Positions 1 to 64,000 of a stretch of 64,000 nt of DNA are shown here, piece after piece; position 1 is the stretch's first letter, and each line of letters begins with the position of its first letter. Below the pieces are notes generated by a model. That model was not told where the DNA came from. It did no database searches and saw only the letters and a list, made by a program, of their open reading frames with translations. The stretch comes from Nemertoderma westbladi (taxonomy: Eukaryota; Animalia; Xenacoelomorpha), in contig JAUCBJ010008926.1 in assembly GCA_032718475.1 (NCBI GenBank), positions 2,167 through 66,166 of the forward strand. Reading direction: 5' to 3'. The translations under genes were made by a program, and so were the position numbers.

Positions 1-482
1 AGAATTATAAATATATTTGGTGAGCACAGTGCTACGCAAAGGCTCCGTGGCAGATGTATTTTAGCTATGGACTCGCATGTCGATTCTACTCTACTATAGC
101 CAGACTGTCTTCGAGGTGCCCCGTTAGCCTTGGCGCCGCTAATTTGCATGAGGGCCGGCCGGCAAGCGAGATATCTCTATTGCTAATAAGCTTGAGGACC
201 CAAATAAGGCTAACATTCATATGCTATATCCCTTAGTTATTATCGTTATATAATTACTACTGTCTCCTAACGACTTATCGCTGGGAACCCTTTAATTAAA
301 GCCGCCTCTCGTTGAATCTGTTGTGATGTTCCCTCTGCGCCGATGCTATATAAACTGAGTTGGGCCTTCATTCGTCATCAGTTTTGAGTTCGAAAAATTT
401 TACGTGATTTATTTTACAAGACGCTAATTTTAAACTTCACATTTTATTTTAAACTTGATAATTTGCTAACTTATTTAACATC

Positions 483-941
483 ATGGATTCCACCACCAGC
501 ACCCAGCTAGCCGCCTCCGTGACACCGGTCTCCACCACAGCTACACCCGTCACCACCATGTCCAACGCTACCAACACAACCACAACCAGAACAAACACAA
601 CTGGCACGCAGACTACGGAGAGCAGGCCGGAGCCTATTACCGCATACCTTCAACATCTCAGAGATGAGTCTGAGGAAATGGAGTGGGACGAAGAACTGAT
701 TGAGCGGGAGCTCGCGATTCGGGAAATGAAGGAAGCGCGAGTGGAAGGCCTCCGGAGCTCAACTCAATGGTATGACCGATATCTTTATGAAGAATATGTC
801 CAGAATGAGTTAGTGGCAGCTGAGGAACAACGTTTCCATTACCCTTTTCCCCAGGAAAACTGGGAGATCCCTGAAGACTTTAGAGAGGAACCCTGGTGTA
901 AGTTATATTTAATACTAACATTCCTCTATAATATGATATAA
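483..941 (+). CDS. Orphan Thr-rich/Glu-rich ORF (probable first exon of a small gene in the virus-like region)
   Basis: 152-aa ORF in AT-rich DNA; TATATAAA at ~347 and TCAGTT initiator-like motif at ~378 upstream; GT donor candidates at ~896-898 and an acceptor CTCATAG at ~1091-1097. No recognisable domain. Confidence 0.45.
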   Translation: MDSTTSTQLAASVTPVSTTATPVTTMSNATNTTTTRTNTTGTQTTESRPEPITAYLQHLRDESEEMEWDEELIERELAIREMKEARVEGLRSSTQWYDRYLYEEYVQNELVAAEEQRFHYPFPQENWEIPEDFREEPWCKLYLILTFLYNMI

Positions 942-2332
942 TAAAATATGTTAAAGCAATATGCAGATTGAGCAGAAATTAATTTGAGTAATTACAATAA
1001 TTTTAAAGTTATACGAATTACCAAGATGGTTATAAAGCAATTACTTAAATAATAAATTATTATTTAATTATAAAATAAATTATTTATTTTCTCATAGGCT
1101 AATGAGATTATATTCTATCGCTGAGGGCTCAGAGATAGTTTTCGCTGGAGTGAGCGAGATGGGAGGATTGGGAATGCAGTTGTTCTAGAGCGGTGACAGT
1201 TGGACCTCACTGTGAAAACGAATAAATTAGTGTTACTAATGGGGGGACTGATGAGTTATAATTCTATGGAGTGGAGAAAAAAGAGTCATAAAGAACTTTA
1301 TTTGTTTAATTATTCTTTAGCTATCCATACTTATTTTATTTGTTTCTACGATACAGGCCACCAGAAAACCCAGATTTGTACAATTGTGAACATATTTTAT
1401 CAAATGTGTACCAGTGTAATGTAATGTTGTTGAACGGGACAATTGAACATAATTGAATTGGCAACAACCAAAATTTTCCGCCAAAGGATAAAAATTAATA
1501 CTTTTGAAATGTTTAGTAATCTGGAAACTCTCTATAGTTTCCCGGGAACTGTCACTCACTATAGCTGAAAATGTGATAAGGATTTTGTTTACCTTTATTA
1601 TAGTGTGCGGTTAATAGTGTCTAGTAGGCCCATAGTTAGTGAAATTAAGGCATGTTCTGGTCTTTCTCTGTGCCCTCTCAGTGTCAGACTAATGGCGTGA
1701 CATCTTCCTGCACTAAATTAATTATTCAATGGTCTAGGCTCCTCCATTCACGTACCCATCCACTCCTATACACTCCATGAACCTCCATGTGGTCTTGTAT
1801 GTAGTTCTCTCTCTACCAATATAGCCCATGTCCGCAATGTTCCGCCCGGGGGGCTCTCTCATCTACCCGATATAAGACATACCGGCGCACCGCACACAAA
1901 GCCTTTGTCGATCCCAGCAAGTTAGCCTCCTGCTGTGTGATCTTTTATATCCAAATAATCTCTGATGGTTGCACGTCAAAATTTTGCTTACTATTACACA
2001 ATTATATTAGTATTAGGACTATTTATCCATAATAATTATATTAGTATTATAAATGTATTTACACCCGATGATATTTATTACTATTAGGCCTATTTATTCA
2101 AGAAAATTATATGTTTTTATAATATATCTTGGAAAATTAGTCGACTAAGTGATAATTTTTAAAACTTTAAATACGGGATGAGTTATTTTATAAAGTTAAG
2201 AAGAATGAACCAATAGAGGGAGCCCGAAGTCTAATCTCTTGGCCTTTACTCACATTAACTCCCAAGGTTGCATACTATCACTATAGCTGGGAGAGTTGAA
2301 GCTAGTGTATACAGAGTTAGCCAAGAGCGTCG

Positions 2333-2848
2333 CACTGAGGCATAGTCTATGCCTCAGTGAGTCATAGTCTATGCCTCAGTGAGTCATAGTCTATGCCTCA
2401 ATGCCTCAGTGAGGCATAGTCTATGCCTCAGTGAGGCATAGTCTATGCCTCGGCACTGAGGCATAGACTATGACTCACTGAGGCATAGACTATGACTCAC
2501 TGAGGCATAGACTGTGACTCACTGAGGCATAGACTATGCCTCACTGAGGCACTGTATGACTCACTGAGGCATAGACTATGCCTCACTGAGGCATAGTCTA
2601 TGCCTCAGTGAGTCATAGTCTATGCCTCAGTGAGGCATAGTCTATGCCTCAGTGAATCATAGTCTATGCCTCAGTGCCTCAGTGAGGCATAGTCTATGCC
2701 TCAGTGAGTCACAGTCTATGCCTCAGTGAGTCATAGTCTATGCCTCAGTGAGGCATAGTCTATGCCTCAGTGCCTCAGTGAAGCATAGACTATGCCTCAG
2801 TGAGGCATAGTCTATGCCTCAGTGAGTCATAGTCTATGCCTCAGTGCC
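2333..2848. repeat. 22-bp quasi-palindromic tandem array (AGTCTATGCCTCAGTGAG[G/T]CAT)n with internal orientation switches
   Basis: ~23 units read directly; forward to ~2450, reverse-complement ~2453-2590, forward again to ~2848. Confidence 0.95.
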
Positions 2849-2859
2849 TAACGCCCTGA

Positions 2860-2973
2860 TTTACAACAAACTGAAGCCTCTAGAACAAAAACTGGGTTGC
2901 CAGATTCGCTGTCTCGCCGGTGACACGGATTCTCTAATGCTAAGCATAACTAATACACCACAGCTAACCTTTC
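2860..2973 (+). pseudogene. Inverted duplicate fragment of the pPolB gene (GDTDS region)
   Basis: TTTACAACAAACTGAAGCCTCTAG...CAGCTAACCTTTC is the reverse complement of ~5022-5135 with a few substitutions. Confidence 0.9.
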
Positions 2974-3214
2974 AGATGCGAGTACAGTGGTAAAGCCCAT
3001 CCATAGTGAGATAACGTCGCACTAGCTCTCAAGGATAGTTATACTCACCATTCAAATATCCCTCGCAAACCAGATTCCCCCAACATCTAAAGTACTCCAC
3101 TTCAATGCAAAATATATAATGCAATATAACTCGAATATTTCTGTTTTTTATAATATAAATAATAATTGTAACATAAATTTATAATTTAACATAAATATAA
3201 TGTGAACATTCACT

Positions 3215-3985
3215 TTAACATAGAGTAACTAAACTAAACATGAAATAGGATAAACAGATGGTCATAGGTTCGACCCGTACTCATATCCATTTTATGGAAA
3301 ATATAAAAAGTAAACATAGAATAACTAGAGTAACTAAACTAAACATAAAATAGGATAAACAGGTGGTCACATGTTCGACCCCTTCTCGTATCCCGTTTTA
3401 TGGAAAATATAAAAAGTAAACACAAAATAGGATAAACAGATGGTCACGGGTTCAATCCCTACTCGCGACCAATATACAACCAACACAAAATAAGTTAAAC
3501 ATAGAATAACTAGACTAAACTAAACATAAATTAGGAAAACATATGGTCACATGTTCGACCCCTACTCGTATCTGTTTTATGGAAAATATAAAAAGTAAAC
3601 AGCTGGTCACGGGTTCAATCTCTACTCGTGACCATTTTAAAACCAACACAAAATAAGTTAAACCAGGGTTCGAATCCTAGTCATGAAAATATAAAAAGTA
3701 AACATAGAATAACTAGACTAAACTAAACATAAATTAGGAAAACATATGGTCACATGTTTGACCCCTACTCGTATCCATTTTATGGAAAATATAAAAAGTA
3801 AACACAAAATAGGAAAAACAGCTGGTCACGGGTTCAATCCCTACTCGCAACCATTATAAAACCAACACAAAATAAGTTAAACCAGGGTTCAAGTCCTACT
3901 AATGCAATTATAAAAAGTAGGTAACACGGATGGTCACGGATTCAAACCCTACTCACGGAAAAATAAAAACCAACACAAAATAAAT
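3215..3985 (+). repeat. Degenerate tandem array of ~10 tRNA T-arm/B-box-like hairpins separated by A-rich linkers
   Basis: Recurrent TGGTCAC(A/G)(T/G)GTTC(G/A)A(C/T)CCCTACTCG...CCA at ~3259, 3364, 3441, 3544, 3604, 3747, 3823, 3931 plus GGGTTCGAATCC-type copies at ~3666 and ~3885. Confidence 0.8.
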
Positions 3986-4022
3986 AATATAGTAAACTTT
4001 CATGTATACCATAGTAAATAAA

Positions 4023-4529
4023 CTAATTTAATAATAAAGTTTGTAAAATAGATAATGATTCGGGGAATTCACCGGCAGGACACATGGAAACGATTTTATT
4101 ACTATGAAATACACTGAAATATGCACGTCCTATATATATTCTAATCGCGCAAAATAATTCGGGGGTATAGCTAATAAATATTGCTTTATTATTAATTGTA
4201 TGATGTCCACATTTTTTCATTGATAATTTAAAATTAACACTTGGAAAAATAATAGTTTGTGTTTCGGTATTAAGTTTCAAATTTTGTAATTGCATACCGA
4301 TAGTTTGTTTTAAATAAAGCAATTCACTAGCTAAATTATTGCATAGGCCTAAGATTGTTACTGCGCCGCTGGGAAATAGCATTATAGTTGAATCGTCACC
4401 TTTGTAGATAAACATGTTTGGTTTTAAGCAACTTTGACCTGTAATTTGCTGTGAAATTTTCTCTAGTTCAAATTTGGCAATGTTTTTTCCGGTAAACTGT
4501 TTATTGGTTAATTCTATTTTGTTGCTCAA
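4023..4529 (-). CDS. Divergent TATA-binding-protein (TBP)-like protein, mobile-element associated
   Basis: Two TBP-fold-like repeats: TIMLFPSGAVTILG (cf. TALIFSSGKMVCTG) and SYTPELFCAIRIY...FSVFHSNKIV (cf. SYEPELFPGLIYR...LLIFVSGKVV). No ATG; a polypyrimidine+AG acceptor lies at ~4539-4555, so it is probably spliced. Confidence 0.7.
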   Translation of the reverse strand: MSNKIELTNKQFTGKNIAKFELEKISQQITGQSCLKPNMFIYKGDDSTIMLFPSGAVTILGLCNNLASELLYLKQTIGMQLQNLKLNTETQTIIFPSVNFKLSMKKCGHHTINNKAIFISYTPELFCAIRIYIGRAYFSVFHSNKIVSMCPAGEFPESLSILQTLLLN

Positions 4530-4552
4530 TTTCTTATTCTAGAAAAATAAAA

Positions 4553-7500
4553 TTAAATCCTAGTAGGGGGGGTTACTACTCGTTTCGCCGGTCTAACAAG
4601 CTTATTGCTATAGTGCCCGTATGGTTTGCTGCTATATTTACTACTCCAATATGATTTCGTATCCCAGAGCGTTAGTACCTTCTTATAGACATGACCAGTA
4701 AAAATTTGATGCTTTCTAGAAGTGAAGGTAGAGTTATAGCGGAAGAGCATTGCTTCGTTTTCAAACAGTCTGCATAATCCTCGTGTGTTAGTTGCTTAGC
4801 GACAACCGATCTAGATACACCTTTGGCGGTTTTCTTGATTGGGGCATCGTAGGATTGAAAACTGTAGACCTTTGGTTTAAGGAAAACTCACTGTTTATTC
4901 TGCAAACCGCAGCTCTCATCTTTTACGAAGCCGAGAGCCGCTTTGTGTTTAATGGTATAGAATGGATGTGTTGTACTATAGTTGGAAGTATCTAGGAAAC
5001 CACCCTCAAACATTGCCCGTAGAAAGGTTAGCTGTGGTGTATTAGTTACGCTTAGCATTAGAGAATCCGTGTCACCAGCTAGACAGCGAATCTGGCAACC
5101 CAGTTTTTGTTCTAGAGGCTTCAGTTTGTTGTAAAATAGGTCGAACATCTGTAGCTTAGATAGATCTAGTATAGTGCAACCGATGAACACGCCCTGATTT
5201 AGGCAAACAGCCTCTTTAGTGAAAGTATGACCACTCAAGTTGGGGGTAAAGACAATGAACGATTCGTGGTTGGGCTTGGCTAAGAGCAAATCGCATTGCT
5301 CGTCACTATTGCATAACCTGAAAGAAACGCGGTCTCTAACCTTTTGGAGGCATTTCCCATACAAGGCATTGTTCATCAACTTATAAAATAGGACCTCGAA
5401 TGGGTTATTTGCCGACTGTCTTTTATTTGTATTAAAACTAATGTAGTCCTTGAAAATATATTTTTGTGAAAAAGAGTAGACCCTGTGAACTTGTGTAAGT
5501 TTAAGACCGAGCTTCAAATAGAGCTGAAGTAGCTTAATATGGATACCGTATTCAACTTTATTAAACTGATGTAGTAGTAGCTTAGTACAGGTATCGTTGT
5601 ATGGTCTACAGGTAGCCGTATCGGTGAGATTGTAATGCTCCCAAAGATCTTCCATGTATTCGCTAAGAAAGGATTTAGGGACTGACATCTTCTCCGCTCC
5701 TAAAGGCAGATCGGTGGTCAAATCGTGAATTTCTTTCGGGTAATGTAGATCAACTATACAATAATAACCCAGTGTCCCCACTCGCGTCTACTGTAGCTAG
5801 GTCTATTGGGGTAGTTACGAGTGTAATATTAGCATAGGGAAGTTTCTGGCTCAGGGCGCAGCCGTAAAGGTTATTCGCATCGATGGGAATTAGATATTTC
5901 TTGGGGAGACTGGAGTCATAGTCGGGTTTATCGGGAATATTTGCGTCTACGGAATGTGTATTCAAGAATACTAGACCACCCCTAATATTTGTTTCAAAGT
6001 CCGAGTAGATGGAAGCATCTGATAGTAATTGAATTTCTGATTGCGTGAATTAATCCTGGGGCAGTGAAGTACATTACGGGCTCGAGTCCATAATTAGTAA
6101 GACAGAGGGATCGGAACTGCTCGAAAGTATCAACCAATAGGGTAACGTCTAGAACCAAATAGCCAATCATATAGTCGAAGATTGTTGCGCAGTTTAATTC
6201 ATCCCAAGTAGTAAGCACGCGCTGATAGTTGTCTGCGCTACATTGTTCCAATTTGAGATCATTATAGAAGCTTTCTATTGGGGGGAGTGTAGTTTCGTGT
6301 AGGTTTGAAATATTTTGAATGTAAGAATATGGGAATACGCCCTTGTTTTTTATTGTGTTATCGCTAATGTTGGGATAGAGTTGGGTTTTAGGTTTAGTTT
6401 TAAATTCTGATTTGGTACTGTATAAAAGGCTGCCGCGCTAGCTATATGTTTCTGTGGGAGTTTAATATTGTTTGTAGGTTCTAGAATAGTTTCAATGTCG
6501 GCGTATATACAGAAAGGTGGGGATAGAGTCTTATCGTACCGGTCAAATTTAACCAAGAGATTTTCGGGCATATACTCGAGTTGGTGTTTACCCGTATAGC
6601 AACGCTCTCGATGTTCTTCCAATGATTTGTCAGTGTAAAAGGCTCTGAGACAGCGTTCGCAGTGCGTCTTGTTGCCTTTAGAAGTAGCTTTTGTATTTAT
6701 TAGTCTATCTATGCTAGTAATAGCTACGTAGTGGGCGGGTTTTTTGGATGTGGCTTCGATAAATAATAAATTTAGTATAGTTTTACCGGAACAGTGCGCG
6801 CTATCTGGTTGACTTAGAATGGAGAGTTCTTCCGTATTACTCCAATATAGAAGATTTATACAGTATACAGGGTTTGCTTTCAGAAGCTGGGGAATATTCA
6901 TATTGGAAAAATCAATCATGTTTAAGAAAGGAGTATACGTTGAAATTCTTTTGATATTATTTTTTTTTCTATCAATTTTCTTATAATTCGCGGTGGCCAA
7001 TACTGTGTATTTAAAGCATTCTCCCAGCGGGCAGTCTACTCTTACGGTACATTGTTTATTTAATAATAATTTAGAATTATTGAAGCCTTGACCCTTTAAA
7101 TAGGGGTTGCGCTGGGAACATGCAATCTCAATAGTTATTCGCTCGATAGCTATTATGCGCCAACCCGAGCCGAGGCAGAGAAACACACTTAATAGCTGAT
7201 CGATACGATTGACGGCGCCAGAAAACCAGTTATTAAAGTCGCTATTATTTAGAATTTGATTATTGTTACCGCTAGATTTAATACATAATGATTCAATTTG
7301 AAAACCCTCGCTGGTTTCACGCTCCATTACGATATTGATTGTAAGCCAGACTCTTAAAAAAGTTCCCAAAGCACTATGTAAATGGCTACTAACATGTTCT
7401 TGGATATGTGGAAAATTTTCATTTAAAGTTAGTTCAATGTCGAGTCTTGTTTCAGAGAGGTTATTGTTATAAGTAAACAGTCGTCCATGTGCGCTTCCAT

Positions 7501-7927
7501 TGGAGGGAGGTTGAAAGGGATTGTTTGGGGAAATAGAGTTATAATCTCGCGAAGTTGAAGGTTTGTTATTGGAGCCGCCGCCGCCGACTTGTTCTGGAGT
7601 AGAGTTGATGGGGGTTGAGTGGGAGGTAGCTGGAGTTTTGCGTTTACGTGAAAAAAGACGAGTGTAGCATTCATGCTTAGTAAAGGACGATAGGGTGAGC
7701 GAATCCCCGCAGCGACAATCGGCTGGCTCATTTACGTAAGTAAATCCGGTGCCCCCATTGTAACATGAAGCAAGATGACCAATCATCGTCTTCTTTTCCG
7801 AGCAACAAGTTTGGCAGCAGTCGCATCTATAGTGCGCAAAATGAATTTTAATGTGGCGAGATAAATTATCGCTCCGCGTCTCTTTGTCGCAGATGGGGCA
7901 GCAAACTTTATTGGTAGACATAGGCAT
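4553..7927 (-). pseudogene. Protein-primed family B DNA polymerase of Polinton/adintovirus type, fragmented
   Basis: Colinear motifs over several frames: N-terminal C2H2 fingers, CERCL..H.ERC finger, IYADIE (ExoI), KGVFPY, YL.LDV.LL.D.FE.FR, IRGG, IDANNLYG, VDLHYP, KLMNNALYGK, AGDTDSL, LGFVKDE, LKPKVY, KGV, C-terminal D.K...PYG. Several frameshifts and deletions. Confidence 0.93.
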
Positions 7928-9489
7928 CTTGAATCTAGAAAAATAAGTTGATTATTTGTAAAAAATAAAAAATACTGTATACTTGCTAAAAATAAAGTAA
8001 AACAGTAGATATTAATTGGTTACTAGGCAACAATACTGCATTTGTACAGTTAGTGTAGTAGTGTTAGTGTACCAGCTGCCAGATAGTGGCAATAACCAAG
8101 ACACAAAAGCGATGGCAGTTATTATTCGTGGAAAGAGGGTCTATAAACAGCAGTCAACAGTCAGTCAGTGCAGTAGTGCTAGTGATATAGTCTGCCAGAA
8201 GTCAGACGTATTGGTAGCGTTAACCAATACAAATCAACGATAGGCCTAGCTAATCGCTGTGTGAGATCTCAGTTAGTCAGTAGGATATATAGTGAAAACT
8301 GCAGTATTCATTGTTGTTCAGTAGGGTCTATATCGCTACTACGATGGCATTAGGCTAACTCGAATGATCCGGTAGCGGTAGTCAGGTAGACAAGCAGATA
8401 GGCAGATGTAGGCCTATTGATCGAATGCTTCGATCACGGTTTAGGCTATCGCTACCACTGCAGTCTGATAGTAATTAATAATGAGCCTACTGCAATACTG
8501 TTGTACCGGTAGATATTAAAAGTAAATTGTTTGCTATCGGCATCGAAAGTATAGCTAGATGGTGGAAGGCAGATTTTACTTACGGTGTTAGTAAATATTC
8601 ACGGAAAGATGAAATTTGGATGTTCGTTGGCAACGAAGAAGTTGGTTGACGTGGACGACGAGAGAGTTTATTTACCGATAGAACGGAATGGTATCGGAAA
8701 TTAGGTTGGAAAATATTATGCGGTTGTATGACGGATTCGCGGAAAGTTCGTTGACGATGATGAGCGATAACACGGCGAAATGACAATAATACAACTGGAT
8801 TGTTGATAGATGATAATAAATAAATATTCTTAATAAATAATAATAAACTCGAAAACAAAATAATGGTAAATGATGTTAATCGTAACTTGCAAATGAAGTA
8901 ATGACGTAATATCTTGGTGGGGACGTATTAAATAGCAATTGGTTGTTTAGGAGGCCGTTGTCTCTTAAATGAGCCAATCAGGACGGAGCAGCAGAAATGA
9001 TCCCCGCTGATTGGATGTTCGCGCAAAAGCGGTAACCAGGGCAACTTCTCATGTTGATGATTCTATATTAGAAAACCCCTGTAGGCATCTTGACTAATTA
9101 TGTTGAGTTGACTGTATAACAGAATCAGGTCTGGTGCAAAGGAATACGATTAGTAGAGAGGAATGCGTGTTTAGAGGCGCTTCATTGTTATGATACGGGA
9201 TGCCTGGATATAGGAAAGGACCAAAGTGATGCCGTAGTGAGAACAAAGGATGGCCGCTGGAACATTAGCCTTGAGCGATATATGGATTTAGTGTAGACAA
9301 GGCCGTATTGGAATTATTAGTGAGTCATCAAAGGGGCTGCTAACAGCCGGGTCCACTGATTTATATTTGCCTTGGGGGTATACGTGTAGATTCAATGCAT
9401 TAGAGACCGTGTCGTATCTACTTAATGAATAGCGATGGCAGAGAAGGGGGCCCGCCGATTAGTTGCCAGTAGGGAGCCGTATACCATAG

Positions 9490-10968
9490 CCATTATAAAG
9501 TTAAATATAGACATTATGTCATAGTGATCTCATTGGTCATATAAAAACTAATTAATCTAAAAATAGAAATCAATGTATAAAGTAAAGTTAATACAATTAA
9601 TTAATTTAAAATAAAGTACAACTGAATAATTAATTTAGAATTAAATACGAATAAATAAAGTAAAATAAAATACAAATAATTAATTAAATTAAATATAAAT
9701 AAATAGGTATTAATATATAAAAGAGCCGCTGTGTCACTTATGACACCCTCTTGGGCCTCTAGGTGTACAGTTAGACAACACTGACACCATTGCGTATCGG
9801 ATTGATTAATTGGGATAATCAATTAAACCCTAATTAGGAGTCGTAAGACACCTATTAGGGTTTAATTGTACTAATTAATTGATGACATCTGTCAATTAGG
9901 GTCTAATTAGCCTAATTAGGAGGTGTCACCCAGTTCGTAGCAGGCACGGAAAATAAAGTGCGCGTAGTTTGCCGGAATCGGGATGGGTTGGTTTAAGGTT
10001 GTATTTATCGTTAACGGGAAGAGTTTGTTCGCCGAATCGAAATATAGACCAAACGAGTTGTCTTGTAGCATAAACTGATTTTCGTTGCAAACCAGATCGT
10101 TGCTTGAATAGCTGATTTCTGAATGTGCCATCGTGATTGTATGAAAAGAAAACATTTTAGAAATATCTGAAATGAAAACCTGCAGCCCTTTCAGTATACT
10201 GGTAACTCGTTTAGGAAATAAAAAATAAATAAATACTTTTACGAAAATAATTAAAACTTTTCAGGAAAACAAAGAGACAATGATTGGGAATATGGTGAAC
10301 GGGGGCTATTATAGAGGGGGCTAGAATGGGTTAGCCAATCAGGGAACAGGAGGGAGAAAAGACTGTATAATTAAACCAATCAGAGAGCAGCTTTGATGAC
10401 GTCACATCAGGCGAGATAATGATTACCCAATGTTATTCAATGGTAGCCAGAGTGGCGGTATTGAATAATGAAGACAAAGGGGCCGCGAGAGGAAAGATTA
10501 TAAAGTTAATGATATGGGATCTATAAACCATAGAGCTAAATATAGACATTATCTCATAATTACGTCATTGGTAATATAAAAACTAATTAATCTAAAAATA
10601 GAAATCAATGTATAAAGTAAAGTTAATACAATTTATTAATTTAAATTAAAGTACAAATGAATAATTAATTTAAAATTAAATACAAATAAATAAAGTATAA
10701 TAAAATACAAATAATTAACTAAAATTAAATATAAATAAATAGGTATTAATAAATAAAAGAGCCGCGGTGTCACTTATGAAACCCTCTTGGGCCTCTAGGT
10801 GTACAGTTAGACAACACTGACACCATTGCGTATCGGATTGATTAATTGGGATAATCAATTAAACCCTAATTAGGAGTCGTAAGACACCTATTAGGGTTTA
10901 ATTGTACTAATTAATTGATGACACCTGTCAATTAGGGTCTAATTAGCCTAATTAGTAGGTGTCACCCA
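9490..10968. repeat. ~440-bp direct duplication (~9490-9933 and ~10515-10968) rich in TAATTA, TGACACC/GGTGTCA motifs and small hairpins
   Basis: Both copies share AAATATAGACATTAT...GCCTCTAGGTGTACAGTTAGACAACACTGACACC...AGGTGTCACCCAG. Confidence 0.9.
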
Positions 10969-10998
10969 GACAGTCTGGCGCCAATGACACCCAATGAC

Positions 10999-11184
10999 TG
11001 GTATGTCCGGCTGTCCGGTACATAGCCAGACAACTGTAGCCTGTAGGCTGAGGTAAAAGTGGATGCTGGAGCGACACAACCGGTCCGTATAATATAAGCA
11101 GAATGCAAGCAAGATATGTAGGCCCGTGCCATAGACAGTAAGGGGGAATAATGAAATAGGCCTATACTGTATATATCCATACCA
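10999..11184 (-). repeat. 3' LTR
   Basis: TG...CA with 7-bp terminal inverted repeat; matches 15620-15805 with a handful of differences; adjacent to PPT. Confidence 0.95.
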
Positions 11185-11286
11185 ACTCCCCCTTTAGGCG
11201 ATTTTGTCAGATCAAAATTGTTTACAGTGAACCCCATACACCATATTATAGTTTAAAAATAATAAATGACTATTCTAGTGTAATAA

Positions 11287-14200
11287 TTAATTTTTATAGT
11301 CTCCAAATCGAACAGTAGGTTTTGTTACACGAGTGCTGCGGCGTATTACGCTCTTACTTTCAGTTTCCAACTCCGGTGTTGGAACTGTTTTCTGTTGGGT
11401 TGGGTTCGGTGGTGTTTCGAGTTCAATGACCTCGTGGTAGCGACGGAGAAAACGTCTGTTTCGCCACCATGTACGACCTGAAGGTAGTTTAACGTGGTAG
11501 TCTCGTCGTTTTCCGGCCCCAACTATAATACCGACACGATCCCAACGTTTAGATCTGGAGTCTTGGAGGCGAACTTTTGTGCCTATTAGGAATGGTTTGA
11601 GGTCCCGCGCCGTTGAATTGTAGTGTTTGACGGCTTTCTCGCGAATAGTTTCGTGTCGTGCGTCAGCTGTCTCGGCTGACTGCTGCCACTTCGGGTCAAA
11701 TGAAGTGTGATGGGCTGGTACACGCGATCGCAGGTTGCGCCCAAAAACGATCTGGCTTGGTGAGCGACCATCCGCGTGTGGTGTGTTCCGTACCTCGAGT
11801 AAACCTTCGAGGAATTCCTCAGAATTTATGTCTGAGGTTGTCGTTTTTGCCAATAGACCTTTAATGAGTTTTACGTGGCATTCCGCGTGCCCGTTACTGG
11901 ACGGAAAATGCGGCGTACTAGGCGCCCATTCGACCCCCCAACGTTGCAGGAATTTCCTAAAGTTGGATGCGGCGAATTGAGGTCCTCCATCGCTTCGAAG
12001 TTTGGTTGGAACGCCTAAGTCGACGAAACATTTCCGTAACACGCTGACGACTTGTTGTGATGTTGGGTCATTACGCCATTGACCAACGAGTGGATAGCCA
12101 GATAATAAATCTGTGTAAACAATGTAGTGTCGGCCGGCGAGAGAGAATAGGTCTGTCGATGCGTGTTCGAAGGGTCTGGTTGGCTGTGGGTCGGCAACCA
12201 ACGTCTCCTTCGGCAGGCTCGGTAGTCGTTCTTGGCACTGATGACATTGCTGAACCATTTGGATTATGTCGTTGTTTATTCCCGGCCAGTAGACTGCGGA
12301 CCGCGCTCTTTGTTTCGTCCGCGTCATACCCTGGTGGGCGGCGTGTAGGCGTTCTAGAATTTCGGCTCGTTTCGCACTAGGTATAACCAGGCGTGGACCA
12401 TATAATACCAGGCCGTTATCTACGGAGAGTTCGTTATGTATGGATTTAAATTGCTGGACGAATCCGGAGGTGTGGTTTTCAGTTGTGAATCCGCTTAGGA
12501 TTTCAGTAACTAATTGCTGATAGGCCTTATCGTTTAAGGCTACCTTCCGGATTTCCTCGATAACGGGGTCTGTTGTAGGTGGTTCTAGAACGTTTTCAGG
12601 ATCTAAGTCCCGAGTATTAGTTAATGCTATCCGTATAGCTGCTATGGTTCTTGTGACATCGTCATCTTCCTTTAATAATTCATCAGTGGTATCGGGGTCA
12701 TCCACTGGAGCTCGGCTGAGACAGTCTGCAATTTTATTGTCTTTACCTTTTTGCCACACTAATTCAAATTGATATTTCGATTGCAGCTGAGCTTTAATTC
12801 GCTGGAGTTTTGTATTATCGACTTGATCCAGGGTTTGTTTATTGAAGATTGAAAGTAAAGGCCGATGGTCAGTCATAACTTTAAAACTTTCTAATCCAGC
12901 TAAATATAGGTGGCATTTACTCATTGCATATTTTATAGCAATGGCTTCCAATTCTATTGTGGCATACCGGGTTTCGGCGTCCGATATAAATCGGCTTCCA
13001 CAGGCAATGAGCTTCCATTTATTATTATTATTTTGCAGTAAATCGAAGCCAAATCCGTGCAATCGACTGGCGTCTACTTCTAACCGTGTTTCAGCGTGCG
13101 GATCGAAGGGTACCAGGATTGGAGGTTTTAGAAGTGCGTATTTAACAGCCTCGAATGCATTATCATGCATTATTTCCCATGTAAAATGGTTGCGAGTTCG
13201 TAGTAACTCGCGCAACGGAGTCGCTGCAGCGCTGACTTCCGAGGAAAAGCAACCGAGTTGGTTAACGAGTCCCATAAAACTTCTGAGTTCACTTATGTTA
13301 GTTGGTTTGGGAAACTCAGAGATTGCCTTTACTTTGTTGGGGTCTGCCTCGATGCCGTTGTGTGAAACGATATATCCTGCGAACTTTACTCGTTCTTGAG
13401 CAAAGTTGAACTTTTCAGGATGGAGGATGATGCCAAAATCCCGACAGCGTTGTAGAACCGAACGAACGTGTTCAACGTGAGTGTCAAACTCGACATCCTC
13501 GATGAGTAGGTCGTCTACGATTTTATTTATGTTGGCCATACCCTCAAAAGCCATGTCTCCCCTATAATTATATGAGTCCCCGGTGGATATGAAGCCCATC
13601 TGGGCCTGGCAGTACCGGAACCAGCCCCACGGCGTTAAGAAGGTAGTGAGGTCTCGCGATCCTTCCGCCAACTCGACTTGCCAATAACCAGACTTAGCGT
13701 CGATTTTTGTGAAATAATGCGCATCTGGTGTGCGGTCTGAGACAACGTCGAAAGGAGTTTTGGCATTGTGTATAGTTCGTTTCACCTGATTATTTAATTT
13801 GGTAAGGTCAACCGTGATGCGAATTTCATCCGGTCGACCGGGTTTGGGGCAAACAACCATGGGATGACACCAATCTGTGGCCCGGTCACCCACCCGTTCA
13901 ATGATGCCTTTGTCCAACATGTCGTTGAGTTCGGCGTGGGCTTTTTCTCTGTACGCGTAGGGTATAGAGCGGGTGGCGTAGATGCAGAAAGGTTTTGCAC
14001 CTTCCTTGACTTCTATAGTCATAGGGGGACCCAGCATCGGTTTAAGTTGGCCTTTGATGGCAAAGACGTCACTAAACTCTTCCAGAAGTTTTTGTTTTAT
14101 TTTGTCTACGAGTTCAGCATCTATGTTAATAGGTGCAACCACTTTATTTTCCTTCACTAAATGGAGTGGTATGGGGAATTCGTCGTGGACGATGTTGAAG

Positions 14201-14415
14201 GCTTTACAAGCTGTAAAGGAAAGATAAATATCTTTAATTCCGTCACAAATATAAACCCATTCTTTGTAACGCATGTTTTCAATCTGTAGAGTTAGTTTTA
14301 AACGTCCCATACATTTTATTGGATTGCTGTTTATTGCTTCCAGTGGCTCGTCTAATTCTCTAAGTTTATTTATAGATATACCGAGGCGACTTAGAATACC
14401 GATTCTGCAATGCAA
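11287..14415 (-). CDS. pol: Gypsy Pol (C-terminal part of protease, RT, RNase H, integrase)
   Basis: KIDAKSGYWQ, TTFLTPWG, KIVDDLL, VDAS, AETRYATIELE, TDHRPL, HAAH..CHQC zinc finger, STDLF / RSDGGPQF / NGHAE (DDE). Confidence 0.95.
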   Translation of the reverse strand: MHCRIGILSRLGISINKLRELDEPLEAINSNPIKCMGRLKLTLQIENMRYKEWVYICDGIKDIYLSFTACKAFNIVHDEFPIPLHLVKENKVVAPINIDAELVDKIKQKLLEEFSDVFAIKGQLKPMLGPPMTIEVKEGAKPFCIYATRSIPYAYREKAHAELNDMLDKGIIERVGDRATDWCHPMVVCPKPGRPDEIRITVDLTKLNNQVKRTIHNAKTPFDVVSDRTPDAHYFTKIDAKSGYWQVELAEGSRDLTTFLTPWGWFRYCQAQMGFISTGDSYNYRGDMAFEGMANINKIVDDLLIEDVEFDTHVEHVRSVLQRCRDFGIILHPEKFNFAQERVKFAGYIVSHNGIEADPNKVKAISEFPKPTNISELRSFMGLVNQLGCFSSEVSAAATPLRELLRTRNHFTWEIMHDNAFEAVKYALLKPPILVPFDPHAETRLEVDASRLHGFGFDLLQNNNNKWKLIACGSRFISDAETRYATIELEAIAIKYAMSKCHLYLAGLESFKVMTDHRPLLSIFNKQTLDQVDNTKLQRIKAQLQSKYQFELVWQKGKDNKIADCLSRAPVDDPDTTDELLKEDDDVTRTIAAIRIALTNTRDLDPENVLEPPTTDPVIEEIRKVALNDKAYQQLVTEILSGFTTENHTSGFVQQFKSIHNELSVDNGLVLYGPRLVIPSAKRAEILERLHAAHQGMTRTKQRARSAVYWPGINNDIIQMVQQCHQCQERLPSLPKETLVADPQPTRPFEHASTDLFSLAGRHYIVYTDLLSGYPLVGQWRNDPTSQQVVSVLRKCFVDLGVPTKLRSDGGPQFAASNFRKFLQRWGVEWAPSTPHFPSSNGHAECHVKLIKGLLAKTTTSDINSEEFLEGLLEVRNTPHADGRSPSQIVFGRNLRSRVPAHHTSFDPKWQQSAETADARHETIREKAVKHYNSTARDLKPFLIGTKVRLQDSRSKRWDRVGIIVGAGKRRDYHVKLPSGRTWWRNRRFLRRYHEVIELETPPNPTQQKTVPTPELETESKSVIRRSTRVTKPTVRFGDYKN

Positions 14416-15438
14416 GCGCTTGTTGTTAGCAGTTTCCCCGTACCGGTATGCACGAATTGTACGGAGATGCGAGGTTTACCAGCCTCCCGGGCTAGTTCGC
14501 GTGGTTCAACGCCAATTTTCGCGAGGGAAATCGCACCGGAAGTTGCCTTCTTTGGTTGGCGACATAGATGGGTGAAGTGGCCGATACGTTCGCATTTTTT
14601 GCATTCGCGGTCAATGGCTTTACACGGTTTATCTTTCTCGTGAGGCCAAACTCCACCACATTTCCAGCAGCGATTATTGTCTCGTATTTGTGGATGGGGT
14701 TTGAATTGTCGACCTTTACTGGAGCTCCGTTGGCTATCTGACTTACTAAAATTACGCCCTCGGTTCTGAGGTTTAACTGCGTTAACTTTGTATGTCAGTC
14801 GTTGATCTTCCCGAACAGCCAGCTCCCGATTACGGCAAAAATCGACAGTTTCATCGCGGGATAGGGCAGGCCTTTTACCCAAAAGTTCCTGGCGTACCTC
14901 CTCATCCCGTATACCGCAAACTATTAAAGTGGAGATCCAGTCCTCCTTTGTCATAACTTCAATGTTTGCGTCATCCACCAGTTCGCACAACTGAATGTAG
15001 TAATCGTCGAACGACTGTTTGTCTTCCTGTTTAGTCCGTACCAGTTTGTAGCGGTCTACAGTTATATTCTGTTGTGCGCGGAGGTGTTCCCGTATTTTTA
15101 CGAGGATTTTGTCTGTTGACAATCGGGTATCTTGAGGAATTTTGACAGCATAATGCATCCGGTTCAGGAAATCAGGGCTGCAGTATGAAAAGAACGTTGC
15201 CACCTGATCTTCCATAGGTTTGCTGTCGAGTTTTGTCACCCGGGCATAATTGCGCCATGTTGTCTCCCACCGTTTAAATGTTTTGTAGCAACCATTTTCT
15301 AAGAACCGTTGTTGCCGTTCTGTCGCTGTACTTAATTCCGGCATTTGCGAGGTGTGCTTTAATAGTCGCCCGGTCAAGGTGTTCTATCGAAGCTGGATCA
15401 ATTTCCCACGTTTCATCCTGGGTTGGGAGTTCGTCCAT
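14391..15438 (-). pseudogene. gag: Gypsy Gag with two zinc knuckles, frameshifted near the 5' end
   Basis: Likely ATG at 15438 (MDELPTQDETW...) runs into a stop near 15275; the remainder lies in the 14391-15377 frame with CWKCGGVWPH...C and CKKCERIGHFTHLC knuckles. Confidence 0.85.
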
Positions 15439-15619
15439 CACGCAAATTAAATATGTTTTTTTAATGTATGAAATTTCAAATTATTAATTAGCAAGCAAAT
15501 AACGTCAGAACGTGCAGACGTGCAGTCGATCGATGATCGATCGGTGATATTGCAGTGCAGTTTATTGCGTAAGTTCAAGCGCAGCGCGGTACTGGTACTG
15601 CGCCTATCTCACTGCGCCA

Positions 15620-15805
15620 CGGTATGTCCGGCTGTCCGGTACATAGCCAGACAACTGTAGCCTGTAGGCTGAGGTAAAAGTGGATGCTGGAGCGACACAA
15701 CCGGTCCGTATAATATCAGCAGAATGCAAGTAAGATATGTAGGCCCGTGCCATAGACAGTAAGGGGGAATAATGAAATAGGCCTATACTGATTATATCCA
15801 TACCA
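15620..15805 (-). repeat. 5' LTR
   Basis: Matches 10999-11184; followed on the minus strand by the PBS; inner terminal base mutated (CG instead of CA). Confidence 0.95.
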
Positions 15806-17492
15806 ATGACACCCATAGGTGCCATTGGGTGTCACCCAGACAGTCTGGGGCCAGTCAGTGAGGTCTAACTGTCACCGAGCCGCACAAGACCCTACTACTA
15901 AAATCTAATCATTTGAAATAATTGAATATGTAATTAACTACCATTTCCGGGACCGCAGAATGATATATATTTTATTTTCTCACACTACATGTAGGCCCTA
16001 CTGTTCTACACAATACGGTGGGCCTGCGAAAATAAGTTATTATAAATATATAAAAACTTCATTAATTAAGGAATAATATGAACACTCAATGTGTCGTCAG
16101 AAACAATAACTTCGCCAATAATGACCACGACCGGACCCACTGGGAACTGGAACTAGGATGTAGATAATCTAATTAATGAACGGCAGTTAATTAATTTCCT
16201 AACCGATGATCCCAGGTGGTCGACCAATACTTCAACAATCTCGAACTTTATGACATTTCGGAAATGTCACCGGAGGATTTCGATCGCTCATCCCGAGCGT
16301 CGCAAGTTTCCGAAGAGGAGAAACCGACGGAATCGTCGCTTCGATTTAGTTTCAAGCGGAGTTCCAAACGAATTCTCGATAGTTGGCCCGGGAGGAAGAA
16401 AAGGGGAAGTTCGTGTGACGAATCGAAGAGCGATCCATACGAGAAAACGGAAGAGAAACCAACGGTAGAGACTTACACAAACACGGCCTACAGGAATAGC
16501 AATACCTCCGTACAAGTGGGTGAGGTGGATAGTGGATAACCCACTGAGGGGCGGAGTGTTGCTTTATTCACGCACGCTCCGTAATACTGTATTGTTTGAA
16601 TTAATTTAGGAAACATTGATATTTTTGAGAAACAGTGCTATTATGTGTAGAAACTTTAAGGCAGCAGATGTGTCACACTTACACTCTTACTCTCAACTTA
16701 CACACTGACTCCATCTAAATGTTGTAGTCCTCAGCCACATAACCACTAATACACCCCCCCCCCCCCCCCCCATCTCTACCATCGTAGTCTGTAAATATGG
16801 CCTTGGAACTTCGATATAATGGAAGCAAGGGGAGCCTAATTGACCACAGCAGGAGGGCGCCTCATTGTCACTGCTGTTCAGCAGTGTGGGTACAGTGTAC
16901 TGTGGGGAACAGCATTGAGGTTTTTACTCCACCTGTGTTCAGTCTGACAGTGTTCACAATATAGCAATGTAAAATAGGTAGGTAGCCCAATGTAATAATA
17001 TAGCGATGTAAAGTAATCTTATTGAAGGGAACTGGGAGGCCGCAGGCCAAGGCCATTATGTGGTCTGATTGGACAGAGTTTGTTTAAGTCGCTGGTTATG
17101 TAATAATGGTTAATAGTCTTGTCAAATATCATACTGTCAATTGGTTTACTATTATTTTAATATTATAGGGAGCCTACTATTATAACGTTGATAGAGTAAA
17201 TAATTGTTCATGTATTTAATGTATCTATTTAAATCTATTTTTTCAATAATTAGGGGCGGATTTAGGCATAAAGCCGAGTAGGCCGCGGCCTAGGGCCTCC
17301 CCCCAACAAGGGGGCATTGTTGATGCCATCAATGACAGAGTATTGCCTGATAACTTTATAGAAGTAAAAGTGTCTGAGTCTGTACTCCCAGATATTCCCA
17401 TTGGCGATAGTCCTACTGGCTCCAGAAATCAAGGAAATCCTGCCAAACCAAACTGCTGTACCAAACTGATCTAGACTTCTGATCAGAGTCAC

Positions 17493-18210
17493 TTGAGGGA
17501 GCCCAACGGCTCCTCACTCATTAGAACAGACTGCTTCTAGTGTTGGTCTTTTTGTTAACACCAAAAAGACCAAAATTGTGACAGTTGACTTAGAAAGTTC
17601 TCAGCAAATCTCTGATCGGATGAGCAAAAGCTCAAAGGATGGTACTATGCTTGATGCGGAAGTCAGGTGAGGACCTTCGAATACGTAAGAGAAAGGCATG
17701 GACAGCATTGAATGAAGAATTTGGAAGTCACTCAGAATTGATCGGAAACTTAAGGTCCGATTATTTAGAGCAGCAGTAGTACCAGTACTCCTCTATGGGA
17801 GTTCATGCTGGGCTCTAACTGCTGAGGACACCAAATCTCTGGATGCACATTCACAAGAATGCTACGTCGGGTTCACTGTGTCAAGTACAATGCACACATC
17901 TCCAACCAGAGACTATATAACATTGGAGGTGTCTCTATTGGTTCCCCCAAGCTTGACACTAGAACAAAGTCGCCTCCGCTTTGCAGGACATTGCTTTCGC
18001 CGTGAGGACCAGCCAGTCATAATCTTGTCTTTGGCAGCATCATGGAGAATAAGCATGGTGGACAGCCCATGACTTTAGTGAGACGCAACTTACAGGACAC
18101 CGACCTTGAAGATGCGGATAATCTCGCGAAAGTCATAGGGGATAGGGAGTTGTGGCGGTGCAACTTTGTTGATAAGCCGCCACAGCATTCCTAATGCACG
18201 CTGCATTGAG
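17493..18210 (+). mobile_element. Degraded 3' fragment of an RTE-like LINE
   Basis: Clearly homologous to the reverse complement of 23750-24510 (VPPSLTLEQSRLRFAGHCFRRED). Confidence 0.85.
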
Positions 18211-20959
18211 CTTGCCAATTGTGGATTGCATGGTGGTGACAAAATACTTATGTGCAGTTTCAATGCAGCAGGCCGATTACAGTAGTAGTAGACCCCCACC
18301 CTACTTCCACCTTAATATGCTCCGGCTAAACCAAAGGATAGGCCTATATTTCATTAGTTAAACGAATTAAAAAGTACCTTTTTTGGTAAAAACGAACCGC
18401 CCTTTTAACACGTCCAAACACGTGGCCCGGTAATGGAGAAGGCGCGCCTACCTACCCTAACATACACACACAGGCACCTTTCCTTGCCTCAATTTTTGCG
18501 GGCATTTGAAATAAAAATAAACAAAATATTAAATTTTCAGGAATATGTTTAAGTTTTTCTATTTTGGAACAGGAAATTTATATTTCAACAACCTGTTCTC
18601 ATGACCTACTATAGATACGACCCGCCAAGCTGCTTTAGTGGGCCAGTTATTTCTCTTAGTTAGAATTCCTGAAACAATACGTCTAGCGCGTCAATAGTAC
18701 TTGTCCGTAACTAAAATTATGTCCTCTTTCAGATGAGACAAATAAAAATTTAATAGCTCCAGTAGTTTTCGAGATAAGAGGAGTTCCTGGCACCCATCCC
18801 TTACCATATCAGCACTTTTCGGAATTGATAAAATTACTCAAAATACATCACTCTTCAATGACTTCGGTATAACCATTAAACCATATTATGAAATTAGAAT
18901 AAAATCTTCATTGTTTATTTTATAATAGACACTAAAAGAGCACCAAAATTACAAGTAGCTCGAAATTTTCAAATAGCCAGAAGTTGTAATTTGTCCTTAT
19001 AGTTTGGCTACTGAGATTTTAGAATGTGCTGATTTCATTGGCAAGGTTTATAAAATTGTGGTATTTTAAAAAATGGCCAAAAATTTAGTCGAAAATTGCC
19101 AGCCAGTGCACTTCTACTGTACTTCAGTACTGTAGAATTCTGGTACTGGTCCGGTAATAATGTAGTGATTATTCATTATGTGGTATGTGCATTGCGCTGC
19201 ACTACTGCGTTAGGCATTCCATTACTGATGACTGCATTATGTTGTTACGCATCAATGCCTTATTATTACATTACCTGACTTTACCTGACCTACCCATTAC
19301 CATTTTCTGACAATGCATCAAATCATTTTTGGTGCTATTTTGGCCCTCCAGCTTGTACGAAGCTACGAGCTACAGTACTTATTACTAGGGTAGCTACTTA
19401 TTTTTAAATAAACATAGGCCATAACGTCTTCAACGCATTTGCACAAAAATTGTTGTTTCTTCGATCCCCATTACCATGAAAATAAATGAAGCTGATGAAT
19501 AAAATAGTGATATCTGACAAAACCACATTTATTAACGTTAATGGTTTAGAGTTAATTGGTTAAAAGTTTGTTTAGTTAATTTTGTAACGTTAATTATTTA
19601 AATTAACATAGCGTGATAGTGAATTATCTCTGATTCATCACTAAATACAAAAGGGCATTGTCAACCTGACCATGACCATCCCGTAATTATGCATATGCAT
19701 TGTTATTTTAGGTTAAATTGTAATTGTTTTAAGTACTATTTTAAAACTTTCGTTTCTAGTCAGCATCATTGTATCATTATTAGGCCTAATGATCGTACTA
19801 GGCCTACTATAGGACAAATTGCTGAATCCAATTCTGTGACAATTCTATAAACGTAAGTTCGTTCGGATGATTCCCTATCAAGACTCACAGAGGAACGCAT
19901 CTAATTTTATTCTATCTGGCGCCATTTGTGGAGGAACGGAATAATGAGTATCACAGTGTTATTAGAACTGTATTTTAGATTACAATTGCAAACTGCACAA
20001 TGAGCCTAGTCATAATGAATTTATTATACCCCACACAGATTTAGCCCAACCAGCCTTTTAGAACCAACCTTTTTACAAAAAATTACTTACGAGCCCTTTG
20101 CTTCCTTCAAGAATAGAGAGAACATAAACAACAATATTCCTAATTTCACCCAACCCATGTTGGGAGTTGTTAGAATTGAGTTCTGCCGCCGGCATATCAA
20201 TAACTTTAATAAAATATTTCGTGAAATATTTTATTCTTATCCAAGGAAGTTTCTCTTTAGGGTTTCTAAATTTCCTAGCTTCTTTGGAGTGTCACAGATG
20301 CACAGATTTTCAAGAAGTAATTAATTATCTTGGTAACGTTAATGTTAAAAATCAAGTTCTGTAAAAGTGAATTTAGTAGATTTTCATGACGGGATGTTTA
20401 TTAATTTATTAAAATCTATGCAAGTGGTCTTAAAAACAAGATAGTGGTTCCCATGTCGTATCAGACTGCCTATATCTATGTCTACTGCCTATATCTATGT
20501 CTACTGCCTATATCTATGTCTACTGCCTATGTCTGCCTGTATGGATTATCATTAGCGATGGGCACAACTAACCTGCAGTCAATGGACAATGGGAGCAAGA
20601 ATCTAAGATCATGGCTAAGATCATGGCTAAGATCATGGCCTAATGAATGTGAGGATAAACATTGTGCCATCCCCTCAGTACAAACAACATTCGGCAGCTG
20701 CAGCTCTCGACGACATGGAGGTCTGCAATGGATCTAACCCATCCGCTCAGATGCATGTACCAGCAGGGCAGGTCACAATGAAGGTAGCACCCTTGATTTT
20801 CCATCACACGAGGTAAACAGAACATACAATGATTGGCTTCTCAACTACCTGGAACATCCCCGTAGAGAGGCTATTGGGCGTATATCTGAAATCAGCTCTG
20901 ACAATAGGATGGCGTATCGTGAAGTTCGTATCGTTAAAATTAAAATAAACAAATTAATT

Positions 20960-21525
20960 AGAGCAATTACCTTCAGTCACTACCGGAAACATGCGGCACC
21001 ACTATACAAACAATTAAATATACTATCTATAGACAAACTACACATTCAGTACTTGAAACATCCAAATTAATGTGGGAAATATAAAACAACAAAAAACGAT
21101 CTTTTATCACATCATTGTTGCAGCAAACATCCGCTTTACACACCTGTAATACTCGATCAACGGCACGCCAAAACTACCGCATACCACGGACCCGACTATC
21201 ACTAACACAAAATTCACTAAAATATCACGGTGCCATTGTCTGGAACGCACTAGACACCGACTTAAAACAAAGCAAATTTAAAAAAAAAACACTAGGTAGG
21301 AAACTAAAAAATCAATTAATTAACGATCTATAGTAATAACAGCAACATATACTGTAATATATATAAATACAAGCAAAAACCAAACCCTACTTCTCGAATA
21401 ATAACGTCAAAAACATTAGTTTTTTTATGGCAGATATCGAAGGTAAATTTTAGAATACACATGGGCTATGAATGATGCGTATTGACTATTAATATTAGCA
21501 ATTAAAAATAAATAAATAAATAAAA
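20960..21525 (+). mobile_element. 3' end of an L2/CR1-like LINE
   Basis: H.CNTRS..RQNYRIPRTRLSLTQNSLKYHGAIVWNAL, typical of post-RT LINE C-termini; ends in (AATA)n at ~21505-21525. Confidence 0.7.
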
Positions 21526-21649
21526 AGAATCTCTACTACAGCAAGTGAAAGATCTTATGTCTCCACTACATGCTATCTCACTTATTTTAAAACCAAGGTC
21601 TTCAGACCACGAACTATCCATTGGCATATGGGAATTGTTAAAGTGTGTG

Positions 21650-24600
21650 AAAGAAGCTAATTTTACTGAATCCTGCAGGAAAAAGAATCCTGCAATGACA
21701 CCTCAATGATAGATATGAAGAGGGAATTAAAATCAGCAATATCGGTAATCCAGACACGTATGTGCTCCGGATCGAACTACAGATCGAACTACAGAATGCT
21801 TCATTGAGGGAACAGGTTAATACACTAAGGGATGATGTTAACAACGAGCGCCTTAGTCGAATAGCCACGGCTGGGTCAACCCAAATGATTAGAAATACCA
21901 CCCCCAGCAGGTGTAAATAATACGTTCGAGGGTTCAATCAAATCAACACCCCACCCACCACCCATATCTGATGATGAAACGTAGAGTGACGACTATATCT
22001 GTATTAGCTCTATTAGTTCACCTGACTCTGACCACACACACAGTGGTCATGCATACAATTTATCACTGAGGAACAATAACCAAATAGCCAATACTCTAAA
22101 TAATCCACCAGTACCTGGGAGACATTCTCCAGAATACCATAAGTATAAGTACTGTTCTCCCATAAGAACGTATGGTGTCCCACCATAAGTACTGTTTAGT
22201 ACATTACTCAGCCTTGAGTGACACGGAAAATAGGGTGAGGAACAACAGACAACAATCAAGGCCATTCAGCAGTACCAATGGCATAATAACCTCTTCAAAT
22301 GGAACCAAAGAACAGATCCTAACAAGATTGAGACGTAATAAAATTCATCGAGTTAGTATCGATTACACAAAGGCAGAACAAACATACCGTGATCGATACG
22401 ATATAATTAATTCAATACAATTCAATATAAATTTAATCCTTCTTGTTGCACGCACCCAAACACCATAAACTGTGGTTATACAGTGTAAGTAATTACGAAA
22501 AAAGATGGTATGGTGTCAGGGAAGGGGAAATGTCAGGACACGGAGGCTAGCTAATAGCAGGGCTAATAGACGCTAGCCACCGGGGGGGGGGGGGGTGGTG
22601 GGGGGGGAGGGGGTGGGGGAGGAGGGGGGGGGGGGGGGTGAGGGAGGAGGGGGGGGGGGGGGGGGTGAGGGAGGGAGGTTACATCTGAATACTCATAATT
22701 TAGGATAGTTTTTATTAGTTTCGATTTTTATTAATTATATTTTTGAACCGTGGGACTAATCTTGTAAATAGTTACTTATTGTATGTCAATAACAAGTGAG
22801 GTAACGTGTGATGGTGATTAACGTGTGAAGGTGATTAATATCAAACGCGAGGAAAAAGTCAGCAGGACAAACAAAAAGGGGGACCCAAATATTGATGAGG
22901 ACAAATGCACCCGATGGCACACAGCCTCGACAACTCCCATGTTTGATTCCTGCAAGCACAAACCTAAAGACTACTCTCCTAGAAGCGGAAATAATTCTGG
23001 ACACTCGAGCTCTAAGTTGGAATGAAAATTTCCCGGAAGCCGAAAATTCACCCCAATATATATAACAGGAATACACAGAAAATATACTGAAGATCAAGTG
23101 CTCGAACATCTTAATATCAGAGGCATAGAGACTGGCCGCATAACCACACGAATAATTGGGAATTCACAGTGTATGAAGGTTACAATTGACTTCATGAATC
23201 TCCCACAAGTATTAGATGATAGATTCTGGCCTAAAGGGATCTCCTGCAGAGAGTGGATAAATTATAGTAATAATAACTGTTGATATGGTATACCTATCAG
23301 ACAGGGTACAAGAGTGTCGGGATATCACAATCGGGTTTGACGCAGAAAAAAAGAGGATGAATAACACAAGAGGAGTACGACAAGTGATAACAATGTTCTC
23401 ACCAACTCGACAGAATCTAGATTGTGTGGATTTGGTACATACAACTGTCATGGATTTCAGTCCAGTGCAGATTGTGTCTCGACCCTGCTAACTGAATGTC
23501 ATATACTTGGAATCAGGAGCACTGGCTCGACAACATTGGGTGTAAAGAGACTCTAAACGAGTTCCATAGTAACTTCTTCTGCGAATACATAACTAGCAAT
23601 TTAATGCTGAATGGGTGCCGCACATGCGGTGCAGGTGGTGTTGCATTATTATTTTCCAAGGATATCATCAATAACTAGTCATGGGTCGAATCAGGAGATG
23701 ACATGTCATATTAATATGACATTATTAATTGATGCCAGGCATGCTGCATTGCAGCTGCATTTTTAAGAATGCTGTGCCGGCTTGTCGACAAAATTGCGCC
23801 GCCACAACTCCCTATCACCCATGACATTTGCTAGATCATCCGCATCTTCAAGGCCTTTATGAGTCCTTTATGATGGGTCTCAAGAAAGTCATGGGCTGTC
23901 CACCATGCTTATTCACTCCATGAGGCGAGGCTGCCAAAGTACAAGATTATGCACTGGCTGGTCGTCACGGCGAAAGCAATGTCCTGCAAAGCGGAGGCGA
24001 TTTTGTTCTAGTGTTAAGCTTGGGGGAACCAATGAGACACCTCCAATGTTATATAGTGTCTGGTTGGAGATGTGTGCATTGTGCTTGACACAATGAACCC
24101 GGCGTAGCATTCTTGTGAATGTGCCATCCAGAGATTTGGTGTCCTCAGCAGTTAGAGCCCAGCATGGACACCCATAGAGGAGTACTGGAACTACTGCTGC
24201 TCTAAATAATCGGACCTTAAGTATCCGATTAATTCTCGGTGACTTCCAAATCCTGGAAAGCCTATTCAAGGCTGCCCATGCGTATTCCAAGATCCTCACC
24301 TGACTTCCGGATCCATGATCCCAGGTAACAGAAGTCGTCCACATGCTCAAGCATACCATCCTTTGAGCTTATGCTCATCCGATCAGAGACTTGCTGAGGA
24401 CTTTCAAAGTTAACTGTCAAAATTTTGGTCTTTCTGGAGTTAATAAAAAGACCAACACTAGAAGCAGCATGTTCTAATGAGCTGAGTAGCCGTTGGGCTC
24501 CCACTAGTGATTGTGAGAGTACTCCTAAGTCATCAGCAAAGTCTAGATCAGTTAGGTACTTGGCAGGATTTCCTCGACTTCTGGAGCCAGTAGGTGGAGT

Positions 24601-26540
24601 TATCATCACCCCATCATCATTATGATGATCTAAGGACATGCGTAGAACATAGTCAACCACAATTATGAATAAGAATGGTGCAAGCGTGTCTCCTTGGAGG
24701 ACGCAACATAACACTTCAAATGGTTCTGTGTCACCATCAACAGTAGACACAAATGTTGTAGAACCATCGTATACTGATCTGATTGCTGTAATAATTTCCC
24801 ATGGGAATCCCATATAATGAATGTATGGATCGACTTAATAGCATGGTAGAGGAGTACAGCAATGCTATCCCCATTATTCTAATGGACTCGAATGCAGATC
24901 TCGGTCCACTACAAGGTAACAGTCACTGTCGGACTTTTTCTTCTCCCCGTGGTTTCACTTTTAATAATTTTCTAAACAGAACTGACCTCACCGCCGTTGA
25001 TACATACCAATTTGTTGAAGGACCCTGCTACTCTTTCTATCGCAACACTTGTGGCATCTCTTTTATTGATCATATCTTATGTACCCAGGAGATATCGGAT
25101 ATGTGCATCCGAAGAGAAGTCTTCAAGCCTAATCCTGTGAGCAATTTCTCAGATCACGTCCCAATTATTGTTCAGTTGGAAATTCCATTTCCTCTTATCC
25201 AAACAACTATTCCCGTGGTAGGTGAGCATGACATTTCAATATATTATAATACGTAATACGTTATTATTCTATAACACAAATTTTCCTGAAGTTCAACGAT
25301 TTAATAATGGGAACCTCCATAAAAATTAGCTACGGACTTAAACAAGGTAGTTTATTATCTCCAAGTTTATTTAACATATACATAACAGACATATTTGAGT
25401 CTCTCGAAAGCGACGGAATTGGGTGCAGTATTGGTGATTTGTGGGTAGGATGTCTTAATTACGCAGATGACCTTCTACTACTTGCCACATCCCTGAAAGA
25501 CTTTGAAACAGTGGCACAGATCATCAACACCAAGACCAAAGAACTCAAATTGAGAGTTCCAAATCAAAGTGGATATACTCCGGCAGTCCTAGTGTCTCCC
25601 CCATGCTCCTTAATATTGGAGAAAACTTGATCCAGCGATCTGAACAAATTGAATTTCTCGGTTTTACATTACAATGTGGCAAGCTGGATGCCCTTAACTG
25701 TCGAAGCAATCACTTGTTATATTAAGCGAAACTTTCCATAGACATGGCTGGACAACTAGATATCTATACTGTGATACATTAGGACATCTATGGAATACAA
25801 TAGCTGTGCCCGCTGCCCTACAGTATATAACCTTCAATTCCTAATAGGTGCATTAAATATGACGCAGCTCCATGAACTGGATGGTTTCTATCTTAAACTA
25901 CAGCGCGGTCTGTGCTGCCCTGGTTCATATGTCCCCGGACCATCTATATATAGAATAATGAATTGCCAACCTATCTCAATTGACGAGTTCCGTGCGAATA
26001 TCGGTACTCTAATACGTATATCAAATTGTCCGAACATACCCTCTAAACATCCTTACGTCGACTAGTGTTCGCTAACAACGGCTCCTACAGATACCAAGGA
26101 TTGGTGAGCGGTTTTAGACTCGCTCGAATATCATAACCACTCCCACAACTAAACTCTATTCCCATGTACACATACTCAAAACAGAATTTACTGTCCCGTG
26201 TCACAATTGCCAGTCCATCATTAAGTGACATCCTTAACGCAGACTTCGTGACAAACTTTTTAAAAACGGGCAACATCACATTTGTGACAAATCGGCGACT
26301 GATACTGGACCATTTTAACATAATATAAGATGATTTTAGTGATACTGGAGCTTTTTAATCTAAATTGTGATAGTTTTACTTTGAGTGTATTGTACCTTGA
26401 CCTTCCATGATAATTTATATGGCTTTGTATATAATCTGTATTTATTTTTATTGTTTGATTCGTCGATGTGTCAATATTTAGTTAATTAAGTTTGTTTCAG
26501 CCCCATCGTGCACCTTTTACAATGCTAATATAAAATAAAT
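21650..26540 (+). mobile_element. Degenerate L2/CR1-superfamily LINE (ORF1, APE endonuclease, RT), interrupted by an RTE-like LINE
   Basis: ORF1-type FWPKGISCREW (~23225); APE motifs GGVALLF, IILMDSNA, SFIDHIL, SDHVPI; RT motifs GLKQGSLLSPSLFNIY and YADDLLL. Boundaries approximate. Confidence 0.8.
23700..24813 (-). mobile_element. 5'-truncated RTE-like LINE inserted antisense into the older LINE
   Basis: VLQGDTLAPFLFIIVVDY, LTDLDFADD, FCYLGS, RLFRAAVVPVLLYG, RLRFAGHC; splits the APE domain of the host LINE. Confidence 0.88.
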
Positions 26541-26869
26541 GCCAGCTTGACTGGTCTGCGCCCCCGAGTTATTATGTACTTCTATTGAACACAAACTTAT
26601 ACATGTTATCCAGCAACATGCTGTTAGCTCTTCGTCCTTAAATGGTCATAGGAACTACGCCACATCTTAGCAACCAACAACCTCGAGTTTAGTTCGAATA
26701 ATCCCGAGGATATCCCGCACATTCTCCATGAGTAGTGGTGCGATCGAAACTAAGAATGGAAGTTAACTTAAAAAAGTATAACCTAGACCTAACTTGGTAA
26801 CAAGATAACTATCTGGCCAGGGCTATTTTACAATGTGATTGGCCGGGGGTCATTTTAGAAATTTTTTAG

Positions 26870-27990
26870 ATCATGGCTCAAAAAATAAAATGTTGATAGT
26901 ATAAGTGTTATCAAGGTCGCTGATCACGAAAAAACTTGTTAAAAATATTTATTTTCTGACAGTGCAACCATCACCTTTGGTGCTATTTTGGTGCTACGAA
27001 AAGTACAAGTAAAAAAAATGCCAAACTAAACATTTTGAGTTTGGTGTTTGATAATTCCGAACGTATATGGGTTTTCGAGGTCGCTGATCATGATGAAAGT
27101 AATTATAAATATTTCTGGTATGTGCAAACCCAATTTTGGTGCTATTCTGATGCCCCAGAACGAAAATTACAATAAGCAAAAATTTCAAACTGTTAAATTT
27201 TGTCTTTGGTTTTGTAATTCTGAAGCTATACTGGTTTTCAAAGCCGCTGATAACGATACAACTCGTTAAAAATAATTCGTGGTAACGCAACTATCGTTTT
27301 TGGTGTTTGTCTGGTGGGACGAAAAATACAAGTAGCATAAAATTTCAAACGGCAAAAATCAAATTTGGTTGGATAAAACGTCATATTCGTGATCAGCATT
27401 CCAGAAAACCCATAATGTCATAAAACCAGGTTGATTCCGGTAATGATTTTTGATTATCTAATTTGTGCTACTTATATTTTTTGTGCCGCACATTGACATT
27501 GACACGTATTCCAAAAAGCCGTAATTAACAAGGTGCGATATTTTTCAGTGTCATATTCCTGATCAGCATCACAAATATCCACATGGTCATAAAGTCAATT
27601 TGTTTTCGTTGTAATTTTTCTTTATCATATTTCCGCTACTTGTTTTTTTCGCGCTCCAGAGGCACAAATAACAGACTAATAATTAATATAACAACATGCC
27701 TGCCTATGTTGTTATATTACACAACTCTTTGATATGTTTGATGAAGAGGAAAAATCCTTCCCAATGAAATCGGCACATTCTAAAACCTCAGTAGCCAAAC
27801 TGTATGGCCAATTTACCACTTTTGAAAAAAGTGCTACTTGTACTTTTGGTGCTTTTTTAGTATCTATTGATAAAAAAATGAAAATTTTGCTTCTAATCTC
27901 GCTTTCGATTACTAATAATGAATTCAACAAACCAAAAAAGCATAGAATGGTTTCATGGTTATACCGAAGTCTTTGAAGGGTGATGTATTT
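26870..27990. repeat. Non-autonomous repeat with ~150-bp subrepeats in inverted arrangement
   Basis: GGTCGCTGATCA(C/T)GA motifs at ~26914, 27078 and inverted TCGTGATCAGC at ~27387, 27558; 27760-27980 also matches the reverse complement of ~18830-19045. Confidence 0.6.
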
Positions 27991-28409
27991 TGTGTAATTG
28001 TTTTTTTTTCTTTGTCTTTTTCTTAGGTTTCATATTTAGTATATACCTTGAAATGGGAAAATATGTCGTTACAACAAAAAGTGCAGTAAGACCAGTAAGT
28101 ACAGTAAGACCAGCTCATTCAAATGTTTGAAACTTGACCAAAATTGACTGTACAGCTACATAGATTGGTTTTAAAGTGCGCAGTAGGCGTTGTTGGTTTG
28201 GGAAAGTGTTGATTATATAATTTAAAATAAATTAAGAAGTGTATTTAATATTTTGTTACATTATGTCAACTTAACAGCGTTCTGGTGAATTACTCGGAAC
28301 GCTGCAAAGTACTACTTTGCAGAGTTGCGGCCTATAGGACGGAACGCTGCAAAGTAATAAATGATATGGAAACAACTTCAATCACCGTATTCCAGAACAT
28401 ATATTAAGA

Positions 28410-29684
28410 ACACGAAGTGGGGCCTTCGCGCAGCACGTGACTTAAATTTAATTTAAGTACTAATTCGAAAGTATTACTGTATTAGCAAATTTTAAGCAGA
28501 TTTCGCCTAATCACTTTTTACCTCTTTCATTTCTATTCAGACATTTCTGACTCTAGCGGTATAGTGAGAACTGAAGATGGATTAGGGTCTCCAGCCCCAC
28601 AAAGACACAGCCTATGGATGAATAGTACATACGTACATCGGCCAAGTTTCATCTTGAATAACGGATAACGAAATGAGAGACGGATCTCACTTTCAGAAAT
28701 TTCGTCGTATAGCGGCAGACCGATTAAATCTCCCCCCCCCCCCCCCCCCCCCCCACAAAGACGCAGCATGTGGTCCAGAATATATGGCAAGATTCAGCTT
28801 AAACTGATTAAAATCAATGAGACGGGAGAATCTATTCACTTTCAGGCATAAAGTAGTCCTATAGCGGGTGACTGTTGAACTGATTTTCAACAAAACAAAT
28901 TTTCAACTTGGCAGCTTTAAATTCGACAAAGTTATAAGCATGTCAATATCATAACGACGACAACGATTTCACTTTCAGACATTTGGCCCTCTAGCGGCAG
29001 ACTGGAGAACTGCAGATGGATTCGCCTCCTTTGAAAGTCACAGCTAATGGTCTAATACATATCTGCCAAGTTTCAGCTTAAACGGATTAAAAGCAAAGAA
29101 ATGGGAGGGCATTTAATGTTTAGACATGTGGCCCTCTAGCGGGAGACCATTGCACTGATGGTGTCTGAAAGTCTCTCAAAAATCTCAACTTTAGCTCATA
29201 TTGATACCTACAAATTTTCAACTTGGCAGCTTTAAATCCGACAAAGTTATTAGCATGTCAAAATCGTAACGACGACAACGATTTCACTTTCAGACCTTTG
29301 GCCCTCTAGCGGCAGACTGGAGAACTGCAGATGGATTCGCCTCCTTTGAAAGTCACAGCTAATGGTCTAATACAAATCTGCCAAGTTTCAGCTTAAACGG
29401 ATTAAAAGCAAAGAAATGGGAGGGCATTTAATGTTTAGACATGTGGCCCTCTAGCGGGAGACCATTGCACTGATGGTGTCTGAAAGTCTCTCAAAAATCT
29501 CAACTTTTGCTCATATTGATACCTACAAATTTTCAACTTGGCAGCTTTAAATCCGACAAAGTTATTAGCATGTCAAAATCGTAACGACGACGACGACGAC
29601 GACGACAACTATTTGCATAAATTGACCCACCCCCTAACAGTGTCAATTCGCTAAGGCTCCGCCAACTTCGTGGCTCGCCCCACA
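28410..29684 (+). mobile_element. Non-autonomous Helentron/HINE-like element, copy A (two 315-bp internal units, (GAC)n microsatellite)
   Basis: ACACGAAGTGGGGCCTTCGCG...CGCTAAGGCTCCGCCAACTTCGTGGCTCGCCCCACA; asymmetric subterminal inverted repeats; internal period 315 bp (28904/29219/29534). Superfamily assignment is inference. Confidence 0.8.
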
Positions 29685-29815
29685 TTATTTCCATTTACGT
29701 TAATTAATGAGTGCTGCTTTATTATCCAGTTTGCAGTGACAGGACTAGCTACTGTATGTAAATAATTGTTTAACGTGTACTGTAAAATCCATTATAGCGA
29801 AACCTCCACTAGAAG

Positions 29816-30808
29816 ACACGAAGTGGGGCCTTCGCGCAGCACGTGACTTAAATTTAATTTAAGTACTAATTCGAAAGTATTACTGTATTAGCAAATTTTA
29901 AGCAGATTTCGCCTAATCACTTTTTACCTCTTTCATTTCTATTCAGACATTTCTGACTCTAGCGGTATAGTGAGAACTGAAGATGGATTAGGGTCTCCAG
30001 CCCCACAAAGACACAGCCTATGGATGAATAGTACATACGTACATCGGCCAAGTTTCATCTTGAATAACGGATAACGAAATGAGAGACGGATCTCACTTTC
30101 AGAAATTTCGTCGTATAGCGGCAGACCGATTAAATCTCCCCCCCCCCCCCCCCCCCCACATAGACGCAGCATGTGGTCCAGAATATATGGCAAGATTCAG
30201 CTTAAACTGATTAAAATCAATGAGACGGGAGAATCTATTCACTTTCAGGCATAAAGTAGTCCTATAGCGGGTGACTGTTGAACTGATTTTCAACAAAACA
30301 AATTTTCAACTTGGCAGCTTTAAATTCGACAAAGTTATAAGCATGTCAATATCATAACGACGACAACAATTTCACTTTCAGACATTTGGCCCTCTAGCGG
30401 CAGACTGGAGAACTGCAGATGGATTCGCCTCCTTTGAAAGTCACAGCTAATGGTCTAATACATATCTGCCAAGTTTCAGCTTAAACGGATTAAAAGCAAA
30501 GAAATGGGAGGGCATTTAATGTTTAGACATGTGGCCCTCTAGCGGGAGACCATTGCACTGATGGTGTCTGAAAGTCTCTCAAAAATCTCAACTTTTGCTC
30601 ATATTGATACCTACAAATTTTCAACTTGGCAGCTTTAAATCCGACAAAGTTATTAGCATGTCAAAATCGTAACGACGACGACGACGACGACGACAACGAC
30701 GACGACGACAACGACGACGACGACGACGACAACTATTTGCATAAATTGACCGACCCCCTAACAGTGTCAATTCGCTAAGGCTCCGCCAACTTCGTGGCTC
30801 GCCCCACA
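29816..30808 (+). mobile_element. Same non-autonomous element, copy B (one 315-bp unit)
   Basis: Near-identical to copy A, with one unit fewer and a longer (GAC)n tract. Confidence 0.8.
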
Positions 30809-31144
30809 CTAAAATGACTATAGAAAATGGCGACAGTGTTCAGTAAAACTGAACTATTATTTTCAAGAAAAATTACGCGGTTCCTAAATTTGTACACTAC
30901 CCGGTTAAAAAGTACGCATGTGATGGGATTAGTCCTACAATTGCGCCAATAAAAGATAAGTTATTTTCGGTAAAATAAACTTATCATTCGAGGTTAAGAC
31001 CCCTAGATCCCTTCTTATAATAAAATGTATAATAACAAACACCTCGAAAAATACAGCTTGCCAACACATTGTTACTATCAATAATCAAAAATCAGGGGCT
31101 AATAAAATGGCAGCTGTCTTTGAAATTAATACTCCATATCTCAA

Positions 31145-31207
31145 GAACCTGTGGCCTAGTGGTTGTAGTCTCGGCTTCCGCCTCGAGGTCCCAGGTTCGA
31201 ATCCGAC
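31145..31207 (+). promoter_or_regulatory. tRNA-derived internal Pol III promoter (repeated at +412, +824, +1236)
   Basis: A box TGGCCTAGTGG 31152-31162; B box GGTTCGAATCC 31194-31204; CT-TCC-GC loop suggests tRNA-Gly(TCC) ancestry; acceptor stem absent. Confidence 0.85.
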
Positions 31208-31250
31208 ACCACGCTGATGAGACCCAGTAAGGTCGAAACGCGTACGTGGT
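31208..31250 (+). ncRNA. Type I hammerhead ribozyme, copy 1
   Basis: ACCACG-CTGATGA-GACC-CAGTAA-GGTC-GAAA-CGCG-TA-CGTGGT: stem I, intact core, stem II, minimal palindromic stem III; predicted cleavage after GUA at 31244. Confidence 0.95.
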
Positions 31251-31619
31251 TTGGAGAGATATGAGATATTAATTTCAAGAAAAATTACGCGATTCCTAAA
31301 TTTGTACACTACCCGGTTAAAAAGTACGCATGTGATGGGATTAGTCCTACAATTGCGCCAATAAAAGATAAGTTATTTTCGGTAAAATAAACTTATCATT
31401 CGAGGTTAAGACCCCTAGATCCCTTCTTATAATAAAATGTATAATAACAAACACCTCGAAAAATACAGCTTGCCAACACATTGTTACTATCAATAATCAA
31501 AAATCAGGGGCTAATAAAATGGCAGCTGTCTTTGAAATTAATACTCCATATCTCAAGAACCTGTGGCCTAGTGGTTGTAGTCTCGGCTTCCGCCTCGAGG
31601 TCCCAGGTTCGAATCCGAC

Positions 31620-31662
31620 ACCACGCTGATGAGACCCAGTAAGGTCGAAACGCGTACGTGGT
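31620..31662 (+). ncRNA. Type I hammerhead ribozyme, copy 2
   Basis: Identical to copy 1. Confidence 0.95.
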
Positions 31663-32031
31663 TTGGAGAGATATGAGATATTAATTTCAAGAAAAATTAC
31701 GCGATTCCTAAATTTGTACACTACCCGGTTAAAAAGTACGCATGTGATGGGATTAGTCCTACAATTGCGCCAATAAAAGATAAGTTATTTTCGGTAAAAT
31801 AAACTTATCATTCGAGGTTAAGACCCCTAGATCCCTTCTTATAATAAAATGTATAATAACAAACACCTCGAAAAATACAGCTTGCCAACACATTGTTACT
31901 ATCAATAATCAAAAATCAGGGGCTAATAAAATGGCAGCTGTCTTTGAAATTAATACTCCATATCTCAAGAACCTGTGGCCTAGTGGTTGTAGTCTCGGCT
32001 TCCGCCTCGAGGTCCCAGGTTCGAATCCGAC

Positions 32032-32074
32032 ACCACGCTGATGAGACCCAGTAAGGTCGAAACGCGTACGTGGT
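32032..32074 (+). ncRNA. Type I hammerhead ribozyme, copy 3
   Basis: Identical to copy 1. Confidence 0.95.
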
Positions 32075-32443
32075 TTGGAGAGATATGAGATATTAATTTC
32101 AAGAAAAATTACGCGATTCCTAAATTTGTACACTACCCGGTTAAAAAGTACGCATGTGATGGGATTAGTCCTACAATTGCGCCAATAAAAGATAAGTTAT
32201 TTTCGGTAAAATAAACTTATCATTCGAGGTTAAGACCCCTAGATCCCTTCTTATAATAAAATGTATAATAACAAACACCTCGAAAAATACAGCTTGCCAA
32301 CACATTGTTACTATCAATAATCAAAAATCAGGGGCTAATAAAATGGCAGCTGTCTTTGAAATTAATACTCCATATCTCAAGAACCTGTGGCCTAGTGGTT
32401 GTAGTCTCGGCTTCCGCCTCGAGGTCCCAGGTTCGAATCCGAC

Positions 32444-32486
32444 ACCACGCTGATGAGACCCAGTAAGGTCGAAACGCGTACGTGGT
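32444..32486 (+). ncRNA. Type I hammerhead ribozyme, copy 4
   Basis: Identical to copy 1. Confidence 0.95.
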
Positions 32487-34425
32487 TTGGAGAGATATGA
32501 GATATTAATTTCAAGAAAAATTACGCGATTCCTAAATTTGTACACTACCCGGTTAAAAAGTACGCATGTGATGGGATTAGTCCTACAATTGCGCCAATAA
32601 AAGATAAGTTATTTTCGGTAAAATAAACTTATCATTCGAGGTTAAGACCCCTAGATCCCTTCTTATAATAAAATTCAGTAAAACTGAACGGACACAGACG
32701 GTGACTAAGTTTGCGTCAGTCGACTATAGTCAAGATGCATTAATGAATTATCACATTCAAGCAGGAGATAACTTCCAATAAACTTTAATTAGATTTAAAT
32801 GTATAATTAATACTGTGTACCTGTTAATAAATTTCACTTATATTCGATATAGTACATGATTAAAATGTTTAAATGAGCATCCATAAAATCCTTTCTTCAC
32901 AAACCGAATGCTGATAAGTTGACATAATGTAACAAAATTAAATACATCATTGCTTGCAAAGGTCAAAATACCCTTGTTTATTTATATCAACCTCCCTCGC
33001 TGCGCTCGCTAGGTACATAAATAAAAACTCGTGTCATAACGCTGCAAAAGTGCTACTTTGCACACAATGATGTAAATAGTTATTGTTTACTTTAGATAAA
33101 GTGCAATTAACAAGTATTATTTTGAAAACGTAACATTCGTATATCATTAATTATTGCTCTACACAATATTCATATTCGGTGAAGTTGATACTAATAGTAA
33201 ACCAGTCAACTGCCAAGTGGAAGAAACTAGTTGAAAATTACTAATATTATTAATATTATTATATTATTAAAATTATAGAAATTTATAACCTGGGCTTGGC
33301 CTATTTATTAAGAATTCGTATTATTAAAATTCTTAATAGTTCAGAAATTTATTCGGAAATTAAATCGCAGCAAATTTTGCGGGAGACCATATTACTCTAT
33401 AACCATAAGTCTCGCTGTGAAGGACATGTTGTAAAAGTAATTATTTATTACTTGGAAAAAAAAGTAGAACCTTTTGTCACTATTATCGATATATTTCAAG
33501 GCTGGTTTACACGTGACAACTTTTGGAGCTACTTTCTCAGCCTCTTAGTGCGCACCTCAAGTTGCCGATCAAGTTTCTCCGTGCAAACACGAAGTTGCTG
33601 TAAAAAAAACTTGCCACGTTTTCTTTGCGAACAAGCTAAGTTGTTCAAAATTAAGTTTCTGAACAAGTTGCCCAAAACGTTGCCACGTGTGAACCGGCCT
33701 TGATAGATAGTATTTTAGTAACAAAGCATTTTAATAAACATTTAAAATTTGCCATAACTTTTGAGTATATTGATTGAATTTTACTCAAATCACGTGCCAA
33801 CCTTTTTTAATTCAATGCACTTGCAACACACAAAAATATTTCATATTTTATTATATTACTTTTTTCGCCCGGAAAAAAGTTAAATCAATGCAATCCTATG
33901 GGTTACTGATTTTCCTTATGGAAAAAAGTACCAATTTGAGGGTTCAGTATATTCGGGCGAAAAGTAACAATTTAAGAAAAAAACACATTGTTCAATACTA
34001 TCAACCATTAATTCCTATTTAATATAAAATACTGCACTATTTACACAACTGATAGTGTCATTAAATACAAAAATGTAGTTAAAAAAAATATCTGTTGTGC
34101 TTCAGATATTATTAAAACTGTATGTATATACTGTAAATTTCTAGTACATAATATGCGTTTAAACAAGGAAATTAAATATTTGTAAACGTTTCTTAGGGTT
34201 TTCCAAATGCCATAGATGGCGTTATAACTTTTGTTGGGCACAGCTTTGCCAAGTAGGCAATGACGTCCCGTCCAGGTGGGATCGTTCTGGTGACCTACGG
34301 TTTGGAAGTCTGACGCTCTAACCATTCAACTAGCAGTTCAGGTAAAATTAGACTTGGAAAACCACCTGATACCGTGTATGTACCCACGCAATTTACCTCC
34401 TCATGGCATCCCATCGGTCAATTGG

Positions 34426-35272
34426 CATGCCCATGCCGCCCATGCCCATACTCATTCCCATGCCGCCCATGCCCATACTCATTCCCATGCCGCCCATGCC
34501 CATACTCATTCCCATGCCGCCCATGCCCATACTCATTCCCATGCCGCCCATGCCCATACTCATTCCCATGCCGCCCATGCCCATACTCATTCCCATGTCG
34601 CCCATGCCCATACTCATTCCCATGCCGCCCATGCCCATACTCATTCCCATGCCGCCCATGCCCATACTCATTCCCATGCCGCCCATGCCCATACTCATTC
34701 CCATGCCGCCCATGCCCATACTCATGCCCATGCCGCCCATGCCCATACTCATGCCCATGCCGCCCATGCCCATACTCATGCCCATGCCGCCCATGCCCAT
34801 ACTCATTCCCATGCCGCCCATGCCCATACTCATTCCCATGCCGCCCATGCCCATACTCATGCCCATGCCGCCCATGCCCATACTCATGCCCATGCCGCCC
34901 ATGCCCATACTCATGCCCATGCCGCCCATGCCCATACTCATGCCCATGCCGCCCATGCCCATACTCATTCCCATGCCGCCCATGCCCATACTCATTCCCA
35001 TGCCGCCCATGCCCATACTCATTCCCATGCCGCCCATGCCCATACTCATTCCCATGCCGCCCATGCCCATACTCATTCCCATGCCGCCCATGCCCATACT
35101 CATTCCCATGCCGCCCATGCCCATACTCATTCCCATGCCGCCCATGCCCATACTCATTCCCATGCCGCCCATGCCCATACTCATTCCCATGCCGCCCATG
35201 CCCATACTCATTCCCATGCCGCCCATGCCCATACTCATTCCCATGCCGCCCATGCCCATACTCATTCCCATG
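34426..35272. repeat. 27-bp minisatellite (CATGCCGCCCATGCCCATACTCAT[T/G]CC), ~31 copies
   Basis: Direct reading; T/G variants occur in blocks. Confidence 0.97.
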
Positions 35273-35442
35273 TCAACGTATTCTTTGAATTTTATTGGGA
35301 GAACTAGATGGAATAACATTTTGATTAACCGCCAAAGACAATTATGTGGGATTTTGTTCCAGTTAAATATGCCCTCTTTAGCAGTGGATCCAATCACAGA
35401 TTAGATTCTGGCATTGGCCAATCGTATTGTATTATCAATATG

Positions 35443-35469
35443 ATATCTTAGCAACGGTTGCCAGGAAAT
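35443..35469 (+). promoter_or_regulatory. Candidate paired RFX X-boxes upstream of SAXO-like exon 1a
   Basis: ATATCTTAGCAAC and GTTGCCAGGAAAT side by side, with CCAAT motifs at ~35390 and ~35418; RFX control of ciliary genes is established. Confidence 0.5.
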
Positions 35470-35999
35470 AGTACACACCAATATCAGCTATTAACTGTCA
35501 GTTCTACCATAAATGATTGTTTCTCTTTTAATAATACTATTTTGGTATTGTTATGTTTAAGTATTTTTTCCGCTTGCTTAATGTACTACAATGCAGGAGG
35601 TGTGTTGTGTTCCAAGAGACGATTGATCCGTAAGAGGAATTTACTTTTATTAATGTTTTAACATTTATTAACTTTTATTTAAACTTATTATTAAACTAAT
35701 AAATTAAATTCAAAATTCATTATTAAACTTTTATTAATTTTAAATTATTAAATAGAATTTACTGTCTTAAAACAATATTCATGGGATGTTCAATTGGACG
35801 AGATTATTCTCCAATAATTGGAAATCTATGTAAAACCCCAATTAAATAATAACCCGCACTATATTGTGAACCCTACATGAACCATAAAGTAAACCACTGA
35901 CATTGGTGGAATGCTAGAATCGGCCTGCTACAGTACATTGAAACTGCATATTTAGATGCTACGCCAGCTTAACAAAAAAATTTGTCACCACTATGCAAT

Positions 36000-36250
36000 C
36001 CAGAATCCCAATGCAGCGTGCATTAAGAATGCTATGAGGGCTTATCAACAAAGTTTCAACGCCACAATTCTCTATCCCCCATGGCTTTCGCGAAATTATC
36101 CACATTTCAAGGCCAGCACCCTTAGGAGGCATCTCACGAAAGTTGTGGGCTGTTTACCATGGTTATTTTCTCCACGGGCTGCCAAATCACAATATGTGCA
36201 CAGGCTGGTCCTCTCGGCGAAAACAATGTCCTGCAAAGCGGAGGCGGCGA
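36000..36250 (-). mobile_element. Short 3' remnant of the RTE-like LINE
   Basis: GGCGAAAACAATGTCCTGCAAAGCGGAGGCG matches 23970-23999. Confidence 0.75.
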
Positions 36251-36538
36251 CCATCCATAACTGCCATACTACTCCATAACATGAACCAGTTGGCTCTCGG
36301 GGTGGGCACCAAACCCTGGTTTACCAGTCCAATACTTTCAACTACAGTATAGTGTGTACATCATAGTATAGTGTAATATATTAATGTTTGGTATATTTAT
36401 ATTAGTGCCTACTGTACCTAAGTTTGTACGAAACTAATCATAATTATTATAATAGTAGGCCTAATTAAACAATAATTATATCATACTGTAGTAGCATAAT
36501 ATACAAATCACGCTGAATATTAAATCCTTTCAACAATC

Positions 36539-36579
36539 ATGGTTGTCAAACGCTGCATCTGCGAAATATGTAACTGCGG
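36539..36579 (+). CDS. SAXO: SAXO/FAM154-like gene, first coding exon 1a (MVVKRCICEICNCG)
   Basis: ATG...TGC GG|GTAAGT; phase-2 donor fits exon 2 (A CGC CAC CGC TGC) to give the CICEIC.CGRHRCP signature. Confidence 0.85.
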
Positions 36580-37263
36580 GTAAGTTGATGTAAATATAAA
36601 AAATTTTTAATTTAACTACCGGTATTAAAATTATTTGGAATTTAAGGAGGGGGGGGGGGGGGGGGGGGGGGGGGGTACACCATTTTGGTCCAAAATGTGT
36701 AGAGATTATTTTTATGATCTATTATAATGAACGATTAAATGGAGTTTCCAAATCTGAAAACCGCTATTTAATAGCTCTTTTAGTTTATAACAGTTATGTA
36801 AATTTCCATTTAGGGATTCCTATTGAAATTACTATTACTATGTGTAATTAAAGGTCGATTATCTACAAATATTTTTTTATGAAATTGTCAACTTCAAAAC
36901 CCTACTGCTACTACTTCTACAATTTTTGAGCTGAAAAGTAGTCTGAAAATTTCTGTGGTGTCTACATAGCCACCCTGCATAAAATGTAATAATAAAAAAA
37001 ATGTAATACTATTTATAACAAACCTAAAAAATTAGCATCAATTTGCAGTGCCACCTAGCGGTGCAGAATTATTTTTTCAAAATTTCGCCTGATAGTTATG
37101 TTGCCCCATCTTAGATCTATCATATAAAAAACTTTCATGTGATTAGATTCAGAACTGTAAAAGCCTTGGCGGCTTTAAGCGCAACCAAGTTTTTTTTATT
37201 GTTAACTAGTATTAACTAATATTAAATTTATTTATTAATTAAATTAATTAAATTAATTGATAT

Positions 37264-37337
37264 GGCCCCAATAGCTCAGTTGGCAGAGCGTGGGACTTGG
37301 AATCTCTAGGTACCGAATTCAATCCCCTATTCCGGTG
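37264..37337 (+). pseudogene. tRNA-derived pseudogene/SINE head
   Basis: TAGCTCAGTTGGCAGAGCG A-box/D-arm, degenerate B box (GAATTCAATCCC), followed by a T run; stems do not close into a functional tRNA. Confidence 0.6.
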
Positions 37338-38410
37338 AATGTTTTTTTATTGGTAGTAAGCCTTTCAAGGAGACATTTCATGCGTTAGTAGACGCGGACC
37401 TTTGCGCGATTTCGCGCTTGTTATAATTTAAATGCATCGATACTTTACAGTGGCATATTACACGAACGAACGTAATGAGTGAGTGTAGATAAGTTACGTG
37501 AATCAGCCCACTGTAAAGTTCTTTAGAATACCCTTGTTTGTAGATTTATTCCATAACTGTAACATAATAACTGGTATGCCAAAGTACGTTAGCTGTTATA
37601 AGGTTTACCTGGAATATTTTTCGGAATATTTATTAATAGTATCAGCCTTTGTTGCAGTAACCTCGACGATTTCAAGTTTCAGGTTCAGTTCCATTGTAAA
37701 GAAATGAAACTGACCTGGAGTTGTAAATTCTACTTTACTTCGCTATTTAATCTGTATATGTAATGTTGTCATCTTTATTAGTTACAATATGTTTCATAAC
37801 TCACTAGAACTCGCTAATGATGGCGTCAAGTAATATTTAAAAATCGTGGTAATAACTATTTACATACTCATTTACCCCACCCCAACAGACATTTACATAC
37901 TTGTGTGTAAAGTAGCACTTTACAGTGTGAGAACGTAGTGAGTGAGTGAAAATAAAGCCACGAGGATCAGAACACTGTAAAGTACTTTGCAACAAGTATG
38001 TATGTAGTTTTATTCCAAATTTTAACATTACGAAATGATTTTACATATACATTATATATTATTTATGGTGACGTTTGGAGCCATGTTATAATAATATAGC
38101 TAGGCCCTACTGGTTATTGTTATTAATAGCTATACCCTGCCTACCGGTAGGTAATGCAGTAGGCCTATCTGGCTGTCAGGCAAATTTCCACCTACATTGT
38201 TTACGTGGTATCCAATGACGGCGTTAAGTAATGTTCCCATATTGGACATTACTTAACGCCGCCATGGGTTACCACGTAAACAATAACACCAAATACAATA
38301 CTAAATGTACAGGCCAATACAATGCTGTAATGTCCTCTAAAGTTGTAAAATGCTAAAAACAACTCGCTGTTAGTTAATACTAACGGCGTTGAGTAATGTT
38401 ACTATTTTGG

Positions 38411-39160
38411 AATAATAACTATTTACATCATTGTTTGTAAAGTAGCACTTTGTAGCACTTTGCAGTTATGACCGAGTTTATTTATGTACCGAGCGAGCGC
38501 AGCGAGGGTGGTTTACATCAATAAACAAGGGTCTTTAACGCTAAAAGGTGACCTTTGCAAGCAATGATGGATGTAATTTTGTTACATTATCTAAACTTAT
38601 CAGCGTTCGGTATGTGAAGAAAGGATTTTATGGATACTCATTTATACATTTTAATCATGTACTATATCGAATATAAGTGAAATTTATTAACAGGTACAAA
38701 GTATTAATTATACATTTATATCTAATTAAAGTTTATTGGAAGTTATCTCCTATATGGATGTGATAATCATTAATCCATCTTGACTATAGTCGACTGAAGC
38801 AAACGTAGTCACCGTCTGTGTCCGTACAGTTTTACTGAACACTGTCGTCACTTTCTTTGGTCATTTTCTCTAAGTGTCTTCTATTGGACGTTTCGCCACA
38901 ATGGATTACAGTACACGTTAAACAATTATTTACATACATTAGCTAGTCCCGTCACTGCAAACTGGATAATAAAGCAGCACTCATTAACATAAATGGAAAT
39001 AATACATTCTGGAATACGGTAATTGAAGTTGTTTCCATGTCATTGATTACTTTGCAGCGTTCCGTCCTATAGGCCGCAACGCTGCAAAGTAGTACAGTAC
39101 TTTGCAGCGTTATGAGTAATTCACCAGAACGCTGTTAAGTTGACATAATGTAACAAAATA
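38411..39160. mobile_element. Uninterrupted copy of the ~750-bp host repeat (carries the empty insertion sites)
   Basis: Reverse complement of the joined segments at 28250-33083; contains a single GT(A)CAGTTTTACTGAA site at ~38824-38839. Confidence 0.85.
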
Positions 39161-39281
39161 TATATTTATTATATTGTATATGAATTATCCAATAATTCAT
39201 ATAATGAATGTAAAAATAACAATTCAAATAATATTGCAGCCATTAGCTTAATTTATAATGTAAATGAATTTTCACAACGGT

Positions 39282-39294
39282 GTTGCTAGGCGAC
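39282..39294. promoter_or_regulatory. Candidate RFX X-box upstream of SAXO-like exon 1b
   Basis: GTTGCTAGGCGAC (reverse GTCGCCTAGCAAC) fits the X-box consensus, ~930 bp before the exon 1b ATG. Confidence 0.5.
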
Positions 39295-40221
39295 TACAGT
39301 AATTAAACATTTTATCGATCTGTGTTTTTGTTCATAGCTAATTTGTATTTTAATTTCTAGCGCTGGCAGCTTTTACTTAACTACAAACCCTGTATGCGAT
39401 AATAGTCGAGGCGTACTTATTTACCATTAATTAATTTTGCATACTAATTTTTATCACAATATCGTGTTCTTAAATCAAGACGTTTATCGTTGGATTCAAT
39501 TAAAATTTATTGAGCATTTTAAATTAGTTTTTGAAATTTTGGAACGATTTTTAAAACATACAAAAATAAATTGTGTATTTAAAAATTAATTTGTTGAGTT
39601 ATGACTGCAGTATATCATAATATTTGTACCGTTAACCCAGACACGGTAGCTAAAAGAACAGTGGAAAAAATGTCTTGAGGTACAATAATTATTTGAAACT
39701 ATCATGTCAAGAAATATTTAGCTAAGTTAGCAGCAATAGGCTGATGAATATGCTGGTACATAGCATTACTGTGACCCTGGGGGATGAGCTTATTAAACTG
39801 TCAGAATGCGAGAGAGCCTGGGACTGGTTTTAATAATAATCATACCCTAGTGCAGTGCCATATGCTGACAGTCTCATGTCACTCCAAGTAAGCTAAGTGG
39901 GAGTGTAAGCAAGCTACCTAAGCTATATTGCAATATTATTATTATTATTAAACAGAAAATGTAATCAAACTGCTTGAATTACATATTATTGTATTATGCA
40001 TACAGTAAAACCAAATTGTAGGCCTACATGGACTACACACTGTACTAATAGGGTGGTCTAACCGTTAGACTAGGGTACATAGCGTATATTGACTATTTGA
40101 TTAATTTTTTTAATAATAACATAATAATTTTTAATAGTTTAATAACACGAAGCAAAACTAAAATTATTGTTCGTAAAAAGTCCGGCGTTATTCCAAATTT
40201 AATCTAAAATAATTGGCAATT

Positions 40222-40262
40222 ATGGTAATCCGACGTTGTATTTGTGAAATTTGTACATGCGG
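40222..40262 (+). CDS. SAXO: SAXO/FAM154-like gene, alternative first coding exon 1b (MVIRRCICEICTCG)
   Basis: ATG...TGC GG|GTAAGT; same length and phase as exon 1a. Confidence 0.85.
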
Positions 40263-41587
40263 GTAAGTGATATTAATAGCGATAAAATCATAGAATTATC
40301 TATGTATTATTTCATATAAAATTTAATATTATCTGATTTAGTTGTTATGAGTATAGTGTATATTATTGTGATTTGTTTTTATGATTATTTGTTTTTATTT
40401 GTTTTTGTGTTTTGATATTGTTATAAAATCAATCAATAAATTCTGTCCATAACTATCCAATTTGGTACACTCCACTTTGTTACATTTTATCTGAATATAC
40501 TTTTTAAAAAGCAAATTTTTGAATTCTTTTTGGAAATATACTTGAACTTGTTAGAGTTTATCTATTTCAATTAAAATGATATTCTATAGATTAATTATTT
40601 TTTGTAAATATGGGAGCCAATATGTATTATATTATATTATCACGTGTTATTAATTATCTTACCGACTTTACGAGTAAATTCTGTGCGGTTGGACAGCTTG
40701 CGGTGCTAAATTATTTATAATAGTGTGTTGTCAATAAATATCTATCTATATTCTATCTATTGAGTTCGGGTTTGGGTTACGGTTAGGATTAGGGTTAGGT
40801 TTGCTAATATAAAAAAATAAATTGAAAAATATGTGAAAAATAGTTTAATTTAATTTAGCTAACATAATATGAACTACAGTAAACCAGTTTCAAAAATAAT
40901 TATACTGAATATTACGTGTATATATAACGTAGAACATTTTTTATATTCTCGAGGCATTTTATTTACCGAGCGCCAGCGCGGGTAATAAACAGGTCGATCG
41001 GGAAATAACAAAACGAGGGCCCTAAAAGCTTTAAAGTGCTTTATGAACAATGGCGAATCTAATATTATTTATTTGTGTGGAAGAATTTGTCATTATCCAT
41101 ATATTATTTAAATATTCTAGAACATCCTTTTAACTTGAAAGCACGACTGACATTTTAATTATAAATACTTTCTTATCATGCGAAGTTAGCGTAGTGGGTA
41201 ACACGTTTGGTTATGAATATAATGGTCTTAGGTTCGATTCTTAGTAAATCAATTTTTGTAAGTTTTAGAATTGTAAAATATTTATAGTGTGTAGGCCTAT
41301 TGCCTATTCAGATGAAGTCATGTGATTATATTTAGAATGACGCGGTGACATACTGGAAATATATAGTAAATGAATGGCGTAGGAGAGGGGGATACTGATA
41401 AATATCTCGCACTGCGATATAAAGTCGATTATACTAATGGGGATTCGTTAGTGCGAAGTTAATTCCAAACAAATAAATAAAAATGTTCTACATCACCTTT
41501 TTTTCCCTAGTAATACGTAATTTTGTTCTTAAATTGGTACATTTTTGTTGCTCAATTATTTAATAAAGGATAGAACGATATAGTGTT

Positions 41588-42562
41588 AGACGAGGTGAGG
41601 CAATCGCGCGGCACGTGACATAAAGCGTCTTATGTTAAGTGTCAACTCGAATGAATTATAAGCTATAGCTAAGCATATATACCAATAAGCTAAGCATATA
41701 TCCCCCAATCACTTTACCACCAAGAGGCAGACAAAAATACGAAAGAGCTTCGAACGTTTTCAATTCAGATATTTTTAAAATGATTTCTTTTCAGCTCACT
41801 GGCGGTACAGCCTGGAGAACTGAAGAGGGATTACTGTCCCAACAAAAACGAAGCCTGTGTCTACAGTCTAACATGTAGGACTAGGCCTACATCTCCCAAG
41901 TTTCAACTTGAACGGATAACAAAATTACGAAATAAGATAAGGTTTTCACTTTGAGATATTTCAACCTCTAGCAGCAAACTTTAGAAGTCTAGATGGAGTG
42001 CCGACCCATAAAGAAGCAGCCATTTTTCTAGTATATGCCAAGATTCAGCTTAAGCGAATTAATATCAAGAGGAGAAGGTTATCACTTTCGTACACTTCGA
42101 CCTCTATCGTCAGACTGGAGATAAGGTAATCGGCAGACCGATTACCGACCGCACAAAGAAGATGTGTTCTAGTACATATCTGACCAGTTTCAGCTTGAAC
42201 GGATCATAAATAACGGAATGGGTAAAGGCTTTCACTTTGAGACTTTTCGCCCAATAGCGGCAGACTAGAGAACTGCAGACGAATGACCCTCCTTTGAATG
42301 GCACAGTAAATGAAATAGAACAATTCTGCCAAATTTCAGCTTGAACGGATTAAAAGCAAATAAATGGAAGGACATTTAGCGTTTTGACATGTAGGCCTAG
42401 CCCTCTGCGGGAGACTGTTACACTGATGGTGTCTGAAAGTCTCTAAAAATCTCTACCTGTTCAACTTATTGATGCCTACAAATTTTCAAACGACAACGAC
42501 AACAAAAATTAACCCACCCCCCTATCAGTGTCAACTCCGCCAACTTCGTCGCTCACCCCACA
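41588..42562 (+). mobile_element. Older diverged relative of the HINE-like element
   Basis: Ends CCGCCAACTTCGTCGCTCACCCCACA; shares internal subrepeats (AGTTTCAGCTTGAACGGAT, TAGCGGCAGACT). Confidence 0.75.
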
Positions 42563-43094
42563 AAATAAGTTGACTATATTGCTTCCATAGTTACTGCTAT
42601 TCAAATTATTGTACTCTTCAACTCTCGATGTTGCCTTACTCAATGTTAAAATAGTTTTGTGTTCTCGAATATTTATTACGTAACTAAAGAGCCGCTTAAC
42701 TACCGACATAACACAATATTGGATATTGAGTTCCGTGCAATAACTTTTGAATGTTTGAATGGATTTTGCTCAAATTACTTGAATCTACTCCGATGCTCTT
42801 TCAAAAACATGTAATAAAATTTAGGAAATTCCACCAAAAATATTTTATTTTATTTTACTTTTTTCGCCGAAAAAAAAAGTAAATTGTATGCAATCCTATA
42901 GGTTACTTTTTCCCTAGGGAAAAATGTACTTCTTTCTTCCGATTTTGGGTCGATATTCGGTCGAAAAAGTACAATTATTTAAGAATAAAATTCCTAAAAC
43001 ATTTCCTAAAAAGTAGCAAAAACTACCGGGTAGCAATAAAAACTGCCAAGTGGAGTTCACCACATTCCCTCAAATTCCATTAAAGAATTTTGCT

Positions 43095-43173
43095 TGTGGG
43101 GCGAGCCACGAAGTTGGCGGAGCCTTAGCGAATTGACACTGTTAGGGGGTGGGTCAATTTATGCAAATAGTTG

Positions 43174-43205
<32 letters not shown>

Positions 43206-44389
43206 GTCGTCGTCGTTACGATTTTGACATGCTAATAACTTTGTCGGATTTAAAGCTGCCAAGTTGAAAATTTGTAGGTATCAATATGAGCAAAAGTTGA
43301 GATTTTTGAGAGACTTTCAGACACCATCAGTGCAATGGTCTCCCGCTAGAGGGCCACATGTCTAAACATTAAATGCCCTCCCATTTCTTTGCTTTTAATC
43401 CGTTTAAGCTGAAACTTGGCAGATATGTATTAGACCATTAGCTGTGACTTTCAAAGGAGGCGAATCCATCTGCAGTTCTCCAGTCTGCCGCTAGAGGGCC
43501 AAAGGTCTGAAAGTGAAATCGTTGTCGTCGTTACGATTTTGACATGCTAATAACTTTGTCGGATTTAAAGCTGCCAAGTTGAAAATTTGTAGGTATCAAT
43601 ATGAGCTAAAGTTGAGATTTTTGAGAGACTTTCAGACACCATCAGTGCAATGGTCTCCCGCTAGAGGGCCACATGTCTAAACATTAAATGCCCTCCCATT
43701 TCTTTGCTTTTAATCCGTTTAAGCTGAAACTTGGCAGATATGTATTAGACCATTAGCTGTGACTTTCAAAGGAGGCGAATCCATCTGCAGTTCTCCAGTC
43801 TGCCGCTAGAGGGCCAAATGTCTGAAAGTGAAATCGTTGTCGTCGTTACGATTTTGACATGCTTATAACTTTGTCGAATTTAAAGCTGCCAAGTTGAAAA
43901 TTTGTTTTGTTGAAAATCAGTTCAACAGTCACCCGCTATAGGACTACTTTATGCCTGAAAGTGAATAGATTCTCCCGTCTCATTGATTTTAATCAGTTTA
44001 AGCTGAATCTTGCCATATATTCTGGACCACATGCTGCGTCTTTGTGGGGGGGGGGGGGGGGGGGGGGAGATTTAATCGGTCTGCCGCTATACGACGAAAT
44101 TTCTGAAAGTGAGATCCGTCTCTCATTTCGTTATCCGTTATTCAAGATGAAACTTGGCCGATGTACGTATGTACTATTCATCCATAGGCTGTGTCTTTGT
44201 GGGGCTGGAGACCCTAATCCATCTTCCGTTCTCACTATACCGCTAGAGTCAGAAATGTCTGAATAGAAATGAAAGAGGTAAAAAGTGATTAGGCGAAATC
44301 TGCTTAAAATTTGCTAATACAGTAATACTTTCGAATTAGTACTTAAATTAAATTTAAGTCACGTGCTGCGCGAAGGCCCCACTTCGTGT
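43095..44389 (-). mobile_element. HINE-like element, copy C (two 315-bp units), in SAXO intron 1
   Basis: Near-identical reverse complement of copy A. Confidence 0.8.
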
Positions 44390-44445
44390 TTAACTATATT
44401 TTATTATTAATACTATTTAATGACGTGACATTTGTTGCCTTCTAG

Positions 44446-44625
44446 ACGCCACCGCTGCCCACTGCATCCCAAGGCCGCTATTAAACCATCCGGAGAGGTT
44501 TGCAAATACACCGAATATGTAGACAAGTACAAAGCCTACCCAGGGATAATGCCGCCTCCGTCGATGAGGCCGAAGAAAGACTTAGCTAAGTCCGACGCTC
44601 CAATGGAAGGAGATACAACCTCCAG
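44446..44625 (+). CDS. SAXO: SAXO/FAM154-like exon 2
   Basis: TTCTAG|A CGC CAC...TCC AG|GTCGGT; RHRCP...TEYVDKY...PMEGDTTSR (Mn-module-like). Confidence 0.88.
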
Positions 44626-45357
44626 GTCGGTGTCAATGATTCTACATTGTCATTTCTGGAAACTTGTAAACACCATGTACAGTACAGGGGTACACGTACA
44701 GTCAGTACCCCAATAATATTAATTCAATTGTATGGAAGGATTGAAAAAATATTAGATAATGTAGGGAGAAACAATATTCTAGAACATGATAATTAATGTT
44801 CTAGATCATAATTTTGAAAAATTTCTATAATATTAATTTAGAGAAAATTTCATTTAATATTATAGATATGATTCATTTTATAATTAAGCGATTTTAATAG
44901 AATAAAAAGTCAAAAGAAAAAATATTGTGAACAATATTTTTGTTTTGACTTTTTATTCTATTTAAATCGCTCTAAAATTGTTCTAAGTCTAGAACTCTAG
45001 ACTTAGAACAATTTTTAGAATCCGAAGAGCATACATGTCGGGCTCATTCCATGAAAAGGTCTCACATATATTCATCCTTTGGAATGAAATGTATGTTAGC
45101 CATGTAAAGTCCCATACTTTACCAAAAATAGTGACATTTTTAGTTTATTCACAGAGAAGTAACTCAGCCTAAAGACCCAATGGAATGCAAAGAACGTTGC
45201 GTCATCTTAAATAACAATTAATTGCTTAATTACAAAATGTTTTTATATCTTTTTCAACACTTTTATTTTAGATAAAAATAATCTAATGAATTTATCAATT
45301 AAAATAAAATGTTTTGTTTACATAAAATATAATAATATAAATATCACCTTTATACTA

Positions 45358-45684
45358 TTAATTTCCGTTGGGTGAGTTTAAATCTCCCGCCATCAGTTTC
45401 AGCCTCATATCGAGGTCGTACGGGTCGTCCTCGATACTAGCTGATTCCTGATTGGTTGGCTCCAGGGCAACCTTCTCCATGGTGATGAGTCTTCGCGACA
45501 TGTGACGACTGAGTATCTGTTCGTTGTTTGCGATCAGTCGGAGGCCAGGGTGTCTGGGGATCTGGGCTGGGGAGTAGGTGGGGCGATACACCGGTAGCCA
45601 GTAGACCAGACGACCTCCCGGCACCAGGGTCGCGTAGGATAGATTGAGGAGCGAAACGAGGATGGAAGACAGCGAGAAACGAAC
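45358..45684 (-). CDS. TRMT11: TRMT11 exon 2
   Basis: Acceptor ATTTAG|GTT; phase 0 continues VRFSLSSILVSLLNLSYATLVPGGRLVYWLP...EQILSRHMSRRLITMEK to the stop at 45358-45360. Confidence 0.9.
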   Translation of the reverse strand, partial: VRFSLSSILVSLLNLSYATLVPGGRLVYWLPVYRPTYSPAQIPRHPGLRLIANNEQILSRHMSRRLITMEKVALEPTNQESASIEDDPYDLDMRLKLMAGDLNSPNGN

Positions 45685-46129
45685 CTAAATAATAAATAGT
45701 ACAATAAGAAGGAAATGTTAAGGGGGTGAAGGGATATAAACTCAATGTTTATTTACTTTATTTTATTTACTTGATATATAAAGTGCTAAAATACGAAAAT
45801 TGCAATTTTATTCGAAAATGTAAGGATTTAATTTATTGCGATATGATTTTTAAATAAATGGAAAGTGGTTCATAAATAAATGAAATTGTAACTAATAATA
45901 TAATTAAATTGGTTTATAAACTCAATTAGTTATTATTGTTGTCAACTTTGTCCCGGATTTAATTATTGGTCTTTTTCTCCGACGGAATTATTATGTTCTA
46001 AATTAAACAAATTCCTTTTAAATAATTAATCATTCTCTTCTCTTCCTTTTAATTTAGTTTATTATTTAAAATTTTAATGTTAAAAATTCAATTTCCTTAT
46101 TATTCCCCTTTGGTAGTTGAGCAGTATAC

Positions 46130-46570
46130 AGAGAGTGCTGCGTTATCACAATAATTCCTGTATATCATTAAGAAAACGTATTGAGAGAAGGCATACCGGT
46201 AATGTGTGTGGGTCTACTGTTAGATACAGTATACAGATTGACGGCGTGATATGGAGTTATACATTCTCACCCGATTTCTAAAGTATTCTCAACTACCGCA
46301 TAAAGTATTCTCACCCGCAGAATAAAGTATTCCTTCACGTCGGAAAAAGCATTGTAAGACGGCGTATAAAGTTATCTCACTCGCCGAATAGAGTACTCTA
46401 AGCGGATGTATACAGCATTATAACCAGCCAAATAAAGCATTTTAAACCGCCGTATAAAACAATATTACACGACAAATAAAATATACGCACCCACAGTAAA
46501 AATCATTCTACGCGGCTGTATAAAGCATTCTCATATGCCGAATAAAGTTTTATCGCTGCCGTATAAAGTT
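46130..46570. repeat. Degenerate ~32-bp tandem repeats in the TRMT11 intron
   Basis: Recurrent (G/A)(T/A)ATAAAG(T/C)ATTCTCA motif. Confidence 0.6.
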
Positions 46571-46666
46571 AGGCATTTTATAGACCCACCCGCACCCGCT
46601 CTATCCGATTATGAGTTACATAATATTTCCAATTTCGAATGAAATATGGAAATAAAGTAAAATTAC

Positions 46667-47716
46667 CTTACTGGCGTAGCTCGCTGGTTTATCGATGTCG
46701 GAGACCCCGGTTCCGATCCGTTCCGATCGCCCGGGTCCGACTCCGATTCGAGCCGTCGGTTCCCGGACGCCGTACGGCGGGTCGGCGATCACCGCGTCGA
46801 ACATCCCCGCGAGGGGCGCCCTCACACCGAGCCGAGCCACGTCGGCGACGACGAGATCGAGCAACCGCCCCTCGATCCCGTAGTCCCGCATACACGTGGC
46901 GAGTCGCTCGTCCGGGGGCCTGCGACGCGGCGCGCCGCTCCGGGTCGCCGCTAGAGGCGCGCCGTGGACGGCGTTGTACGAGAGATCGGCACCGCAGACC
47001 GCGGCGCCCCAATGCGCGGCCGGGATCAGCAACCCGCCGGTTCCGACGAACGGATCGAATACCAACCGCGAGGAGTCGGCGAGTCCGAGGTTCGAAGCGA
47101 TAAACCCTAGTTCCGGGTCCATCGACGTCGTCCCGATGAAACTACGAGTTTTCAGAGAGTAACGAGTTAGCAACGAGCGTCGACAACTCTCCCCTAGCAA
47201 CCGACCGAAGAAAACTCGTTTAGATCGCCCACTAGCGGCTACAGGGTGATACTCGATCCATACGAACCGAGTTGTTGCATTGTTTAAATCCACAGATCCC
47301 TCTAGAGGAAGGAATATAAGAAGCGATTCAACAGTCTTTAGTTTCTCTTCCGCTGTCAATCGTTTGCCCACGGCGAAAACGTCTATAGCGAAACTGGAAG
47401 CCTCGTGGTACAATCTAAGGAAGTTTTCGTTATTAAGGGTTTCTCGTATTTTATTTAGAACTTCGTTATTCGAACTTCCTTCAGCTATTATCTCGTAGGC
47501 GTGTTTCAATAGAATTGTTCTAGATAGAATTAACTGAATATTTTTAATCCATTTTTCTCGTCCGGTGCATGTCAACATCAAGAAGGGGCATTTATCGTCT
47601 TCTTTATCCCTGGATATCTCAACGGGTGAATTTAAGTTGAATAATTTAAGTATCGATTCCAGTTCGCTAATGTAAAAGTCGCAGTGGTTCCCGCAGTAAT
47701 GAAGTAACGCTTTCAT
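46667..47716 (-). CDS. TRMT11: tRNA m2G10 methyltransferase TRMT11 exon 1
   Basis: YSLKTRSFIGTTSMD, VFDPFVGTGGLL (SAM binding), FDAVIADPPYGVRE; donor AAG|GTAATT at 46666. Start taken at MKALL (47716); an upstream in-frame ATG exists at 47839. Confidence 0.92.
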
Positions 47717-49509
47717 ACTTCGGTTTGAGTTGATACCGGTATTCCTTGTGACCCCGCTCGCGGTTTTTCCTACTATTTGGCTAATATTACGGGAGTGGAA
47801 TAATGGGATAAAATGGCGTAAGAAGACTACGTTCCACATCTAATTATTGATATTATTCCTTTACTTTATTAAAATTAAATATACATGAATAGGCTCTCCG
47901 GCATGTAATGTGGAACTTCACTATTATTTGAAAATCCCGCTAATTACTAATATATGAAAACTAAAGCTGATTGGCCTGGAGTGTAGCAGCCCTTGTGTTT
48001 CCATGTGAAAACATTTAAGGGCATTAAAATATAGTTCACATCCGCAATGGAAGGTTTCTTATATCTGGTCACTAAGTTTAAATTAAATTAAATAATTTGC
48101 TGTAATTATAAGGAAATAATAATTAAATAACCTACGTAAACATAGAGGTAGGCATAAATAACTGAGCATTTTTGAAGGATCTCGGATAAACAGTAAAAAA
48201 TTAATAATCTTTCAGTTTTGATGAATATTATATACCACCTTAAATAATTTAGGTGGCCAATCAGTTAAGTAAGACATCATTAACTTTTTGAGTTTTATTA
48301 AATAACCACTTTAGTGAAATAATATTTCCAAAGATACACCAAATTACAAATTTACGATGATGTATGTGACACTGCTCCTTCATATTATCAAACATAATAT
48401 TTGGAATAACCCAAATATTATTTAAATTGTCAAAACAATAAAATTTAAATTGTGAAAAAATTTCATCGCGATTTGTGAATACCCCCCAGGAAACTGATTG
48501 TATTTCTCAAAAAATACAATCTTAACACACAAAATCAATATTTCACCCAAATTTGACATATCCATCAAGGTGTTGTTCGTGATATTGACGTTACAAACAT
48601 TGAGCGGTTGAACCACAGGGACAGCTGTACTGAGGGGCTAGGTGCATATGTATATGGACTAGGAATTAGGGTATGTACATTATTTACAATGTAGATAATG
48701 TTATTATGTTTCAACCCTACCGCATGGGCTAATGGGGACAATAACCTCCAAACCAAACACAAACCACCAGCGCACCAGGTTGGATTCTTGTACGGACTGT
48801 ATAGTAGCTCAGCAACACGTTTCAACTCCTTGATTGAAATGAAGCAGCGAAACCCTCAATAAAGTCAAATTCAAAATAGCCAACTTCTTTAACCCCCTAG
48901 ATGCGTTCGGCTAATAAAATATTGCTCTGGATGCAAATTTGGTAAAAAATGTTGAGGTGACCCAATGCGCCCAAATCAACCACTGCCTTTCGAATAGCCG
49001 ATACGGGATACTATTGAGTGAGTACAGCCGCTCTTCTTGTGCATCTTAAGAACTAATAACTCCACTCCTATTTTTGATGTTGTCTACCCCCAATAAAACG
49101 AAGTTTGCGAATCTGAGGCGGTCTGTAGCCTACGATTTACAAAAGTATAATAATGTAGAATGGCTTCGTTGTACAAATATGACTGCGATCGATATGGGTG
49201 AACATGTTAGTCAGTAACTGGCAGTGAGTGGTTAACTACAATATTGTTTTCCAAAATTTCACACATCTAGGGTGAAAGAGGATAAATATATGAACTTGAA
49301 ATTTTTAGGGCCACCCTATTTACAAGATATACCCACCCATCTAGACTCACATCTCACACTGGTTGTTTAAAATTAGGAACCAAGTTTACTGGGAAACAGA
49401 ATGGAGGTGTGTACTGTGGAAGATCAAAGATCACCCACGGTGGTGAACATGCGAATGAGTCTAAGATTATCCTAAGCAAACATTATTAGTGCTTAAACTT
49501 ATTACATAG

Positions 49510-49712
49510 GCTGGATTACATCAGACACCCGCAAAGTCTACGTCCGGTTGCCAGACAACAGGATTATTCTAGACCAATGGGGGACATGGATCTACTGACC
49601 TCGTACGACAGAGATTATACCGAGAAGAGGGGCGGCCGCGCTGAGATTATAACTCACGCAGAAGGTCTACGGAAAACGGATATTCCATTCGTAGCTGAAC
49701 CGACTTATATGT
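49510..49712 (+). CDS. SAXO: SAXO/FAM154-like exon 3 (not in ORF track)
   Basis: CATAG|G CTG GAT TAC...TAT ATG T|GTGAGT; continues TTSR-LDYIRHP...GDMDLLTSYDRDY...PFVAEPTYM in the right phase. Later exons not located. Confidence 0.85.
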
Positions 49713-50799
49713 GTGAGTATCTTTTAATTATATTTAACATAAATAGCAAGTAGTAACGTAAGCAAGTAACGAAAAAACCTGAGATTAAACTGAAATCCAA
49801 AAGTAAGTAAAATTATTTAGCAAACGAACAACTTTAATAAATTATTGAAATTAGTTGGAAATCTCAAACTGAAGTTATTTTTTTTACAATTTTTTTATAC
49901 ATTTAATATAATATGCAAAGAAAAAAAGCGTAAAACTTTTCCAAGATTCAAAAATATATCATTAACATATCAGCAGATTTTTTGCGACAAAGAAATGTGC
50001 AATTACTTAATAGGATAACATAACAACACTCTTTATATTTTATATTCCTTTATTATTCGTATCGCTTCGTTTTGCATCGCATAATCACTTAATCGTACAA
50101 AAAAGTATCTGTACACAAAAACGCAATAGAAATAATTAATATAGGCATTATAGCTTTTCCTTGGGGAAATTCATTTCAGTTTTAATAAAACAAAAACATA
50201 ATTTGAAGGGAAAAGGAATCATGTAACATTATATTCGAATAAGAACCAAATAGCAACAAAACGATATAGGTAATATAACATATAACATACACCAGCCATT
50301 ATATCACAACATTAGTTAGCAATTGCCACAGCATGATAGACTGCAGGTCCAAATATTAGGTAAACATCTACAACCAAAATCTTACATATAGCAGTAAATA
50401 GCACTTTATGGAATACAATAGGAAGCATACATTTTTGTATATTTTACCATCAATAGGCCATTAATAGATATTATAAATGAATGTTAGCTTGGCAGTCCTC
50501 CATAAAAACGTCCTCTTCACAGCTTCAGGGTTTACAATATCTATATGATCTTGTATAGATGCATTACAATAACCCAAACAGAATTGGCGAGTTGTCGGCC
50601 ACTTAACTGCCGAATTTTTCAACTACATACGATTAAAATCATCAGAACTATCCATTAATCCATACCAGAACCGAATGCGCGCTATGTAACTAAAACGTTG
50701 AAAGTTATTTATCAGTCTACCTTATTGAATTAATTCGCGCTGAAAAGTTCATTTACGAAATAATTTAGCGATTTTGCATCTTTTTAAACTAGTAAATTT

Positions 50800-51099
50800 C
50801 TACTCGAATTTTCCTAGAATGTCACCATCTCGGAAAATAAAATATTCTTCATTTTTAATCTCTATTTTGGTTCCTCCGTACTCCGGGAGTAGCACGTTGT
50901 CCCCGGGTTTCACACTGCAGGGTATCACAGTGTCCGATTGGTGACTCCGGGACCCCGGCCCGGTAGCTACAACCTCAGCTTCCAGCACTTTCCCCTGCGC
51001 TTTATCCGGAATCAGAATTCCGCCTTTTGATTTTGTCTCCGGGTTGAATCGTCGGACCAGAACTCGATCGAACAGAGGTTTTATCATTCTTCCAGACAT
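50800..51099 (-). CDS. HSPE1: 10-kDa chaperonin (HSP10/GroES family), intronless
   Basis: IKPLFDRVLV, ETKSKGGILIP, VVATGPG, VKPGDNVLLPEYGGTKI, FRDGDILGK. Confidence 0.97.
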   Translation of the reverse strand: MSGRMIKPLFDRVLVRRFNPETKSKGGILIPDKAQGKVLEAEVVATGPGSRSHQSDTVIPCSVKPGDNVLLPEYGGTKIEIKNEEYFIFRDGDILGKFE

Positions 51100-52917
51100 T
51101 ATTTAATTCCGAATAATACGAAAATACAGCAGGTTTTAAACAGTCAAGAGTTCCAGAATCTGTCAAATCGGCCTAGCGTGATACTATACTGTAGGCCTAA
51201 TCTGCTAATATAGAAAACAATTAACTGATTAACAAGGAAAGACACGTCTAGACGTTGCCTATCAATAGAGTCTAGAGTAATCAGGCAATAGCATAGACCA
51301 GTAGGCAGATAGGCCTCTCCCAGTATCCTGCTAAGTGCTATGATTTTCTTAATTTTTTATTGATAATTGCTTTGGTAAACTGTAAATTAACCGTTACCGG
51401 TCAGTTAGCAAAGCCAAACTAAACTATGATATGTGATTTACAAATAATGCTGTAATGTGAGTTGCATTGCGTTGCTTTATACTGTTATATTGGGTTGGTT
51501 CGTTACCGGTACTACTGTTTCGGTTAGTAAAGCCAAACTATGATACCTGCTATAACCAGATAACTGTATAAGCCTATGTCATGTCAGAGTCAGTTATGTA
51601 CCTGTAGCTGTACAGCTGTACCAGTAGTACATACAGACATAGTACTGTAGTACCGGTACCGACCGCGACAAAGTACAGATGTTAGGAATACTGCTGCACT
51701 GCAGCACTGGCTGACTGGCAGACTGGTTACTTTGACAGTCTGGCTGGCAGCTGGAGCTCGCTAAAAATTGTAACAGGCAGACAGCGAGACAGGACACATT
51801 GACGCTGTAATTCACGTTTTCGGACATACCGGTAATCAGATAATGTGACCGATTTTCATTTTTAATATTAAAGATAGGCCTACGGTCTGACGCCTGACGG
51901 TAGTTATCCAGTTATCCCAACAGCTGAACAGTGCAGCAGTGCACAGTGTGACAGTGAGATTCTAATTCCCAAGTAAATTTATGCGGAATGTTATGGCGAC
52001 TCTATTCTACAGATTCTAATGCAGTAATGGCATAATTCAGTAATTTTTAGAATGCCAATAGGTCTATAAAAATTGAAAATGTCACTGCCAGATTTCAAAT
52101 GAAATTTAGCATTGTTTTCTATTGAGAAATTTCACTCTGCGTCTGAGAGCGTTTACCTGTTTTCCGCGGATACATTCTGGGTGTAATGTAAATTGGACGA
52201 ATTGTGACCAGTGTTCCAGAGTCCTGAGCCGGCAGCCTGACTGTGTAGTCCTACTGTCCTAACCCACAGACCCAGCAGCCCAGTAACTGGTAACCGTGAA
52301 CCGGTACTGCTGTACTGTAAATTTAAACACACGAACACTGGAACACACACAGTCGCCAGTTCTGCAATACACCAATAGCTGAATAGCCTCCACCGCCAGC
52401 CTAGGCCTACAGGCTACAGCTTGCAGCTGTACAGCATTACAGGCCCTTCCCTACCGTACCTGCCTACTGCCCTACATTACAAAGTATAATACTGTAATAA
52501 GCCAAAGCCACTCTTGCTGACAATTTTATTGTCTGATTACTGTTCTTTATTCTTGCTGTATTCAGGCAGTCAGGTATTATTATTAGCGCTTGTGGTACAG
52601 GCTTAGTGGTAGAGCAGAAGAGTAGTGCAGTAGTGCGGTACGTTTGTCAGTCTGTGTGATTTGCATTGCGTTGCGTTTGAGTCCTGTTGGCCTACAGCTG
52701 TACGTACAGCTACAGTAGCATCATACAGGTATACTGGCAGACTGGGAATAAAGAATTATGCAGAATGAATAGAATGTTTGGTGATGGTGGTATATTTAAA
52801 AATAAACAGAATATATAAAGACTCACGATTCAAAACTCATCAATAATTTATACCGAATAAACCGAACTGCACACTGTTCTCTAGGTTGTTCTTTTTGTTA
52901 CGTAACAGTAAGCAAAA

Positions 52918-53340
52918 TACACTTTTTTTCTTTATAAGAACCAGTAGAATTTTGCCGAGCCTCATGTTCTTAAAATATCTCGAACTTTCAGCCTCAAATG
53001 TTCTTAAACTGTTCTTGCATTACAGTAGGCATACTGTACTGTACCATAAGTATCAAACATTGTCTGATTATAGTTGTACCGATTTGACTTATTTTGTTGC
53101 AGTAAACAATTGTACAGTAGCTGTAGCCTACTGTATACTTATAGGCAAATGTTGATTTGTATATTTAGTTTGCTATTAAAATTTCGAAATCTGATTTATC
53201 TGCATCTGGAGCTTATCGATTTTACTTAACTCACTTTGTAGAATCTGAGCCTCAAGTTGTTCTTGGAAACGTTCTTAATTTTTTCGCGAATTCGAGCCTC
53301 GTGTTCTAATAAACTGTGTTCTTATAAAAAAAAAAGTGTA
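52918..53340. mobile_element. MITE with ~24-bp TIRs and TA flanks
   Basis: TACACTTTTTTTCTTTATAAGAAC ... GTTCTTATAAAAAAAAAAGTGTA. Confidence 0.7.
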
Positions 53341-53499
53341 TCTTATTCCATGTACGCTACAGTACTTACTTAGTATGCTTTCCTGGTGGGGTGCATGTAC
53401 AGTAACATCAGATAATCGGGTATCTTCTGCAGCCCATGAGACATTGTTGTCTCATGGGCTATTTTTTTTTCAGAAAAAAAATAGATTTTTCATTTTCAA

Positions 53500-54310
53500 T
53501 CCCCCTGGTGCAGATTTTTATGAGGATTTCAAAACTGCAAACCGTTTGGTAATAGCTAATGTCGTTCAAAATTCATGAGTGATAATGTTAACCTTACTCA
53601 GAGTAAATATCTGTAAAAACTGTCTGTCTGGGATTGTTTTTCTGACGGTTTGTCCGTCACAATATAACAATGGGGGTTATGTTATGGGGGTTTTCCTGGT
53701 CACTGATTTCATTCCAAACGTTAGTTGTTTTCACTTTTAACGAAAACTATTATGTCTAGCTATATCTGTCTGTCCGACAATCTGGCTGTCTGTCAAAATA
53801 TAAGGAGTTCATACCACCTAGCTAAAACTGGTTTCGATTTAGGTTTTATTGTTCGCTGATTTCATTTCTGAAGTCAGGTTTTATATTAGTAAAGTCTATT
53901 ATGTCTGATTGTCGGTCTGTCTGTATGTCCGTCTGTCAGTCTGTCAAAATATAAGGAAAGCATTCCAACAAGGTAAAAGTTTTGTTATGGGGGTTATTCT
54001 TGTTGCTGATTTCATTTACGACGTCAGTGTTTACTTTTAACAAAACCTACTATGTCTGTATCACTGTATGTCTGCCTGTGTGTTTTTCTGTCTGTCCAGC
54101 GATCTGTGTTATTTTGTTATGGGGTTTTCATGGTTGGTGATTTCATTTCCGATGTCAGTTTTCATATTTGATGTCATCAATCTGTTTGTCTGTTCAGCTG
54201 TAGGTTTTTGACGGCCAGACCGACAGCAATGACAGACAGACATGACTCTGTTAAATGAGTAAACTGAGTTTAGAAATGAAATCGCCGACCTGGAAAACCC
54301 CTGCAACAAA
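53500..54310. repeat. Repeat with ~150-bp subunits (GGGGTTTT...CTGATTTCATT, TGTCTGTC)
   Basis: Motif recurs at ~53686, 53845, 53990, 54120 and inverted at ~54275-54300. Confidence 0.6.
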
Positions 54311-54628
54311 ATTTTCATCTGGGTTGTGTGCATTCTAGCATTTCAATGGACATAATTACCGTTGCTGTAAACTTTAAATGCGCTTTCTGAAGAATGCAAA
54401 TTTTAAATTTCAAAATGCAAAGGATTTTCTAAAAATGAACGAATTTGTGTGAAATTTAGCACAAATTATGACTGGGTGCTGCTTAACACCTCCTATGACA
54501 ACTTTTTCGATTTTCATTGTTGTAGCAGAAATATTTAACCAAATGTGTGAATTTTTGGTCAAAAATTGCAAAATCTGTAAAAATTTGGCAAAAATGGGTT
54601 TTTTATTAAATTAATTTTTAAAGATGTT

Positions 54629-54977
54629 AGGACAATTGCGACCTGGGCAATTGCGACCCGGATAATTGCGACCCGGACAATTGCGACCCATGATTTTGGT
54701 AAAAATTTATGGGTCGCAATTGTCCGGGTCGCAATTGTCAGGGTCGCAATTGTCAGGGTCGCAATTGTCCGGGTCGCAATTGTCAATGATATACAATGAT
54801 ACAACGATATTTATCAATGTTGTACATTACATCTTTTTATCTGGCTCCGGACAATTGCGACCCGGACAATTGCGACCCATGATTTTGGTAAAAATTTATG
54901 GGTCGCAATTGTCCGGGTCGCAATTGTCCGGGTCGCAATTGTTCGGGTCGCAATTGTCCGGGTCGCAATTGTCCGGA
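54629..54977. repeat. Two fold-back blocks of 15-bp repeats (GGACAATTGCGACCC)n / (GGGTCGCAATTGTCC)n
   Basis: Direct reading; both blocks share the central spacer ATGATTTTGGTAAAAATTTAT. Confidence 0.9.
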
Positions 54978-55681
54978 CTCCATTTTTAAACATAAGCATT
55001 TATCAAAATTCTGGTAATAGGATCGATTGACGATATCATTGTGCACAAATGATGAAATTTTGGTCACCAGTAGAAATTAATAATTTCTAAAAATGTGTCA
55101 ATAAATTTGGGTAGGCCCCTAAATCGAAGTCTCCTAAATAAGGGAACGAAAGTTTTAATTAATTAGCCCCCCCCCCCCCCCCCCCCTTGCCCTTAAGCAA
55201 CAGTACAGACTAGAAGGTGTTTTTTAACCCCTCCCATCCTTTTAACCTCCCATAGATTATTTTAATGCATACCATTATTCTTCTGGCTGTAGATCACCTA
55301 ATCCAAGATCCTGCTGGCGGCGCAGGTTCAATCCCAAGTATACAGTACTGTATATTTGCACTACTGTTAGTGCCCTTTTCTAGGCTATGCACTTACTGTA
55401 GACACTAGCCGCAGTGTAAAGTAGGGTCTGTTCAATTCTACGATGACAATCACCGGCAAGTCTTATTGTCGTTCCTGTAGGGTTGTGCTGGGTTTGGGCA
55501 ATTCTCGGTCACAAGCTAAATAGTACAATAACCTGTTTGTTAAATGAACATTGTATTTTGTATTTTATGCCATAAAACTACTGTAAATGATTGGTTGTTA
55601 TTATTTGAAAGGCGAAATACAATATACAGTAGCTTTTGTTATAAATACAAAATAATACTAATATGTAATTTTGTAAATCCA

Positions 55682-56554
55682 TTAACATACGGTAATTCCA
55701 TATTTTTGATAAGTTTGCCATAAACCCCAACCCTTTAAGGTATTTTTAAATCTATTGGAACTCATAAGACCGATATGCGAGAATAGAGGGGGTATAACAG
55801 CATACTGTTTCCCTATTGGACGTTGCCTAGCAACAAAGTCATCGATCGATAAATCAACCGCTTTTTCCCCAGTACAACCCGCGTTGGACAAATGTTTTAC
55901 TAAAGGGGTAACCATTCGTAACGGGTAGAGGACCGCTGGTATGCAGCATTCGTAAGCAGGGGTCACCCTATATCCATTGTATGGCAGAAAGTTCTCCACG
56001 AAATGAAACTGGTAGGCATTTTGTCTTCCCATTAACAGAGTAATAATTAGGGAACATATCGAGACACTAGCGATGAATCTCAACCATTGGATGTCCATAT
56101 GCCAGTATTGGGTTAGAATGAATGTTATGCATACGGCGAACAAGGTATATACTGCTGTACATTTGAGCAATTCGTTAATTCGGAACAGGTCAAATCCGAA
56201 TCCTTGCCAGTAGGTAGGCCAGTAGAGTTTGATAAGGTGCCACTCCGGCCCTTCCTCAAGGTCACCTCTGCGGATCATTTGGTTCACTTTGAAATCTAGA
56301 ATGTGATCAAGTTTATTGAAAATATTATCTTTGGCCAGTGCATCATCCTCTAGTACTATCACATATTCAGCCGCGTAATCTAGTGATTGGTTAAGACAGG
56401 AGTAGTAATCGATGTTTTGTTGTTTATTGTAGTTATCGAGTTGTGTTTGCGAGGTTATATTTATTACGTTGACTGATTTTGAGACAAGTTTGATGTGATC
56501 TTCTGTGCTTCCTGCATCGCATACGGTTAGCTTCGTGTCGTTTCTTTGTTTCAC
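55682..56554 (-). CDS. PGAP4: PGAP4/TMEM246-like GPI GalNAc transferase, last exon
   Basis: DYYSCL, YVIVLEDDA, IKLYWP.YWQGF, two TM segments, CCIPAVLYP, KAVD, P.LFSHIGL.SS; acceptor TTATCCACAG at 56555-56564. Upstream exon not identified. Confidence 0.85.
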   Translation of the reverse strand: MKQRNDTKLTVCDAGSTEDHIKLVSKSVNVINITSQTQLDNYNKQQNIDYYSCLNQSLDYAAEYVIVLEDDALAKDNIFNKLDHILDFKVNQMIRRGDLEEGPEWHLIKLYWPTYWQGFGFDLFRINELLKCTAVYTLFAVCITFILTQYWHMDIQWLRFIASVSICSLIITLLMGRQNAYQFHFVENFLPYNGYRVTPAYECCIPAVLYPLRMVTPLVKHLSNAGCTGEKAVDLSIDDFVARQRPIGKQYAVIPPLFSHIGLMSSNRFKNTLKGWGLWQTYQKYGITVC

Positions 56555-56895
56555 CTGTGGATAAATATGTTTTAGTGGAAAAGGGAATTCTTTTATAGGC
56601 CTACAGTACTGTAGTACAGTACACGTTCGTGGAGCCTTCGCGCAGCACGAGGCCCAGTTATGAGATACAAATTAAAATTGTGCGACTGTATCACAAAATC
56701 AGGTTATGAGAGATTAACCCACACCACCAATTAATCAAAGAAAGGGGGACAGTACGTGTTCACCCCTTTTAATCTGCACCCCCCCCCCCCCCCCCCTCCC
56801 CCACCCACCAATACATAACCGCGACATCTACCACCCACGGAAGGGTAGCACGAACTTATTTCCAAACGCACGTTCAATATGCAAAGCCAGGTGGT

Positions 56896-57354
56896 TTATA
56901 GGAATATAATCAATGCAGTACTCGTCTTCATTATAAGCCTCTTTGCGTTCGACCTGCTTTGTATTAAAATATATTTATTAAACGCAGGCTGACGCTCTTT
57001 ATAATAATAATACCTAGGGATGCCAGCTTCCAGACTTTCAATCTTTACTGCCACGCAAACCCCGCAGAGGAAGTTTTGGTTTGAGAGATCAAGCCCATCG
57101 GCAATTGGTGTTTCAATTTCGGTCCAGGAACTCTGACAATGGGAGCATTCAATCTTAGCTGTGGTCCATTCCCGTGGTTTCGGCTTCCTTTTCTTCGTCC
57201 CAATGACAGATTCTTCTGAAGACGTTCGATTCGCTTTCAGTTTATTGTTGGCGTTTGTGTTTTGAAGTTGTATTCGAGTGGACAGTCGCGCCGGTTTCGA
57301 GGTAACCATACCGACCTGTGATAAGCGTTGGTTTTGTTGAGTGCCGGTATTCAT
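56896..57354 (-). pseudogene. LINE ORF1-like fragment with partial PHD finger
   Basis: IECSHCQSSW...FLCGVC followed by a coiled-coil-like KIESLE; the central PHD residues appear deleted. Confidence 0.5.
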
Positions 57355-57595
57355 CTTCTCTCACCTCTTCAATGTCAGATGTTGCAAATACTGATAACAC
57401 GAATAACGGTATATATTTCAATACTTGTCAATAGTAATATATATAATTTAGATAACTATTTTATATCTGTACTGTTGAGCAAACTCTACATAAATTTCAA
57501 CCTGTGTATCGCCGGTAGTGCTGTTGCTGTGCAAGTGCTGAAGTGCTAGTTGCCACCGGTCACGCGGTCAGCCGGTACCGGTAGTAGGGTGGTAC

Positions 57596-59682
57596 CATGG
57601 CCTACTACACACAGGCCATGACAAGGACTTGCCGTGAAATTAGCGTAGGCTGACTGATGAATTATCAAATATTATATTTTCCACGAATGCAGGGTCCATA
57701 TTTAAAAGAAGATGACTAGATTTTCGTAAAGAATTTAATTGAAACAGTATTTAATAATTAATAAATTAATTATCGCTCGAGTTCCTGCAGCTTTTATTCG
57801 TTTGTGGCTGCCTCTGGCTATGTTTGTGGCAGGAATGTTTGAACGCTAATAAGTCGGTCAATCATGGATGAAATGGAACCAAACTTGGTACTCATGTAGT
57901 CTATAAAAAATTTAGAAATTCTACACACAGACAGACTTCTACAGTTCCCCGGTCTGCCGCTAGGGGGCGAATTAACAGAAACGTAAAAATAGCTGTAATT
58001 ATAGAACCAACGATCAGATTCATCTGAAATTTAGTAGTAGTTACCTAAGAGCATTGCTTAATTAGAAATTCTACAGAGACTTTTACAGTTCCTGTCTGCC
58101 GCTAGTGGGGAATTGTTAGAGCTCCAGTTCAACGTGCTTAGCACGGTTTAATAAACAATCAATTAATTATTTTATTCAATACAGTAATTATAACAGTAAA
58201 ATGCAATGTATTCTATTTTTTAGTGAAATCAAGAGGCAGGATGGGGGTGGGACTGGACGCAAATCCCATCTTGGCGAATTAATATCCCGCCTCAAGGTTA
58301 TCGTTCATATGCGTACCTCTGGCAAAAGAAGCAGGTTACAGTGGTGGTGTTTTCTAACCAAAACAATAAACTAATCTCCATTACTTAATTAACGGAAAGG
58401 AGCAGGTTACAGTGGTGGGCTTTTCTAACCAAAACAATAAACAATATCTCAATAACATAGGGTATTTCATACTTATAGTCTTATTTTTGCAATACGAAAA
58501 TACCAGAGGTATGCATATGAACTATAACTCGCCTCAATATTAATTTCTCAATTTTGGGAAAGGAGCAGGTTACAGTGGCACGTTATTTTAACCAAAACAA
58601 TAAAGTAAACACAATAGAACAGGTTACAGTTTTATTTTTGAGAGTAATCACCTGTTGTTATTTGCGTCCAATTTCCCCTGGAGAGGGATGAATTTTTATT
58701 GCGTCCAGTCCCCCCCCCCCCCCCCCCTATCTTGAAATCAAATACCAAAAATATATTTATTATATGAACAATCTATTTGGAAATTGTAAGTTCGGCCTAT
58801 ATCTTTACCATAAGCTCAGTATCTTTATCTGGTGTGTTTTTATTATTTTACCAATTATTTAATATGTTTGATAGAATTGAACAACACCGCCCAACACAAC
58901 CAACTCTCTATCCGCCTCGAGCATCGAGAATACGAGAAACTCGATCGAAATACCTGCTTATCCCAGTAGTATCCGTCCGTAGTCACCGGACCGCTGTGGT
59001 TTACTCCCGTAGAACAGTAGAATTCCCGCAGCTTCCGACCCAATTCGACAACGAATTCGCTTCACACTTTCGCGTCACAGAGAACGTAATCCAGTGCGAT
59101 AACGTCTGCCCAACGTTCAACCATTTCCCCCAGGCGATCCCAGGATCCGGGCCGCCGCTAAACCCAGATCGCAATCCTCGTCGATTCGTCCAGTCGTCGA
59201 CGTATGTCAGTAAGTGGGATTCTTCCCACCGCACTCCAAGGTGGGTGACCGGAGTGAGGCATGAGGAACTTGGCAGTGGCCCGCATTACGATCTGAACGA
59301 CCGCCGTATTCCCAGTGTCTGAGTGTAGTAAATACCCAAATATAATCGTACTGACAAACAAGCAATTCCGTAGTATTCCCCCGTTAATCACCTCTTGAAG
59401 CAACTCGGCTGCTCGAGTCCAGATACATCGGACTGTCGGGAGCGTTTCAGACAGTAATGGAGCGGCATTTGCGAATATTTCCAATGGTTTTATAATAAAT
59501 AAGGGGATTCAACAGTTCAATGCTAAAACAAATGGATTATTCCTAACCCCACCCCAATACAGCAATATACCTAACAGTATATAGCTTAGGTACCACAGTC
59601 TGACAGTACCATAATCAGCACAGTCAGCCTACGCTAATTTCACAGCAAAGTCCTTGTCATGGCCTGTGTGTAGTAGGCCATG
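57596..59682. mobile_element. Non-autonomous TIR transposon (P-like: CATG termini, 8-bp TSD)
   Basis: ~62-bp TIRs CATGGCCTACTACACACAGGCCATGACAAGGACTT...; TSD GGTGGTAC at 57588-57595 and 59683-59690. Confidence 0.9.
58243..58727. mobile_element. Nested MITE-like insert with internal AGCAGGTTACAGTGG repeats
   Basis: GGGACTGGACGCAA ... TTGCGTCCAGTCCC inverted ends; four internal direct repeats. Confidence 0.6.
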
Positions 59683-61522
59683 GGTGGTACCTACGGTACG
59701 CACTACAACGGCAGTACAGCAATACGGCTGTACGGTGTACCGTGCCAATGACTGAATGATTAGCGGTAACTATCTAAACTATTACTGTATTATATTATTA
59801 TTACCGGTGCCGGTACTGGGCTAATTAGGCCTAAACTATAATCACCGCAAGGGTTATTGCTGTTCGCGCTTTCAGACTTTTGGCAGTTTAACCCACCAAA
59901 TTAAGATGTCTTCTAGATATTAAATCAGTTTTTAGTCTATGACAAGTATTTGATTCACTACACTAGTCGAAACCAATCCGTGCGCGACCATTCACCCGCT
60001 GGAGATTCCCGGGAGATTGGGTTCGACGGTTTAATTTTATTGCTATGTAAGCCTAATGTATTATTCGACTGACAGTATTATATAATCTCTGACAATATTA
60101 TTCACCTTCGGGAATATTAACAGTTCCTTTAGGACGTGGCGCTTTATCTATATAAACAGAGTTATGACTTAAACTACTCACAACGATATGGCTTAATTAT
60201 AATTCACATATATGGCGCATTCTTTAGGAATTGCTTCTTTAACAGACTCGCTCATACGCAATGCTGCACAATACTGCACACTAATCTGCCAATCTTCACT
60301 GATTTTAGTCACATATAAAAGGAACACAGACTGACTCATGTAGGGTCTATCAAATAACATTAGATTCACTTCAAACCACTTTAACATAAGTCACAATCGT
60401 TATTGGTAACCTTTCTCTCTTACCTTAGGTATATCAAGAATATTGGGTATCGGGGTTATTTCTCGTTATTCCAATATAATAATTCATCAACCATATTATG
60501 AAGAACTGACAGTAAATAGCAGTATAACAATATAAAAGTATGCACAGGTTGTTTGATTAGGTATGATATGTCAGCAGTCCATATTGATCATCAGTCAGCA
60601 TGTATGCCGGTCCGCAGGTTAAAGGATATATGTCCTTGTAATTAAACCTACTAGTGTAAGACTAAAAACAGTAAAGCACAAAATACTTCCAAGCCGTTCT
60701 TTCTTTGGCTCAGGACTGAATGTAAACACTGCACAGTGCACATAGGCATTGCGTCATTTCTCGGAAATTTTCTGTACAAGGAGCCACAAAAACGCTCTAA
60801 TTGGCTGACTGAACTGAGAGACGCCGTAGAACAAAGGAAATCAACACGTATGAATGTCAGCTGTTAACCGTAGTCATAGTAACTACTGTTCAAGAGTAGC
60901 TATCACCCCTTTGCGTCACGAATTGCCATAGAATCATAAAATATGCCTTTCACAGTACACATACGGAGGAAATAGGTCTTAGATCCTCTAAAAACACCGA
61001 TACAGCAATAATACGGTCTCTTACACTTATTAAATCAACTACAGAGTATTTTAATGTAAAAGATAATAAAAATAACGGGGCAATTCAGCAAAGGCTTTTA
61101 CACCGCTACCAGAAAATGGGATTTTCAGTCTATAAAATATAAAAATCACAGTTTCTAAAACATAAAGATACTCTAAACAGTTAGTCTTTCTTGCGCGGAC
61201 GGCGTTTACGCAGTTTCTTAAGATTAACAAGAGTCCTTTTCTCTTTGGGGCGAGCCACTTTACGAGGAGGGCTGTAGCTCCTAGGCGAAGGGTGCAATAT
61301 AATTGCATCAGAGGGTGCAGGGTTACGATCGGTATACCCGCCGGTCGAAGTACCTGGTTGAGTAATATCAATCTCAGGGGAGTGAGGTCTAACGGCCTTT
61401 AGAGCGCGTCTCAAGACAGCAGCTCCTACGGGTCCTTGACGGATCGTCTGGACAATAGCGGTGGGTGGACCGTGAGTGGTGAGGAACTTTCTCGGTTTAA
61501 TGGTTCTCTCCAGCTCGCGTTC

Positions 61523-62032
61523 TCAGGTTCGGTATTCATATGGGCGCCGAGATACTTCCTGGAGTTCAGGATGCGAGTTCACGAAAATGTCGCCATACTC
61601 AGGGTCCGTACGGATAAAATTGATCAGGTGATATGTGGTTATATCATTAGGGTTAACGTTTCTAAGGTATTTCCTGACAAACTTGGTGGAAATACACTCA
61701 CCAACACGCTTCATTAACTCGTAACTTGGTACGCGTGTTTTCTGTTCAATCGACGCGAATAGATAAGGATGGAACGCGTAAACTCCCTCGTAAGCTCGTC
61801 CAGGGTAATAGCGATGTCTGGATTCGCAATGTAAATCTGCGTTCGCTTCCCAAGCTCGGATGTATCGCAGAGTGATCATCTCGTCTACGCTCTCTAAATC
61901 GCGATTAAAGGGACAATTGTAACTTTCGTGTCCTTTAAGTTGGCAGTAGTGACATTGAGTCATAAATTGTGGGCAGACGGCAAATATATGAGAGTTATTA
62001 AGCCGGCAATAAGCACAATATATTTCCATCAT
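61523..62032 (-). CDS. Orphan protein with two N-terminal CCHC zinc knuckles
   Basis: CAYCRLNNSHIFAVC and CHYCQLKGHESYNC (CX2CX4-5HX4C). Confidence 0.55.
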   Translation of the reverse strand: MMEIYCAYCRLNNSHIFAVCPQFMTQCHYCQLKGHESYNCPFNRDLESVDEMITLRYIRAWEANADLHCESRHRYYPGRAYEGVYAFHPYLFASIEQKTRVPSYELMKRVGECISTKFVRKYLRNVNPNDITTYHLINFIRTDPEYGDIFVNSHPELQEVSRRPYEYRT

Positions 62033-62230
62033 CGGTTGTTCGAGGAAATAGGAACAAGGTACGCTCGAGTCTAGAGGAGTGAAGTGGTCTCTCGATGCGC
62101 ATAATCGACAACGTTTTCGGGAAACGTAGTTGGCGTGTCGATAATCGTACGCTGTGAGACGTTGTGGACCTTGATACCACTCTATGACATAATCATTGTC
62201 ACTGCTCCGAGAAGCCGTAGGTTGAATCGC

Positions 62231-62956
62231 TTAGGATTCCAAGCATACTGGTTCATCCTCCAGCTGCATAGACGAAGTGGGTGCGTTGGTTTCCGTAAGT
62301 GGACCCACTGTCTGTATTTCCACGACAGAATAACCTGTAGGTATTCGGGGTCTTTGTATAACAGATGAATGTGAGTTCTGTATACAAACGTCTTGAAACA
62401 CGGCAAATCCAGCGCTACTCAGTTTCTCCGCAGCTGAGTCTCTAAGACTGAGCTTGGTCAGCGCGCGATCCTTGAACTGACTATCGACGTTACGGAACGG
62501 AGTCAGAAAGCGCCGGAAACATTCGAAACGTATGAACTTATTGTGTTCGTCTAACTTGGCGAGTTTAGTTCCAAGTATTAACGGGTGAGCGCGTATGGTA
62601 CGACTGCACACATCGGCTAGCCAACCAGCAAGTGCTGCGTTTTCAAAGATCGTGTATATAGCTAAGGAAGGGCGAAGGGGAACACTCATAAAGCTATATA
62701 CGGCACCAGGCGCAGTTAATGGTCCATCAAAATATAAACGAGAGTAATGATCTCCATATACTTGCTGGTAATTTATGGGATTTCCAACTTTGAAATTCCA
62801 ACCATATTCTTGAAAGGCAAGATGTCCGATGGATGTCCGTTGTACTTTAGTAATGCCGCTGGGTGTATTGGCATACATAGTGCGAAAGAAACCTCGGCCT
62901 TCGGCCCAAGGAGCAATCAGCTGAGTATCAACGAAAGGGTATGGAATGTTCTCCAT
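62231..62956 (-). CDS. Orphan 241-aa ORF in a compact minus-strand cluster
   Basis: Long ATG-initiated intronless ORF in locally GC-richer DNA; no family recognised. Confidence 0.45.
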   Translation of the reverse strand: MENIPYPFVDTQLIAPWAEGRGFFRTMYANTPSGITKVQRTSIGHLAFQEYGWNFKVGNPINYQQVYGDHYSRLYFDGPLTAPGAVYSFMSVPLRPSLAIYTIFENAALAGWLADVCSRTIRAHPLILGTKLAKLDEHNKFIRFECFRRFLTPFRNVDSQFKDRALTKLSLRDSAAEKLSSAGFAVFQDVCIQNSHSSVIQRPRIPTGYSVVEIQTVGPLTETNAPTSSMQLEDEPVCLES

Positions 62957-64000
62957 ATTCCTGTTGTATGCCTAATATGTCTTCCATTGATGGTAGAGAA
63001 CAGGGGAAGACCTATGTCGTATTCAGAAGTATTCCGAAATACGATCTCAGTAGGAGGATTGTTACATTCGAGGACTATCTCCAACTGAATTTATCCCCAG
63101 TGCGAGGAGGTAAACACCAGTTCAAAGATATGTTTGACTCAGTGGTTCTACATAAGATTTATATCCCCAATCATTAAGGGAGGTGAACAACCAGATTTAT
63201 GACACATAATGGTACCAGTTGTTCACAAACTATCCGCGTGTCCTTTCAGTCCTTGTTTCACGGTTGTGGACTTGAGGAAATTAGGAAGTGGTTGATTATC
63301 TAATCAAGAACGAGAGGGTGGAAGTTGATATCATAAATATCAACAGAATATGACATGGACAGGAGGTGCGGACACCAATGTTAGCATCCAGATGAACAGT
63401 AAGGGCTGGGAGGTTTAGTATTCGTTTCCCGAAGCTCCGAGCGCGTTGGGAAGAGAAGGTGAGGAGATTTATTAGGATGAGGTATGATCCATACCACGAT
63501 ACCACTATGATTGGTCGATCGATGAAGGGAGTAAAGAGGAGGAAGGATATAGGGTAGTATCCATAAGACACCACAATGGACAAGTTTTCCATCACGTCAT
63601 CATTCATTCTTGTCTTTTAATTGTGACACTGATCACAATAATTACAGGAAAACGATGAAGGAAGAGAAATTTACAGCCTCCCGAAGGAGACCGCCCGCGA
63701 GCACCCGTGCCCCGGGGAAAACTATTCACATTATGGACCCTGGACATTAACATGTCTCTTCTCCAGTGGTTCGCCTATATTTGTCTTTACAAGCCTTCTT
63801 CCACGTTCTTTCTTTCGAGCTGATTTCGAATAGAGTTCTCGTGTTCTATTCTCGATTTATCGTTTCGACTCCGCTGGGTATGATATTTAAATAAAACCAT
63901 TTCCCTTTCGGTGTCTACATCGTCCGTATCGTGTAAATCAATAGGATGACCAGTGGTCAAGAAGTCCATATACGTACCATTACGATGCGTGTAGCGAGCA

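Follow-up and report, generated by a model that had tools for sequence, protein, structure and literature searches.

A tandem tRNA-headed hammerhead repeat in Nemertoderma westbladi, read as a retrozyme of Sm-alpha type, and a proposed route for its transcription and insertion

The transcription of animal retrozymes and the enzyme that moves them are two open points, with Penelope-like elements (PLEs) proposed as the source of the enzyme. Both questions are raised by a tandem array of 412-bp units in a 64,000-nt stretch of the Nemertoderma westbladi genome (contig JAUCBJ010008926.1; hereafter the window), in which a tRNA-derived head with A and B boxes stands directly upstream of a type I hammerhead (Table 1). 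The original prediction had read these units as a candidate self-transcribing and self-cleaving circular RNA element, likely undescribed. What, then, is the array, and how might it have arrived at this site?

Table 1. Coordinates of the array, its flanks and the predicted features of its units
Feature	Position	Strand	Remark
TSD, left copy	30839..30854	.	16 bp, same sequence as 32674-32689
Insertion	30855..32673	+	4.4 tandem 412-bp units, no added tail
Upstream arm of long stem	31119..31142 (repeated +412, +824, +1236)	+	pairs with 31256-31279, closes the monomer's long stem
tRNA-derived head	31145..31207	+	19/20 tRNA landmark bases; cloverleaf lost
A box	31152..31162 (also 31564, 31976, 32388)	+	present in every full unit
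B box	31194..31204 (also 31606, 32018, 32430)	+	present in every full unit
Hammerhead copy 1	31208..31250	+	canonical type I; predicted cut between 31244 and 31245
Hammerhead copy 2	31620..31662	+	
Hammerhead copy 3	32032..32074	+	
Hammerhead copy 4	32444..32486	+	
Predicted monomer	31245..31656 (also 31657-32068, 32069-32480)	+	412 nt between two cut sites
TTTT, possible Pol III terminator	31376..31379	+	within hairpin stem
RT start region 1 (putative)	31436..31446	+	recurrent 3' junction of family copies; mostly unpaired
RT start region 2 (putative)	31494..31504	+	second recurrent 3' junction; A/C-rich loop, unpaired
TSD, right copy	32674..32689	.	16 bp; base 1 also fits the element (1-nt microhomology)
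Empty paralogous site	38824..38839	-	TSD sequence once (15/16 bases), both flanks joined

A tandem-repeat call (30855-32674, period 412, 4.4 copies) confirmed the extent of the array as originally proposed. Units 2 to 4 and a 172-bp partial unit showed no differences among them, and unit 1 departed from the other units only at 30860 and 30880, at its 5' edge. Relative to the cut-site register, the insertion begins 23 nt further downstream, with the first tRNA head lying 290 nt inside, and ends mid-unit at 31437 plus three times 412, i.e. within the first putative RT start region. It is flanked by a 16-bp target-site duplication (TSD), absent from the original prediction, whose sequence is found as two perfect copies and no more within the window. 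The empty site sits in another copy of the same host repeat that was the target of the array, and this empty paralogous site proves the duplication, so that the array belongs to one insertion. All units carry alleles found in only a minority of the family (the majority allele in the summed depth of X1 differs from the array at 31117 in 93 %, 31180 in 93 %, 31427 in 89 % and 31086 in 70 %), which points to one template or locus as source. The insertion is young and single. The unit has a GC content of 161/412 (below 50 %), lacks LTR structure, displayed no notable BLAST match to the rest of the window or its LINE fragments, and its frames of 85 and 95 codons had no Pfam match. The retrozyme identity and the insertion as a multimer are borne out, and the 16-bp TSD and junction pattern lend further support to the original prediction.

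Each of the four full units contains an intact type I hammerhead, as claimed, and its architecture is canonical. In copy 1, stem I (31208-31213/31245-31250) encloses the core (31214-31220), stem II (31221-31224/31231-31234), GAAA (31235-31238) and a palindromic 6-nt helix III (31238-31243), with the predicted cut after A31244. A helix I of 6 bp, a helix II of 4 bp and a short palindromic helix III, which is reduced to 2 bp in the monomer, match the definition of the canonical type I, and not the minimal, PLE-type hammerhead that had been invoked originally. The U at position 1.7 (31251) and the terminal A of loop 2 (31230) agree with the tertiary contact that has been described in the hammerhead of Schistosoma. 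In the Rfam comparison proposed with the original prediction, Hammerhead_1 (RF00163) matched over its full length (E 3.7e-5), but at 26.0 bits against a gathering score of 34, and HH9 reached 26.6 bits against a gathering score of 52. These scores, the 2-bp helix III of the monomer and the cutting of just 1/9 predicted Xenopus retrozyme dimers in one study (10.64898/2026.07.22.740005) count against the predicted cleavage.

The predicted monomer folds at -108.6 kcal/mol (z -4.44; 0/100 shuffles as good), with its ends brought together by stem I. Pair probabilities are near 1 across most of the long stem, for which one compensatory pair, read by eye, was seen in the diverged relative X7. This stem uses sequence upstream of the predicted transcription start, and the folded unit is therefore the full monomer rather than an RNA running from the start to the TTTT. 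The predicted active hammerhead fold lies 5.6 kcal/mol above the minimum of the circle; on this folding model, the ribozyme would be free to form within a stable, self-paired monomer.

The head of the unit is a tRNA relic in which 1/7 acceptor, 1/4 D, 3/5 anticodon and 2/5 T stem pairs persist. A functional tRNA gene was ruled out by this dead cloverleaf together with 0 tRNA calls by ARAGORN and 0 tRNA matches in Rfam for the head, and the acceptor count agrees with the earlier view that hammerhead stem I has replaced the 3' acceptor strand. The presence of both boxes in each full unit was also borne out, whereas the description of the B box as merely running into stem I was not: in the predicted fold, its last three bases belong to an extended stem I and its first half pairs with the leader (31145-31151 with 31192-31198). 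Under a base-composition model, 1.9e-5 chance A-B box pairs are expected per window. Two more tRNA-like relics are present in the window, at 37272 and 41187, and box sequences by themselves are therefore no rarity in a genome of this kind. As judged from its sequence, the head likely drives Pol III transcription, with a predicted start near 31145; that B-box conservation is explicable by RNA pairing alone counts against this role. The TTTT and its equivalents are the only runs of four or more T in the repeating unit (the edge change in unit 1 adds one at 30860), and full monomers would need read-through of it, as had been foreseen. One such run per unit compares with 1.5 expected, a depletion that is not significant. 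The TTTT is conserved and precedes both putative RT start regions.

Contigs matching the unit numbered 3379, 1301 and 1808 in three independent public DNA runs. Their summed depth was 3e5-8e5 versus ~20-60 for single-locus contigs; this depth is not a copy number, and the family is abundant, probably with thousands of copies. Among the best-supported 15 of 429 and 18 of 220 loose-end entries, loose ends recurred in region 1 (21 contigs in X1, 23 in X3 and 13 in X2) and region 2 (19 in X1, 28 in X3 and 28 in X2, with further entries in X5 and X6). The 3' junctions of the insertion and of the family lie inside the monomer, downstream of the TTTT and at distances of ~190 and 250 nt from the cut site. 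Flanks at the family junctions were mixed (agreement 0.40-0.49 among the entries listed), and the array's own 3' junction displays no tail and a microhomology of 1 nt only. Each of the junction hot spots falls on common indels of one base, which can end alignments, and their spacing of ~55-60 nt compares with a PLE tail of 30-40 bp. Opposite-strand joints occur among family copies in these runs, and in X5 and X6 the depth is raised over 31455-31496, which fits short or shared copies. No run with the family is recorded as RNA. A 441-nt contig in X4, a run under a different organism label that could only be guessed to be RNA, closes as a 411-nt unit (depth 13.8) and was rejected as evidence for circles, given that a DNA tandem array yields the same result; contigs do not tell the two apart.

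The relative X7 indicates which parts of the unit are retained. It differs at 1 position in 80 nt over the B box and hammerhead, with 0 changes in the B box, versus 9/31 positions between the boxes; the A box is changed at three positions across two X7 records, and the TCC loop of the array's head reads TTC in X7. Conservation does not extend to the inner part of the head hairpin: 5 of 18 X7 changes keep the pair, 3 are unpaired and 10 disrupt it, barring a change in the partner as well, and among nine within-species variants one keeps the pair, four are unpaired and four break it.

No Penelope-like RT was found in the window by a Pfam scan of 101/126 ORFs of at least 75 aa, and a six-frame regular-expression search returned neither PLE RT nor GIY-YIG motifs, consistent with the original statement. 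The 25 ORFs outside the Pfam scan were alternative frames in a Gypsy element, array copies, a TRMT11-like gene and a simple repeat. The TRMT11-like ORF had six matches, of 32-38 % identity, among 7992 scored, and Cpn10 had none at E 1e-35, which places the host no more closely than as a divergent animal. LINE RT fragments are present at 24265-24834 and 25250-25627. The analysis yielded no autonomous partner. In the runs, a multi-copy contig of 1831 nt (X5; same joint in X2), lying behind a 31277-31394 joint, shares the head, hammerhead and 3' segment and may be a partner element.

The explanation we favour, to which we give a probability of roughly 0.6 as a whole, combines a promoter head, hammerhead excision, likely circles and insertion by a Penelope-type RT. 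Pol III would start near 31145 in a unit and, on a slightly better than even estimate, sometimes read through the single TTTT into the next. Cuts at 31244 and 31656 would then very probably free the 412-nt monomer, its ends held together by the long stem. By analogy with the retrozymes of coral, mussel and axolotl, a host RtcB-type ligase would probably close the circle. A PLE endonuclease/RT would probably nick the DNA and start cDNA inside the RNA at one of the two A/C-rich loops, without target homology. That the RT travelled 4.4 times around a single circle before halting within the long stem is a step we favour only narrowly. We infer all three properties, self-transcription, self-cleavage and circularity.

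A pattern scan for a B box joined to a hammerhead core in viral contigs, metagenome contigs and prokaryote genomes yielded one, six and three matches, respectively, of which L001 and L002 are the same sequence, leaving nine distinct. The window's unit had no counterpart among them. A hammerhead was formed only in L006, and the other eight distinct matches were rejected on folding, each being either part of a coding sequence or a genuine tRNA with a hairpin after it. The L006 unit is 1341 bp long and unrelated to the array but has the same box-then-hammerhead layout, and its leader likewise pairs with the B box. Its sense strand contains no T4 run in 1341 nt (P 0.024 by base shuffles, 0.45 by dinucleotide shuffles).

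Several other readings of the locus must be weighed against this scheme. The same retrozyme could carry its A and B boxes as relics, with host read-through (by Pol II or otherwise) supplying the transcripts and two RNA stems preserving the B-box sequence. A 2020 review states that retrozymes seem promoterless (PMC7761336), and this reading accommodates the TTTT before both RT start regions, the pairing of B-box bases with the leader and in the extended stem I, and the altered A box of X7. It accounts less readily for an A box and exact tRNA spacing that persist although the cloverleaf is dead, or for the same order of elements in Sm-alpha, reported as Pol III transcribed, and in L006 with its sense strand free of T4 runs; we regard relic boxes as rather unlikely. 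Multimeric head-to-tail insertions are also made by hammerhead-less Penelope-type elements, and an origin from a circle is thus something that we infer. The multimer might instead derive from an uncut linear multimer of a homogeneous source array, from template jumps or from later unequal crossing-over. Such origins appear doubtful, since a 1.8-kb linear template must keep four hammerheads uncut, the partial unit at the other edge shows no differences, both TSD copies are perfect and animal retrozyme RNA is mostly circular in the species tested.

The tRNA head, TSD and A-rich 3' end, along with the LINE RT fragments noted above, could also suggest a SINE of tRNA origin that owes its mobility to an ordinary LINE (RTE, CR1 or L2 type) and in which the hammerhead is incidental. 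We consider this improbable: the insertion neither starts at the head nor bears a tail, 3' ends fall at two internal sites, the A-rich end is not paired by the target and the unit has no notable BLAST match to the LINE fragments. Consensus polishing can yield perfectly identical units, and the Rfam scores are below threshold, as expected were the array a passive satellite or assembly artefact with an accidental hammerhead-like motif. Polishing might alter the identity or number of units, not the element itself, and the TSD and empty paralog, the contigs that match by the thousand across independent DNA runs, the intact core and the conservation in a relative largely refute this reading, which we judge very improbable.

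The family offers a clean test of how animal retrozymes are transcribed and of which enzyme moves them: its unit is compact, with intact boxes and one weak terminator, its very young multimer is bounded by a TSD and matched by a known empty site, and two candidate RT start regions have been mapped that resemble those of the one PLE studied in vitro. It further suggests that the layout found in schistosomes is not a single case. More tentatively, hammerhead retrozymes with tRNA heads might form a class that has arisen repeatedly and independently and plays the part of 'SINEs' to Penelope-like elements; in these a tRNA relic would be refolded, its B box acting in DNA as a Pol III promoter and in RNA as one stem of the ribozyme-bearing circle. 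Sm-alpha would then be the first-found case, and the array family, the X7 relative and L006 further origins.

The closest known systems are Sm-alpha together with Sj-alpha, hammerhead retroposons of SINE-like type reportedly treated by Ferbeyre in 1998 and Laha in 2000. Described from Schistosoma, they consist of tandem copies in which a type I hammerhead stands directly after a tRNA-derived Pol III-type promoter, and Sm-alpha is reported as Pol III transcribed, with a unit of ~335 bp, very high copy number and copies called as tRNA-Gln-TTG (PMC6765202, PMC2770079, PMC8490949). The array matches them in its promoter-type head directly upstream of the hammerhead, tandem arrangement and abundance, and the comparison drawn in the original prediction holds. 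In both, the monomer ends up with the promoter at its 3' end after the cut, and tandem copies are therefore needed. The array differs in its 412-bp unit, a head that is not scored as a tRNA, has a TCC loop and differs in its anticodon loop from the tRNA-Gln-TTG assignment, its TSD-bounded 4.4-mer with PLE-like ends, and its host. On sequence grounds, the array is a metazoan non-LTR retrozyme of Sm-alpha type; it is probably a new family, and since the design is already described in Schistosoma, the claim of novelty stands for the family and not for the kind. Further invertebrate retrozymes in the supplement of PMC7229834 may bear on this point.

Metazoan non-LTR retrozymes consist of 150-450-bp tandem units, each with a canonical type I hammerhead (Cervera and de la Pena 2020, PMC7229834), and in Xenopus an origin from the pLTRs of PLEs has been described for them (Li, Clavereau and Pollet 2026, 10.64898/2026.07.22.740005). 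The array resembles them in unit size, GC below 50 %, absence of an ORF, a TSD above 4 bp and a monomer predicted to be self-paired while leaving the ribozyme unblocked (PMC7229834; 10.64898/2026.07.22.740005), but its unit carries a tRNA head, unlike metazoan retrozymes as described. A classical tRNA SINE was ruled out by the start 290 nt before the first head, the mid-unit end and the missing tail; with tRNA-derived SINEs (SINE2) the array shares A and B boxes at tRNA spacing and a decayed cloverleaf, and it departs from them in an internal head and a circularly permuted, tandem unit with no LINE-like tail. PLEs display variable TSDs, 5' truncation and tandem and inverted copies (PMC11167929; Craig 2021, 10.1101/2021.04.23.441226), and their RT initiates at two internal positions of an AC-rich loop, with no homology to the target (Frangieh 2024, PMC11167929). 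Compared with PAc Poseidon and the non-autonomous Chlamys, the array unit lacks an ORF, its hammerhead is canonical rather than minimal and its putative start regions are separated by 55-60 nt and located 190-250 nt away from the cut; the family shares with them tandem and inverted copies and may also share two internal RT start regions in A/C-rich loops without target homology.

Tandem Repeats Finder placed 4.4 copies of a 412-bp period at 30855-32674, with no base difference among units 2-4 and the terminal 172-bp partial unit, and with two differing bases in unit 1, both inside its first 26. Every full unit carried, in this order, the A box, the B box and the hammerhead with its GUA site, as the original prediction had described. 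The suggested Rfam search gave a divided answer: Hammerhead_1 was matched over its full length (E 3.7e-5) at 26.0 bits, below the curators' threshold of 34. The HH9 model scored 26.6 bits against a threshold of 52. The type I assignment held, with the refinement that the hammerhead is of the canonical metazoan form as defined in Cervera and de la Pena 2014, where this form is described as able to act as a dimer. The helix III palindrome pairs with itself at a computed -7.5 kcal/mol. Position 1.7 is a U, unpaired or weakly paired, and loop 2 ends in A, a combination compatible with the contact reported for the Schistosoma ribozyme.

Positions of the retrozyme parts, the L006 analogue and other features (window coordinates unless stated)
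Feature	Position	Strand	Details
A box	31152		
B box	31194		
Hammerhead parts			stem I 6 bp; seven-base core; stem II 4 bp with six-base loop; GAAA; six-base palindromic helix III; GUA site
Predicted hammerhead cut	after 31244		GUA site
Long stem	31119-31142 with 31256-31279		predicted pairing
TTTT	31376-31379		possible Pol III terminator
L006 analogue	760-945 (contig L006)	minus	A box, B box, hammerhead in same order
Host repeat, second copy	38411-38867	minus	88% alike over 433 nt of right flank
Intact paralog of shared host repeat	38411-39161		
Other non-coding repeat	28396-29684; 29816-30808; 43095-44402		three copies, 96-99% alike
Gypsy-type LTR retrotransposon	11000-15806		186-bp direct repeats, 97.8% alike; gag-like frame and 1062-aa pol with RT, RNase H, integrase matches
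Polinton-like remnant	4023-7951		protein-primed DNA polymerase B (PF03175) in broken frames, plus neighbours
LINE-type fragments	17412-18216; 23738-25627		RT, endonuclease, DUF6451 matches
Decayed tRNA-like sequences	37265-37335; 41180-41245		A and B boxes
Short-repeat cluster	3240-3960		B-box-like words
Minisatellite	34426-35272		27-bp unit; 31.4 copies with 99% identity; several open frames
TRMT11-like methyltransferase	46616-47839		long uninterrupted frame; 32-38% identity to best matches
Cpn10	50803-51102		long uninterrupted frame
329-aa frame	55682-56671		long uninterrupted frame; no Pfam match

The array is a single insertion. Sixteen bases at 30839-30854 are repeated at 32674-32689, with no third copy in the window; in the second copy of the host repeat the flanks are joined and the 16-mer occurs once, 15 of its 16 bases matching. 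At the 3' end, which falls within an A-rich stretch and shares a single base of microhomology with the target, no tail was added, whilst the 5' end lies 23 nt beyond the cut-site register, within the long stem. The target site (30838-30854) is a 6-bp inverted repeat flanking a five-base loop. The window also holds a different non-coding repeat, which contains an ACG microsatellite and, internally, tandem units of 315 bp. Of its three copies, two share with the retrozyme one small host repeat as their place of insertion, and a contig from public sequencing run X5 links the retrozyme's second junction site with the end of this other repeat. Judged by its long uninterrupted frames, the host appears to belong to an animal lineage that evolves fast or has been little sampled.

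The head of the unit is a dead tRNA. With 31145 set as position 1, 19 of 20 invariant or semi-invariant tRNA positions are present, and the stem pairs left number 1 of 4 in the D stem, 3 of 5 in the anticodon stem, 2 of 5 in the T stem and 1 of 7 in the acceptor stem. No tRNA was called by ARAGORN anywhere in the window, or by Rfam in 31135-31215. The head region is predicted to fold as a rod in which the seven-base leader is paired to the first part of the B box, whose final three bases form part of the predicted extended stem I of the hammerhead. The loop sequence is TCC in the window unit and TTC in a diverged relative from X7, a sediment metagenome run. The parent tRNA may have been of Glu/Asp/Gly type.

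Three X7 contigs were compared. The relative differs at 1 of 80 nt in the B box and hammerhead, at 9 of the 31 positions between the boxes and at three A-box positions across two records. On visual inspection, the change at 31128 is accompanied in the loose-end consensus by one in the partner base, turning A-U into C-G, and that at 31147 leaves the leader/B-box pair as G-U. Of the 18 changes, 10 would disrupt a predicted pair unless the partner had changed as well, and for five of these ten the partner lies at or past the end of the aligned part. Within-species variants leave the fold unsupported, as one keeps its pair, four are unpaired and four break a pair. A pattern scan for the B box and hammerhead core returned 10 matches, 9 of them distinct, and one of these, metagenome contig L006, is a true analogue, comprising an A box with intact D arm, a B box, and a hammerhead (23.7 bits with HH9, E 0.0043) whose helix III is palindromic and whose cleavage site is GUA. 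Its head is predicted to fold as a rod (z -4.07) that once more pairs leader and B box, and the contig, whose ends share a 127-base repeat, represents a tandem or circular unit of 1341 bp. BLAST found no match between L006 and the window unit, and T4 runs are absent from the L006 sense strand. Internal repeats of 164 bp and 57 bp and telomere-like words were also seen in L006.

The 412-bp unit is present in five public runs from three studies; two of the deep runs come from one sample, which may be the source of the window. Contigs aligned to one unit numbered 3379 in X1, 1301 in X3 and 1808 in X2, indicating a large and varied family. At 31086, 31117, 31180 and 31427 the window does not carry the family's majority allele, which takes 70-93% of summed depth in X1 and 66-100% in X3; since the window units uniformly have the minority alleles, they go back to a single minority template. 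Of the loose-end junction rows examined (15 of 429 and 18 of 220), none lay at the hammerhead cut site. Contigs with mixed flanks in these rows clustered behind 31436 (21, 23 and 13 in X1, X3 and X2) and behind 31496-31504 (19, 28 and 28, with rows also in X5 and X6), and frequent one-base indels at 31086 and 31434 may likewise end alignments at these clusters. Both regions, the inferred RT starts, are rich in A and C and largely single-stranded in the predicted circle fold, and the first is the window insertion's own 3' end. Several old copies cover about 31280-31436, bounded on one side by the first start region and on the other by the base of the long stem, an expected stalling point for an RT; opposite-strand joints were found in the family. 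A joint of 31277 to 31394 in X2 and X5 belongs to an 1831-nt contig (depth 401) ordered as head and hammerhead, an unassigned middle and the 3' part of the unit, possibly a longer family member or a partner element.

For the monomer that runs from one cut site to the next, the predicted fold has -108.6 kcal/mol (z -4.44, none of 100 shuffles as low), and about 35 bp of predicted stem draw the monomer's ends together. The active ribozyme fold lies 5.6 kcal/mol above the predicted circle's minimum. Most of the stem comes from 31119-31142, a segment that lies before the predicted Pol III start, and the TTTT precedes both RT start regions. The folded RNA and the copied RNA must thus both have passed the TTTT, bearing out the earlier claim that it must be read through. 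Either Pol III would read through it or another polymerase would make the transcript; T-runs show no measurable depletion, so sequence alone cannot choose between the two. RNA cutting, RtcB-type ligation and circle accumulation would follow by analogy with the coral, mussel and axolotl retrozymes, for which PMC7229834 describes these steps. Rolling around one circle would account for the uniformity of the 4.4 units and for their four intact ribozymes. We nevertheless place this origin of the multimer at near even odds, because hammerhead-less derivatives of Penelope-like elements (PLEs) insert as multimers too, and because the main template of PAc, a PLE studied in vitro, is uncut RNA (the latter in PMC11167929). 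PMC11167929 also reports that purified PLE protein starts internally, using two positions within an AC-rich loop, without target homology, and TSDs of variable length, truncation and inversions are PLE traits. No PLE RT was found in the window, in agreement with the original prediction.

The element is real, well-formed and young. By all sequence-level tests it would be classed as a non-LTR retrozyme, with self-cleavage, polymerase, circle and partner element predicted only. A review describes animal retrozymes as apparently without promoters (PMC7761336) and a 2026 preprint links vertebrate retrozymes to PLE pLTRs, one of nine tested dimers being cut. Our literature search, which covered result listings and the openings of abstracts, turned up no account of hammerhead repeats with a tRNA head in hosts other than schistosomes. 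The claim of an undescribed family probably stands for the family, and not for its design, which is known. Though not a new kind, it offers an unusually clean case in which to test the transcription and movement of animal retrozymes, and in its way of working it may be likened to Sm-alpha, the promoter-plus-hammerhead retroposon of Schistosoma.
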